Part shown: positions 1 through 64,000 of the stretch, one piece after another | How positions within the stretch are numbered: the first letter of the stretch is position 1 | How the letters are laid out: the number at the start of each line of letters is the position of its first letter | Source: Lepidodermella squamata | Lineage: Eukaryota; Animalia; Gastrotricha | NCBI GenBank assembly: GCA_047495785.1 | Contig: JBLDXI010000054.1 | Location: 1,240,001-1,304,000, forward strand | DNA: 64,000 nucleotides | Reading direction: 5' to 3' | Position numbers and translations under genes: made by a program | Notes under the pieces: model-generated | The model's input: only the letters and a program-made list of their open reading frames with translations | Databases searched by the model: none | What the model was told of the DNA's origin: nothing

Positions 1-1
1 T

Positions 2-2150
2 GTGCTTGAAACTGATTTATATCGCGATCGTTACAAAAATTTATTCGTCATCTCGCCGCCGATTTCTGAATCATACAAAGCCGCAGGCCGCCTCATGTCA
101 ACGATGGGATGGCGAAAATATGCTCAGATAACTGATATGATGGATCTATCCAACAAACAAGACGACAACGCGGCTATTACGCTCGAATCGAACTTTGGCA
201 TCCGCACGATGGGCATGTTCAAGATCCCTTACATATCAGGCGTTCCGTCAGAATCTGAAGACGTTCGTGCTGCTGTTGAGGATATGAAGAAAGTCGATCC
301 ACGCATCATCATGATCGGATCCTATTTCCCGTCGCGTATTGCCTGTTGGCTGCACCGTTATAACATGTACGGACCTAATTATGTCATTATACTCGAAGTC
401 AGTAAAGCATTTCAACAAAACGACCAACTTCGAATCCAACCGTGGTGTACAACGGACATGTTAAGGGATGTCCTATTGAGTGTAATTACATACGGCTCGA
501 CTACTACAATGGGTCTCGGTAAAATGGCTGCCGTAGATTCGTTGGGTAATAACGGTTACGACTTGGACACTGCTATTTCTTCCAAAGTTGAAATTTCGCC
601 GTATTCCACGGTTTGGAGTTTACGCCACTATTTCTACGATATGACGCTACTGGTACTTCACGTTCTGAACAAAACTGAGTCATTACTAAACCAGCGGAAC
701 CAAACTTTATCAGATTGGGTAACCAGAAGCGAGAATTTCAAGAAAAACGGGGCGAAAATTGTTGAGGAAATGAAAACAGCTCTGTTTTCAACGAGAGTTG
801 TCGGAAAAATTGGGGAAATTGGATTCGAAAGAAACACAACGAAAAACACTGGTGGAAATGTAGCTTACTCTTATTACCAATACCAGCTGGTTTCTGGTGC
901 TGCGAGTTTGAGACCGGTTGGGTTTTACATGACTAGAACTGGCGTTATCAATCTTGGACCTGTGCCAATAATTTGGCGGACCAAAAATGGCCAGCCCCCA
1001 GTTGATTCGATTCAAACATTACAAATCGTCGCCCCGTTGATCGAACTCAGCGCATATATAGCGCTTCTGGCCATGGGAAGCTTCGAAATACTTGCCATCA
1101 TTGTAATTGCTGTATTCGTATGTGTCAAAAAGAAGGCTGAAATCATCGAAAATTCACTGCCGGTTTTCAACAATTACGTGTTGATAGGCGATTTCATGCT
1201 AGCTTCATCGATTATGGTTCAAAATCAGGAATTCAGTAATTCAATGCATATCTATTGTATGACTTCATTCGGCTTACTTTTCCTCGGAATTTCCTTGGTG
1301 CTGTACGGAATGGTCGCTAAGCTGCACATCTCATACCAAATTTCGCTATCTTTGAGTAGTAGAACTAAATCTGCTATTGATTTCAAGAGCGTATTTGACG
1401 CTGTGAGGCGAACGAAAAGCAACATATCTCGAACAATTTCGCGAACAGTCAGTCGAAAATTCGATTTTGATGCCACTCATAAGAAATTCCTCTATCTGGG
1501 CATCGTGTTAGCTTTTGCATCGCTTATTCTACTAATCGTTTGGTTTCTGTTGAGTCCGATGGTTATTGCTAGAAATGTAATGCCGCCAGTTATAATGGAA
1601 GGAGAAGGTGGATTAGCTATTCAAACAGTTGTTTTCACCTGTGATTTCGGTAGTTCAACGGTTGTTCAAGCTATAATTGGAGTGTTTTGCGCCTTTTACG
1701 GTCTAGCCATTATCAGAGGAGCTTTCCTAGCTTTCTCTCTACGATCCGTGAGTTTGGAGATTGGGATCAATTTCATAGATAATTTTAGTATTTTTAGAAA
1801 TTTCTGGTGAACGTCAATGATCTGAAGAACGTATGCATGTGCTTTTACGGTACTGTCATGCTACTGTTGTGCGGGGCTGTGACGTCAGCTTTCATCTTCA
1901 AGCAGCAATCCCTTCAGCAAATGGCGCTATCAGTTACCTGTTTAGGATGTGTGTTAATCAATATCAGTATGATATTTGCTGGAAAGGTTTCTTAACTGAT
2001 CTTTAAATCAAGATGAGACGTAACTTTAATATTTTTCAGCTTCGGCCCAATAAAGTTCATCCCCCGCTAAACAGCCGATTATCAATCATTTCGATGGGCG
2101 TTGGTGATGGCAACCGGAGTCGAAGACAATCAAGACAATACGAGCTGTGA
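2..2150 (+). CDS. Receptor G1: GABA-B-like class C GPCR (VFT+7TM), 5'-truncated by window edge
   Basis: ORF 2..1810 holds the VFT (PRIIMI..RIACWLHRYNMYGPNYV) and TM1-5. GT-AG introns 1748-1797 and 1987-2039 add TM6-7 (NDLK..CFYGTV..MIFAGK) and a short tail ending at TGA 2150. Motifs N..LIG, AKL, W..SP, GAFLA..LRS and ND.K match GABA-B 7TMs. Confidence 0.85.
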
Positions 2151-2318
2151 AAGGTTATTGAGAGCGAATTAATCAAACATTTGAATTCTTCATTTCTGTG
2201 TGACAATAAAAGACAGTATGATCGATTTTTTTTTAACCGGACCCTCGGAAACATGAGAAAGTTGTTTTCATATCAAATCTATCTGTTTCAGATAGTTCTC
2301 ACATTGTTCCTAATCCAC

Positions 2319-5068
2319 TTAGATGTCACGTCCATACATTCGCATTGATTCCCCTGTCTGAAAGGATTTCAAAGAAACAGCTACAACGTTGTGCGTATTC
2401 TCGTGATTTTCGCTTTGCTTTTCTCGCATCTGATAGAAACAAGAGAAACATATGAGAGCATTGTCCAAGCTGATAAGACATACCTTTCCGAGGAAGATAA
2501 GAGATAAATTCATTGCAACACATGCTAGGCTTGTAACATTCAACGCCAATCTTCCGTCGTTTTGTTCCTTGAGAATTGCAACTGCTATGAGTGTGCCACA
2601 TATCAGAAGGAGGAAAGTTCCATAAAAGCACCAGCACACTTGTTTCAAGTCATTGACGGCCGTTAATTGCTTCTGTGAATGAAAAAATTAATGTCCTATT
2701 TGAGGTCGCTTGGGGCAAAAACAAACCGATCTCATAATGTAAGCGAGAAAAGCTCCTCGAATGATAAGGATCCCATAAGCCCCACAGAATACTCCCAAAA
2801 CGCCCTTAGCCAGCGTTGAATCGCCGAAATCACACGAGTAAGTGACGTCTTGAAAAGCAACTGCATCGCTTGGATCCGAAGCTATCGCCGGGCCGATTTC
2901 GATCGCAACTATTGCTGGATTGACTAAGAACCATATCAGCAGTAAAGTTGCAAGGAAAACGATCGCCAATACTGCAACCGTTAGTAGAATTTGGAGAGCA
3001 CGGTAAGGATTGAATTCTTTGCGGCGATGCCTACTCGATCCTCGTTTTGATTGCGTCGTGCTTCTAACTCGCTGGGTACGGCTTTTACTTCGAAAATTGT
3101 CGATTATGCTGTTGAAAATCGACCGGCCTTCATGTCTCGATTTCTTTGCGGTTGAGACAAATATTTTGAAGCCGAAATGAAGCTTAGCAACCATTCCGTA
3201 CAGAATGAGAAATACGCCTGGAAGAAGAAAGCTGAGAGCTGACATGCATTGCGCATTCATCGATGCTTTATAATCGGGTAGTTGGACGGCTATTGACGCC
3301 AAAAGTAGTACGTTTCCACCGAGGATGAGGATATTGAGTACTGGTACGGAATTTCTTATGACCGGCGAGTTTCTTCGATGATATTGAAATATTACGGTCG
3401 CAATTACAGCAAGTAACTCTATGCTGCCTATAGTTATGATTGCGATGTAGACGCTCCTTTCAAAAATTGGCTGCTCAACCTGAACTATTCGTATGGAATC
3501 AGCTGGAGGTCTGCGACTGGGTGTTCTCCAGATAAGCGGCGTCGGCCCTAGACTTATCCGCCTGGTCACGCTTGAAAATGTCCCGATAAGTCGCATTTCC
3601 AGGTTATTTTGCACAGTTTGATACTGGAAAAAGCCGTACGTTGTTATACCTCCAGTATTTCGGGTAGTATTCTTCTCGAAACCTATCAAGCCATACTTTC
3701 CAACAGTTCGTGTTTCAAAAAGAGCGGTCTTGATTGTATCAGCTATTATTGAGCCATTGTTCTTGAAGTTCGGACTATCTGTTGTCCAGTCTACTAGAGA
3801 TTGATTTCGTTTCCTAAGCATTCCTTCAGTTGTGTTGAGAACGTGGATCGCGAGTAACGCAACGTCATAGTAGTAGTTTTTCATATTCCAAGCGGTGGAT
3901 CTCGGGGAAACATCGACCCGTGAGCTCATTGCAAGGTCGAAATCAGTACCGCTATTCCCAAGTCCATCAATAACCTCCATCTGCCCCAATCCCATCGTGG
4001 TCGAACTTCCATAAACAAAAACGCTTAATAGCACCTCACGTAACATGTCAGGCGTACACCATGGCTGTATTCGCATCTGATCCGTAGGCTGGAATGCGCT
4101 GCCTGTTGAAATGAAAAAGGCATAGTTTGGACCAAACATGCCGTACCGGTATAGCCAACACGCAACCCGAGATGGATACAGGGAAGTTATGATAATGATG
4201 CGAGGATCAACCCTTTTCATTTCTTCGACAGCCACTCGCACATCATCGGACTCGGTAAGCTGGCCATAGATCCATTGAATTTTGAAAATTCCGAGGGTTT
4301 TTATGCCGTATCGAGCATCGAGCATAACGGAAGCATCGCTTTCTAGCGTGTTGAGAAGACCGTAATTTTCCGAGATCTGGGCAATGTTACGCCATTTCAT
4401 CATTGTCATGAAAAGGCCAACGGCTTCGTAAACATCGCTGAAAGACGGCGCGAGCACAAATAGATTGCGAAAGCGTTGTCGTTCGAAATCGACTTCATAC
4501 ATTCCAGTTGAGGGAGTGAGCTGAATATTAGATATATTATAGCAAGCTCAATCGGAAAAGGTTCTAAACTAACCCCGATGAAATTCAAGATAGGCATCGT
4601 TTGACCGGTGAAGTAATGAACTGGGCACATTGAGTTGATAATTAGAGGAAGCCGACCTTTAACCCGATCATTCTTATCCATCTCAGAAAAGAAAGCGCGA
4701 ATTCCCGGGGGTCGGCTACACTGTGAGTTTGAAAACAAAAATAGAAACATGACCGACTAAAATTCATTCCTCACCTGATCATCGATTATATCAACCGCCA
4801 AATCGTAGCCAGATAACAGGCTAGGCACGTTTCGAATGCTCTCCAAAGCATAGCGAATTGCCTCAGTGCAAACTGGTCCGACAGGCATGGCGAAACCTCC
4901 ATAGTTGCAAGAAGCAATAATGCTTATCACTTTGTTGCTTGTGGCATTAGTCTCGTTAATAGTTGACGAGATCACTCTAGCTGGCATTGAGCTGTTTATG
5001 CTCAACTTGATGGCCGCGGCGCCGTTGAAAGTTTGAAGTAATGAAATAAACAATAAGATGATCATCAT
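2319..5068 (-). CDS. Receptor G2: GABA-B-like class C GPCR, multi-exon, apparently intact
   Basis: Signal-peptide exon (MMIILLFISLL..GPVCTEAIRYALESI..DIIDDQ), exon CSRPPG..GQTMPILNFIG, long exon (ORF 2688..4502) and TM6-7 exon (ORF 2319..2648), separated by short GT-AG introns. Confidence 0.85.
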
Positions 5069-6729
5069 TTTCCTGAAATGATACAATTCGCTGCTGGCGA
5101 GTTGTCGCGCTTCGCTACGCTTGCACCTTGTGATCGAAAGTAACGGATGTAGGCGCGAGACAGAAAACATTTCCCGACTATCGCATACGTTTCTCGCTGA
5201 GAATCGCTGACATCACTGAATATAGTTCGGTGGACACGGCTTTTTCGCTGAAGTTTGAGATGAATTTATTTCAAATCGGAAATTCGTTAACAGATTCAAA
5301 AATAGCATCTAGGTTTGTGACAACTTCCGTATTCACCGCAAAAATATATTTTCGATTTTTTTTAACTCTATGAAGCACTCTACTTTGTACTTCTGAAGAG
5401 TACTATTGTAGAATCTATGTAGAGTACTATGTAAAATCAAAAGTTACTAGCCAAAAATCAAATATGTTTATTGTTTGATAGAGGGCTCGATTGTGATGAA
5501 TGAAAATTGGCTGCGCTAAGCCATTTATTAATAATTTTTCTATCAATGACTTTGGCCATTGAAGGCTTAATTTAGGATACTATCCGGATAATATTTATTA
5601 TCCACCGACGTAACCCGGACATGGCTGATATTAAAAATCGTAAAATCCTTATCATACAAAATATCCTGAATAGCAGCAAATTAGGTTATCTTGACGGATA
5701 TCGGCCTCGACGGATTCAAATTTAATCATCTATGCTCGTGCGACTCCGCTATTCGAACTTCACCGATTTATTTGTACAAATTCACAGCTCCACAAAAGAT
5801 TCCATTTCAATAAGAAATTGTTTTCAAATTTAAGCGTTCAATTGATAAGTAGCCCAGCTTCCTTTTGTTCAGGTTTTTCAGGGTCAGACTCTTTCAAAGA
5901 CTTTGATTTGTTTACTGATTTCATTTTCCACAGCTTCCGCCATATAAAAAGTGAAGCGTAGTAATTGAGGAAGTTCATGAACTCCGTTGATCACGAGAGT
6001 TGCTTGTTAGTAACACTGGGAAGTGCGCCTTGAGCAGAAGCGGACACCCGAAATAATACAGGTTGGCCCATATAAACATAAAAATCTTTATTGTTGTCCT
6101 CTTTCCAAATAACAAAATACAATAAGGCCCAAAAAAGCGTATGTCTCTATTCAAGTAAGAATCCATAGACCCTTTGTCGGAACCGTTGTAAGGCTCACAA
6201 CAAGACTAAACTTGAGCAAATCGATCTTGTTTTTTTCCATGACAAAGTCACTTTATAGCATTTTATTTGACATATTATAGCAATTACATTCTTCACATCC
6301 TGAGGATATGTGGCGGATGTAGCCGCGAGACAGAACACATTCGTTGATCACCACCTGAAATCACGACAATAGCTTTAGGTGAATACAGTTCGTTGGACGC
6401 AATTGTTCGGTAAGCATTGCTCGGGAAAGGTATCATATTAACGGAAGAACAAGAGGTATAAGTACAAAGATAGCATCCAATCAACCGTCAACGGAAAAAA
6501 TCCACTTCTTCCTATCAGTTTATTTTCCGTTATAAAAGAGATAGAGGTCCAAGGGCTAGAAGTTCTTTTTAATCAACAACACGAGGGTTTATCAACTGAC
6601 TATTCGATATTTGGCGAAAAGTCGGTTTGAAAAATAAGAAACAGAAGTGAAGGATCGGTGAAAAATGAAAGCAGTGAGGTTTAATCAGGAAAATCAAGCT
6701 CGTCCTTCATGTCTGCTTGTGATCGAAAA

Positions 6730-9210
6730 ATGTTTTACAAATTTGTTGTGTATTCATTGCTGCTGACAAAATGTCACTGAAAACCCCGATTCCAGATATT
6801 GTTACATACTGCGACAACGCTCAGGAATAACACACAAAAGACAGTGATAACTTTGCTATCAATGTGCCAGTACGCTAGCCCTATTCTCGCTTTGGGGCCC
6901 CTTTGTACAGAAGCTATGAGTTATGCACTGGACAGCATCAAGAAGATGCCGAATCTCCTCGCAAATTACGAGCTTGTATTTGAACCTATCGACGACATGG
7001 TGAGTCTCCAATCCACCCAAAAGATCGCCAATTCTCACTGTATCATTCTAGTGTATAAGGCAGGTTGCAGTTTCGAAATTCCTATCTGAAATGCAAAGAG
7101 GAGAAACCAAACAGATTTCCTCTTATTCTTGGAAACATGTGCGCCGGTAATTTCTACACTGGTCAAATGATGCATCACTTCGATGTAGTATCAGTAGGTT
7201 TCTATTATTTAGATGATGGGAATTCCACTTATTCTTTTGATTTCCAGATTGTACCAGGGGTATTAATGCAGGAGGGCCACATGCATAGAATACGTTTTCA
7301 GTCTATTTTTCCTATTTTTCCGAAGCTTGGGACGGAACTTGATGCTCTGGGTAGCTTCTTCGGTGTCATAGGATGGCGGAAAATTGCAATTTTCTCAGAG
7401 CACAGCGATTACATGAATCAGATAGAAACAAATCTTATGTTGAAGTTCGAGAAAACTGGACTCTTAACTGGAATTTTCAAAACCCCCTACAACAACGGAG
7501 CTCCGGCAGAATCGAGCCACATTGAGATCACTCTGATGGAGATGGTGAAAGTTAGGCCTAGGATAATCATCATCAATTCTGTTATATCTGTCAGAATAGC
7601 TTGCTGGTTACATCGATTCAAGTTATTCGGGCCTAATTACGTGATTTTTATACCCGCTATTCCAGCATTCAACCCCGAAGACCCGCAACGATACGAATGG
7701 TGTACCCCTGATATGCTGCGAGAGCTTTTACCAAGCGTATTCTCCTTCGGGCTAACGAACAGAATGAATCTGAATCAAAACGAAATGGTTGATTCTCTGG
7801 GTAATACTGGGTATGATTTCGACAAGGCGATGATGGAACGCATCGACAACCCAATGAACAACCCTAACTGGTTATCCCTTCGTCATCACTTCTATGACCT
7901 TGCGTTGCTTTCTGCCTATGTATTAAATGGAACTGAAACGATTCTTCAGAAAAGTTGGTTTCATTAATCATCCTTCGCATTTTATTTATTTTTATTCAGG
8001 GAATGAAACACTCTCCAACTGGTTCACTCAAGCCTTCACACAAGCTCCTGTGGCGCTTTACGACATGCAAAAGAAGAAGGTCACTCTGATCGGCTCAAAG
8101 ATAGTTTGGCCCACCCTTAGCGGGAATCAGTGCGAACCATCGTAATAGAACAATCCTTAGTCCCTATTCTCCCGTACTCAATCTTCACAGCTTTGGGCTG
8201 TTTTGGATTGATCGCTTTGATATTAATTGCCAGCTTCACATTGTTAAAGCGCAGGAGCTCTATTATCGCTAATTCGACTCCTAAACTGAATGCATTTGTG
8301 CTAATCGGAGACTGCATTTTACTATTAACAGAGATAGTTCAAGGGCTGAATCTGTACGGTTCCCACTGCTCTATTTTTCTGTTCGCAACAATGCTACTGT
8401 CAATTGGAATAGCCTGTGTCCTATTTGGCTTGATCTCGAAGCTTGAGTTGGGACAAATGATCGCCGCAATCTCATACTATAAGCTTAGACGGAATATCAG
8501 AAACAAAAGAGCCCTTTCAAATTCGCTTCTAGCTAAACGCATCCAAATCTTCGTAATAATCGGTGTTTGTTTGGTTGTTATCTGCGTCATCCTCGGAGTA
8601 ATCTGGTTTACATTAGATCCCGTTGACGTCGCGATAAAGATTTGGCAAATGGAAGCAATTCAGATGGACGATTCCATCGAGTACCAGACTGTCACCCATT
8701 TTTGTGACCTTAATTCGTCTTATGCAACCAAGTTTGTAGCTCCGGTTTACTGTTTGATCTTCGCAATTGGCGCCTTACGTGGCAGTTATTTGGCGATAAC
8801 CCTAAAACCGGTAGGTTCGATACTTCGAATGGCTTCACAATTTCTTGCGATTTTAGGAAGAAACGCTGCATTTGAGCCATTTTTATGACAGTTTTATTCA
8901 TATCTATTCTGTTTTTGCAGTACACCTTCGAGAACATCACAGATTTCAGTCGAACCATACAAACGTTTAACGGAACAATCGTTTTACTGGTAGGCGGGTT
9001 CGTCGTTTCTTGGGCAATTTTCAAAGACCCGCTCTATCAACGACTAGCAATAACGACGATGAATTACCTTTGTGTAAGCCTCAACATCCTACTTCTCTTC
9101 ATTCATAAGGTAAGCAATGCGTTTGATCAGAATTGAACATCAAGCCAAATAGTTTGCCATTTCATTACAGATTCGGAGGAAGGGCGCATAGATGATTTTA
9201 TACAAAACTG
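6730..9210 (+). pseudogene. Receptor G3: pseudogenised GABA-B-like GPCR, close paralog of G5
   Basis: Compared with G5 (31746-34642): frameshift near 6798, frameshift near 7095, a deletion of about 180 bp near 8028 (NWFT joined directly to QAFTQAPVALY) and a frameshifting deletion near 8128. Confidence 0.8.
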
Positions 9211-9543
9211 ATAAGGTAACATTGTGATCTAACTTAGTGCCATGGTTCTCGAGTACACGTGATCTTTATCATTGCACTGAAAAATATTTTCCGCGGAAAC
9301 TAAGTGAATTTCTTGAACATGTTTATGAGGATGTTTATCAGAACATTTCCTACCCACGGCTTCCACTATGACGAAATCGGAAATTAAACATCGGAAAACC
9401 CTATAAGACATCTGAGGTTCACGGTCCACGGAAAAAAAATAAAAGAAAACCGATTTGAAAATGACGGATAAAAGACTGAACTGAGGAACGTCTCTTTTCA
9501 AATTTCTTCTCGATATTCCTGCAGTACGAATTACGAATCGAAT

Positions 9544-10247
9544 TTATGTGGTTGTGAACTGAACTGAAGATATCGTGTATATTTTTCGATGATGGCTTCG
9601 TAAACTTGATTCAGGGCGAGACTGTGGCGACTCCAGGGGCTCCAGTTTTCTCATTTTTGAGAAGAAAAGCATACCCAGATTCAATGTGATGCAGGCGAAT
9701 ATCATAACAGACAAAGCTATACGCTGATAGGAGTCTTCGTCGAAAATTGCACCGGCAATGATTCCCCCGCAAGCAAGAAGCATCACAGTTCCGTAGAAGC
9801 AAGCTGCGTTCGCTTTCAAATCCGTAATATGCGAGATTTTTTTCTGCAATCAAAATATGAATATCACAAACTACCTTAAAATTGCAAGAATAGCTTACCA
9901 ATCTTAGGGCATGCGCCAAGAAACTTCCTCTTAAAGTCATGGCGCCATTGATCAGGCAAGCTGCCGCGATGACAAATTGAGACATAATGGAAGACCCACT
10001 GGCTAGACTGTAGGTTATGACCACCCTTTCAAACGTATTATCCAGCTCACTTTCGCCTATTGTTTCTACTACCGAAGGTGGTGATACTACGAAACAAATC
10101 AGGAGCAGCAGTGTGAACAAAGTCAGTAAAGCCACTCCAATACCAATTACTGCAATTCTCAAGCTTCCAAAACCAGATATGCTCCCAGTTTTGCTGGACG
10201 AGAAGTTTGTCTGTCTCGAAAATCGACCTTCATTTGCTTTCATATGT
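9544..10247 (-). pseudogene. Receptor G4, 3' part (ICL2 to TM7), cut off by the transposon insertion
   Basis: HMKANEGRFSRQTNF..TM4-5 and KKISHITDLK..CFYGTVMLLACGG..LFFSK are collinear with paralog G6. Homology stops exactly at the left TIR. Confidence 0.9.
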
Positions 10248-10269
10248 CGACGGCACACCGGAGTAACGT
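10248..10269 (+). repeat. Left TIR of the Sola1-type element
   Basis: cgacggcacaccggagtaacgt, the exact inverse of 28144-28165. Confidence 0.95.
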
Positions 10270-11522
10270 AGCACGTGCCGAGCCGCACGTTTTTGTGAGC
10301 TCGCGATTAAAAATTAGCGGCAATTTTTGCTACATTTTAAAAATAAAGTTAATTTTGCTTGTTATAAGTGAAAAATAAATAAATTTTTGTCAACAAATTC
10401 AGCCTTGACGCGTCGAAGCCGTAGAAATAATTCTTGGCATCACGTGATTGGCTGCGAGATTTGATACTTTTGTTTCTTTGTTTGTTGCAGTCGGCTTCTG
10501 GCCCAAGTTTGCTGATTTGAGCTTCATTTCTGATTTTCAGATTTCCATATTTTCATCATTTTCTCGGTAAATAATAGCTGGTGGTTGTTGTGAATAGCCA
10601 CTAGATTGATCATCACTGCTCAACAGCCACCTTGATCACCAGACGAACAAGCATGCGCATGCAAGTATGAAGAGGAAGATGAGTTGCTGAAAAGACCAAC
10701 AGTTGTTGTAGACAACTCCAGACCAATAGCTTTGCATGATTAACAGTAGTACTTGATCAATTCAAATTACAGCCTGCATGAAGATTAGGCGACGCTGCAT
10801 TGAGACGATTAGTCTTTGATTCGTTCACCAAAGATCTTTGATTCGCAAGCTAATATTCTTGAATCAATAGCCAATTGCTGATTGCTGTGACCATAATAAT
10901 TAATCGTAGCTTTAATTCACCGAGCACAGTAAAACGGCGCATGCTTATTAAGTACTTGCACACGATGTTAAGTATGTGTTCCGTCAGCGAGGGTTGGTTT
11001 TAGTTGATTGTTTTGTAGCAGGCCGTTGCTTGTTGCTTGAGCTATACTTGGGCAAAGTTCTTAGCCAGCTGCTATGAATCAACTTGAAGTGATAACTAGC
11101 TCGCTCAGCCCGGTGCTCAGCTTATGGACAATCTGTGACGAGTGCGCTTAGAGAGTTCTATTAGCTCAATGCTCAATGCTCAAAGCATCACCAACTTCTT
11201 GTAGCTCGTTAAAAGTTTAAGGTAGCCGGAATTTTAATTTCTTATTGTTATTGAACCAGAGCAGTCGAGTAGGTTGCTTCCATAAGTGTGTGCGTATCAA
11301 TGTTAACAAATGCTTGCAAATGCTGTGATGGAGGTGATAGAGATCGGAGGATTCATTTTGCTTCCTTGCATTTGACTAGATTTTTTGCATTTTACTTTTT
11401 ACTTGGCAACAACAAAAAAGTCTTGCTGGCATTCATCGACTGCAATAATCAGTAAGTTGGTTTCTTTTCAAAAATTACAACATGATAAACAATGATGTGC
11501 TGCGTTGTAGCGCCAGATTATT

Positions 11523-13903
11523 ATGCATCAGCCAATTCTCGTCTCCTTACTCCTTATTCTCGCCGTGAATTCGATTGTCATCGTTTCGTTGCCTCAGGAC
11601 GAAACAATGATGCGAAAACAGGTGCATCTGCACCTTAATCGCGTAAAGCGAGAGGTTGAAGGTGTCGTAAAGACCGAGCCGGTCGAGCCGCAACAGCCAC
11701 CACCACCGCCGCCGCCCCCGGCCCCACCAGTTGCCCAAGGACAACCTGCTGCTTCTGCTGCTGCTGCTCCAGCTACTGGCGCGATTGTTTCTGCTTCGGC
11801 AGCTGCTGCTGACGCCTCTAGTAGTAACGACACCGAGCCCCAAGCGGCGGTCAGTGAATATCCGTGGGACTTTCTTTACACGTTTGCGCGTCAATTTTAT
11901 ACAAAAGTTGACGGTATGAAAGGCGCCACTGGTTTGAAGGATTGCATCTTTAGCAAACTGGATGCAATTGCAAAAGTCGAAAATTCATGCGCGTGTGTCC
12001 ACAACGGCACGGTGCGATCGGAACGCACCATCGACATGTTTTCGTGCTTTTATCCAGATTCATGCAAAGCAGACTGGCCTGTTGTCGATTGCTTGGCACA
12101 TTTAATCAAAGACAAGATTGAAGCACCGGTTATTGGCAATTTGCTGACCATATTCAACGAAGTTGAATATTTGTGCTGCTTTGCACGGCATGCAAATGCC
12201 AAAATGCTATTTTCGACCGGCGCCAAATGGTGGACTCTGCCTCTGTCTGTCAAGAAGGAGAAGGAAGAATGTGCCAGCCATGAGCTAGTGCCGACTAATC
12301 TTGCATCTCAAGCAGGGGTTGCAGCAGCGTCCAACCCTCAAGCGAGCGGCGTCAAAACCGCCGACAGTAACACTGAGCGGTTGCTAGCAACCATGGCAGC
12401 TGTACTTCGGCAGCAGGCGGCAACAACTGCTTTAGAGCCTCATCAACCCAATTCGTTGTCATCGCTATCAGTGGCGCTTGCGAAAAGTGAGGCTGTTGAT
12501 CAATTGGTGTCTTCTCAGCAACAAAATGGTCATGTGGAGGCGGTTCGCGTTTCACCGTTGTTTGCCGACGCTTATGGCGACGTTTCAGCTCAGTCGTCAT
12601 CGTCATCGTCACTCCAAGGAATGCCTAACTCGGCTTCGCTTCAGCCCGTGTCACTGACCTACTTTGACACGGAAAAGTCTTCAAAAATTGACGCTGTTGC
12701 GGGTAATAATGGAGGTGATCCTAAAAAGGGCAAGAACGGCGCCTTGCCCTGTACGCTGAGAGATAAAGCACCTGGTCAACGGGCTTTAGAGTCGCTACGG
12801 AACTATCAGGGCGTCAACAAGCCTTGTGTCATGGCATGGCTCGAATTTGTTGCCAGCGATGAAGGCTGCCCGTGGCCAGTACCTGAATCTAGTCGCTCAC
12901 TGCTTGCAGCTGTCTTGTTCAACTGCCAGCAACAGGCCGACGTGACAAGAGTACCTCATGATTTGCCCTTGAACCAATTAGTCGCGCTCATTGGCACCGA
13001 TCAGATTCGTCTAAACTTGCTGCTGCACAACTACCAGCAAGTGAACGATTTGTGCTGTTTTTATAATTACACAAAAACTACTTGGACGTCCTATGCTCCC
13101 GTAAGTACTAGAGGAAAAACTGACAAATTTGTGGTTGTTAATTTGTTGCGCTTCCTCTGTTATTATAGCTTTTACCCGAGTACGCCCATTACATCTTTGT
13201 GGAGGTATTTTTCACCAAGTTTGTGGTGGGCAGTTACGTGCTGGCGAAATCTGCCATAGAAAAATCGGCTGGCTCTATCAACTTGCTGAGGTTGATTCTC
13301 TCGCAAGTGCTGCCCGTTTTCACCAGCGACCTGGTTAGCTATCAAAAACTCTATTACGTTGTTGTAGCTATTGTCATCTATTATACGCGTCGCTTTTGCA
13401 TGTTTTGGCATAGCCTTGGTCCTCTATTGGCAGTCGAAATGCTGCTGGTCAATTGGCGAGAAGGCATAGAGAGCGCCGGTGCCGACCTGCATCTCATCAT
13501 CATTTTGACGCGGTCGTTATTCCTATACTACGGCTACTTGCAATGCAAGCCTGGTGGTGGCGATTCTGACGCGGCGTCTGTCGACTGGTTTCGATGGCTC
13601 AAATCGCTGAGACTGCGCCGAGCAGCGAATGCTCCACTCGTTGTTGAGCAGGCTGTTGAACAGGCTGGCGCCGATGATGACGAGTCGAGCCAGGTACAGG
13701 CTCTCGAGGACTGCATGGAGACTCTTGTCAAGACCATGGTAGTGCTCGACCCCAAGCTCAAACTTGCAAGAGGCAGAAGAAAGGGCGAAGGGACCTCAAG
13801 GATGGTCAGCGACCTCGTCGAAAATGTCATGAAATTTCCGGTCCCTGATGGCAGTCCATCTGCTATACAGCAGCGATTGGAAAGAAAAGCCAAGGCAAAA
13901 TGA
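11523..13903 (+). CDS. KAR5/GEX1/Brambleberry-like nuclear membrane fusion protein (about 770 aa; exons 11523-13100 and 13169-13903), transposon cargo
   Basis: Signal peptide and two Cys-rich domains. The second (PCVMAWLEF..GC..ESSRSLLAAVLFNCQQQAD..NYQQVNDLCCFY) resembles the Brambleberry/KAR5 CRD (C..L...C..E..LA.L..LFNCQ..C). The C-terminal TM cluster YYVVVAIVIYY..LLAVEMLL..IIILTRSLF resembles GEX1 TMs. A phase-0 GTAAGT..TAG intron joins ORFs 11523 and 13199 in frame. Confidence 0.72.
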
Positions 13904-14352
13904 AAAATCAATCGGGCTAAATCACGCACGGGGCCGAAACGTAATTTTGCCTGCTCTTCTTCTTGCAGCCGCTCAGCTAATAACATCTCTTTAATATTTA
14001 GGTCATCAACCGCTACGATTCAGCCGTCATTTCTTAAATAAAATCGATCTAGTTTAGCAATATATTTTGTTGTTCTTGTTCTTGCCTTTTTTTTTACTCA
14101 TGAAAACTCTTGGCTTGAAACTTGCCGCTCAATTTTAATTCGCTTTTGCCTAAAAAAAGTCTACCTTAATTTGTACGTTGTTTATGTTGCTCATAATAAT
14201 GAAAGAAAAAATCAAATGATTAGGTAGTAGACTTGATTAAAGTTGGTCTCAATAAAGTTGATACAATCGAACGGCCGTTCTGTCCGTTCCGTTCCGTCTT
14301 CTTCTGTTTTTCTGTTGATTACACTAGGTATTTTTTTAAATTATGCATGTTG

Positions 14353-17300
14353 ATGGCTCCAAGAACTAGTAAAGCTCCAAGTAACGGCGAAAATGAAGCG
14401 AAGCAACCGCTTCCGTCTTACATCAATCCGAAACCCCGCCCAGTGAGTTATTTACAATTTTATTTCCTGAACGAAATCAATCTCATTTTTTAGTCAAAAC
14501 GCCATGTTATGGAATCTGCTAAGAGAAACGCTGGCAAAGCCTACCTGAGGAAACAATTGGTTCGAGATGGGAAGATTATTCGCCAAGCGAAAATGGTCAG
14601 AGCTAAAGTTGGGCGAAGAATTAGTTGCAAGTGTGGGCGTGAATGCTATTCAAAATTTTCTGAAAATCAGTGCGCTGCCGTTTGCCGGGCTGTGTGGAAA
14701 TCTGGCAAAATCAAGGACAGACGGACTTTTGTGTGCCGTTTTGTTACCATAATTGAAGGCCGGCGCAATTTTCGTTATGCACTCCCGGGCGAAACTAGGA
14801 AAGATACTGCAAGCCCTCGCAAGCAGTTTGATGTTGAAGTAAGTTTCTCTTTTTCTAGCCCCCGGCCAACTTGAAAAATAATTTATCCCAATGAATAGGT
14901 GTGCTGCCCTTTTTTCTTGGCATGTACCGCGCTGACTCATCGATTTATCGGCTACACTCTACAATTCAAACAGGCTCCGTTTCGTTCGGCAGTTCTTGAA
15001 GATGGGCGGGGCAGGAAAAAGGGCAGAACCGGAATTTCTAAACAGCAGCTTGAAGATGTTACTTCGTTCATTAATGGAATCGAACGATTGCCGTCGCATT
15101 TCAAACGAAAAGAGTGCAACAAGCAATTTATTGACAGGTTTCTTGCGATATTTTTTCAAAGCAAAATTATGGAGTTTTATTGCAATTTTCAATAGCTATC
15201 ATTCCATCGCGTCGCTTTATCGCGACTATTGTGATCATCTAAGGAAAAGGAATCAAGTCGAACTCGAGGAGGCCGCTTCGTCATCTGCTTCGACATCCTC
15301 CAACAGCGGTATTGCGCCAGTTCATTACGAAACGTTTAGAAGAATTTTCAGAAATTGCTTTCCCGATTTATCATTCAGAAGGCCCAAGGTAGGTCTCGGA
15401 TCGTGTCAAGTGTTTCGTTCATCCCTTATCGACGTTGTTTCAGATTGATGGCTGTAAATTTTGCCAGCGTCTCGCCAGCTTGTCAAAAGCAGATGTTGGC
15501 CGGAATAATCAAGGGCGCATCAGGAGGTTGCTTGAAAAACACTTGGCCAGACGCGATAACGCACGAGATGCGCTTCGTCGAGACATTGCATACGGCGAGG
15601 CTCACAAGCATCGCGTAAACGTAATCAATTTCGATTTCCAGGTATGCTAAACCAAAATCTCCCTGCTAACAGCCTCTTGAATTGATTATTTCCCTGTTGC
15701 GTTGATAAAGCGAAACCTTGAAGTGCCGTGCTGCAATCGCAAGTAAGTTGTTTTCAACATCTTTCCTGCCCATCTGGGTTTTGCTTAGAGTTTTTTCCCG
15801 GGAAATTTATTCTGACAACTAACTGATGCTTCTAATATGGAAGCTTGATCGTTGATGAGCTCTCAAGTTTGGATATTCAGGACATTGCTGATTAAAGAAT
15901 TAAGATCATAATTGTTTGTTATGTTTGCATTATTTTAGGTTCCACAGTAAATTGCTGGTTCGAAATGTTACTGTCTATAACACGACAACAAAACAAACCC
16001 ACAATTACATTTTCGATGAGACGGAAGATGAGTTCAATTTCTTGCTGATTTCCAGTTGGATTGTTTACATTTTTCTTTCCCTACTCTAGCACGTGGGAAA
16101 GGCGTCACGGAGGTGAGCAACAAATTTATTGTATATGAAAAATTCACGATGCATTCACTTTTTTCAGGTTGCAACTGTAATTTATCGTTACCTCACCGAA
16201 GTGATCGACCCAAACGTTGAGCATTGCATAATGTGGTCTGGTGAGACGAATTTCTTTTTTTATTGATGTCATATTAGGCTTCATTTCGATCGAAACCTGA
16301 ATGTAGATAAAAAATTTGAATTTAGACCCTGAATTTGAGGCCTAGCCTTATAGCAAGGTAAAAAACGTATTTACTACCTGAGTGCTGGCATATGAAAGCG
16401 AAACGGGAGTGGGGGGAGTGGTAGTGCGACGCTATTCTGTATTTTCATTTATATTGTTTTTTGTTTCATTTATCAAAAGATAATTGTTCAGGCCAGCAGA
16501 AAAACAAATATTTTCCGAATTTGATTCATCATGCCCTGGCCACGGCTGCTAGCATGGGCCGAAAGCTATCTCTTGTTGAGCACAAGTATTTAGTGGTGGG
16601 ACATTCACAGCAACCAGTTGACAGGTTTGTTTCAGCGTATTACTTGAACATGCCGGAAATGCTGGATGATGTTTTTTCCAGCTGTCACGCCGCAATCGAT
16701 CGCCAAATGAAACGAGTTCGCCTCATAGCTACTCCCAACGAATGGAGAGGTAAAACTTGGCTTTTCGCGATTTTTTGTAAATTTCTTTACCTTGGAACAT
16801 TGGCCTCAATTAGGCATAATTCTTGGTTCGAGTGTTCATCCTGGAATAAATTTCAAGCTTATTGAATGCCATTTTAATGAATGGTTGAATCCGAAACATG
16901 AGCCTAGGTGAGTTTTTTCCTCGAAAAGGTAAAGGTTCCCTTGAGGCCATTATGTTATAAATAAACTCAGCTTCACTGCGCGATTCGACTATCCTACTCC
17001 GAAGGGTGAACGGAGCATTTGGACAAGATACTGCTGCTACAGGTAAGCTCTTTCGAATTTGAGCACGAAATAGGCTGGTAGTTGGTAGTAGAAATCGGCG
17101 TTTCAGGTTTCCCTTCTTTATGAATTCTGAACTCTTGGGTATTTTAAAGAGGAATTCAGCTCAGCCATGTTGGAAATTCGAAATCTGCTGCTCGGATGAG
17201 CTAAGGGCTTGGGGAAAGCTAGGATTCGCCCTTCTTCAGTCAGTAAATCATTCCAATTCAATGTATCCCATTTTTCGTTTCATAAAAATTATCCAAACTT

Positions 17301-17748
17301 ATGGTGCATTATCAATTCCAGGTATTCTCGGGACCATTCGTTTTTCGAGGCAAGCTCCGATTGGAATGGGAATTACCTCCGTTTCGAAGCTACAACACAA
17401 ACGCCGTTTGCTTATAAAGCAACTAAAAGATATCCTAATTATCGGCCTGCCGAGTTCAAGATGAGTGAAAAGAAAATGAGCGATATGTTTACATGGTAAA
17501 TTCATTTATTAAATTGGTTACTACTACTACTACTACTACTGTGGTCCTTACTTGTTATTAGGGTCGCTGAGGGTGTAATACCCTTGCCCTACCTGGATAT
17601 AATTGCGAGAATTCCATCAAAAATGAAGGCGCAAGAAATTGCCAAGAAAAAGGAAGCCGTACGCCAAAAATATGCCAAATTTACCAATCCTGACAGTGAC
17701 TCTGATGATTTTGATACGGACGATCACGACACTGACGATGAATTTTAA
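14353..17748 (+). CDS. Sola1-type DDD transposase, about 15 exons
   Basis: The spliced product contains CKC..C, VC..FFL, DGRG, LPSHFKR, FRRIF..LSFRRPK-IDGCKFC, FDFQ..L..P (D1), SKLLVRN, DETEARGKG..EV, WSDNCSGQQKN (D2), HKYLVVGHSQQPVDS (D3), P.EW and KMSD. This matches the Sola1 signature (D..Q / SDNC.GQNKN / GH....D), and Sola elements make 4-bp TSDs. Confidence 0.88.
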
Positions 17749-17875
17749 TATTGAATGAAGCCATTTTATTGCCAGATTATAATATGGAAAGCCAATTTTG
17801 CGTCGAACTTATTAACTTATTATGTTGGAATTAAATTATTCATTTTGGATAACTCGCGTTTTTTTTATCGCTTAG

Positions 17876-18220
17876 ATGTTAATTTTTTTACTACTTATTT
17901 GTATGGGAAGCAGCACGGCGGGAAAAGAAATGGATTTGGGGTTGGAGAACTGGCTGTGGAATAAAGGTGTCGAGCCGAAGCCGGTTTATTTCAATATTAC
18001 TGCAGCGCCATCGGTTGATTCCAGTCTCATCTCGGATGCTCATCCCGTACTCCTAATTTTCCTAATCGCGTCCACGTCAGCAATTACTGGCTTAGCCGTC
18101 TGGTGTGCGGCAAAACGTCCTCTTTGTCCTAAAGATCGATACGTGGCTAATTTTAGGCTTTTTAACCGATCTATATATCGGCCTCTACACGTGGAAAATG
18201 CTTCTCTGGCTGATCTCTGA
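17876..18220 (+). CDS. Small type I membrane protein (114 aa), transposon cargo, function unknown
   Basis: Signal-like N-terminus MLIFLLLICMGSSTAG, NIT sequon, TM VLLIFLIASTSAITGLAVWCAA, then basic KR. Confidence 0.6.
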   Translation: MLIFLLLICMGSSTAGKEMDLGLENWLWNKGVEPKPVYFNITAAPSVDSSLISDAHPVLLIFLIASTSAITGLAVWCAAKRPLCPKDRYVANFRLFNRSIYRPLHVENASLADL

Positions 18221-18470
18221 TACTGCAATCTAATTATTGAAGTGTTGTGTATATAATTTAGCTAAAAGCCGGATAATCCAAAACAGATTAAATTTTCACA
18301 AAATTTCCCCTCACGATTTTAATTTGATTTTAGGCAGAACTAGTTAATCATTATTTGAAGACTCGGGGGTGGTGGTGTTTGGAGGAAAATCCGCGTCCCA
18401 GCTGGCTTTCAGGTTGCTTTCTGCCAAAAACTTGATTGTTTGTTTTTAAATTGGACTATTTTTTAGGATC

Positions 18471-20036
18471 ATGACCTTGATGCCGATAATTGCCGCGTTT
18501 GTCCCATTATTTTTTGGCGCTGAGTGTCACGTGATCGCGATTGGCCGTTATGTTCTGCCGGGTGATGAAATGACGCTGGTTAAATCGTCTCTCCGCGACG
18601 TTCAAATTTTCCAAGTTGATCCGATCGATTTTGATTTCTTCAAAATCTGGCACGTTAGCAAGGTAGTGTACCCAAGCATTGAATTCACGTTGATGAAGAA
18701 ACTTGAATTTATAATAATTTTTAAGGTGGTTTTCCGGCCGCTTGAGGAAAAGCGAATGACAATCACAGTGAACAAGCCTGATCTCACCGATGATCGACTT
18801 ATAGCCGAAAGATGCGCGAATTTTACAACCCAATTTATCGAGGATTTATACTACCTCTCGGCGCGAACAATGGGTGTTTACAATGGATCGCAAGTCATCG
18901 CAATGGACCCTTTTGAAGCAGCGCTGATAGCTGTTTGTTATCATGATGGCAGTTACTTCATCAGCAATCATCACGCTCAACTCTCGTTACAGAATTTGGT
19001 CATGACTCTTGTAGGCTTGGTGCTTATTTTTCTTGGCCCTGTTATCGCAAATCAAGGGTGGCTATTTTACTCGTTCGGGGGCTGTCTCGGCCTAATAACT
19101 TCTGTCTTATCATTGTTGTTCTTAGTTTGGAAATGTTCCTCTTCACTGTTGAAAAAATCACCCGCGTCTGCTCTGGCAGGCACTTTATTTGGCAGTTCAA
19201 TGTTCACGCAAATTCTTACAAAAATCTTCGTAGATACAAACATAAGTTTTTATGCTTTGTTGCTTCTCGTTATCTCTGGCTCGCTGGGATTTTCGTCATT
19301 TTATTTGATTGGAGCTATGAATGCGAAAAATGAGCGATTGTCGTTTATTATCAAGTTTCACAGCGTTGGAATAGGCTTTTCTTTGTTGCTATTTCTCAGC
19401 GGTTTTAAACGTTTGGAAATCAGTCTGGCTGCATTTGTTGTTTTTGTTTTAGCTAAAACTTCGTTCTTCTCGACACTTTTTCGTACACTTCTATCGTCTC
19501 CTATTGCTGCCTTGATAAAGATTGGATTCCTGATTAGATGGATTGCTCTGATATGTCTAAAGCTCTTGAAATGCTTAAGGTGGCTGGTTTGCTCCCTGTT
19601 TTTCAAATTCGCATCGCCAAAGAATGAAGAGAGAGCCTCTGCAATTCTAAGTGCGTCTGAGTGTGACGAGACAAAGAAATCGTGCACTGCTGTCACTATC
19701 GATAGAATGGATTATTTGAAAAACTTTAGCTCCTTTCATAAAAATGTGTTACTTGTCCCACCTTCCGAGTATCACGAGAAAGCGTTGATCAAAACTAAGC
19801 TTGAACTTGATAAATTATATGCTTATTGCAAAACGATTGATGCTTTTCAGCTGATGCAACAACTGTATTATGAACCCATAAATTTTGCTAGAGCGGTGAG
19901 CCCTCTTAAACAATGCGTTCTCGGTTCCGAAGTAGGGAAATTTGACGACAAAGCCTTTATGTATGATTTTATTGAAAAACTCGATGATGACGACTCTGAT
20001 AATACTAGCTGTTGTTTCTCTAGTGATGAAGAATAA
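18471..20036 (+). CDS. NEMP/TMEM194-like inner nuclear membrane protein, transposon cargo
   Basis: Signal peptide and TM block GLVLIFLGPVIANQGWLFYSFGGCLGLITSVLSLLFLVWK (NEMP pattern G..LFF....LS....FYY..G...G...S.L...F...K). C-terminal SEYHEKALIKTKLELDKLYAYC..EPINFARAV resembles NEMP EEY..QG..ET..AL.ELR.FC..P..FA.F; acidic tail. Probable in-frame 63-nt intron at 18663-18725. Confidence 0.82.
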   Translation: MTLMPIIAAFVPLFFGAECHVIAIGRYVLPGDEMTLVKSSLRDVQIFQVDPIDFDFFKIWHVSKVVYPSIEFTLMKKLEFIIIFKVVFRPLEEKRMTITVNKPDLTDDRLIAERCANFTTQFIEDLYYLSARTMGVYNGSQVIAMDPFEAALIAVCYHDGSYFISNHHAQLSLQNLVMTLVGLVLIFLGPVIANQGWLFYSFGGCLGLITSVLSLLFLVWKCSSSLLKKSPASALAGTLFGSSMFTQILTKIFVDTNISFYALLLLVISGSLGFSSFYLIGAMNAKNERLSFIIKFHSVGIGFSLLLFLSGFKRLEISLAAFVVFVLAKTSFFSTLFRTLLSSPIAALIKIGFLIRWIALICLKLLKCLRWLVCSLFFKFASPKNEERASAILSASECDETKKSCTAVTIDRMDYLKNFSSFHKNVLLVPPSEYHEKALIKTKLELDKLYAYCKTIDAFQLMQQLYYEPINFARAVSPLKQCVLGSEVGKFDDKAFMYDFIEKLDDDDSDNTSCCFSSDEE

Positions 20037-20245
20037 TGTGGCTCGGAATATTCAGTTCATTCTTATCGATCAGAGGCAAGATGTAAATAAATCGAAAATT
20101 TCTGAAAACGTATTTTTGAGAGTGTTTGTTTTGAATAATTTCTGATGTCCTTCTAATTTGAGTTCGGCTGATGAAACCCAGAATTTCGTAGAAATATTTC
20201 CAGCACCGGCTAGCTCGCTGAGGTAAACAGAAAGGCCGATACTTA

Positions 20246-20587
20246 CAGGGTGTCCCAGACGATGTGAACAATTATTGAATTTACCAATTTTTTGGAAATC
20301 GAACCTGCCGAGAGAAAATTCCATCTTTTTATCTGCGATTTAGCCGAAGAAATTAAAAATTTACCGGTGAAAACCCGGAAAACCCCGATGGTAGCTGATT
20401 CGGTAATTTGCTGTATTTTACCCGGTTGGACGTGTTTTCTCCGGACGTGTTTAATCTCATTATCAAGTGACAACATGAATTTTTACTTTTCCGGGATTTT
20501 TCTGGCCATGAGATGTTACTTCGGTTCTCATTCTGAGTATTTAAACCCGTGTATTTTCTCGCCTTGCGTTACTTATGGGACACGCTG
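20246..20587. mobile_element. Degenerate Tc1/mariner-type MITE nested inside the Sola element
   Basis: TA-CAGGGTGTCCCA at the left end and TGGGACACGCTG-TG at the right end (11/12 inverted match, right TA mutated). Confidence 0.55.
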
Positions 20588-21363
20588 TGTACTGGAATAA
20601 TTCTGTTTGATAAGACAATAGGTAGAATCAATCATCGTGAATGCAAGCCGAGTACGCAGCCGAGTAAACAAAAGAAGCGCGCGCACACGCGAATATATTA
20701 TGTGCGCAAAGCACTGGGCATTTATTATGCTGCGAAGCACACGCGTATTATTATAACAGCAAGCATTATTTCCTATATTAATGGGTGAAAATGTAATCCT
20801 TCGAGACGACTGCAAACATCTGCGGCTGTTTCTGCTATGTCCAAACTCAACCCAAACCAAAGCCTCTAGTAACATCGTATTGGTTCTTTCCGGCGAGAAA
20901 GCAAAACAACTAATTAGCCCATTCATTTATTCAAAAGTACCAGCAAAATCCAGTTTTCCGAATGGTTTTATTCTACCTCAAACGACAGATCAAGCCAATA
21001 TAATCACGAGAAATTGAGAAGCAAAGGAATTTCTAGAAAATTTCGTTCTTTCAGTACTGGAATCAGCGGCATTTCAAAATCGGTATTGATTTTTTCGATT
21101 GAAAACAGTTTCGCGATTCCTGGAGATGCAGTCGGCTAGAACAAAAAACAAAAATTGAATCTTATTCACGGATAAAATTAGGAAATGTGAGCAGACGAAA
21201 GAATCGTCTAAAAATTATCGAATTTAATTAATTGACCCCGACCTTTTGCTCGACCCCTGGAAACAGTTGAATCAAGCAATCATTCAAAGTTATCGTGTTT
21301 CTTTCTCTTGTCCACCTTAAATAAACCGCCAAATTGATTTTTTGTATTTATTTTGATTTTTCA

Positions 21364-22012
21364 ATGGTCATCTCTCGAATCCTAAAATGGCTTGCGGGTC
21401 CGAGTTCGCACCGTAACGCGGCGGCTATTGAGCAATTGCGAGAGCTATCTCTTCTGCTTCACGGCTTTATTGGTGACCCGTTGTCGACTGTTACAATTTA
21501 TCGCATGAAGCGCATGGTGCGTGAGCTCGAGAAGTCTACTTCGAAGAAGCGGCTCGTTGAAGACAGCGGCGGCTCAACGGTCTCAACGGTAAAAAATCTG
21601 TTGAAGTTGCCGTTTCAATAATTCTCTAAACGGCCATGAGATCGAGTACGTTAAATCGATCCAAGACCCCCAAGATAAAAATCTGAACTTCGGAATCTCT
21701 ACTGCTCTAAAAATTGCATCAGGATTTCGGAGATTTCCCGGAAACGGACGCGGACCAGAAGGTGGCGAAGATCGACGTGAAGAAGTGATGCCCCACCAGG
21801 ACTATGCTTCGACTGTGTATTTTCCATGCCTACTTACAGTAATTAGTCGACTCGAATAAGTTTTTTCATACTTTTTTGAAATTTAGGATACAGGGTCACC
21901 GACTACAACTATTAGTTCCAATTCCAGGATTATAGCAAGCTTTGCCCGAGAAGCCCTTGGACCTTGCATCCGTAGTAATTATTGCTGCATTGTTACGACC
22001 ATCGATGCCTAA
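21364..22012 (+). CDS. Putative three-exon unknown protein (about 180 aa), transposon cargo
   Basis: MVISRILKWL..GGSTVST followed by a GTAAAA donor. Short GT-AG introns join open exons IEYVKSIQDP.. and DTGSPTTT..IDA*. No family recognised. Confidence 0.35.
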
Positions 22013-22393
22013 GCTAGCCGACGTGGGCCAATCCCAGTTTGGACCAATTATCGATTTTTGCGGCTCATCGGACGGGAGAGTTTTAGCCTAGAATTGGAGA
22101 CCTTTTTGGCCATTTCACTTGTTCAACGCCTGGAACTTGGCGGCTCTCGGTTCAAAGTCAACCAATGGTCTGAAATCTTTCTCAGGGTGACTGCTATCGC
22201 CACCCCACACATTGCTTCCCGGCCAACAATCGATGTCGACGAGATCTTGGGCGATTGATTGGCCAGGGTCATCCTGCGACTACAACGCTTTGCCCCGAGA
22301 AATAATTGGGCCTGGCATCCGTAATTCCCGCTGCATTGTAACGACTATGCCTGAGCTATGACTCTTCCTGAGCTCGATGCCTGAGCTAGCCGA
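21939..22393 (+). repeat. Imperfect direct repeat of about 85-105 bp (21939-22021 and 22287-22393)
   Basis: gctttgccc(c)gagaa..gg.cct.gcatccgta..gctgcattgt.acgac..cgatgcct.agctagccga occurs twice. Confidence 0.75.
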
Positions 22394-23693
22394 TCGATCT
22401 GATCAAAAATGCGGCTGATCGGACTAAAAACTGGAGTTTTAAGCTGGAATTTGGACCCTTTCTTGATGACAATATCGGCCTTAGATAATAATGGCTAATT
22501 GCTAATAATCTTTGTGATTGATAGCAAGCCGGAGTAAAAATAAAAAAATAAATAAATTCATACCTTGTATCAGCATCGACCAAGGTTTTTCCAAGTCATT
22601 CAGTCTGGAGATGAAAATTTCGCGACTGCAGAGGCGATTTCTGTGTGGGCGCAAGCCGGCAAGTCCCATGGCGTCATTGCATTTGGGCGGTTCCATGGCA
22701 GAGCTCGTTATCAACGCAACGCCAATTAATCATGTCGACGAGGCAGCGGCCAAAGAAATTCGTAGGTAGACGGATGCGAGAATCGTTTCGAGCGAGAATC
22801 GCCCAGCTTCAACCTTGGATTGCCAATCTTCGAATCTGTGGCATCACGACAAGGTTTTCCGGCATCGGCGGCATTAGCGCAGCATACTTTGAAAAGCCGC
22901 GGCGCCACCAATAAATGGCAGGGAAATTTATATAATTTAAACAAAATACTATTCAAAAAATGAATGAATATGTTAGCGATTGATCAAACGCCACCTAGAC
23001 TCGTAGGATGATGGAAAATAAGCAACAGTCCCAGCAAGAGAAATTAACCTGAATAATGGCCGTGCAGTCAAATGGCCGATGACTGAGCTTGTTGCCATCA
23101 TCGCCATCATCGCATTACGTCAAAGTCCCATCATCGAGCCAGAAAATTAACAAAGTGATTAATCTATAAATTTATTGGCATGAAATGGCGCCGGTCGAAG
23201 ATCTAGGCGATCTAGGCGGTATACCAGTCAGCTTTCCGGCCACCGTCAATCAAAAAATTTCAAATAACCTAGGCTCATCATTGAATCATGTGAGCCTTGT
23301 TGAAAATTAATCGAGTATTCGAGTACCGGAAAAAAGAAAATGCCAGCCATGCTCGATAAACTCGATAAATAAAATAGCACAAAACCCTACAAATTTAGAA
23401 AACATGTCATCTTGTTTGCAAATAGGCAGCTAGTAAAAATTGCAGATTGAATAGGAGTTGAAAGGCTTTTAGGGTGGAATTCCAGATGAAGCAAAGCATG
23501 GTGACAATTTAGTTAGCCGTGAGCTCATGCAAAAAAGCGCTATAAGCTTGATTTCAGACTTAATAAATTCTATAGCCGTTACCTGATAATGTCGACCCTT
23601 TCTGACGAATCTGATATAAACACAAAGCTCATTTTCAATTTTCAATTATCTTTCTTCATTAATATTTTCAATATCTATACATCTCTTCGTTCA

Positions 23694-23990
23694 CTAGGTC
23701 ACTAGTTTCACTACGTCACAGGCGTCGAGCCGCCGCCCCCCGCGTGTTGTACGCGGGGCCATCTGTTTCAGGCAGATTGGGGTTTTTCGGAAACCGAACG
23801 ACGATCGGGGTTGAAAACGCCGTCGTGCTGCCGGAATCGTCCAAGAGGCCCAATTCAACTTCGTTGCGATTCGTCGCCTGGCTATCGCGATAGGATCGCC
23901 TGGATAGCGCGAAATGACATGGTAAACGCCAGAGGCAGCCGCCGTGAAGGCTACGCCGGCAACCACTCCGGCAAAAAATTGTTCCATCAA
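23694..23990 (-). CDS. Putative small membrane-anchored basic protein (98 aa), transposon cargo
   Basis: N-terminal hydrophobic helix FFAGVVAGVAFTAAASGVYHVI, then an Arg-rich tail. GC-rich relative to flanks and preceded by a duplicated upstream module. Confidence 0.45.
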   Translation of the reverse strand: MMEQFFAGVVAGVAFTAAASGVYHVISRYPGDPIAIARRRIATKLNWASWTIPAARRRFQPRSSFGFRKTPICLKQMAPRTTRGGRRLDACDVVKLVT

Positions 23991-24723
23991 AAATCAAAAA
24001 CAATAAAACCTATTCAATTGAGTAATGGGATTATTAGCCATGTTACTATTTTTAGCAAGGCTCGCGGGATGCTGCTTACTTTAGTAAACAGCCCAATCGA
24101 GGAAAAAAAAATAACTTTCTTTACCTGGCTGGAGGCCACTAGACTTTAAATACTGGAAATTTACCTCTTGGCCTCGGCGTTCGAAGGCGCTATTATATAA
24201 CGAATCGAGGCCGCAGCGCTAGCGCAGCTCCACATACAAATCCGGCAAAAATGTCTATTATACTATGAAATTATCCTCAGAATTAGTTCAATGTATCTCG
24301 AGCTTCCATCCCATTATCTACACCTATAGGTATGAGTTGAGCGAAATTAAAATCGAAAGTGATTAGCTGGCACTAAGAAGAGAATGCTGCTAGCTGTAGA
24401 GGAGCAACGAAAATTAGCCATCGAAATTTTCAGAAATTGAGAAAATAAGCATTCGACTGGGCAAATAATTTGAAGTATCAAGCTTGATCCGAGATCAATC
24501 AACGCCGCAATAGCCGCGAGCCGCGACGATTCCATCAAATAGCTATTAAATAATAAAACCTATTCAAACAAGAAATGAAAATATTAGCCATGTTGAAATG
24601 TTTAGCAAGATCCGCTTAAAGTCTAGGGAACAGCCCAGGCGAGTGGCGAGTGGATGACAATTACCTATTTCTTTACCTGCCCACAGGCTAAGCGATTCAA
24701 CCACTAGAAATTTACCTCTTGGC
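23982..24723 (-). repeat. Duplicated module of about 190 bp (23982-24172 and 24530-24723), each copy leading into a small minus-strand ORF starting MME
   Basis: Shared blocks ttccatcaaa, aataaaacctattcaa, tattagccatgtt, tttagcaag, aacagccca, tttctttacctg and aaatttacctcttggc in the same order and spacing. Confidence 0.8.
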
Positions 24724-25655
24724 AACGAAAGCCATGGAGTTTACTACGCGTCAAGTTTGATCAGCTTTAAACTAGCCGAATCAAATAGTAGAGTCTGCTA
24801 AATCTCCAGTTTTCCCAATAAATGTCAACCCCAAAAATTGATACGAAAAAACTCTGAAAATTAATCTGCGGGTAATATAGATAGATAGATGCCAATTGGC
24901 TTACCAGTAAACAAACAAGTACCACTCAATCGTCTCGAGTCCATGTAGAGCGCGCATCAAGATACGAATGATAAAAATAATACCAAATTGATCCAACACG
25001 TTCAAACCAGACATTTTTTCTGCTCCAAATTAACAAGAGCTAGCCGCGCCAATTTAAAGCCAAAGCATTTAAAAAAGCAGTAAAAGCGGGCTTTATAGCT
25101 TTATAGTAGATGGATAAGCAGTTGAATGACTTTAAACATCGCCAGATATTGTACGTATAATTAAATTAAATTAAATTAAATTAATGGCCAAATTCTAAAA
25201 TGGAATGGTAAAAGTACACAGTTATGAAAGCGTAAAAATTGAGGATTTGATGTGCTTTGCCATAGCGGCATGCTGATTTTTGTTATCAAGCTTGAAATTG
25301 TGTTAGTTTAGCCCTAGCTTTAGTCTAACTTTGGAATTCAACTATTACGCCAAAAAGTATAGTTGAATGGTGATAGAATGAATGCATAAGTAAAGCATGT
25401 TAGCAATTTTAAAACGCTGCATTTTCATTGAAACTGATGGAAAAAAGATGAAAAAGCGTTGCATTCTAACCCTGAAACCACCTGTAGACGGCAGATTCAT
25501 GACGTTGATGGTGCATGTTGAAGTGATTTTGCGTGTTGTTGCATGCTGCGAGTGGATGTTCGGATGCCTGAAGTAAAACAAAAAAAACAAGTAAATCACG
25601 CCGCACTTTTTTTAATCTCTTTTTTTATCTCGTCGCGATCGCTTTGTCAGCGCAT

Positions 25656-25825
25656 TCATTTCGGCGCTGACTTGCCGCCTGTTTTCGCCCTCGTGCTGGC
25701 AGCGGGTGGCGGGATCGGTTTGATGGCGGCTTGAGGATTGGGGGGAACTTGTTGTTCGCCGCCACTCGCACCACCTCCGGCTCCTCCGTTCCTTCGCTCC
25801 GGCTCCTGCTCCTCTTCGCCTTCCT

Positions 25826-25859
<34 letters not shown>

Positions 25860-26545
25860 ATCGTTGTTGTTATTGTCACCGCCGGCTTGCTGGGCGCCGA
25901 TTGTGGTCGTATCAGCGGTCGCATTGGTGAGCAGCGGTATAGCCGATTCATTCAGCTGGCCTAATCGCGTTGCAGTTAGGTCAGCAACCGCTCCGGCGCT
26001 AGCTCGAACGCCATCGGTAACGATCTGGAGTAGATCAGCGCGAAGGGCGGCCGCGCGAGCTTTTCGAGCAAAGCACCACCTCGCCAGCCTGATGACCTGG
26101 CCGGCAAAGGTGACGATCGCAAAAAACAGAGCGGCGTAAACGGCTGCCCTTTGGGCATCCATTCCGATAGCGTCTCCTATAAATCAGCGATGATAGAATG
26201 TAAACAAAACAAAGGTGATCAATGAATATACTAAGAAAAGCTTCCAACTGCGCCTCGTCTCGGCCACAGTTGGTCGGGCAGCACGGGGCGGGCTGGGAAG
26301 CAGGCGCAGGAAGAGGCGGAGCAGGACCAACAGGCGGGGCGGCGGGACAAAAATTGCACGGCCCGCGAGCCCCTCTACACGCAGCCTCGGACGCGGCTGA
26401 AAAAAAGTTAGCAATCAAAAAACAGCAAACAAACAAATAAAAGTAAATTACTTGTTCTTTCGACGCACGACTGCCTTGAATTGACGGCAACCGGCGCTGC
26501 GCCGCAGCAGCCAATAACAATAAGCACACAAAAATGTAAAGCCAT
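25656..26545 (-). CDS. Three-exon type I membrane protein (259 aa) with Cys/Pro-rich ectodomain, acidic tract and H3-tail-like C-terminus, transposon cargo
   Basis: Exons 26545-26452, 26396-26232 and 26176-25656 are joined by two 55-nt GT-AG phase-1 introns into one open frame: MALHFCVLIVIGCCGA (signal)..CNFCP..CCPTNC..AAVYAALFFAIVTFAGQVI (TM)..D12EEGEEEQE..STRAKTGGKSAPK*. Confidence 0.75.
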
Positions 26546-28143
26546 TCTCATTTCTAAATAACGACACCAATAACAAATAACAAATAAGCAATAACAAGCT
26601 GGTAATAATCGCTAAATTAAAACAATCCATAATGCAATCCTTTGAGCAGGAGCAGGTTTAATCAATTCAACAGCGTCGTCAATGAATCAGAGGTCACAGA
26701 ATTTTGAAAAATTAAACTTGATCAATCAATAAGCACCAACGAGTCGATCCTCGCAGAACTTGGTCCACGGCTGCACACGGGGCCTGGCAGAGTTTGTAGG
26801 CTTGTGGCTCGGGTAGGACAACGGTAATTGCAGTGACCCTGAAGCATCGCAATCATCAAAAAGAAACAAACAAACAAACAAACAAGAGCAAATTGCTTGT
26901 TCGATGATTACATAATGCAGGGCTGCTAGCCGTCGACAGGGGCTAGCACTGCACTGCATTAACAACCATCAACTTTGACAGTAAAACATCTAGGCATAGC
27001 ATAGCATGACATGGTAGCAGGCAAGAGGTGTAAGCTAGAATGCGTTATAATTAATGCTAGGTAGCTAGAAAGTGTACAAGTTCAAGTCTTGTCTTTACAA
27101 CTTGATAGTGTGATCGTTCAGCCTGATCAAATATGCTAATAATCATTGCAGCAGCAGCAGTGTTGTGCAACAAGTGTAGACAAAATGCGCCAAGATGGCG
27201 TATAATCGTATCCATAAATAAACCTGGACGTCCCTACTGCATGCATTCATGAATCAAGTACTTGAATTACAATGATTTGATAGCCTTGACCTACATAGCG
27301 ATTACTTTACTCAATCTAGCAGTGTGTATGTTTGTCACTCCACAGGTACTACAAGTACTACAGATACTACAGGTACTTGATCTGCAGCAATCTGGCAGGC
27401 GGAAAACAATCGCGTGCTTGTCTAGACAGTGGGACACTATCAATAACAAGTATAATGAAAAGCTGAGCTCTACTGACACAGCCAAATGATCGCGTGCCCC
27501 ACACGGACAAAAAAACCCCATAAAACTAGCACACAAACACCCACAACCTAACCGCCATTCAAGTAACAGTTTACCAACTTTGTCTCATAAAAGTTGGCTA
27601 GCAATAAAAAAATTACTATAGCAGACAGTGATGAGTTGTTTGCTTCATCATGTTTATTGTGAACGAGGCCGCCCTACTATACTAGACATTGACCGCTCTA
27701 GCTGTGACCCAGACTTTATTAGCCCCCAAGCATTGCGGCACAACTGAGACGACAATCAACTTTATTGATGTCATTAAGAAGAACGATGACGGCTATCCCG
27801 GCTATCATAATGCGCATCATATGACCTAAAAGACAACAAAAAGTACTACAAAAATCCACGCGATCAACAAAAGGATGGGACGCGGAACGTCTGGTGTCCG
27901 GGGTGTTGGGCGCACGCGTTTTTTTCCGGGATCAACTCGTGCTGTCTGCAAAACCTGCCACGCGACAAAGACCAACGGTTTTTTTTCAAAAGCGTAGCGT
28001 GCTAATGTCAAGGACAAATGCAAACCAAAAAAAGTCATTGAATAATATTCTCCATTTTATTTTAACAATTTATACATGAGTTTAATTATTAAATGAGCGC
28101 TATTTTCACCGCTGTCGACCAAAAACCTGAAAAATGATTTACC

Positions 28144-28165
28144 ACGTTACTCCGGTGTGCCGTCG
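28144..28165 (-). repeat. Right TIR of the Sola1-type element
   Basis: acgttactccggtgtgccgtcg followed by the TSD atgt. Confidence 0.95.
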
Positions 28166-30102
28166 ATGTAGCGCAGCCTTTTTCAGAGCCAGAGATGCCA
28201 ATTCCAACTTTCCGGACATGCCAAAAATAATACATGTAATCCCGAGAAATAGCATTGCCAGAGCCAAAGTCGCTAGAGGTTGGAAGTTTGAGTCGAAATG
28301 CATGGGTTGGAGCAGCACAGAAGTCAGAAGTATCACATTTCCAATCAGGATGAATCGCCCAAGCCCTGGGACGGAAGCTGCGATTCGTTCGTTTGTCTTG
28401 CGACATTTTTCACGCCATATGAAAGTGAAGATGCAAATCGCAAGCAATAAGACTGCTACAGCAGTGATCGCTATGTAGGCGGGAAGTTCGAGAAGCGGGG
28501 AAACTGTTGTCAATAAGTGCACAGTATCTGTGGGAGGCTTTCCGTTAGATGTTCTCCAGACTATTGGCGAGAGACTACAATTTAGCGTTCGGGTCTTTGA
28601 ATAGTAAATGCATATTGGAGATGGTTGGACTTTTTTTGTAATCGGATTCCTTCTCAGTTGAGTCAAGCCCTGTATCGGGCTTCCGCCTGTGTTCAGCGTT
28701 GTATTACTTTCGAAAGCTGCGTCCCCTACTTTCAGCTTGAGGCGAACCGAGAAGAGGGCTTCTTTTATTGTGTCGACGATCAAGCTGCCATTTTGCTTGA
28801 AAAATTCGCCGGCGGTCGCCCATTGCGACAGAGTTAGATTATCTGTAAAAGCAAAACGTCATTATTCGAATCAAACAATCAATTGAATTCAAGGGTTAAT
28901 AGTTTTTAAACTTACTAGATCGTAAAAGCGTCTCGGCTCTGTCCAATACAAACGCAGCAATCATCGTGTTGTCATAACAGTTATGCCTCCTCGTGGCAAA
29001 GAACGGTGAAATTTCTGGTCTTTCTATTCTCGCCATCAGCCAGTTTGCTAAATCCGAGCCTGTATTGCCTAGCGAATCTTTTTCATTGTCCAGTCGCAGA
29101 TCAGTCTGACTGGCACACCCAAAAGCGAATAAACTTTCAAGCACTTCCTCCAGCATACCCTCCGTACACCAATCAAAGCGGGAAGGGTCATTAGGTACAA
29201 AAACGGAAGTTAGAAGGGTAAAAATGACCACGTTTGGCCCAAACAGCTTATAACGATGTAGATAGCAAGCCGCTCGAGCCGGGCTTAGTGCGTTTAGGAT
29301 GATAATCCTAGGATTCACCTTTTTCAAATCTGAAACTGCTTGATCGATGTATTGTGGCTCAGCTAATGTGCCAAGTAGGTAAGGAATCTTAAACACCCCC
29401 AATACCTTCGAGCCGTTTCTCTTTTCGAAATCAGCGATGAACTGTGATTCGATCTGTCCAAAGTAATCGCTACCCTCAGATAAAATTGCGACCTTACGCC
29501 AGTTCATTGAATTGAGGAACTCGTGTAGGCTGTTGTAACAGACGATAAGTTGCGGCTGTGTTACGAAAAAGTTGGAATAGCGCGATCTCATGGTTTGAGG
29601 CTCGCTTTGGACTGCTGTCAGTACGATTCCGACATAGTTGAAATAACGAACGATTTGTCCGGTGTGATAGTTTGCGGTGCTTGAGGGACCCACTGTCAAA
29701 GGCAGTCGATCCGGGACGGAGTCGTTTAATTGAAGCTGGGACACAATTCTTCCAACCCCTAGAGGTCTAGAAAACTGGGGCCAAAAATGACAATATGTAA
29801 TTTATAAAGGTTACATCGCCGCCTACCAAGTCATCGACAAAGTCAACGGCTAATTCATAACCAGAGAGCATGTTCATCTTTTTTACGCTATCGAGAACGA
29901 GTCTGATCCCTTCGGTACAGATGGGCCCGAGCGGCTGAACTGTCCCACCATAGTTAAACGACGCCATAATACTGATCACTTTCCGACTAGTATCATTCGG
30001 GTTGTATGTTGATGAAAAAATTCTAGGCTCCAAAGAAGCTGTCATTGGAATTTTGGCCATTGCAAACCCAGAAGGTAGCAAGAAAATTATTATTGCAAGC
30101 AT
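28166..30102 (-). pseudogene. Receptor G4, 5' part (signal peptide, VFT, TM1-3), interrupted by the transposon
   Basis: ORFs 29767..30102, 28896..29744 and 28139..28783 are collinear with G6/G7. The frame runs KKAALH into TIR-derived RRHTGVTW*. Confidence 0.9.
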
Positions 30103-30605
30103 CTGAAAATGCAGTTAGTATGCTTTGCATTCAACCTCGCACTTGCTTAAATGAATTTAGCAGTGGACATTTCTGCGGCAATCCACGCAATCGTCATGTG
30201 TCGTGTTTCCGCAACAACAACTGGCGGCACAATGAAAAGCGTGCATTAGGATACGGATACTTCGAAAATCTTATCTCGTATGCTTGCCCGCCAATGACGA
30301 ACTTGCTCACGGGGCGGAAACAAAGTTTACCCACTCCGTCTGCTTGACAAATGTGGGCTTAAATGCAGCTGCCTATACATTTGTGCAGGAAGCGCAATGT
30401 TGGCAACATGCCTACTTCAGATTACGCTCGCAAGTGGAAAGATCCAACAGCTGCTCTGTGAAAAATCGTAAGCTCTATACGAATAATAAGGGTAACTGTC
30501 GGTTCGGAAATCAGAAACACCCAACATCCACTACTGCTCCTTTAGTATTCGAGAGCCAGATGTGGAAAGGGATCATCGTGGACCGGACTGAGACAGCGTA
30601 CTAAG

Positions 30606-31026
30606 CACTCTTAGCCATATCACGGGTAAAGTGTAAAGAATAATCACGCCTTACGTATGGTAGACGCAGGGTAGACGGCTAGAAACGGCAATAGCCGTGG
30701 TTACTCGTTATACGTCACGTGTCTCTTTTGTGAAGCGTTGATGACGGAATATCTCGATATTTGCCGTTTCTATCCGCTGTCCGTCACGCCTTGAGTCATT
30801 TTTCCGTGATAAATCCCGTAGACATGCCGTTACGAATTTTTTGGGCGACGGGGCCTAAGGGACATTGTGATGGCTGGAAACGGCTAGTAACAGCAGTTGA
30901 CGGCTAGTTGGTCGTCGACTTTAAAAAAAATCCACAGCTAATCACTGCAAAATCACAGCTAAACCCGTTACAAGCCGTTACATGCCGTTAAAGGAGAGGT
31001 GTCGCAAGCCGTGATTTGGCTCAGTG
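30606..31026. mobile_element. Degenerate CACT-ended non-autonomous DNA element with internal GCCGT/ACGGC repeats
   Basis: Left end cactcttagccatatcacgg versus inverse of right end cactgagccaaatcacgg, with many gccgt/acggc motifs inside. No clean TSD. Confidence 0.5.
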
Positions 31027-31745
31027 TGAGTCAAAGAAATTCCGCGCCTGAAAGCAATTCTTGCCAAGACTATTTTGAACGCGTTTACTTGAAATATCGA
31101 ATGGGAAGGAAAGCTGTCTATTATCCTTATCCTAACCTGCTCTGCTGTCCTTCACAGGGCTCTCTGTCTGCAATATTCAGCAGTGCGTTGAGGCGTGATG
31201 TTCTGGGGTGTACAGGTGTTCCGGGGTTCAGCCGTACTTTTATGTGATTCTTTGCTAACAGTTGTGATTTACCAGCAGTTTCGTGTTGAACCCTTGAGAA
31301 GGCTGATTATGTAACTTAGAAAACTTCAATTTGTTCTTTCTCTCGCCCTCTTATTTTTGGTTTGCTCGAAGGAAAATAATGAGCTTGCCAGTTTTTTTAT
31401 TTTCGTTCACAACGTTTGCACTATTGCGCCTGCGTTATCTGAGAATCTCGATATAATGACTGCGCAATCCCAGGCTAATTTAAAGTAGAATTTGATACGT
31501 GAGGATAGTTGTTTTCATCGCATCAGCGTAATAAAATTCGTTGGAAAAGACATTTCATTAATGAAGCTGAAACGATGACCGAGAAATAATCATTAGTACT
31601 CAATTGTCTATTATATACGCTCTTCATTTTTGGATCCCGCAAACTGAAAACCTTAATCGTAAATTATGATATGTTTTAATTTTTAGCTCGGGTAAAAACG
31701 CTTTTGCATTCTTTATGATAAAATTGAGAAGTAATTCAAGATTCC

Positions 31746-34642
31746 ATGAATATCTGGGCCATTCTTGTTCATATGTTTCTTATCCGTGTGTATATCGCTG
31801 CCGAACAGATTTCCTTGACGAGCCCTTTTCCGGAAAATGTCTCAGCCACGACTCCGAGTAACAGCACAAAAAAGACTGTTATTACTTTAATATCGATGTG
31901 TCACTACTCTGGTCCCGTTTTTGCTTTGGGGCCTCTTTGCACGGAAGCTTTAAAGTATGCATTGGACAGTATCCAGAAGATACCGAATCTTCTCACAAAT
32001 TACGAGCTGGCTTTCGAAACTATCGATGAAATGGTGAGTCGTTAACAGTTTAAGACAGCTGTGAACACTGCTTTCCTAATGCCTTTAGTGCTCCAGGCAA
32101 TTAGCCATAGCGAAATTTGTATCTGAGATGCGAAGAAATGGGGCGAAGTCGGACAGATTCCCTCTCATTCTTGGAAACACTTGCGCCGGTAGTTTCTTCA
32201 CTGGTCAAATGCTGCATCACTACGACTTTATATCTGTGTGTTTTATGACCGTAATGCATTTTCCTTATTGATCTTTTTCAAGATTGCACCAGCTATTCCA
32301 GCGCTCGAGGGCTACACCCAGAGAAGTCGTTTTCAGTCATTCTTCCCCATCGCTCCACAACTTGGGGCAGAACTTGATTCTCTAGGTAGCTTCTTCGGAG
32401 TCATGGGATGGCGAAAAATCGCGATCTTCTCGGAACACGCCGATTACATGAGTGAAGTAGAAACGGCGTTCATGTTGGAGTTTGAGAAAGCTGGATTGTT
32501 GGAAGTAATTGGGATTTTCAGAACCCCCCGCACCATTGGCTCTGCTACCGAATCAAGCCACATCGAAATCGCTATGATAGAGATGGTGAAGGTTAGGCCG
32601 AGAATAATCATCGTCAATTCTGTTATTACTGTTCGAATCGCATGCTGGTTACATCGATTTAATTTATTCGGCCCTAACTACGTTATTTTCATACCCGCTA
32701 TTGCTTCATTCAACCCCGAGGATCCTCAGCGATACGAATGGTGTAACCCTGATATGCTGCGAGAGCTGTTACCAAGCGTATTCTCCTTCGGGCTAACGAA
32801 TAGAATGAATTTGAATCAAAATGAAATGTTAGATTCTCTGGGTAACACCGGGTATGATTTCGACAAGGCGATGATGGAACACATCGACAACCCAATGAAA
32901 AACCCTAACTGGTTATCCCTTCGTCATCACTTCTATGACCTTGCGTTGCTTGCTGCCTACACTCTGAATGCAACTGAAACAATTCTTCAGAAAAGTCAGT
33001 TTTAACAATCATGGTTTCCCATTTTATTCATATAATGTATTCAGGGAATGAAACACTCTCAAACTGGTTCACTAATGGACTCAAGTTTCAGGCATCTGGG
33101 AGAGGAATCTCGGACGTTATAAAACAGGCGTTATTCAACACACGAGTTGAAACGAAAATGGGCCGGATAGCATTTGAACAGAATACAACCTTGAATAGCG
33201 CTGGAAATATTCTTATCGGTATATTCCAATATCGAATTCAGAATGATTCGAAAAACTTCATTCAAGCTCCTGTGGCGCTTTACGACATGCAAAAGAAGAA
33301 GGTCACTCTGATCGGCTCAAAGATAATTTGGCGCACCCTTAGCGGGAATCCTCCTGCGGATTTCGTGCGAACCTTCATTTTAGAGCTGCCTTTAGTCCCT
33401 ATCGACTGCTATTCTGTCATGACAGCTCTAGGCTGCTTGGGAATGCTATCTGTGCTATTGGTGTCAATCTTTGCTTGGTTAAATCGAACGAGTCCTAATT
33501 TCGCTGATTCGACCCCGAAATTGAATTCCTTCTTGCTAATGGGGGACGCTCTATTAGTATCAACCGAGCTGATTCAGGGGAATGATTCACGTAAAAGTAC
33601 CTGCGTCGCTTTCGAGATAGCTAGAATACTGCTTGTAGTTGGAGTAGCTTGCGTGTTATTCGGCTTGGTTTCGAAACTGGAATTAGGACGGATGATTGTC
33701 GTGATCCCAAACGGCAAGCTGAGGAAAAACACTAAATCCAAAAGAGCCATGCTCATGAACTTGCTGTTGTCTAAAAGTACTAAAATCTTCCTAACCATTG
33801 GCATTTGTTTGCCCGCCCTCTTAATCATCATCGGAATTGTATGGTTTGCATTGGACCCAGTTGCAGCCGCGATCAAGATTTCGCCTATCGAAGCGATGAG
33901 GATTGACGATTCAATCGAGTACCAAACTGCCATCTACTTTTGCGAGATTCAGTCGTCCAAAACAACACCAGTTATTGTCGCGATATACAGTTCAATCTTC
34001 GCGGTCAGCGCTTTGCGAGGCAGTTTTTTGGCCATAAGATTGAAATCTGTAAGTGTATCCCCTACTAAATCATTTAGCTCAGGGCTTCTCGGTCCCTAAA
34101 CTCTGACGACCATTCAATCCATAAAACCATAAAAAATTTCGAAATTTGTCAGCCAAAATCAAATCAAATCAGAGTCACAAACCGATTCAAGGAGATTCTA
34201 AAATTGCTGGCTTGAGAAGCCCTGGTAAAGCTCTCCCATTAAGCAAAATTGCCACACGTTTGACATTTGACGAATAACTTTGGCTTTCACCCATGACTGA
34301 ATCCAGCATAAATGTTGTATTCTCTATTGTTGTCTTTTCTTTTAGTGCACACTCGACAACATTAGAGACTTAAAGTCAACCATACAAACGTTTTATGGAA
34401 CCATTCTTCTACTAATCGGCGGGGCCGTCATTACATGGGCGATTTTCCATGACCCACTTTATCAACGTCTGACTATCACAACGATGAATTACCTGTGCGT
34501 TACCCTCAATATCGCTCTTCTCTTCATTCCTAAGGTGACAATTGCTTTTATATAGATCTAAACTCTAAAAATCATGCCTTCTGTTGCATTTTTACAGTTT
34601 CGAAAGAATTCTTCAACCATTCAACGCAAAGGCCCAGTCTGA
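31746..34642 (+). CDS. Receptor G5: GABA-B-like class C GPCR, apparently intact
   Basis: ORFs 31746, 32238 and 33011, plus a TM6-7 exon near 34347-34533 (FYGTILLLIGG..LLFIPK) and a last exon FRKNSS..GPV*. Confidence 0.85.
34080..34224. mobile_element. Small hAT-like MITE in a G5 intron
   Basis: 11-bp TIR CAGGGCTTCTC/GAGAAGCCCTG. The 8-bp flanks atttagct/gtaaagct match only 5/8. The intron is enlarged relative to paralogs. Confidence 0.6.
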
Positions 34643-35162
34643 AAGCCTGCTGAAATTTATTTTATTGCCAAAACTATTGAGACTCGCGATACCTTTAGAA
34701 ATCAGACTGGTCCCTAGCAAAACACGGAAATTGATGCTACGAGAATGGAGAAATTTGACACAAGACGTTCGAGAAATAAACACGGTAAAGATGTAAGTAG
34801 CTGGATACCCTAATTCCAGAAAAAGGTGGAATTCAAAATTTTCTGACGCGTCGGAAAAGGTTTGCACCTGTTTGGTTGGTTCAAAGAGCTATTTTCGTAC
34901 GATCACATTTCTTTTCACAACAGCATGCTTTTTAGACAACAAAACTATTTTAACGATCACACTTCACAGCAGAGGCATTCTAGCTACCAAATCTGTCATC
35001 TGATAAAAAAAATGAAGCTAAGATTTAGCCACAGCACAATTCGGATATACAAAGCGTCCGGCAAAGTTTAAAATTAACAGATAAGGGATAAGGGTACTAA
35101 TTGCTTATTCATGCAAACCTCATCTCAATTTTCACATAATTTTCTCATAGCTAAAGTAGGAA

Positions 35163-37788
35163 TTAGGCTGTTGTGAACTGAACTTCAGATATAGTGTTTA
35201 TTTTTCGATGATGGTTTCTCAAGCTTGATCCAGCGCGAGACGGTGGCGACTCCAGGGGCTCCAGTTTTCTCATTTTCGAAAAGAAAAGCATACCCAGATT
35301 CAATGTGATGCAGGCGAATATCATAACTGAACACGTTATGCGCTGATAGGAACTTTCCTTGAAAATAGCCCCAGCGATGATTCCCCCGCAAGCAAGAAGC
35401 ATCACAGTTCCGTAAAAGCAGGCTGCATTCACTTTCAAATCCGTAATATGCGAGATTTTTTTCTGCAATCAAAATATGAAGACGATCACTGATTAGATAG
35501 AGACAAATAGCAATGATAACTTACCGATCTGAGCGCATGCGCCAGGAAAATTCCCCTGAAAGTCATGGCCCCAGTGATCAAGCAGGACGCTGCGATGACA
35601 AATTGAGACATGATGGTTGACCCAGAGGCTAAACTGTATTTTATGACTATCCTTTCATATGTGTTATCTGTAACACTTGCGCCAATTGTTTCCACTACCG
35701 TTGGTGGCGATACCACGAAACAAATCAACAGCAGTAGTGAAAATAAAGTCAGTAAAGCCGCTCCAATACCAATTACTGCCATTCTCAAGCTACCAAAACC
35801 AGATATACTACCAACTTTTCCGGAAGAGAAGTTTGTCTGTCTCGAAGATCGACCATCATTTGTTAACATATGTAAAGCAGCTTTTTTCATGGCTAAAGAA
35901 GCCAATTCCAACTTTCCGGACATGCCGAAAAGAATACATGTGATGCCGAGAAATAACATTGCCAGAGCCAAAGTTGCTAGAGGTTGAAAATTAGAATCGA
36001 AATGCATGGGCTGGAGCAGTACCGAAGTCAGAAGTATTACATCTCCAATCAGGATGAATCGCCCAAGCCCTGGGACAGATGTCGTGATTCGTTCGTTTGT
36101 CTTGCGACATTTTTCATGCCATATGAAAATGAAGATACTGACTGCTAACAATACGCCCGCAACAGTTGTGATCGCAATGAAGGCGGGAAGTTCGAGGAGA
36201 GGGGATATTGTCGTCAATAAGTGCACCATGTCTGTGGGAGGTCTTCCGTTCGAAGTTCTCCAGGCTATTGGCGAGAGACTACAATTTAGCGTTCGGGTCT
36301 TCGAATAGTAGACGCATATTGGGGATGATCGGACTTTGTCTGAAGATTTGTCTCTCCTGAATTGAGCGATGCCTTGAATAGGACTGCCGCCTGTGTTCAA
36401 CGTTGTATTACTTTCGAAAGCGACATCCCCGACCGTGATTTTGAGGCGACTCGAATAGAGAGCTTCCTTGATTGTGTCAGCAATGAATTTGCCGTTTTGT
36501 TTGAACAAATCACCGACGGTCACCCATTGCGACAATGTTTGATTATCTGTAAAAACAAAACGTCATAATTCGAGTTGAATGGTAATTGGAGTTATGTCTT
36601 ACTCAATCTCAAAATACTCTCGGTTCTGTTGAGTACAAAAGCAGCCACCAATGTGCCGTCATAGCACGAACTTCTCCTTGTAGAGAAGAAAGGCGAAGTC
36701 TCTGGCTTTTCGATTCTTGCTCTCATCCAATCGGCTACATCCATAGCTGAATTTCCAAACGAATCTCTTTCATTGTCCATTCGTAAGTCTAAACTGCTAG
36801 CGCACCCAAAAGCGAATATGCTTTGTTGCACTTCCTCCAGCATACTCTCCGTGCACCAATCAGTGAAGCGTGAAGGATCATTAGGTACGAAAACGGAGGT
36901 TAGCAAAGTGAAAATAGCGATGTTTGGCCCGAAGAGCTTGTATCGATGTAGAAAACAAGCTATTCGAGCGGTACTTAATGCATTAACAATTATTATCCTT
37001 GGATTCACTTTTTTCAAATCTGATACCGCTTGCTCGATGTATGGAGGTTCAGCCAGGGTACCGAGAACGTAGGGAATTTTGAAGACCCCCAATATTTTCG
37101 AGCCATTATTTTTCTCAAAACTTGCGATGAACTCATTTTCAATCTGTCCAAAGTAATCACTGGCCTCGGATAAGATCGCAACCCTGCGCCAGCTCATAGA
37201 GATGAGGAATTCCTGGAGGCTGCTGTAGCAGGTGATGAGCTGCGGCTGCGCTATAAAATAGTTTCGATATCGTGATCTTTTGGTGTGGGGCTCGAGTTGT
37301 ACTGCCGACAGACCGAATCCAACATAGTTGAAGTATTGGAGGATTTCCCCGGTGTGATAGTTTGTTGTGCCTGACGGACCAATCGTCAAGGGTAGTCGAT
37401 CTGAAATTGAGTCGTTCAGTTGAAGCTGAGAAATGATTCTTCCAACTCCAATCGGTCTGGAAAACTGATAGAACAGATAGAAATATGAATAACCCTAAAG
37501 GGTTTAGCCTACCATGTCATCGATAACGTCAACAGCAAGATCATAACCCGGTAGCATGTTCATTCTTTTCACACTTTCAAGAGCGAATCTGATCCCCTCG
37601 GTACAGATAGGCCCCAAAGGTATAACAGACCCACCATAGTTCAATGCAGCCATAATACTGATCACTTTCCGACTAGAATCATTCGGGTTGTAGGTTGTTG
37701 AGAAAATTCTAGGCTCCAGTGGGGCTGTCAATGGTATCTTGGCCAACGCAGAGCCGACAGTTACCAGAGCAATTACGATTCGAATCAT
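35163..37788 (-). CDS. Receptor G6: GABA-B-like class C GPCR, apparently intact
   Basis: Four exons represented by ORFs 37504..37788, 36592..37389, 35486..36535 and 35163..35468. Confidence 0.87.
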
Positions 37789-39357
37789 CGGATGAAGAAA
37801 TATGTTAGTTCTCGATTTTGCGGACAGCTTTTATATCGAGGTTGAAGATCTTAACGACAGTGCATTATCGTCGATACATTCCTCATAGAACGATCAGAAT
37901 CCCCAGACAAGTCGTGGGCTTCATTTCCGAAGCGTTTGAATTTGCCACGCAAAGCAGCGACACGTTTACAAGTGATTATCACATTGATCTGGAGAGAATA
38001 TGCGTCTTGCCTTGCTTCGTCGAGTATTGAAAATCGTCTATCAGTGTCGCCCTTTTTTTTAAGAGGACAATTGCAATCTTACTTGAATGCCATTCCAACC
38101 ATTAGAGCGATGAGGAACAGGAAGTAATGCTAGCTAACAGCTTGATATCCGGTTAGTGCTGTGACGAGCTTCATTTGTTTCTCAAATCCTCCTCTCTCCG
38201 ACATCTTTCGCATGGCTACTGAAGTGGAACCCCCATCGGCCTAACAACAGAGCGCCAACTGCACAGCTTGAGAAAATTCGAAACCTTACGCACGTCTGTG
38301 TTAAATATCCGCCCGACGTTTTTTGTACGTCAGGAAAAACGTCGATTTCTCAGTTCCAGATCCACCAGTTGGTCTTTATTTTTCAGTTATAAAGAGCGTT
38401 GTCAGTTGTTTAACTCTGATTTAACCTTTGTGTTGGTTTATGTTGGCATTGTAAACTCCTGTATTTTGTTCTCCTTTCAGACAAAAGGAAGGCAAAACAA
38501 ATTTAGGCTTCAGATTCATAAGGCTCTTTTTGTTACCAAGTAGGATCATTCTCTCTGTGTCAACATTTAGCTTTTAGCTCCCGAGGCAAAGGTCAGAGGT
38601 GGGAATAGGTCGGGTTAAACGGCCGGCAAATTTACCGGCTGCCGGTTTGGTCAGGTATGGGTAGTAGCAGAAATGGACCCGCTACAGCAAGACTTTATTA
38701 TGCTTGCCCGCTACAGCAAGGTATTTATTATGCTCGGCCAGAGCCAATCAACATAATGGATTTTGTCTTATGGGGTTCAGTTTTTTGATAAGGGATTCTT
38801 CATTTTTATGTCAGGTTTATTATGGCTACTATTGATTATCGGCAATCATTGGATTGATTTGTTTTGTGAACTCAAGCCAGAATAAATTGCGCTGTATTTA
38901 TTTGATGTTGATTTGATGTTATCAATCTCACATCGAGTAAGTTTGACCCTCATATCATGGCTAATTTGAAATCATATGCTAAACTAGGTTTATCTGCAAC
39001 AGGAAAGACCGACCCGGTTCTTTCGGTGCGAGGTTAACCGGGGATTTCGGCCAGGCCTTTCGGTTCGGCACATCTCTATTTAGAGCTAATTCAATATTGC
39101 ATGAGACGCTCCAGCAGAAACCAGCCCAAATATTCATTGTTATAGCAAACAAGGAAGGAGGTAACCAAGGTAAAGAAATTTCGATTTTCATTCCATTTTC
39201 GAATTATTCGAATTATTTGAAATAGCGGACAATAAACTACTGAATTAACTTCTACTGAAAGAACGAGAATAACTCCATGGTATGTTATAAGCAAACATAG
39301 GAACAGTCTGAGTAGGTAGATTTGTTCTAAACAGGACCCAAAGTGGACCGCTGGGAT

Positions 39358-41977
39358 TTATATCGCAGATATAGCATTTATTTTTCGATGACGGCTTCTC
39401 AGGTTTTGTCCAGCGCGAGACGGTGGTGACTCCAGGAGCTGTAATGTTCTCATTTTTGAAACGAAAAGCATGACCAGATTCAATGTGATGCAGGCGAATA
39501 TCATAGCTGATAAGGTTATGCGCTGATATGAACTTTCCTTAAAAATCGCCCCTGCGATGATGCCCCCGCAAGCAAGAAGCATCACTGTTCCATAGAAGCA
39601 AGCTGCGTTCGCTTTCAAATCCGTAATATGTGCGATTTTTATCTGCAATGCAGAAAGCAATAATTAGTTGTATTCATTATTCAATAACAACTTACCGATC
39701 TCAGCGAGTGAGCAAGGAAACTTCCTTTCAAAGTCATTGCTCCATTTATCAAGCATGCTGCCGAGATGACTACTTGAGACATGATTGATGACCCAGGGGC
39801 GAGATTATATTTTAACACCACCTTTTCAAACGTGTTATCGATAACAATCACGCTAATTTTTTCCACTATCGTTGGTGGCGATATCCCGAAACAAATTAGC
39901 AGCAGAAGTGTAAACGACGTCAGTAAAGCCGCCCCAATACTAATTACTGTCGTTCTCAAGCTTCCAAAACCAGAAACTCTTGCAGCTTTTCGGAAAGAAT
40001 AGTTTGTCTGTCTAGAAAATCGACCATCATTTGCTAACATATCTAGCGCAGCTTTTTTCATGGCTAGAGATGCCAGCTCCAACTTTCCGGCCATGCCAAA
40101 AACAATACAGGTAATGCCGAGAAGCAGCAGTCCCAGAGCCAAAGTCGATAGAGGTTGGAAATTGGAATCGAAATGCAAGGGTTGCAGCAGCAAGGAGGCA
40201 AGAAGTATTAAATCTCCAATAAGGATGAATCGCCCAAGCTGAGGGACAGATGTTGCGATCCGTTCATTCGTCTTGCGTGATTTTTCATCCCAAATGAAAA
40301 CAATCGTGGTAATTGCTAGTAGTAATACAGCGAGAGTTGTGATCGTGATGTAGGCGGGAAGTTCGAGTAGAGGAGATATCGTTTTCAAAAGGTTCAAAGA
40401 GTCAGCAGGAGGTTTTCCGTTTGATGTTCTCCAGACTAATGGCGAGAGACTGCAATTCAGGGCTCGGATCTTCGTTTGGTAAATGCATATTGGAGTGGAT
40501 TGGACTTTGTTAGCAGATCTTTCTCTTCTGAACTGAAAAATTCCTTGAATCGGACTGCCGCCTGTGTTCAGCGTTGTATTCCTCTCAAAAGCGATATCGC
40601 CGTCAGTGACTTTAAGGCGACTCAAATAGAGGGATTCTTTGATTGTGTCCACTATGAAGCTACCGTTTTGTTTGAACAATTTCCCAGCCGTTACCCATTG
40701 CGAGAGAGTTTGGTCATCTGTGGAAAAGCAATTAATTGTTAGGATATTATTCATTAGTTATGGGTGATAATGAGCTTACTCAGTCTTAAGAGCGTTTCAG
40801 TTTTGTTCAGTGCAAAAGCCGCCACCAATGTGGTGTCATAGCACGCACTTTTTCTCGTCGCAAAAAAGGGCGAAGCCTCTGGCCTCTCAATTCTTGCTGT
40901 CATCCAATCGGCTATATCGGCAGCTGAATTTCCAAACGAATCCTTCTCAGTGTCCAGACGCAAGTCTAAACGACTAGAGCATCCGAATGTAAACACGCTT
41001 TGTAATACTTCCTCCAACATACTCTCCGTGCACCAGTCAGTGAAGCGAGAAGGATCGTTTTGTACAAAGACCGAGGTTGTTAAAGTTAAAATGACAACGT
41101 TTGGCCCAAACAGCTTATATCGATGTAAATAGCAAGCCGCTCGAGCTGTACTCAATGCATTGACCATGATTATCCTGGGATTCACTTTTTTCAAGTCTGA
41201 AACAGCTTGCTCGATGTATTGAGGCTCAGCCAAGGTGCCGAGGACGTAGGGAATCTTGAAAACTCCCAATATTTTTGAGCCATTATTTTTTTCGAAATCA
41301 GCGATAAACTGTGTTTCGATCTGTCCAAAGTAATCACTGGCCTCGGATAAGATCGCAACCCTGCGCCAGTTCATAGAGATGAGGAATTCCTGGAGGCTGC
41401 TGTAACAGGCAATTAGCTGCGGTTGCATTATAAATAAGTTTTGATAACGTGATCTCATGGTATGAGGCTCGATTTGGATTGCTGTCACAGTATATCCGAC
41501 ATAGTTGAAGTATTGAATGATCTGACCGGTGTGATAATTCGCAGAGCTGGCTGGGCCTATCGTCAAGGGTAGTCGATCTGAAACTGAGTCGTTCAGTTGA
41601 AGCTGAGAAATGATTCTGCCCACTCCTAGCGGTCTAGAAAACTGATGAAAAAATATATTTTCATGCCTAAAGATTTATGGCGGTATATTGCTTTTGCTTA
41701 CCAAATCATCTACGAAGTCGACAGCTAGTTCATAGCCTGGTAGCATGTTCATACTTTTCACACTATCAAGAGCGAATCTGATCCCCTCGGTACAGAGAGG
41801 ACCCAATGGTAGAACGGGCCCACCATAGCTGAATGAAGCCATAATACTGATCACTTTCCGACTGGTATCATTCGGGTTGTAGGTTGTTGAGAAAATTCTA
41901 GGCTCCAGTGGGGCTGTCAATGGTATCTTGGCCAACGCAGAGCCGACAGTTATCAGAGCAATTACGATTCGAATCAT
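39358..41977 (-). CDS. Receptor G7: GABA-B-like class C GPCR, apparently intact
   Basis: Four exons represented by ORFs 41675..41977, 40754..41623, 39681..40754 and 39358..39660. Confidence 0.87.
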
Positions 41978-43503
41978 CGGATGTCAACCTGTGTTAATTC
42001 TCAATTTTTCGATCTGCTTTAATTTTTAATCCAGAGATGTTAATGAAAATGCCGCATCTGCTACATACTGTAGATGATAAATGTTAATATTCAGAACGTG
42101 GGCTTCATTACGATTCGAATCATCAGTTAATTAGGTGTGCTAGCTCTCATTTTCACAAGCTGTTTCGATATTCAAAGCGAATATCTTGCTGGAAATGTAA
42201 TATCGCCACTGCATTCTACATAAGGCACAGATTAATTACCTGGCTAGACGTGGGCTGCAATTCCTGAACGTCTTCGCTAACCACGCAAATTTGCGACTCG
42301 CGCGCAAATTAATTACCCGTGTCTCTTTTATAAGGCGGCATAATCACGAGCAAGCGTGGACGTCGCTGACATGGCAGCGATCAAAATCTCTCCAGCGTCG
42401 TCAATATTTTTCAATAGTGGGCTTCTCATGGGTTTGATAGAAACTGCCATAACTGACTGAAACAGCGATAGATTCTGCTTCGAGCTGGAAATTTTGGTAA
42501 AATGTCAAGTTCCAGATGAAGCCTCGCATTGAAGCGTACGTGGTATCATCTTAAAGCAGATATGACTCAGAACACAATACCCTATTCAGTTTCCTCAGAA
42601 TGCTGCTATAGTGTGTTACAAGGTGTGCCGGCGCTTGGGGTTATTTGGGGCATTCGGACAAATGCTCGTGTAATCAGTATAAATCAGTATAATATAGTAT
42701 AATTTTTTTTTATTCCGATTTTCACACCGAGGCGAAACGACGCAACACTTCGGCAACCCTTCATCGAAATCTGTCAGTTGGCTTTTGCCTTTCAGCTTTC
42801 CAAAATCGGCCTGGTCGAGGTCGAGGGAGACGTACACGGAAATTATGACGCACAAAAATGCTTGGTACCGGTCGAGCCCAGCACGCCTTAACCTTTTTCG
42901 AAGTCACATTTCGAAATGAAAATGAACAAGTGTCACCAGTAAATTTCATCTCATTGAGTCGTAAAACTGACAAAACAGGCAAATTCTTTTCTGAAACCTC
43001 ACAAGTCTTTGCAAGAAAAAATCGGAAGCAGATGAAACGGGAACCGAAGCACTGAAATGCAGTCATACTGCCTACTCTTACTTTCGCCTTATTGCTCCAA
43101 GGACGCTTGCCGCTTAAAAGCAGGAAGAGAAGCCAAGGGAAGTTCATCAGTCCTGAAAAAAGGTGGGCGGAGCTGTTAAAATGAAATTCAGTCATCCGCG
43201 ACACTCCTGACTCCCGTCCTGAACTTTTTTTCCTTTGCAGTTCTATACATGGTATGTTATACTAGCTGCCACAAAATCCAAAAGAGTTGAATATCCGAGA
43301 CAGCATTCCACCCCTTGAGTGAGAATCACATATCTGAATCATAATGTTCGATGCTGCGCGGCAAAAAGGAAAAGCGTAAACACAATGCATCATGAGACAG
43401 GAAATTCTGCAGCGGGATGTCGTGACAATTTCGCGGCTTCTGATATTATTCTCCTATTTAAGCAGCAAAGGTCGCTGACGAACCAACACGATTGATTACG
43501 CCG

Positions 43504-46122
43504 ATGTTACGCTTATTTCTCGCTTTGCTAACTGCTGGCTCTGCTTTGGGTAAGATACCCATGTCGGCTCCTCTGGAGCCGAGAATATTCTCATCAACAT
43601 ACAACCCGAACGATACGAGTCGGAAGGTGATAAGTATTATGGCAGCGTATAACTATGGAGGTACCGTGCAACCCATGGGGCCCATCTGCACCGAGGCGAT
43701 CAGATTCGCACTTGATAGCGTTAAACGAATGAACATGTTACCTGGTTACGAACTAGCTGTTGACTTTGTTGATGACCAAGTAAGCGCACTTGCTATTCAA
43801 AATGATGTATGTAGTTTTTGTGACAGTTCTCCAGACCGATTGGAGTGAGCAGAATCGTTTCACAGCTGCAATTCAATGAGTCAGTCCCAGATCGATTACC
43901 CTTAACGTTAGGCCCGTTCAGTTCGGCTAACATCAACACTGGACAGCTCATGCAACATTTCAATTACGTCGGAATCGCATTGACAACAACACAAAACGAG
44001 CCTCTTACTCAGAGATCACGTTATTCCAACTATTTTGTCATTCAAGCTTCTCTTAGCTCCTGCTACAACACCCTCCACAAGTACCTCGGTTTGATGAAGT
44101 GGCAAAGAGTGGCGATCTTATCTGAAGGCAGTGACTACTTTGGACAGATAGAAACAGAATTCATTTCGAACTTTGAGAGGAATAATGGCTCTAAGGTTGC
44201 GGGGGTTTTCAAAATTCCAATTATCGCCGGCTCGCTAGCTGAGGCTCAAAACATCGAACAAGCTGTGTCGGACATGAAAAAACTGAATCCAAGAATAATT
44301 ATTCTGAACTCAGCGGCAACAACTCGAGCAGCTTGTTATCTACATCGGTATAAGTTGTTCGGACCAAATGTGGTCATTTTCTCGTTGATAACCTCAGTTT
44401 TCTCTCCTAATGACCCTTCCCGCTTCACTGATTGGTGTACCGAGAGCATGCTGGAGGAAGTTCTACAGAGTATGATCGCTTTCGGTTGCACTAGTCTTAT
44501 GACTCTGGGTGTTGACAGTGATTTGGATTCCTTTGGGAACTCAGGTTCAGACCTAACAAATTGGATCACGTCAAGAATAGAAAGGCCTGAGGCTTCACCG
44601 ATCTTTACTGTTAGGAGGCACGCGTGCTATGACACCACCATGGCAGGAATCTTTGTCTTGAACAGAACTGAGATCCTCCTTAATATCAGTAAGTACTAGT
44701 AAATTTTTACTCAGAAGTTTTACGTTTTTTGTATTCCAGACAATCAAACTCTTTCGCAATGGGTTACTCGTGGAGCATTGTTTAAACGGAATGGAAGCTC
44801 GATTGTTGACACCATGAAAGAAGCACTCTTTTCAACCCGCTTGAGTATAAAGATAGGGGATGTCGCTTTTGAAAGGAACACAACAGTGAACTCTGGCGGC
44901 AGCTCAATTCAAGGCATCATTCAAATCAGAAGGGATCCTATAACAAAGCAAGTCAGGCAATTCCCGTTATGCGTTTACTACTCGAAGACTCAAGCGTTGA
45001 ATTGCAGTCTATCGCCGATGGTTTGGAGAACATCGAACGGGAAACCTCCCACGGACACTGTGCGCGTTGAGAGGACGATATCTCCACTTCTTGATATCCC
45101 TGCCTACGCAACGATCAGTTTCTTCGCAGTGCTATTACTCACGACTTGCGTCATGATTTTCATTTGGCATGAAAAGTTGCGGAGGAAGAATGAAAGAATC
45201 GCAACTTCCGTCCCTGAGCTGGGACGATTCATCCTGGTTGGTGATATCCTATTGCTGATTTCTGTGCTTATTCAACCCATGCTTTTCGAATCGAATTTCC
45301 AACCTCTAATGACCCTGGCATATGGATTATTGTTTCTCGGCATTACCAGTCTCATGTTTGGATTGGAAGGGAAGCTTGAACTGGCTTATATTGCCCTGAA
45401 AAAAGCCGCTCTGCAAATGGCGACAAGTGATGGCCGAGTTTCACGAATAACCAATTTTTCCTCGGTTAAAGGTGCAAGCATACCTGGGTTTGGACGGTTA
45501 AAGGTTACTGTGTGCTGCATTGGAGCACTTTTGTTGACGTTGTTCGCAATATTATTGCTGGTATGCTTCGTGGTATCGCCGCCGACTGTCATGACTACAG
45601 ATGATGAAGTTTTCATCGATAGTTCGCTTGAAAGGGTTTTTGTGGAATACAGTTTAGACTTTGGATCATCGGCTATTACTCAATTCATCATTTCGGCGGC
45701 TTGCTTAATCAACGGGACCATCACATTGAGAGGAAGCTTTCTAGCTCATGCTCTCAGATCGGTAAGTTTTCAAAAAATTTCAAGTATTTCAATTTGTATG
45801 ATTTTCATTTTGATTTCTGCAGAAAACATGCTCGAAAATTACTGATTTGAAAGCAACTTCGGCTTGCTTCTACGGAACTGTAATGCTCCTGGCTTGTGGA
45901 GGCATCATAGCCGGTGCAATTTTCGACGAAAGTTCCTTTGATCGGATAACGTTATCAGTTATGATATTCGCCTGCGTCACAATGAATCTTGGCTTGCTTT
46001 TCTTTCCCAAAATGAGGAACCCTCAGCTGATCGAGACGCCGATGTCTAGCGCGGTCTCATCTCTGAAACTAGCTCATCGAAGAATGAATACTGTACCTTC
46101 AATTCAGTTCAACTCTTCATAG
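43504..46122 (+). CDS. Receptor G8: GABA-B-like class C GPCR, apparently intact
   Basis: Four exons represented by ORFs 43492, 43845, 44778 and 45847, with the same intron positions as G6/G7. Confidence 0.87.
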
Positions 46123-46596
46123 TTTTGTTGCCAATTTAGCCGCCTGCCAGCGTTTTAGGCTGGATTTGAGTTTGGCTAGAATTGTGTAGAACGTTTTCTG
46201 CTACTATTCCCGCTTCTTGAAACTTTGAATTTTGAAATATATGGGAATAAACCACATGATAAACTCCAATACAGCTACCTGAAGGGGCGGCAAAGTATTT
46301 TGAAATCAAGTTTGTGACTTTGTTGACCTTCAGAGCGCCTAGCATGATGAACTCCGCCTGCTCTGTCTGTGGCGTTATACTTATTTTTCATGATGTAGCC
46401 AACTCGGTGAACCAATTACATATGAAGGAGTAATTACGCGCATGACTCGACCTTGTGTTGCAATACGTAACAGGCGATGTGATAGGCCTTATTAAATTGT
46501 CAGAAAAATCAATCATCCCAAATTCCAGAGGCAGTTCTTCAAAATTTAAGCAGCCTCACATCATGGTTCTCATTAACACAGAATCATTTCACCAAC

Positions 46597-49264
46597 ATGA
46601 ACATGATTAGGGTTTTTACTTCTCTCACTGTGTTTATCGCGGCCATAGTTGCGGCGAAAGTCCCTTTAGACAGCCCTATCCCAGCAAATATATCGGCATT
46701 CTCGACGGGGAACAGTACTGGAAAAACTATCATAAAACTGCTAGCTATGGTACACTACGCAGGTCCTATTTTCGCTATGGGGCCTCTTACCACAGAAGCT
46801 ATGAAATACGCGTTGGACAGCGTTCAGAAAATGCCGAATTTTCTATCAAATTACGAATTGGTTATTGAACCAGTCGAAGAAATGGTAAGTGATTCGCTAT
46901 TTAACGTGTGCTTAATTGCTACATGCTTCTCTAGTGTCTGAGGCAAGTGGCTGTTTCGAAGTTCATCTCTGAAATGCGTCGAAATGAGGAGACATCGAAT
47001 AGATTTCCTCTAATTCTTGGTAACATGTGCTCAGGAAATTTCTACACTGGCCAGATGATGCATCATTACAATTTTAACACGGTTCGTTTTACCGCAATAA
47101 TTGTAGGTCAATGCATTTCTCTGAACTTTCAGATATCCCCGATTTTACTGTCCAACGAGGGCCATACGCAGCGAAGTCGTTTTCGGTCTTACTTTTCCAT
47201 GTCTTCGAGGCTTGCCGTCCAACACGCCGCTCTTGGAAGTTTCTTTTCTTCGATGGGATGGCGGAAAATTGCTATGTTTTCCGAAAGCAGTGACTTCATG
47301 AATCAAGTTGAAACTGAGTTTTTGGCAGACTTCGAGAAAACCGGTTTACTTGATGTACTGGGCATTTACAAGGTACCGTACAACAATGGCGCCATGCCAG
47401 AGTCTAGCCATGTAGAGGTCGCAATGATGGAGATGCTGAAAGCTAAACCGAGAATTATCATCATCAATAATGTATCATCAGTTCGCATTGCTTGCTGGCT
47501 GCACAGGGTCAAGTTATACGGCCCGAACTATGTGATTTTCATCGCAACTATCCCTGCTTTTAACCCGGAAGATCCGCTCCGCTATGACTGGTGTACGCCA
47601 GCAATGCTGCAAGAGCTTTTGCCAAGCGTATTTTCATTTGGGCTAACGACCAGGATGAATCTGAATCAAAATTCCATGGTAGATTCTTTAGGTAATAGCG
47701 GTTATGACTTTGACAATGCGATGATTGATCGCATTGAAACTCCGATGATAAATGCCAATTGGCTGTCAACACGTCATCAATCCTATGACAACGCCTTGGT
47801 TGCTGCATTTGTTCTGAATGAAACAGAATCGATTTTGAGAAAAAGTAAGTTCATCGTAATCTATCATCGATTTTTATTTTCAATTGCCTGTTTCAATGAG
47901 GAAATCAAACGCTTTCTGATTGGTTTACGAATGGGCCTAACTTCCAAGCATCAGGAGGTGAAATTTCGACCACAATTCAGCAGGCGTTATTCAATACCCG
48001 CGTAGAGGCTAAAACGGGCCGAATCGCTTTCGAGGAAAATACAACTAGGAATAGTGCTGGTAACATTCTTATCGGCATATTCCAATACCGGATCCAGAAC
48101 GATTCAACGAGCTTTGTGCAAACACCGGTAGCTGTGTACGATATGCAAAGGAAAAAGGTTGATCTAATTAGCTCAAAGATCATTTGGCGTACCCCAAGTG
48201 GGAATCCCCCAGCGGATTCTGTGAAAATCATCTCTATAGAACGATCATTCATTCCCACCGATGCTTACTCAGTTTTGACGGCTGTAGGTTGCATAGAGAT
48301 GATAATCATTCTAATTGTTGCCGTAGCCGTATGGTGGAAGCGAGATAATTATAATTTCAGTAATTCCACTCTACAGTTGAACACTTTCTTGTTGATTGGG
48401 GACTTTCTCCTCATTTCAAATGAGCTAGTTCAGAGCCAGAATCCACACAAAACGAACTGCATCACTGTTATGATAGCTATTATTCTTCTTGCTCTTGGAA
48501 TATTATGTGTTCTCTACGGATTAGTAGCGAAACTTGAATTAGGGAAGATAATCTTCTTGGCGTCAGTCGCTAAGCAGATGAAAAAGATCGGAGGGCTTCG
48601 GGGAGCTTTGTCCAACATGAGTTTACATAAATCCATTCAAATGTTTGTCTTCATTGGTATTTGCTTGATTGCCTTCTGCATCGGCATTGGCATAACTTGG
48701 TTAAGTTTGGACCCGGTTACAGTTGGCATCAAAATGTCCGATCTGACAGCTATGGAGTCTGACGATTCTATTGAGTATAGAACCGTCACATATTTATGCA
48801 TGGTCAACTCCAATTATGCAACGAAGGTTGCAGTCGCTATTTACGGTTCGCTTTTCATTCTAATCATTCTTCGCGGTACTTTTCTGACTTTTACTTTGAA
48901 ATCTGTAAGTTTCTCAAACTTCAAGTGCAAGATGTATGATTTATTAATGTTAAATTTCATAGCTCACATTTGAAAACATCAATGATTTCCAACAAGCTAA
49001 GCAAACTCTGTGCGGAACTATTGTCCTCCTGGTTGGCGGGTTTGTTATCGCCTGGGCAATTTTCGCTGATCCGCTGTCCCAGAGGCTTACGATCACTTCA
49101 ATGAATTATCTTTGCGTAGCACTCAACGTCGCCCTACTCTTCATTCCTAAGGTAAAACGGTTCTATCAATTTGCCTAAATTTCCATTCATAACCTATGTG
49201 TTCTTCACAGTTTAAAAACCCGTGGCGACAACTGATAATTTCACATCTCATGGTTCAAGTTTGA
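46597..49264 (+). CDS. Receptor G9: GABA-B-like class C GPCR, apparently intact
   Basis: ORFs 46597, 46947 and 48116, plus a TM6-7 exon near 48963-49151 (CGTIVLLVGG..LLFIPK) and a last exon from 49211. Confidence 0.83.
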
Positions 49265-49697
49265 GCCGCTTCACAAACGTATAGGTTCTAGGATTAAAAA
49301 ATATTCTCCCTGCTGCCTAATGAATCTATGTCTGTGTTGAAGTGTCGAGGCAATTCGTGTATCAATTACTCCCAAGATCAAAACATTCGAATTCAGTCAC
49401 GTTTTCATTCTGATGTACGATTTGATGGCGTTGAATCCTCGAAAGGTTAATGATGCTCTCAGACCGTTGCGCGGAACGCAGGCAATACGTGATTTTTCAT
49501 TGAAAAACTCAACAACAGCTGTGGGTGTAAAATGTTGTAATAAGGTGTAGGTGTAATAATACGAAAACACGGTTAACCTATTCAGTTAAATAAAATAAAT
49601 AAAATTAATAAATTTGTATGAGATTGAAGAATAGCTGAACTTTGGATAAAATGCTAAGCATTGATATACAAACAGAACGATAGATAAGGGAAAGCCA

Positions 49698-52600
49698 TCA
49701 TTTGGAATCACAATTACTCGAAGGATTAATCGTCAGCTGGCGACTACTAGTGGTCATCGGGTTGATGAATTCTGTGCCTTGCAGTGGAGCTGTTACCGAT
49801 GGCTTCCTCAATTTCGGAACAAAAAGCATGCTAATATTCAGTATAATGCATGACATAAGGATAACTGATAAAGCAATGCGTTGATAGGAGCTTTCTTTGA
49901 AAATAGCCCCAGCAATGATGGCGCCACATGCTAGAAGCATTACAACACCATAGAAGCAAGATGCCGTTACCTTTGAATCACCAATTTTCGAAGTTTTCTG
50001 AAATTAAACAAATTAAAAGAATGAACGAGCCACACAAGAATCGACTTACAGATCTGAGATAGTAGGCTAGAATGCATCCCCTCAAAACAATCAGCAAATT
50101 TAGCAAAATGATAGCCGCGATGGCTGCTTGAGAAATCAGTGTAGAGCCGATAAGAATGCTGAATTTCACGGTTACTTTTCTAACATCATCTTCGTCTGAA
50201 TCGCTACGATCCTCAGTGATAAACACATCAGGTAGAGATAACGCATACCATATTCCTAACGTCAATGTGACGAGTGTGATTAATGCGGCTCCGCTGCAAA
50301 AAATGACGATCCTCTTGTTCGAATTCATGGTTTGCAATCCTATGTTCGCTTGTGTGCGTAGGGACGAATTCATTCGTCTTGAAACTCTGCTGTTATCTGA
50401 TAACTCAAAGCGAACAACAGCTTTTTTCGCGGTCAGGGCAGCAAGTTCCAACTTTGCAGCCATGCCGAACAACACGCATGTAACCCCAAGAAATAGCAAT
50501 CCGTATGCTACTATTGATAATGCTCGAAAGTTGGAATCGAAGTCCATAGGCTGCAGTAAAATGAAGAAAATAAGGAGAAGATTCCCTATGAGGATTAATC
50601 TCCCCAGTTCATGGACCGATTTTGCAACCTTATCATTCTTCTTCCGAGAAATTTCAAGCCATGCGAAGATGATAATGCAAGCCCCTGCTAGGAGAGCCGC
50701 AATAATCGTGATTGGTATGAACGCAGATGGTTCCAGAAGAGGTGCAGCCGTTTTCACAACTGGTACCTCGTCCGATGGGGCTTTTCCACTCGAAGATCGC
50801 CAAATCAAAGTCCCCAATTCACAGTTGAGAATTCGATTTGCCGAATAATAGACACATATTGGGTTTGAAGTAACCTTCTTACTTATAGGATCTCTCCTAT
50901 ATTGAGTGATGCCCAGAATGAGATTTCCGCCGCTGTTCAGCGTTGTATTTCTCTCGAATCTAATATCGCCCATCTTCAATCTAATTCGAGTTGAGAAAAG
51001 CGCATCTTTCAGAGCTTCAACAATCGCCGACCCGTTGCGCTTGAAGAATTCTCCGCTGGTAACCCACTGTGAAAGTGACTTATTACCTATGAACAAAAAA
51101 TATGACATGCATCTCCTAATTATGAAGTGTGTCAGAAACAATGTAGGATTAGGAGCTTCTACTCCAAAATTGAGCTGATTTGAGTTATTCAGGTCCTTTG
51201 GGCTATTCGGACGAATGTTCAGTAAGCAGAAGGAATAGACTTACTCAGAAATAAACTACCCGAATGGTGGCAGGAAGTTATGCGGAGAGACGACCTGCAT
51301 ACTGTGAAATTTTCGTTACCTGAGAGTGGTCTTGGGACTAATAGTAGATGGACTCGACACTTCCTATATAACGCATAAAAAATCGTTCGGGGAGACCGGA
51401 GAGGCAAAAAACGTGGGAATTGATCGCGTGTTGTTTTGATCGCAGAAAAAAATGGCCGATTAACAATAAATTCAACCGCAAAACCAGCATCTCACCATTA
51501 CGCGAATTTTATGTCGTCGATTTTACGCTGGGAACATGTTTACTCCAGAACAACACACCTTTTTCTTGAATTAATTGAACCATCGCATAGATCATAGTTC
51601 GAGGATCGCAGCGATGAAAAATTTATCGGCTATATAACTTTAGAAGCCAGTGCAATTTCGCTTTGATTATAAGCTACCGTGATCAGGCCTGCGCCTTGTG
51701 CGCATAATTTATAAGGCTGATCAATGATATTTTCACTGACTTTTGGGATGAAAATTCACAAAATAAGGGTTGTTCATCAGACTCATTGGCCGATAACAAT
51801 AGAATGTTAGGCTTCGCAGTTCACGCAGTGAATTTAATATTAAACGATTCCCCATAATTCCATAGGTATATCAATTTACCATGCTAATTGGCATTTTGCT
51901 TGCATTTTGGCATTATTGCATTTTTAAACAAGTCAATGGCTAATATGGTAGAAATCGTAAGATCTAAAAGGGCATTTGATCGGAGGCCTATTGACATTAT
52001 GTTCCGCTTTCGATTACATCTCAACTATTTTAAAACAAATGAATCAAATAATGGGGAAAGGTATGGATAAAAATATCTCAGTCAATATTCAAACGAAAGG
52101 ATGCTAGTATGTTTACAAAAGTTAAATTAAAGTTATATTTTACCTGTTGCTAAATATTCCGCAAACTTTATTCCGAAATCAAGTGGAACCAACCTCTAGT
52201 CCTAACGATCCTAACGCTAACTTTCGCTACTGAAAAATTGGCTAGAAAAGCGAAACCCAAATTTAAATGGTGTGAAAATAGTTAGGATTACACGGAACCT
52301 TTTTATCAATGCGCCGAAAAAATTTAGCGCAATTCCTTGCAAATTTAGCGATAATTACTCCCATATTCAGTTGTTCTTCTGAATAATGAAAAATAATTTC
52401 TTATTTAGGAAGTTGAGATTCAATTATTAATTTGTTTAATAATATTTTATTTTTTGGCATCGCCGCATGCGTCTTGAGTTGCTCTTCTTGAATCTTCAAG
52501 AATTATTTTCATATCGCTTATACCTGCGGAGAAATCGTGACCCCATTGCCCAAGATCGGCAATTCTTCGCCGCTTAATAGAAGAAGGCTGCGTGTTGTTG

Positions 52601-54135
52601 TAAAAAAAGATTATTTTCATTCATAAATTTAGCGTGGAAAAAAATCGCGATTCAGCCATTTTTTGCTCCCGTCCGAATGATTTTGAGGAGTGTCGAGTCC
52701 ATCTACTATTAGTCCCAAGAGAGTGGTGGGAAGATGTGACACGTTGTTCAAAGGATCCTCGCTGATTAAGGCGGACTTGAATTTCAATTGAAATTAGTTT
52801 TAACTCTCTAACGCTTAATCATTTGAATTAGTTGGGCAGGTTGCAAAAGACTAATTCCAGGTGCAATATTAAATGTCGATAAAATAATTACGGCGGTAAT
52901 TAAGCAATAACTAGTGCCTAATCTTCGTATTACCTAAATCACATACCCTTTTTTAAAAAGGATTCGGTCTTGTTTAGCATAAATGCAGCAACCATGGTGT
53001 TATCGTAGCAAAAGTGTCTTGTATGAGTGAACGACGTGTAGCTTTCAGGGTCTTCTATTCTTGAAGCAAACCAATCATCCACATCCTTTCCAGTGTTGCC
53101 AAAAGAGTCAACGTCATTGCCGAGACCCAACGACATCAGGCTAGCATACCCAAAAGCTATGACACTCTCGAGAACTTCCTCCAGCATTTTCTCAGTGCAC
53201 CAGTCAGTGAAGCGGAAAGGATCGTTCGGAGAAAAAAGAGTAGATGTTAGGGTTAAAATTACGATGTTCGGACCAAAGAGTTTGTATCTATATAGGAAAC
53301 AAGCTTCTCGAGAAGGTGTTACGGCGTTAATAATGATGACTCGAGGATTCACCTTCTTCAAGTCTGAAACAGCCTGATTTAAATGTTGGGGCTCGGGTAA
53401 AGTACTGAGAATGTAAGGAATTTTGAATACTCCGAGCACTTTCGAGCCATTATTCCTTTCGAAATTATCGATGAATTCGGTCTCAATCTGACCGTAGAAG
53501 TCAGTGGCTTCTGATAAAATCGCCACTTTCTGCCATTTCATCAGATCAAGAAATTTCAGAAGTGCACTATAGGCTTCATTTAGGCGGGGGTAGTTGACAA
53601 AATAGTTTGGATAGCGCGATCTTTGAGTATGAGGCTCGCTTTGTACAGTTTCCATGGTTACACCAACAAAATTAAAGTGTTGGATGATTTGACCTGTATG
53701 GTAGGCTGCCGTACTGAATGAACCAAGAGTCAAGGGGAGTCGATCAGTGACTGCGTTTAGATGAAGTTGAGACACAATTTTAACCACTCCGACTGGTCTC
53801 GAAAACTGTAATCGAACATTTTCAATATGAACAATAAATTAATGACTCACCCAATCATCGATGACTTCTACGGCTAGTTCATAGCCAGGTAGCATGTTCA
53901 ACTTTTTAACGCTATCCAGAACAAATCTGATGGCTTCGGTACAAATCGGCCCGAAGGGCAGAATTGGGCCTCCGTAGTTGTAAGACGCCATTATACTGAC
54001 GACCTTGCGGCTCGTATCGTTTGGGTTGTATGTTGATGAGAAAATTCTCGGCTCTAGAGGAGCTGATTTGGGTATCTTAGCTATTGAAGCTCCCGAAATT
54101 GAGATGAAGATTAACATAGAAGGAATAATGCTCAT
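49698..54135 (-). CDS. Receptor G10: GABA-B-like class C GPCR with second intron expanded to about 1.85 kb
   Basis: ORFs 53839..54135, 52939..53787, 49978..51141 and 49698..49940. Splice sites at both ends of the large intron are retained. Confidence 0.85.
51331..52719. mobile_element. Non-autonomous DNA transposon (1,389 bp), 31-bp TIR and 8-bp TSD (P- or hAT-like), in a G10 intron
   Basis: TIR CTTGGGACTAATAGTAGATGGACTCGACACT at 51331-51361 and its inverse at 52689-52719. TSD AGAGTGGT at 51323-51330 and 52720-52727. No transposase ORF. Confidence 0.92.
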
Positions 54136-54971
54136 GGTGAAGATATTCTTGAGTGAATTAAATCACGAATGCGGGTAAAATTTAGAAAAATTTATACAGT
54201 GCAGCTGCATCCTGAACAGCCGACCTTATTATCGCAAAAAATGCTTTCAGCGTCTTTGTTTCCGCAGCGCCCCACGTAATTTTTAAAGCCATGTCGGAGG
54301 TTTTCAGCTTGTTATAGTCCACCTTCGTATCGGTTATTCACTATAAACTGTCATTGGACTAGGTCAATACCGGCTATTATGAGGCAATTTGAAACATGGA
54401 GACACATTTTCATTCAATCAGATAGCAACCCGGCCGAAGGCAATGAAATCTCCAACTTGGTAAGCACTAGCGGTTTTTTCACCCAGAGGCGGAACACGTC
54501 GTCCACCACACGACGCTAAACATAAAAATATCGGGATATTCCTAACATTTCCAGCCGCTTAATGAGTCTACATCTACTTAATGCGTAGGGGCGATTGGCA
54601 TTATGCAAGTATCAATTACTCCAACGATCTAAAACATTCAAATTCAGTCACGTTTTTATTGCGAATTACGACTCAATACCATTGAATCCTCGCCGAGTTA
54701 ATGATGCTTTTCAGACAGTTGCACGGTTGACATATTTTGCGTAATTTTTTTATTGATAAATTCAACAACAACAAATAGGGGTGTTGTTCAATGCGACATC
54801 ACGTTTTAATCATTCATTCTCTCGGGAACATTTTCATGCTAGGAATTATCAATAAATTTGGAAAATTGAGGAGCTAATAGGTGGGAGATTTTAGAATTAC
54901 TGAACTTTAGACAAATAAAGCTTTACTAAAAGATAGCATACTTGCAGAAAGATAAATGAGGGAGAATATAA

Positions 54972-57579
54972 CTAAGAATCAACATTACTCGAAGAGGTCG
55001 TGTTTAGCTGTCGACCACTGGTCATCGGATTGATGAATTCTGTGCCTTGATGTCGAACTGTGGCAGGTGGCTTCCTCAATTTCGGAACAAAAAGCATGCT
55101 GATATTCAGTATAATGCATGACATAAGGATAACTGATAAAGCAATGCGTTGATAGGAGCTCTCTTTGAAAATAGCCCCAGCAATGATGGCGCCACATGCT
55201 AGAAGCATCACAACGCCATAGAAGCAAGATGCCGTTACCTTTGAATCACCAATTTTCGAAGTTTTCTGTAATAAAACAAGGTAAAAAAAATCGACCGGCC
55301 ACACAAGAATCGACTTACAGATCTGAGATAGTAGGCTAGAATGCACCCCCTCAGAACAATCAGCAAATCTAGCACACTGATAGCCACGATGACAACTTGA
55401 GAGATCAGAGAAGATCCGATAAGAATGCTGTATTTAACGATAACAATTTGGACGGCATCGTCATTTGAATCGCCTCGCTCCTCAGTGATCAATACGCCAG
55501 GTGGAGATATCGCAAACCAAATTCCTAACAACAATGTGACCAGGGTGATCAATGCGGCTCCGCTGCAAATTATGATGATCTTCATATTACCAAAACCTAT
55601 CTTCGCTGGTGTGCGTGAGGACGAATTCGTTCGTCTTGAAAATCTGCTGTTATTCGATAACTCAGGGCGAACAACGGCATTATTTACGGTTAGAGCAGCT
55701 AGTTCCAATTTCGCTACCATTCCGAATAAGACGCAAGTAACACCAAGAAATAGCAACCCATATGCTACTATTGATAATGCTCGAAATTTCGAATCGAAGT
55801 CTATAGGCTGAAGTAAAATGAAGCAAATCAGGAGAAGATTCCCTATCAGGATTAATCTTCCCATTTCGTGGGCTGATATGGCAACCTTATCATTCCTCTT
55901 CCGAACAATTTCAAGCCATGCGAAGATGATAATGCAAGCCACTGCTAGGAGAGCTGTGATGGTTGTAATTGGTATGAACGCAGATGGCTCCAAGAGAGGC
56001 GCATCTATTTTCTGGACGAAAACCTCGTCCAGTGGAGCCTTTCCATTTGAAGTTCGCCAAATCAACTGTCCCAATCCACAGCTGAGAATTCGATTTGTCG
56101 AGTAATATATGCATATCGGGTAAGAAGTAACTTTCTTACTGATAGGGTCCCTTCTGTACTGAGTTATACCTTGAATTGGATTACCACCGCTATTCAGAGT
56201 TGTATTTCTCTCGAACCCAATGTCACCAATCTTCAATCTCAGTCGAGTTGAGAAAAGCGCATCTTTCAGGGCTTCAACAATCGTCGACCCGTTACGCTTG
56301 AAGAATTCTCCGCTGGTAACCCACTGTGAAAGTGATTGATTACCTACAAAACAAAAAGAATTAGATCGTGTATTCTTAACACATTATTTTACCGTTTTTC
56401 AAAAGATTTGCTGTTTTATCGAGAATAAAAGCAGCAACCATGGTGTTATCATAACAATAATGTCTCCCATGAGTGAATGTCATAACGCTCTCCGGCTTTT
56501 CGATCCTTGATAGCCAAGAGTCAAAGTCTGTCCCAGTGTTACCAAAAGAATCCACGTCACTGCCGAGACCCAGAGACATCAGGCTTGTGTACCCAAAACC
56601 TATAACACTCCGGAGAACTTCCTCCAGCATACTCTCAGTGCACCAATCAATGAAGCGGAAAGGATCATTTGGAACAAAAACAGTCGATGTCAGGGCGAAA
56701 ATTACGATATTCGGACCAAAGAGCTTGTATCTATGCAAAAAACAAGCCGCTCGAGAAGTAGTTACAGCATTGAGGATGATAATTCTCGGATTCACTTTCT
56801 TCAAGTCCGAAACAGCCTGGTCAACATGTTGAGGCTCGGCTAAGATACCAGGAATGTTCGGAATTTTGAAAACTCCCAGTACTTTTGAACCATTACTTTT
56901 TTCGAAATTTTGAATGAATTCAGTCTCAACCTGAGCGAAATAGTCACTGCCTTCTGATAAAAAAGCCACCTTGCGCCATTTCATCAGATCAAGAAATTTG
57001 AGAAGTGCATTGTAACTTGTACTCAGCTGAGGGTAAAGGACAAAGTAGTTGCGATAGCGGGATCTTAGAGCTTGGGGCTCATTCTGAATAGTCGTCATAG
57101 TGACACCGACAAAATTAAAGTGTTGCAGGATTTGTCCTGTGTAGTAGTTGGCTGTGCTGAATGAACCCAGAGTCAAGGGGAGTCGATCTGTGATTGCGTC
57201 ATTCAGCTGAAGTTGTGATACAACTTTGACAACTCCAACTGGCCTTGAAAGCTACACCAACAAATATTTCGTAAGAGATAATAGATTGATGACTCACCCA
57301 ATCATCGATGACGTCAACAGCTAGTTCGTATCCAGGTAGCAAGTTAATTTTCTTAACGCTATCAAGAACTAGTCGGATCGCCTCTGTACAGGTGGGTCCG
57401 AGAGGTTGAATCGGGCCCCCGTAGTTGTAAGACGCCATTATACTGACGACCTTGCGGCTCGTATCGTTTGGGTTGTAGGTTGATGAGAAAATTCTCGGCT
57501 CAAGGGGTGCTGACATCGGTATCTTGGCTAACGCTGCTCCCGCACCTGAGATGAAGATTACAAACATGCAAGTTCTCAT
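54972..57579 (-). CDS. Receptor G11: GABA-B-like class C GPCR, apparently intact, closest to G10
   Basis: ORFs 57199..57609, 56376..57176, 55235..56236 and 54972..55346. Confidence 0.86.
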
Positions 57580-58729
57580 GTTTAATGTAAAAAGAAGATG
57601 ATTGTTCAAAAATTACACTGAAGTGACACTGAAGTTTGCAAAACCTAGCAGAGTTTTCGACGCCCTCTTTTCCGCAACGCCCCTCAAAATGTTTCGGTTA
57701 ATGTCTGCTAATAACGTCGCCTTTGTCCACGTATTATTCTTAACCTGCAAGTAGACAAGCTGCACTGTTCTCTCAAACGGTACAAAATCTGTGTGATTTC
57801 CTCTTCTCTATTTGGCTGCACTTTCGAATACCTCCGAAAATATTACTAGCAGTCGATCACTCATAAAAAACACCTACAACGATCACCGATATATGTTGAC
57901 GTGTTCTTAAAAACAGATATTAGGTCTAGACAACCGGATGTAGACAGCAGACAACATAATGCATACTCGCTTTTCATCTCGAATCGTGTGACCCTCATGG
58001 CTCAAGACAGCATTTCAAAAGTGACACGAGAACATCCACAATGCTTTTTTTGGCGTCGAAGTTCGCCACGTGTAGCACCTAACCCAAGCCATATTGAGTT
58101 TTGAGTTGAACAAATCACACATTTTCCGTATTTTTACGATTTCCTTCGTCTTTCATCGTTGATCTATAGAGTATAGAGCAATATACTTCTTATGAATTGC
58201 TTGCAAACAATTTCGATAAGATATCGGGTGATCTAAACAGATATTTAGATATTTAGAATTTATAGCTGACAGTTTTAAATGAACAATTTGGTTTCTACTA
58301 AAAAACAAGCGCATCATTATTTTCAAACGATGGACTTGGACTGACCCCTGACCCATTATACTTTCTCTGCCTCTCCTCTGAACCTGCAAAAGCCTACCCA
58401 CAAAATACAGTTCAGGTTTTAGCTTTTAAAATAGCGATATCAGCAGTTCGGGTCTGGGCATACTAAACATTCTTGATCGGCCGAATTGAGTCTAATTGCC
58501 CTAGAAACGAATCTTTTCGATCTTTCAACAGCGTTAGCAATTTTAGCAATATTAGTTTACATCATTCAGAAAATTGAGAATAGACATTTGAACGCACGAC
58601 TTTTTTCATCAAGGCGACGTCGCGGATATAAATAATCGACCACTCAACATTTTCAATTTCTCGAACTTCGGAATGTTTTCTTAGATAATTCACAAGATAT
58701 AATTTTATCAGTTAACATCAGTTTAAAGT

Positions 58730-61700
58730 TCAAAACTTAGATAAAACCGACCCATTATTGTGACTAATTACTGACAAATTCATATCCATTCGCTCGTTGT
58801 GCTGTTCGGTACGTTTGCGGAACTACAAATTAAGAATTACAAAATTATTGCGAAAAAACCTATTTTGAAGCTCACCTTAACAGCGAGAATGAGGCCAAAG
58901 TTTAGAGCCACGCAAGACAAGCCCATCATGGATATTGCCAGACGTTGGAGAGAAGGATCCTTCAAAAGAACCCCGCCTGTCACTGCGCCACAAATAAGCA
59001 GCAATACAGTGCCGTAGAAGCATTTTGCGACTAGTTGCAAATCGTTTACAACGGCCAACGTTTTCTGTATCAAGTTACAATTGGACTCAATGATAGATAA
59101 CGGGCTGAGAGAACCTCAACTTACCGATCTTAACGCGTAGCACAAGAAGGCTCCCCGCAAGATTATTAAAACGTTGATGGCAATTAGTATGATGATTACA
59201 ATACGAGAAATAATCGTCGATCCCATCGCACAGCTGAACGTTACATGGCGATATGCGATCGAGTCATCTATGGTTGATTCAACAACGGAGCTGTAGGCTT
59301 TCGAAACCGAAATAGGATCCATTACGAACCAAATCAAGAGCAATATTACGACAAGAATGATTATGCTAATCAACAGAGCTCGAAGTAACTTGACAATAGA
59401 AGGGAAGTTCACGCGATTGTGATGACTTTTAGATTTTTCGCTTTGTATTGAGGAGGATTTCCCAACTACGTCATGAAACGCATGTCTGTCCGGCCTGGAT
59501 TTTTTCAGGGAGCAGAACGTATTCCGTGATCGTCTATGATGGCTCCGACTTGTGATGACGGTGACAATACGGTAGGCTAACTGAAGCTTTGAAGCCATTC
59601 CGGACAGGATGCATGTTATGCCTAGGAAGAGGAAGCCGTAGGCTGTCATACACAGCTTATGCATTTCAGGGCTGAATTCCGGCATTTGAACTAGGCTGAA
59701 CAATATTATTAGTACATCTCCGAGCACGACAAAAAAGTTGAGTGTCGGAACTGAATTTTTGACAGCAGTCGACTCTCTTCTCAGGATGAGGACAAATACA
59801 GCGGAAAATAGCAGCAAAAGTTCGAGACTAGCTAGAATCGTAACTGCAATAAAGGCCCCTCCACTAAGAGGCGGATTTAGGACGGAAATAACTCGAACAG
59901 AATCGATGGGAGCATTCCCGCTGGCTGTTTTCCAAATCATTTTAGCAGGTCCGAACCTAACTCGTTGAGTTTTGGTCTCGAACTCCCCGATACTTGCTAA
60001 CTCGTAAATTGACGATCTTGAAGGGAGCTGGTACTGGAAGAATCCGAAAGCGATGTTTCCACCTGTATTGCGAGTAGTGGAGCTTTGAAATGCATTATCC
60101 CCAGCTTTACCGACTACGTCAGTGGAGAAGAGAGCGTTCTTCAAAATATCAACAATTTGAGATCCATTGTTTTTGAATCTCTCGGCATTCGTAGTCCAAT
60201 CCCCAAGGGTTTGATTGTGCTTTCTGAGGCGTGTTTCTGTTTCATTCAGGACAAAAGCAGAAAGGAGGACGCTGTCGTAGCAACGATTTCGTGATGACCA
60301 ACCTATAGTGAATTGGGGACTTTCAATTGTTGATTGTAGCATATTATCGAAATCTATCCCAGAGTTGTTCAAAGAGTCTCTGTCTGTTTCGCGGCCAATC
60401 GTCATAGTATTGGCTGGGCCGTAGGAGATTACATTAGGAAGCATCTCTCGTATCATTTTTTCAGTACACCACTCCGAGAACCGCAGGGGGTCATTTTGAA
60501 TCGGAGGCGGAAGACCTGTGACGATGACGTAATTCGGCCCGTACAATCCATAACGGTGCATCCAGCACATGATTCTCGCAGGCCAAATCCAGCCGATGAC
60601 AATGATACGTGGGTTGGACCGCGCCATTTCCTCGACAGCGCCCCTTACATGTTCTGACTCTGGCGGAAGTTGAGCGTTGGCGAGGGGGATCTTGAAAACT
60701 GATACGTTCGTACTGTAAGTGCCGTCCATTAGTTTGACGAACTCTTGCTCGAGCTTATTTTGGAAGTCACCCATTTCCGATATGTACGCAATACGTTTCC
60801 AGTTCATACGAGCCATGAACTCTCCGAGAGCCTGGTAAATTTCGATATTGGACAAGTTCAGGACGAATATATTGCGAAATCTCCGCCGTTCCCAATGAAT
60901 CTCGTCGGTTGAGGTGGAAGAAGTTATCTTCAACGAAGTTAAAAAGAAGAGATGTCCACATGCAAGGAGCCCATCAAACTCATGAGACGTACCAGGACGC
61001 AGCGGCTTCGAAGCTCCCGTTATCCGGGTTTGCGTAAAAAATCACGTGATGTGTTTAGCATAAGTGTGCATAATAATTACTTTCGATGGCAAATTTTTTA
61101 TTGAATATAAAATTAATTTGCCATCGATAATAAAAATTATAATTGAAAACAAAATAACCGATCTTTTCGCGACCCCGCCGTTTTCTTTAAGATCGAGATC
61201 TTCAGGCCACTGCAAAAAACTGATCTTTGCGTAAATACGTGATTTTCATGAATGAGATTTTTTGCTGGTCGCAGAAGAAAAATCACGATCGCTGCTAATG
61301 AGGTTATTTTTAGCCACAACGACCTTTGGACCTTATTAAAAAATAACACAAAAATCAGGCATCTAAATCGAAGCGCCGCGTCCTGGTACGTCTCATGATC
61401 AAACTTACCCCGATAAAGTTGTAGCTTGGCAAGGCCTGTCCGTTGAAAAAATGAGCTGCGCAAACTGAATGAAGGCTCAAAGGGAAGCGGTCTTTGACGA
61501 TTTCATTTCGGGACATCTCCGCAAAGAAGCCTTTGATACCAGGGGCTCTACTGCACTGAAAGAAGGCAAAGGAGGAAATTAGTCGTCTGAGATTGTTATC
61601 TGACTTTTAGCCTTACCACATCATCGATCGGATCGACAACCAATTCATATCCTGGCAGCAAGTTCGGCATCCGTTTGATGCTATCTAGAGCGTATTTCAT

Positions 61701-61904
61701 GCCTTGTGTACATATTGGTCCAGATGGTAGGACAGCACCGCCGTAATTAATTACCGCTAGCAAGCTTAAGACCTTTCGGTTTGAATCGTTAGCGTTGAAA
61801 GAAGATGATACAACTCTACTGGGCATTGGTTGATTCATTCCCAGCTTTTGAGCTGGAACTCGGAGCAAGAAAGCTAGGAATAGCCATGCGGAAAGTCTTT
61901 TCAT
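58730..61904 (-). CDS. Receptor G12: GABA-B-like class C GPCR, apparently intact, with a MITE in intron 2
   Basis: Exon 1 MKRLSAWLF..GPICTQG..IDDV, exon 2 CSRAPG..GQALPSYNFIG, long exon ORF 59116..60933, TM6-7 exon ORF 58837..59073, last exon FRKRTE..LSKF*. Confidence 0.83.
60981..61397. mobile_element. P-element-like MITE (417 bp) in a G12 intron
   Basis: 20-bp perfect TIR CATGAGACGTACCAGGACGC. 8-bp TSD ATCAAACT at 60973-60980 and 61398-61405. Internal hairpin tcgatggcaaatt..aatttgccatcga near 61083-61127. Confidence 0.9.
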
Positions 61905-63024
61905 GGTTTGAATTAATAGCAATTCGCAAAAATGAAATGATACGCTTTGACTGATATAAAATATCCCAAAAGTCTGTCTTGTCGGTTGTTGGAGTGTTCA
62001 GATTTCAACTTCCGCTACTCAAAGCAAGAAGGCGTAACAGATATGTGAATCAGCGCGCTGTCAAAGTTTAATTCAAAGGAAAAGTCCCAGGAGATTCACC
62101 CAAGGAAAAGTCAGTGATATGAAAGCATTCGCAACTTGATAACATTTCAAAGGGTCTGAAGCTGTGAATCACTGTGAAGTGCAACAACGTATAGACACGA
62201 AAGGGCAGTACTTATCGAACAGCTTTAAAAAAGGTTTTGTATGAGGATACAATTTTTTGAGAAATCTACGCGTCTGTACTATATCGACATCCGCATGGTG
62301 TAAATATGATCTTGTCTGAAGCTTAATAATATCTTGACCTAGCATAAAATATTTGCTTTCACACATAAAATAATAATTTTTATAGAATGATTAAAGCTCA
62401 AAAACATCGGTTACAAGTGACGAATCCTATTCTAACTTTAATAGACTATAGACTATAGACTACTTAAACGAAAGGCCAAGGCCTAGACAACACATTGAAT
62501 GGGCTTCGCAAAGTCAAGTTTTCGATTTTGGGGTCAGTAAAATAGTCACTGTTTGGTTCGTTAGAAATTTGAAGTTTCGCCAGATTTCATCGCATCACTC
62601 TTTCAAATGTTATAAAGGCTTTATTGCTGGTGCATCAATGTAGGATGGTTCAACTCCCACCGCATAATGAAAAAATACCCCAATTTTTCTCGCATACAGA
62701 GCCTACACCTACATACATGTATGGACATGTCTAACAATGCATCAAATGTCTAACTTTTTCGAAGGACAAAATCAAAAGTGAACACTGAGAGAACCAGGAA
62801 ACAAACATGCATAATAAGTCATTTTTTGTCCACATAGCCGGATGTCGGAGCATTGAGTTAGATGCCCGCACGTTTGAGATCATAGGAAAGCTATTTCACA
62901 TTAGAAATTAGCTGTTAGCTGCCGCTATATTGAATAAAATCGACTACTAACTGTATGAGCAATCTACGCATTCGAATTAATTATAAACATTAACGTTCAA
63001 TTTCCACTTTGAGGAGCAATAGCC

Positions 63025-64000
63025 ATGAATATAGCCACTGCAATAATTAGCATAATTCTGGCATTCGATTTTGAAAGGCTAATGGCCATCAAGCTAAATT
63101 TGTCCTCACCCATACCCGCTCAGATCGCTTCATCGTCCTTCCAGGCGAATGACATAACTCGAAAGCCTTTGAGAATTGTAGCCGCCTGTCATTATGCAGG
63201 TCAGCTGTTCGCATTCGGACCGATTTGTACAGAAGGCATGCGATTCGCCCTCGATTCCGTCAAAAAGCAGCCGAATCTGTTACCGAATTATGAGCTCATC
63301 ATCGAACCATTCGACGATATGGTAAACTTAAATCTCCCTTCAAATACTTGATAACAGTAAAACATTTTAGTGCACAAGACCGCAAGCAGTTTCCAAGTTC
63401 TTGGAAAAGATGAGGCGAAACGATGAAGCTCAAAACAGGCTTCCATTCACAATTGGATCACTATGTACCGCCAATTTCTATGTTGGCCAAATGATGCATC
63501 ACTTCAACTTTGTATCGGTAATCGCGTTACTAATTACTTTATAATTAATCGAACTACTTACATCTAATTTCTATGCAGATAACTGCATTAATGCTGGTTG
63601 AAGAAGGATTTTCTCAGCGAAGGCGGTTTCAGAATTACTTTCCAATCACTGCCAACTACAAAACGCAATTCGATGCTCTAGCAGAATTTATGGCTGCTAT
63701 GAAGTGGCGAAATATCGCCATTGTCTCCGAGGCAAGTGAATTCTACACTCAGCTCGAAACACATTTCGTCACTGTTCTTGAGAAGCGAAACATATCAAGA
63801 GTGTTAAGTATCTCGAAATTTCCCTATACTGCTGGAATTCCAGCCGAGTCCTCTCACATCGAAATGGCAGTTCGAGATATGTTAAAAGTTGAGCCTCGTA
63901 TAATTCTACTTAACACAATAGTGAAAACTCGAGTTATATGCTGGCTGCATCGATTGGGTGTATTTGGACCGAATATCGTGATATTCATATCCTCCCAGCC
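63025..64000 (+). CDS. Receptor G13: GABA-B-like class C GPCR, 3'-truncated by window edge
   Basis: Signal exon (..GPICTEGMRFALDSV..PFDDM), exon CTRPQAVSKF..GQMMHHFNFVS, and exon ..RRFQNYF..WRNIAIVSE..PRIILLN..CWLHRLGVFGPN. Confidence 0.85.

Follow-up and report, generated by a model that had tools for sequence, protein, structure and literature searches.

The cut-and-paste transposons of animals usually consist of a transposase gene between two repeats. Among them, the Sola1 DNA transposons were reportedly described by Bao, Jurka and Kapitonov in 2009, an example being Sola1-1_AP from the pea aphid. Accessory genes are known to travel on Starships, Teratorn and Mavericks/Polintons, which depend on tyrosine recombinases, a piggyBac-herpesvirus fusion and a self-synthesising polymerase/integrase, respectively, and which measure tens to hundreds of kb. 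Candidate autonomous Sola1 elements of insects are 1.5-2.8 kb long, and a preference for AWDT targets is quoted as a hallmark of Sola1 (PMC3845634). Host genes carried by transposable elements have been surveyed (PMC3597677).

Here we describe a unit of 17,918 bp (17.9 kb), bounded by terminal inverted repeats (TIRs) at positions 10248-28165 of the 64-kb stretch of DNA that was analysed (the window). The locus is probably best explained as a young cut-and-paste Sola1 transposon that carries four passenger genes for membrane proteins and lies inside an exon of a class-C-like (7tm_3) receptor gene. Its features are collected in Table 1.

Table 1. Features of the Sola1-type element and of the exon that it interrupts, in window coordinates
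Feature	Position	Strand	Details
Interrupted host exon, downstream half	9611..10247	-	7tm_3-like receptor gene, still open
Target-site duplication ATGT, left copy	10244..10247	.	Single ATGT at the same site in paralogues
Left 22-bp TIR, CGACGGCACACCGGAGTAACGT	10248..10269	+	Exact pairing with right end
Cargo gene 1, 770 aa, Cys-rich	11523..13903	+	Exons 11523-13100, 13169-13903; 68-nt GT-AG frame-preserving intron
Sola1-type DDD transposase gene, 16 exons, 728 aa	14347..17748	+	blastp to Sola1-1_AP core, catalytic blocks
Transposase exons 1-8	14347-14442, 14494-14838, 14899-15137, 15196-15388, 15444-15641, 15711-15742, 15939-16054, 16090-16112	+	
Transposase exons 9-16	16168-16240, 16480-16624, 16682-16749, 16814-16907, 16971-17042, 17107-17238, 17322-17495, 17562-17748	+	
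Probable ancestral intron 7, 62 nt, phase 1	16028..16089	+	Starts ATGAGT, not GTGAGT, in this copy
Cargo gene 2, 114 aa, type-I-like membrane protein	17876..18220	+	Signal peptide, TM aa 58-76
Cargo gene 3, 521 aa, NEMP-family-like, intron-less	18471..20036	+	Pfam PF10225 match, hydropathy
Gene-poor interior	20037..25655	.	Short ORFs only, no family matches
Nested MITE-like insert	20246-20590		Within gene-poor interior
Cargo gene 4, 261 aa	25656..26551	-	Exons 26551-26452, 26396-26232, 26176-25656; two 55-nt GT-AG introns
Right 22-bp TIR, exact reverse complement of CGACGGCACACCGGAGTAACGT	28144..28165	-	22/22 bp
Target-site duplication ATGT, right copy	28166..28169	.	Matches left copy, 4 bp
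Interrupted host exon, upstream half	28166..28783	-	Still open; weak 7tm_3 match

Boundaries and insertion site

The TIR CGACGGCACACCGGAGTAACGT has only two matches in the 64-kb window when up to three mismatches are allowed, with none expected by chance, and the likeness of the two ends of the element stops at 22 bp. The flanking ATGT conforms to A-W-D-T and so fits the AWWT/AWDT target preference, although as a single site this is weak by itself. Two paralogues in tandem, near 35.87 kb and 40.04 kb, provide empty sites: they align across both junctions and have a single ATGT/ATCT each. When the element and one copy of the target-site duplication (TSD) were removed in silico, the host sequence joined into a single uninterrupted open exon, colinear with the 35486-36535 paralogue. 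The exact ends, the paralogous empty sites and the restored host reading frame thus uphold the 17.9-kb unit with perfect 22-bp TIRs and a 4-bp TSD that an earlier note on this DNA had proposed, and the unit is one genuine, unusual cargo-bearing Sola1 transposon. Since neither half of the host exon has lost its open frame and the two TIRs remain identical, we infer that the insertion was recent.

The transposase

As modelled, the transposase gene is stop-free, has only GT-AG introns (15) and contains the catalytic blocks FDFQ, SDNCSGQQKN and GHSQQPVD; the third Asp, in GHSQQPVD, falls outside the printed reference core and was assigned by position only. The Sola1-1_AP core, taken from the supplement of PMC3985635, was covered over its whole length in a blastp comparison with the spliced transposase (54.3 bits, E 3e-13). 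In the same comparison of cores Sola2 gave a weak match to the second-D block only (24 bits, E 0.007) and Sola3 gave none, and a search with the Pfam family DUF7869 stayed below threshold. The direct alignment to the Sola1-1_AP core (54 bits, E 3e-13) bears out the earlier assignment to a Sola1-type DDD transposase.

One intron departs from this regular picture. A stop-free model needs a 35-nt intron at 16055-16089, the sole canonical alternative to the probable ancestral intron 7, and its use adds ~10 residues (DEFNFLLIST) to the catalytic core; a 10-residue gap relative to Sola1-1_AP falls exactly at this insertion. Colinearity with the reference would require an intron that starts with AT (AT-AG). 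Because one of its intron donors is AT rather than GT, the transposase gene may be mis-spliced here and its product possibly defective, and this copy may have lost its autonomy. One copy of the element was seen, inside this window, and no other came to light in searchable collections, all of which lack the host lineage; this single occurrence, together with the possible defect in its transposase, was counted against the favoured explanation of the locus.

The passenger genes

All four cargo models are stop-free, and by hydropathy analysis each product has a hydrophobic, signal-like stretch at its N-terminus and one or more transmembrane (TM) segments. Their introns are GT-AG and frame-preserving, including the two of 55 nt in gene 4. 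At least four cargo genes with signal peptides and TM segments, having open frames and correct introns, had been claimed from the sequence, and the models agree with this on both counts. Three of the genes lie on the transposase strand with spacers of 127-443 bp, gene 2 starting 127 bp past the transposase stop. For gene 4, on the minus strand, the product has a signal peptide, an ectodomain rich in Cys and Pro, a TM segment (aa 99-117) and a low-complexity tail that is acidic. Gene 2 had no match in Pfam or PHROG, and no exact record of it was found. Between genes 3 and 4 lies the gene-poor interior (~5.6 kb), which contains local duplications with units of ~350 and ~550 bp.

The GC content is 51% in gene 1, 61% in gene 4, 40% in gene 3 and 45% in the transposase gene, compared with 42-45% in the host exons; the differences among the passengers suggest that they had separate origins. 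Beyond Pfam, homology searches of protein and viral collections, from all of which the host lineage is absent, were empty for the cargo. By these sequence comparisons the passengers are one diverged member of the NEMP family and three lineage-specific orphans. Four passengers that all have a signal peptide and TM segments fit purely random capture poorly, an observation that was also counted against the favoured explanation.

Gene 3 encodes a signal peptide, an N-terminal domain of ~160 residues, five to seven hydrophobic helices (aa 175-378) and a C-terminal domain of ~140 residues with an acidic tail, and an open frame of 521 codons in DNA of 40% GC is not a product of chance. The full-length protein scored 28.6 bits (E 1.4e-6) against Pfam PF10225, just under the curated cut-off of 28.7, and the excised membrane region scored above it (31.2 and 32.2 bits, E 1-2e-7). 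The match spans profile positions 3-172 of 249. The remainder of the profile (173-249) was unmatched, the C-terminal 190 residues of gene 3 had no family match, and the conserved C-terminal region B of NEMP, which binds RanGTP and BAF, was not detected. The layout of NEMP proteins, a signal peptide and about five TM helices (PMC4422613), is recognisable in gene 3, which shares with NEMP1/TMEM194A the signal peptide, the N-terminal luminal domain, the block of about five TM segments and the C-terminal soluble domain; it differs from the family in being very divergent and intron-less, in the undetected region B and in its location on a transposon. The profile scores support the reading of gene 3 as a distant, highly diverged and intron-less member of the NEMP family (~31 bits), and with it the NEMP-like cargo named in the earlier note. 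Abstracts of work on NEMP1 describe a role in germ-line nuclear envelopes and in fertility.

The same note had likened another passenger to KAR5/GEX1/Brambleberry, which here concerns gene 1. Its protein begins with a strongly hydrophobic signal-peptide segment (aa 5-23) and contains Pro/Ala-rich low-complexity sequence and a charged C-terminal tail. Two related Cys-rich modules, at aa ~126-245 (8 Cys) and aa ~406-526 (6 Cys), each end in ..LCCF and form an internal repeat (E 9e-4). The only segment over the hydropathy threshold of 1.6 is aa 602-620, and three or four weaker hydrophobic helices in aa 533-650 precede a tail of ~120 residues. The stretch between the modules is rich in Ala, Ser, Gln and Thr, with 11% Pro+Gly; no coiled-coil hairpin was evident on inspection without a dedicated coiled-coil predictor, and the AlphaFold model (pLDDT 36.6) is too poor for judging coiled coils.

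Gene 1 resembles the KAR5/GEX1/Brambleberry proteins in its signal peptide and in the hydrophobic helices near its C-terminus, and six main cysteines of its N-terminal module follow roughly the order and spacing of those in the Cys-rich domains (CRDs) of plant GEX1. In the family, a single module with six conserved cysteines is separated from the TM domains by one to three coiled coils; gene 1, in contrast, has a duplicated module, no evident coiled-coil hairpin, weak TM segments and a long charged tail beyond the helices. Neither the whole protein nor either module matched Pfam Tht1 (PF04163), even at E<=10, and phmmer against 1.84e9 representative proteins, a collection without the host lineage, returned a single low-complexity match and no real relatives. 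Pairwise comparisons with three plant GEX1 CRDs (At/Br/Os) were not significant (p ~0.1). A profile built from these three sequences gave the first module 4.7 bits, a marginal score that 14 of 1000 shuffles also reached (p ~0.015). On these comparisons the assignment to KAR5/GEX1/Brambleberry lacks support, and gene 1 is an orphan. The nuclear-envelope kit of two families thus stands in its NEMP-like half, through the profile match, and is unconfirmed in the other.

Origin and role of the passengers

In the explanation that we favour, a DDD transposase would recognise the 22-bp TIRs and excise the whole 17.9-kb unit, as expected from what is known of the family, and the unit would re-insert at a tetranucleotide of the AWDT type (ATGT in this case) that repair then duplicates. 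For this copy the target would have been a coding exon of one gene in a tandem array of class-C-like (7tm_3) receptors. Most likely an ancestor of the element gained the passengers at the DNA level, and they were kept open during its spread, and their products would be made in the membrane system of the ER and nuclear envelope. We think it rather unlikely that the locus reflects instead a passive one-off capture, in which host DNA, with genes of no relevance to the element and on course to decay, was mobilised by a Sola1 element or by a pair of Sola1 ends. Capture of host genes by DNA transposons is known from reviews, and the mixed composition of the passengers, the possibly impaired transposase and the ~5.6 kb without a convincing gene, with its local duplications and nested MITE-like insert, would all suit such an event. 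It sits poorly with four intact passengers that are all signal-peptide/TM proteins and that have no paralogue anywhere in the flanking 46 kb of host sequence; moreover, gene 3 lies so far from its family profile that recent copying of a canonical host NEMP gene does not account for it.

A selected nuclear-envelope toolkit, the reading of the earlier note, with a KAR5/GEX1/Brambleberry-type fusogen-associated protein and a NEMP-type protein of the inner nuclear membrane that would manipulate germ-line or zygotic nuclei for transmission, is improbable. The NEMP-family match, in a family whose member NEMP1 is placed in germ-line nuclear envelopes and fertility by the abstracts, is consistent with it, as are four membrane-protein passengers that are all still open, the close spacing of three of them on the transposase strand, the loosely KAR5-like layout of gene 1 (signal peptide, N-terminal Cys-rich module, C-terminal hydrophobic helices) and a GEX1-CRD profile score for its first module that beats 98.6% of shuffles. 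Against this stand the missing Tht1/KAR5 match and relatives of gene 1, its non-significant pairwise GEX1 comparisons, its two modules, weak TM segments and want of an evident coiled-coil hairpin, a NEMP match confined to profile positions 3-172 of 249, and the undetected C-terminal Ran/BAF-binding region. That the transposon maintains an ER/nuclear-envelope module of its own (the diverged NEMP, possibly with a KAR5/GEX1-like protein), which would favour chromatin access or transmission in germ cells or zygotes, we regard as distinctly improbable. A glycoprotein-like set of type-I and multi-pass proteins on a mobile element might recall envelope modules, and so an origin of these proteins from a virus or another mobile element (envelope- or fusogen-like), in a transposon-virus chimera of the Teratorn/Maverick style. 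This is very improbable in our view: the two large cargo proteins and the TIR had no matches in IMG/VR, the cargo had no meaningful matches in PHROG, no capsid, polymerase, integrase or packaging gene was found among the ORFs of the element, and NEMP, the family of one cargo protein, is cellular.

As an apparently young Sola1 transposon that is three- to sixfold longer than usual and has passengers, the element would represent a new kind of payload for its class: four intact genes for membrane proteins that belong to one cell-biological category, among them a member of a nuclear-envelope family on which animal fertility depends. It raises the question of whether transposons, like viruses, ever carry genes of host cell biology to their own advantage. 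Should the cargo be no more than a passenger, Sola1 transposases would still be able to move at least 18 kb, and whole genes could spread in this way. With exact ends, an internal empty-site control and a host exon that is interrupted yet undecayed, the case is a clean one and therefore a good entry for population and expression studies.

Comparison with known mobile elements

The element is like known Sola1 transposons in its RNase H-like core, which aligns block for block with that of Sola1-1_AP (FD.., YN.T.Y, DE.E, SDNC.GQ..N, GH(T/S)Q), in its 4-bp TSD of the AWDT type and in its short TIRs. It differs from them in the 15 short introns that split its transposase gene and in its four extra membrane-protein genes, and at 17.9 kb it far exceeds the 1.5-2.8 kb of the insect elements. 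No account of a Sola element with cargo of this kind came up in a literature search outside Repbase. With Starships, Teratorn and Mavericks/Polintons it shares accessory genes that move together with their own mobility gene; unlike these, it belongs to the ordinary DDD cut-and-paste kind, and its payload is much smaller. Pack-MULEs, CACTA and other gene-capturing transposons are likewise bounded by TIRs and carry non-transposase genes gained at the DNA level, and two of the cargo genes here (genes 1 and 4) retain introns. However, the cargo of Pack-MULEs and CACTA elements tends to be host-gene fragments or chimeras, and most descriptions come from plants, whereas the genes on this element are complete and open, encode signal peptides, fall into one functional class and reside in an animal genome.

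An in-frame exon interrupted by a single 17.9-kb unit

The element is bounded by 22-bp terminal inverted repeats (TIRs) that are exact reverse complements of each other, and is flanked by a 4-bp target-site duplication (TSD). A search of the 64-kb window with the TIR, allowing up to 3 mismatches, returned two matches only, the element's own ends, where none is expected by chance; the likeness of the two ends is confined to these 22 bp. The window also holds empty sites, in paralogues belonging to a tandem array of genes related to the interrupted one. The left flank (9544-10184) has counterparts at 35163-35810 and 39343-39981, and the right flank (28166-28465) at 35870-36169 and 40041-40340. 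Alignment of both junctions showed both paralogues to be continuous across the insertion site, with a single ATGT in one and ATCT in the other. Deletion of 10248-28169 in silico yields a single unbroken frame (...LASLALKKAALHMKANEGRFSRQTNFSS...) that is colinear with the paralogue at 35486-36535. As the deletion restores the frame and the paralogues are uninterrupted, the 17,918-bp unit entered a coding exon in one piece, with duplication of four bases. The earlier note on this DNA had described one 17.9-kb unit with perfect 22-bp TIRs and a 4-bp TSD, and the empty sites bear this out. The identity of the TIRs, together with the fact that both halves of the host exon are still open, indicates a young insertion.

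The interrupted gene has a weak 7tm_3 match (E 0.0065), and a related gene of the array within the window matches this family at E 1e-11. Outside the Sola1 element the window is crowded with divergent class-C-like receptor genes, at least nine of them, in tandem and inverted arrangement, including a head-to-head inverted pair around 39.9-45.5 kb. The N-terminal halves of the array receptors matched no recognised ligand-binding-domain family, and the receptors found no relative in a word-index protein search. Among these genes lies a separate 1,391-bp element, probably a DNA transposon from a family other than Sola1 and non-autonomous, and a 419-bp MITE-like element is also present. Rfam and tRNA scans were empty.

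Features of the element and its surroundings, in window coordinates
Feature	Position	Strand	Details
TSD	10244-10247 and 28166-28169		ATGT, flanking both element ends
Left TIR	10248-10269		CGACGGCACACCGGAGTAACGT
Right TIR	28144-28165		exact reverse complement of left TIR
Gene 1	11523-13100 + 13169-13903	+	770 aa
Transposase gene	14347-17748	+	16-exon model, 728 aa, stop-free
Gene 2	17876-18220	+	114 aa; signal peptide, one TM
Gene 3	18471-20036	+	521 aa, intron-less
Gene 4	26551-25656	-	three exons, 261 aa
Stretches with acceptor before start or close spacing	17749-17875, 18221-18470, 26552-26560
Insert within element	20246-20590		~345 bp; imperfect inverted ends CAG[G/C]GTGTCCCA
Direct duplications within element	21975-22393 and 23998-24723		units of ~350-370 bp and ~550 bp, 77-95% identity
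Receptor gene (example, outside 10248-28165)	2-1810	+
Receptor gene (example, outside 10248-28165)	2688-4502	-
Receptor gene (example, outside 10248-28165)	35486-37389	-
Receptor gene (example, outside 10248-28165)	39681-41623	-
Receptor gene (example, outside 10248-28165)	43845-45845	+
Receptor gene (example, outside 10248-28165)	59116-60933	-
Separate element	51330-52720		1,391 bp; perfect 32-bp TIRs (TCTTGGGACTAATAGTAGATGGACTCGACACT), 6-bp duplication GAGTGG
MITE-like element	60980-61398		419 bp; 25-bp inverted ends, 24/25 matching, 6-bp duplication TCAAAC

The transposase and its assignment to Sola1

All introns in the transposase model are GT-AG, fourteen of them 51-239 nt in length and one of 35 nt. 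Pfam searches with single exons gave nothing beyond a sub-threshold match of the exon 10-11 frame to DUF7869 (19.5 bits, E 8e-4). The model was compared with published RNase H-like core sequences for Sola1-1_AP, Sola2-1_HM and Sola3-1_HM (Majorek et al. 2014, supplement; PMC3985635). The Sola1-1_AP core aligned over its full length with residues 347-482 (54.3 bits, E 3e-13), with the colinear blocks FD.., N.TVY, DE.E, SDNC.GQ..N and GH(T/S)Q, whereas the Sola2 core matched just around the second aspartate (E 0.007) and the Sola3 core gave no match. Preference for AWDT targets is a hallmark of Sola1 (PMC3845634), with which the TSD ATGT is consistent. From the core alignment, the contrast with Sola2 and Sola3 and the AWDT-type TSD, the assignment to Sola1 is sound, in keeping with the Sola1-type DDD transposase first read from the DNA.

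A 10-residue gap relative to Sola1-1_AP falls exactly at the peptide DEFNFLLIST, which arises from the model's 35-nt intron. An alternative 62-nt intron 7 at 16028-16089 has the right phase and a typical length, with the donor ATGAGT in place of GTGAGT; its removal gives DETE-A-RGKGVTEV, colinear with Sola1-1_AP. The simplest reading would be a G-to-A change at the first donor base of this intron. The transposase message would then either use a weak cryptic donor, which would insert residues in frame into the catalytic core, or retain the intron and meet a stop at 16087. Whether through cryptic splicing or retention, such a donor change means that this copy may need sister copies in order to move.

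Passenger genes

The four passenger gene models encode proteins with a signal peptide and transmembrane (TM) segments, and all of their introns are GT-AG and frame-preserving. The gene 1 protein comprises a signal peptide, a Pro/Ala-rich stretch, two related Cys-rich modules whose mutual alignment has E 9e-4 and which both terminate in LCCF, weakly hydrophobic helices and a charged tail. The gene 3 protein has a signal peptide, an N-terminal domain, 5-7 TM helices and a C-terminal domain ending in acidic residues, and that of gene 4 a signal peptide, a Cys/Pro-rich ectodomain, one TM and an acidic tail. The GC contents of genes 1 to 4 are 51, 45, 40 and 61%, respectively, against 45% for the transposase gene and 42-45% for the host exons. 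The high GC of genes 1 and 4 may reflect a different origin; their surplus comes in part from Pro/Ala/Gly and acidic low-complexity runs. No paralogues of the passenger genes were found in the rest of the window.

The plus-strand genes of the element are spaced only 127-443 bp apart, and a pyrimidine-rich AG acceptor lies 0-4 nt before the ATG in three of the five element genes (background 22%, P=0.07), a pattern that recalls operons with spliced-leader trans-splicing. The acceptor enrichment is not significant, and an operon with trans-splicing was dropped as a candidate.

No convincing gene was found in 20037-25655, a stretch that contains local direct duplications. A ~345-bp insert in this stretch of the element looks like an old nested MITE, and its age would imply that the element's lineage predates the present insertion.

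Searches for relatives or a further copy of the element were negative throughout. A word-index protein search with the gene 3, transposase and 604-aa host receptor reading frames gave no matches; the TIR and the gene 3 protein found nothing in metagenome scans, nor did the TIR or either large passenger protein in IMG/VR. Exact-protein look-up showed that the gene 2 and gene 3 proteins are not on record. Since even the 604-aa host receptor frame was without a match, the host lineage is evidently absent from the collections searched. The short GT-AG introns and the array of class-C-like receptors suggest that the host is an animal.

Possible ties to the nuclear envelope

Four features characterise proteins of the KAR5/GEX1/Brambleberry family: a signal peptide, a single Cys-rich domain (CRD) at the N-terminus in which six cysteines are conserved, a coiled-coil hairpin and 2-3 C-terminal TM segments (PMC4291462, PMC9324357). 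Gene 1, which the earlier note had placed close to this family, resembles it in its signal peptide and hydrophobic C-terminal helices. Neither the whole protein nor its parts matched Pfam Tht1 at E<=10, however, and exon 1, searched exhaustively by phmmer against 1.84 billion representatives, returned a low-complexity sequence as its sole match. PDB sequence searches, including that with gene 1, gave nothing at E <0.1, and an AlphaFold2 model of residues 105-526, made without alignments, was unusable (pLDDT 36.6). Pairwise local alignments of either gene 1 module with GEX1 sequences, taken from the supplement of PMC9324357, did not rise above shuffles (p about 0.1). A three-sequence GEX1-CRD profile scored a marginal 4.7 bits against the first module, a value reached by 14 of 1000 shuffles. 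By eye, a short stretch of gene 1 (CF..DS...CK....CL..L) looks like GEX1 and the cysteines follow a broadly comparable order, which we regard as a lead and not as a test. On this sequence evidence gene 1 is unlikely to belong to the family.

Gene 3 fared better. NEMP (PF10225) was the sole Pfam match of the full protein, at 28.6 bits against a cut-off of 28.7, and the membrane region alone scored 31.2 and 32.2 bits (E 1-2e-7), with positions 3-172 of the 249 in the profile matched. The conserved C-terminal region B of NEMP was not detected, and an AlphaFold2 model made without alignments was too poor to use (pLDDT 39.6). We accept gene 3 as a divergent member of the NEMP family. Its divergence is far too great for a fresh copy of a canonical host NEMP gene, and it lacks introns, compared with fifteen in the neighbouring transposase gene.

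This is a genuine Sola1 transposon, unusual both in size and in payload. Our literature search turned up no account of Sola elements with such cargo, and the earlier note was likewise not aware of any. All four passengers are signal-peptide/TM proteins, which speaks against capture purely at random and in favour of a common origin or function in the membrane system of the ER and nuclear envelope. Of the two nuclear-envelope families first proposed as cargo, KAR5/GEX1/Brambleberry is unlikely and NEMP stands, so that the tie to the nuclear envelope holds for only one of the four passengers. For that protein, gene 3, the membrane-region match is joined by a layout that agrees with the published architecture of NEMP1, namely a signal peptide, a luminal domain, a TM block and a C-terminal domain (PMC4422613).

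Follow-up and report, generated by a model that had tools for sequence, protein, structure and literature searches.

Proteins of the KAR5/GEX1/Brambleberry family are defined by a signal peptide, an N-terminal luminal cysteine-rich domain (CRD) with at least six cysteines and two to three C-terminal transmembrane segments (TMs) (PMC4291462, PMC7586128, PMC10609895). One to three luminal coiled-coil regions lie between the CRD and the TMs. Members are barely alignable across kingdoms, and all six CRD cysteines are reported to be essential and invariant in the family. In models of plant GEX1, a coiled-coil hairpin keeps the single CRD near the membrane. Ideas on how KAR5/GEX1/Brambleberry proteins work are speculative; for Kar5p, the literature suggests a SNARE-like action of the coiled coil and a linking of molecules, through the conserved cysteines, from one side of the lumen to the other (PMC4291462).

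Here we describe a gene from Lepidodermella squamata, located on the forward strand at positions 11523-13903 of a 64-kb window (the whole stretch of DNA analysed) of contig JBLDXI010000054.1 (GCA_047495785.1). We give roughly even chances to the reading that its product is a GEX1/Brambleberry-type nuclear-envelope protein that belongs to the host itself and has diverged strongly, its CRD being duplicated and a coiled-coil hairpin not evident. The features of the locus are as follows.

11523-13903, forward strand: whole gene from start to stop codon, in a two-exon model built from two ORFs (578 and 234 codons) that lie in different frames
11523-13100, forward strand: exon 1, 526 codons, encoding the signal peptide, low-complexity N-terminus, CRD1, linker and CRD2
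11523-11594, forward strand: predicted signal peptide, residues 1 to ~24, with a hydrophobic core at residues 5-23
11640-11651, forward strand: RVKR, residues 40-43, a sequence motif that fits the R-x-K/R-R consensus
11676-11849, forward strand: Pro/Ala-rich low-complexity stretch, residues 52-109 (19 Ala and 17 Pro in residues 1-109)
11865-12203, forward strand: CRD1, residues 115-227, a predicted five-helix domain with 8 Cys and one N-x-T sequon
12273-12719, forward strand: Ser/Ala/Gln-rich linker, residues 251-399 (25 Ser, 24 Ala, 12 Gln)
12768-13085, forward strand: CRD2, residues 416-521, a diverged copy of CRD1
13101-13168, forward strand: candidate intron of 68 nt, GTAAGT to a pyrimidine-rich TAG, a model read from the sequence
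13169-13903, forward strand: exon 2, 244 codons plus stop, encoding a hydrophobic cluster and a charged tail
13190-13543, forward strand: putative membrane anchor of three to four marginally hydrophobic helices, exon 2 residues 8-125
13544-13900, forward strand: charged C-terminal tail of ~119 residues, with basic clusters near its end and one heptad-like window
14037-14042, forward strand: AATAAA, a candidate polyadenylation signal 134 nt past the stop codon

The coding sequence is not one ORF. The ORFs at 11523-13259 and 13199-13903 lie in different frames, and their lengths of 578 and 234 codons are far above random-sequence expectation. A 68-nt candidate GT..AG intron, located by seeking a GT..AG pair that restores the frame, joins the two. 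Gene GC content is 0.51 versus 0.37-0.39 in the flanks, and no paralogue occurs elsewhere within the 64-kb window.

The predicted product is a secretory-pathway membrane glycoprotein of ~770 residues. By hydropathy, residues 5-23 form the sole strongly hydrophobic segment in exon 1 (Kyte-Doolittle up to 2.8, crude Hessa sum -2.3), and RVKR follows shortly past the signal peptide within a region predicted to be disordered. Candidate furin-type processing rests on this one RxKR motif; the charged tail carries two further RxRR motifs. N-glycosylation sequons occur within and beside the CRDs. In a low-confidence model, the Ser/Ala/Gln linker forms only short helices of 11-19 residues.

All of the elements listed in an earlier note on this DNA (signal peptide, RVKR, Pro/Ala linker, CRD1, Ser/Ala/Gln linker, CRD2 and a close-following hydrophobic cluster) are present in the sequence. 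Its description of TMs "almost immediately" after CRD2 is right as to place, the first hydrophobic segment starting ~20 residues past CRD2; these segments are only marginally hydrophobic. Exon 2 contains four or five overlapping hydropathy segments (8-26, 34-52, 61-79, 76-94 and 107-125), with 19-residue Kyte-Doolittle values of at most ~1.6 (two reach 1.6) and charged residues in each. As to the same note's "little coiled coil", a crude heptad scan yielded no heptad-like window in exon 1, linker included, and one in the C-terminal tail. A signal peptide combined with a Cys-rich domain and a TM is a widespread layout.

Sequence and structure predictions indicate that the luminal part carries a helical, disulfide-stabilised cysteine-rich domain twice, in copies that have diverged. 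CRD1 carries its cysteines at residues 141, 156, 158, 175, 181, 190, 218 and 219. An AlphaFold2 model, with CRD2 as the only other alignment row (pLDDT 70.3, pTM 0.63), predicts a compact helical domain with helices at 6-21, 29-42, 53-67, 78-87 and 92-118 of the 141-residue piece. CRD2 has five to six cysteines (435, 449, 468, 511 and 512, plus 410), retaining four of the six family positions (C1, C2, C3 and the C-C doublet) without the two middle cysteines (C4, C5).

The likeness between the two domains is modest, at 24% identity over 96 aa (BLASTP E = 0.001), with a Smith-Waterman z of 4.9 that was matched by 2 of 2000 shuffles. This z drops to 1.2 once the cysteines are replaced, and the likeness therefore consists of collinear cysteines and a common L-C-C-F motif. 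Cysteines sit alike on the helices of CRD1 and CRD2 in a low-confidence model. Prediction of residues 110-526 by AlphaFold2 without an alignment gave a pLDDT of 36.8, too low for a fold search.

Comparison with the described family revealed both shared and divergent features. The protein layout fits the family definition, with a signal peptide, a luminal CRD, C-terminal hydrophobic helices and a basic tail. Measured to either cysteine of the C-C doublet, the C1-C3, C3-C6 and C1-C6 spans are 34, 43/44 and 77/78 in CRD1 and 33, 43/44 and 76/77 in CRD2. Published spans are 32/45/77 for the land-plant GEX1 CRD and 35/50/85 for Kar5p, versus 34/43/77 in CRD1 and 33/43/76 in CRD2. This spacing signature, which was defined post hoc, appears in 3% of exon 1 shuffles; of the window's 35 open stretches that reach 150 aa or more, the gene's own is the sole one to carry it.

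Plant GEX1 and the CRDs described here also share S/D-C-F at C3 and a helix L-x-x-F/Y-x-E/Q-x-N/E-x-I/L-C ending at C6, a post hoc comparison made by eye in which published GEX1 CRD rows were read against the CRDs. The GEX1 CRD is globular in AlphaFold models, as the CRD1 model is compact and helical, and the C-terminal ends of both proteins are basic. The cluster of C-terminal membrane helices in the family (three in GEX1, two in Brambleberry) has its counterpart in the putative, marginally hydrophobic cluster of three to four here. The resemblance to GEX1, read from sequence, is one of pattern (Cys spans, short motifs and architecture), and no search placed the protein in the family. Kar5p and Tht1 of fungi likewise share the signal peptide, the luminal Cys domain (six Cys in Kar5p), the C-terminal TMs and the Cys order.

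Several features set the protein apart. The C3-C4 step is 6 residues here versus 13-14 in plants and yeast, and the C5-C6 step is 28 versus 23-25. GEX1 and Brambleberry have one CRD, whereas this protein has two, CRD1 with 8 Cys and a C-C doublet and CRD2 without C4 and C5. A low-complexity linker occupies the place of the antiparallel coiled-coil hairpin of GEX1, and a long Pro/Ala stretch and RVKR precede CRD1 only here. Kar5p, unlike this protein, lacks a C-C doublet, is predicted to form two coiled coils and has two clear TMs. We agree with the earlier note that tandem CRDs without an obvious coiled-coil hairpin would be atypical for the family.

Homology searches, run exon by exon with the exons unjoined, recovered no GEX1 or Brambleberry family protein. 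Pfam gave no match for either exon at E <= 1, nor for CRD1, CRD2 and exon 2 taken separately at E <= 10, a cut-off at which even the fungal Tht1/Kar5 profile (PF04163) is unmatched; CFAP61_dimer and dynein stalk appeared as noise below the cut-off. A word search of proteins with the whole of exon 1 and with residues 108-250 returned nothing, and exhaustive phmmer with residues 110-526 against 1.84 billion proteins gave 0 hits at E <= 1e-3, a library of 1.84e9 proteins that conceals similarity below ~50 bits. Sequence searches of the PDB with the single protein and with a CRD1/CRD2 profile gave only noise (E >= 0.15). With CRD1, with residues 110-526 and with exon 2 as queries, neither metagenomes nor IMG/VR yielded anything, PHROGs gave no match, and Rfam and tRNA scans were negative.

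With the CRD1 model, Foldseek against PDB and BFVD returned nothing at E <= 1e-3 (TM-scores below ~0.4); no unrelated fold was matched, and no family match emerged either. Frizzled-, saposin- and GDNF-receptor-type helical Cys-rich domains were considered and rejected, with no Pfam or fold match. An origin from the class C GPCRs nearby, which combine a nine-Cys domain with 7TM, was likewise rejected, with no similarity and a predicted fold that is helical.

Exact protein look-up of five window ORFs found no identical entry, and a word search with the NEMP-like neighbour as a control returned nothing. Because the NEMP-like and GPCR neighbours are also without close relatives, the source lineage is poorly sampled and the missing hits are uninformative. 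Of the KAR5/GEX1/Brambleberry identity proposed earlier, the architecture and Cys spans are alike, while no statistical homology was obtained from Pfam, phmmer, the PDB or Foldseek.

The gene is an ordinary cellular host gene, outside any virus or mobile element. Around it lie class C GPCR genes arrayed in tandem and a NEMP-like gene (18471-20036; 4.6 kb downstream on the same strand), whose product is a polytopic membrane protein with a signal peptide. Members of the NEMP family are proteins of the nuclear envelope. The neighbour has no sequence relation to the protein at 11523-13903, and the adjacency of the two genes may be coincidence.

Two rival accounts concern the locus itself. The frame change might be a genuine frameshift or an assembly error, leaving a pseudogene or a gene that encodes the 578-residue ORF alone, which we judge quite improbable. 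That account gains from an intron picked for restoring the frame, in a splice model drawn from the sequence itself. It sits poorly with a perfect GTAAGT donor, an acceptor preceded by a pyrimidine-rich tract and a GC content that falls precisely across the 68-nt stretch (0.34 versus 0.51 in the exons). The length is usual for the locus, the neighbouring GPCR genes having candidate introns of the same kind (51-73 nt), and the downstream frame is open for 244 codons with a GC3 of 0.58, the gene's highest.

The other account, under which a virus-like or mobile element bears a copy remodelled to disrupt or exploit host nuclear fusion, is highly improbable and largely refuted by the genomic context. 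In its favour are the atypical architecture, a GC of 0.51 versus 0.40-0.45 in neighbours (GC3 0.49-0.58 versus 0.42-0.49) and, at 0.3-3.5 kb downstream, a remnant that resembles a decayed transposon (weak DUF7869 match). The GC excess, however, lies mainly at codon positions 1 and mirrors the Ala/Pro/Gly/Val-rich composition. No terminal direct or inverted repeats flank the gene, and it has no linked ORF for an integrase, transposase, capsid or polymerase; the other sizeable ORFs are cellular, being class C GPCR halves or NEMP-like. Nothing was found in IMG/VR, PHROGs or BFVD. The gene carries a host-type short intron and is followed by AATAAA. This context lends no support to the label "element-specific" in the earlier note, and the note's suggestion of a "dominant modifier of host nuclear fusion" is likewise unsupported.

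The main competing identity is a glycoprotein, membrane-bound or shed, that is lineage-specific, evolves fast and has no kinship with KAR5/GEX1/Brambleberry. Its two ectodomain modules, helical, disulfide-rich and carried on linkers of mucin-like or low-complexity type, would travel via the Golgi to the surface, a convertase would trim a short N-terminal propeptide at RVKR, and the GEX1 Cys spacing would be coincidental. We hold this possible, if somewhat doubtful. It accommodates the want of a homologue or family match by any search, the several Cys steps and the Cys number that are unlike the family, and a coiled coil that went undetected in a crude scan. The long linkers of low complexity and the sequons for N-glycosylation are in keeping with a surface protein, and an RxKR just past the signal peptide (found in 3.7% of exon 1 shuffles) is sensible only if the protein moves on from the ER.

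Set against this, three cumulative Cys spans fall within 1-2 residues of plant GEX1 in CRD1 and again in CRD2, the short motifs around C3 and C6 agree with plant GEX1, and the multi-helix C-terminal anchor and basic tail follow the family layout. Missing hits say little where the NEMP-like and GPCR neighbours equally lack close relatives. The GEX1-type reading also draws on the cellular context, on a CRD1 model that matches no unrelated solved fold and on the sequons within and beside the CRDs. It is itself weakened because no tool gave statistical homology and because CRD2 is without C4 and C5, Cys steps differ, the helices are marginal and the crude scan found no coiled coil. A true GEX1/Brambleberry member that lost the hairpin, duplicated the CRD, has its propeptide removed at RVKR and forms a germline nuclear-envelope gene pair with the NEMP-like gene appears unlikely. 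Furin-type cleavage is in tension with nuclear-envelope or ER residence, because ER residents normally miss the trans-Golgi convertase.

The gene model, domain layout, internal repeat and cellular context are observed, and family membership, localisation and function under the GEX1-type reading are inferred. By analogy with Kar5p and GEX1 models (PMC4291462, PMC9324357), the protein would be resident in the ER and nuclear envelope, its CRDs exposed to the lumen. Molecules in opposite membranes would bind one another through these domains, possibly via disulfides, and their association would couple the membranes in pronuclear or karyomere fusion. The membrane-proximal CRD2 may take the place of the GEX1 coiled-coil hairpin, and CRD1 may be a tethered reach-out module on a flexible linker of ~150 residues.

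Were the protein unrelated to the family, it would join the other lineage-specific membrane glycoproteins and hold little interest in general. Under either identity, an element-borne manipulator of nuclear fusion is untenable. If the protein is a family member, it would show how much divergence the family tolerates with its Cys geometry intact, and it would aid in finding "missing" orthologues in animal lineages with none annotated. A member with two CRDs and no hairpin would argue for the CRD as the indispensable module. If the hairpin-loss reading judged unlikely above is true, CRD-CRD contacts, not coiled coils, would be the conserved working part of the KAR5/GEX1/Brambleberry family.

The locus at 11523-13903 (+) contains two long open reading frames that differ in frame and that, under a modelled splice, resolve into two exons.

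11523-13259 (+), ORF of 578 codons
13199-13903 (+), ORF of 234 codons, in a different frame
13101-13168 (+), candidate intron of 68 bases
11523-13100 (+), exon 1 of the modelled splice, 526 codons
13169-13903 (+), exon 2 of the modelled splice, 244 codons

At 13101 the candidate intron opens with a perfect GTAAGT donor, and it closes at 13168 with a pyrimidine-rich TAG acceptor. It has a GC content of 0.34 versus 0.51 in the coding sequence on either side, and its removal restores the frame. Elsewhere in the window, class C GPCR genes carry a donor of this type in candidate introns of 51-73 nt between their two halves, and an AATAAA follows the stop codon of the locus by 134 nt. Because of these features we treat 11523-13903 as a two-exon gene; a frameshifted pseudogene, to which the change of frame might also point, is quite unlikely. 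An antisense ORF of 150 codons (13534-13986, -) that overlaps exon 2 matches nothing in Pfam; most likely it is a shadow ORF cast by the GC-richer coding strand.

Every feature that the earlier note had listed for this protein was found in the sequence, including two cysteine-rich domains (CRD1 and CRD2).

Residues 5-23 of the exon 1 product, hydrophobic N-terminus
Residues 40-43, RVKR
Up to about residue 109, Pro/Ala-rich stretch
Residues 115-227, CRD1, with Cys 141, 156, 158, 175, 181, 190, 218 and 219
Residues 251-399, Ser/Ala/Gln-rich linker
Residues 416-521, CRD2, with Cys 435, 449, 468, 511 and 512, plus Cys 410
From about 20 residues after CRD2, at the start of exon 2, hydrophobic segments

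The hydrophobic segments (residues 8-26, 34-52, 61-79, 76-94 and 107-125 of the exon 2 product) are all marginal and carry charged residues; they probably form 3-4 membrane spans. A crude heptad scan detected a single coiled-coil-like window, in the C-terminal tail, and none in exon 1. The RxKR motif arises in 3.7% of exon 1 shuffles, and the putative furin-type processing, a bare motif, would be hard to square with nuclear-envelope residence.

CRD1 and CRD2 align with collinear cysteines (BLASTP E = 0.001, 24% identity across 96 residues), and an equally good score occurred in 2 of 2000 shuffles (z = 4.9). Since z falls to 1.2 with the cysteines neutralised, a CRD duplication is plausible, its basis being the Cys framework and the common L-C-C-F end.

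Members of the KAR5/GEX1/Brambleberry family are defined by a signal peptide, one N-terminal six-cysteine CRD, 1-3 coiled coils and 2-3 C-terminal transmembrane segments (PMC4291462, PMC7586128, PMC10609895).

Spacing of the six conserved cysteines (C1-C6) in family CRDs and in CRD1 and CRD2
Kar5p (Cys 56, 68, 91, 105, 116, 141): steps 12, 23, 14, 11, 25; C1-C3 35, C3-C6 50, C1-C6 85
Land-plant GEX1 (published alignment): steps 12, 20, 13, 9, 23; C1-C3 32, C3-C6 45, C1-C6 77
CRD1: steps 15 (or 17), 19 (or 17), 6, 9, 28; C1-C3 34, C3-C6 43/44, C1-C6 77/78
CRD2: C1-C2 14, C2-C3 19, lacking C4 and C5; C1-C3 33, C3-C6 43/44, C1-C6 76/77

The overall cysteine frame of both domains agrees closely with that of plant GEX1, whereas the middle steps of CRD1 disagree with GEX1 and Kar5p, and CRD1 has two cysteines more than the six, including a C-C doublet with no counterpart in Kar5p. 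By eye, post hoc and with no E-value attached, plant GEX1 is resembled at C3 (S/D-C-F) and in the helix ending at C6 (L-x-x-F/Y-x-E/Q-x-N/E-x-I/L-C). The spacing signature, likewise post hoc, appears in 3% of exon 1 shuffles; the window has 35 long open stretches, and only the one in this gene carries it. In AlphaFold models of plant GEX1, an antiparallel coiled-coil hairpin keeps the globular CRD near the transmembrane segments (PMC9324357); here, in contrast, CRD2 would adjoin the membrane with no such hairpin evident.

For residues 110-526, prediction from the single sequence produced a model too poor to use (pLDDT 36.8). With CRD2 as the sole other alignment row, CRD1 was predicted as a compact five-helix domain (pLDDT 70.3, pTM 0.63), with C1 where helix 2 starts, C3 where helix 3 ends and the C-C doublet within the long final helix; in the low-confidence model of residues 110-526, the cysteines of CRD2 likewise sit on helices. 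No unrelated family emerged as a better fit: Foldseek returned no match to the CRD1 model at E <= 1e-3 among solved and viral structures, libraries that contain no KAR5, GEX1 or Brambleberry structures.

Separate pieces of the protein had no Pfam match at E <= 10, fungal Kar5/Tht1 (PF04163) included. With the exons kept apart as queries, word searches of exon 1, PDB by sequence and metagenome scans found no relatives, and neither did residues 110-526 in an exhaustive phmmer search covering 1.84 billion representatives, a library size (1.84e9 proteins) at which E <= 1e-3 demands more than about 50 bits. GEX1, Brambleberry and Kar5p were among the matches of no search run. None of five complete ORFs of the window is present in a collection of 15 billion proteins, which suggests that public protein sets lack the source genome or its gene models; as a NEMP-like neighbour (nuclear envelope membrane protein) also lacked word-search relatives, the lineage is poorly sampled. 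This sampling and the phmmer threshold limit what the lack of homologues means. Family members are described as widely divergent in sequence outside the CRD cysteines.

The window is cellular DNA, taken to be non-human, in which nearly all sizeable ORFs are class C GPCR halves (ANF_receptor or 7tm_3).

2-1810, 2688-4502, 7065-8888, 28139-29744, 32238-34099, 35486-37389, 39681-41623, class C GPCR array examples, both strands within the array
43845-45845, 46947-48973, 49978-51141, 52939-53787, 55235-57176, 59116-60933, further examples, both strands within the array
18471-20036 (+), NEMP-like ORF, single exon, 521 codons

This tandem array comprises a dozen or more genes, each pairing an ANF_receptor half with a 7tm_3 half; in most of them a single candidate intron separates the two. 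Its weak Pfam matches (E 1e-6 to 1e-11) lead us to read it as a strongly diverged, lineage-specific receptor expansion. The NEMP-like ORF (Pfam NEMP 28.6 bits versus a cut-off of 28.7) lies 4.6 kb downstream on the same strand as the two-exon gene; this adjacency of two putative nuclear-envelope membrane proteins may be coincidence. Between them, short ORFs occupy several frames of ~14200-17500; a weak DUF7869 match falls in one of them (16461-16865, E 8e-4) and a C-x-C...C motif in another (14509-14874). The stretch looks like a decayed transposon remnant; it showed no terminal repeats and has no link to the gene. Elsewhere, a 168-codon ORF (25656-26162, -) with no Pfam match encodes a hydrophobic helix at the N-terminus and 12 Asp in a row, the latter from a TCGTCGTCA x4.4 repeat at 25825-25864, and 26-28 kb shows an unusual AT skew (0.21). 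No tRNA gene or Rfam family reached threshold across the window, and nothing resembling a virus or toxin was encountered.

The earlier note had called the protein element-specific. This cellular GPCR/NEMP setting, the absence of terminal repeats and of viral or transposase genes around the gene, and the lack of any match in IMG/VR, PHROGs or BFVD lead us to reject an element-borne copy as extremely improbable; the raised GC of the gene comes chiefly from first codon positions, through an Ala/Pro/Gly/Val-rich composition. An unrelated lineage-specific protein, with which the silent searches and deviant middle steps of CRD1 are compatible, is a substantial possibility, short of an even chance; the similar layout and cysteine frame speak for the family instead. 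The KAR5/GEX1/Brambleberry reading is partly supported: layout and cysteine geometry resemble those of GEX1/Brambleberry, no search returned a homologue, and membership is putative. The best explanation, at roughly even chances, is a divergent host GEX1/Brambleberry-type protein, which would be an atypical tandem-CRD variant.
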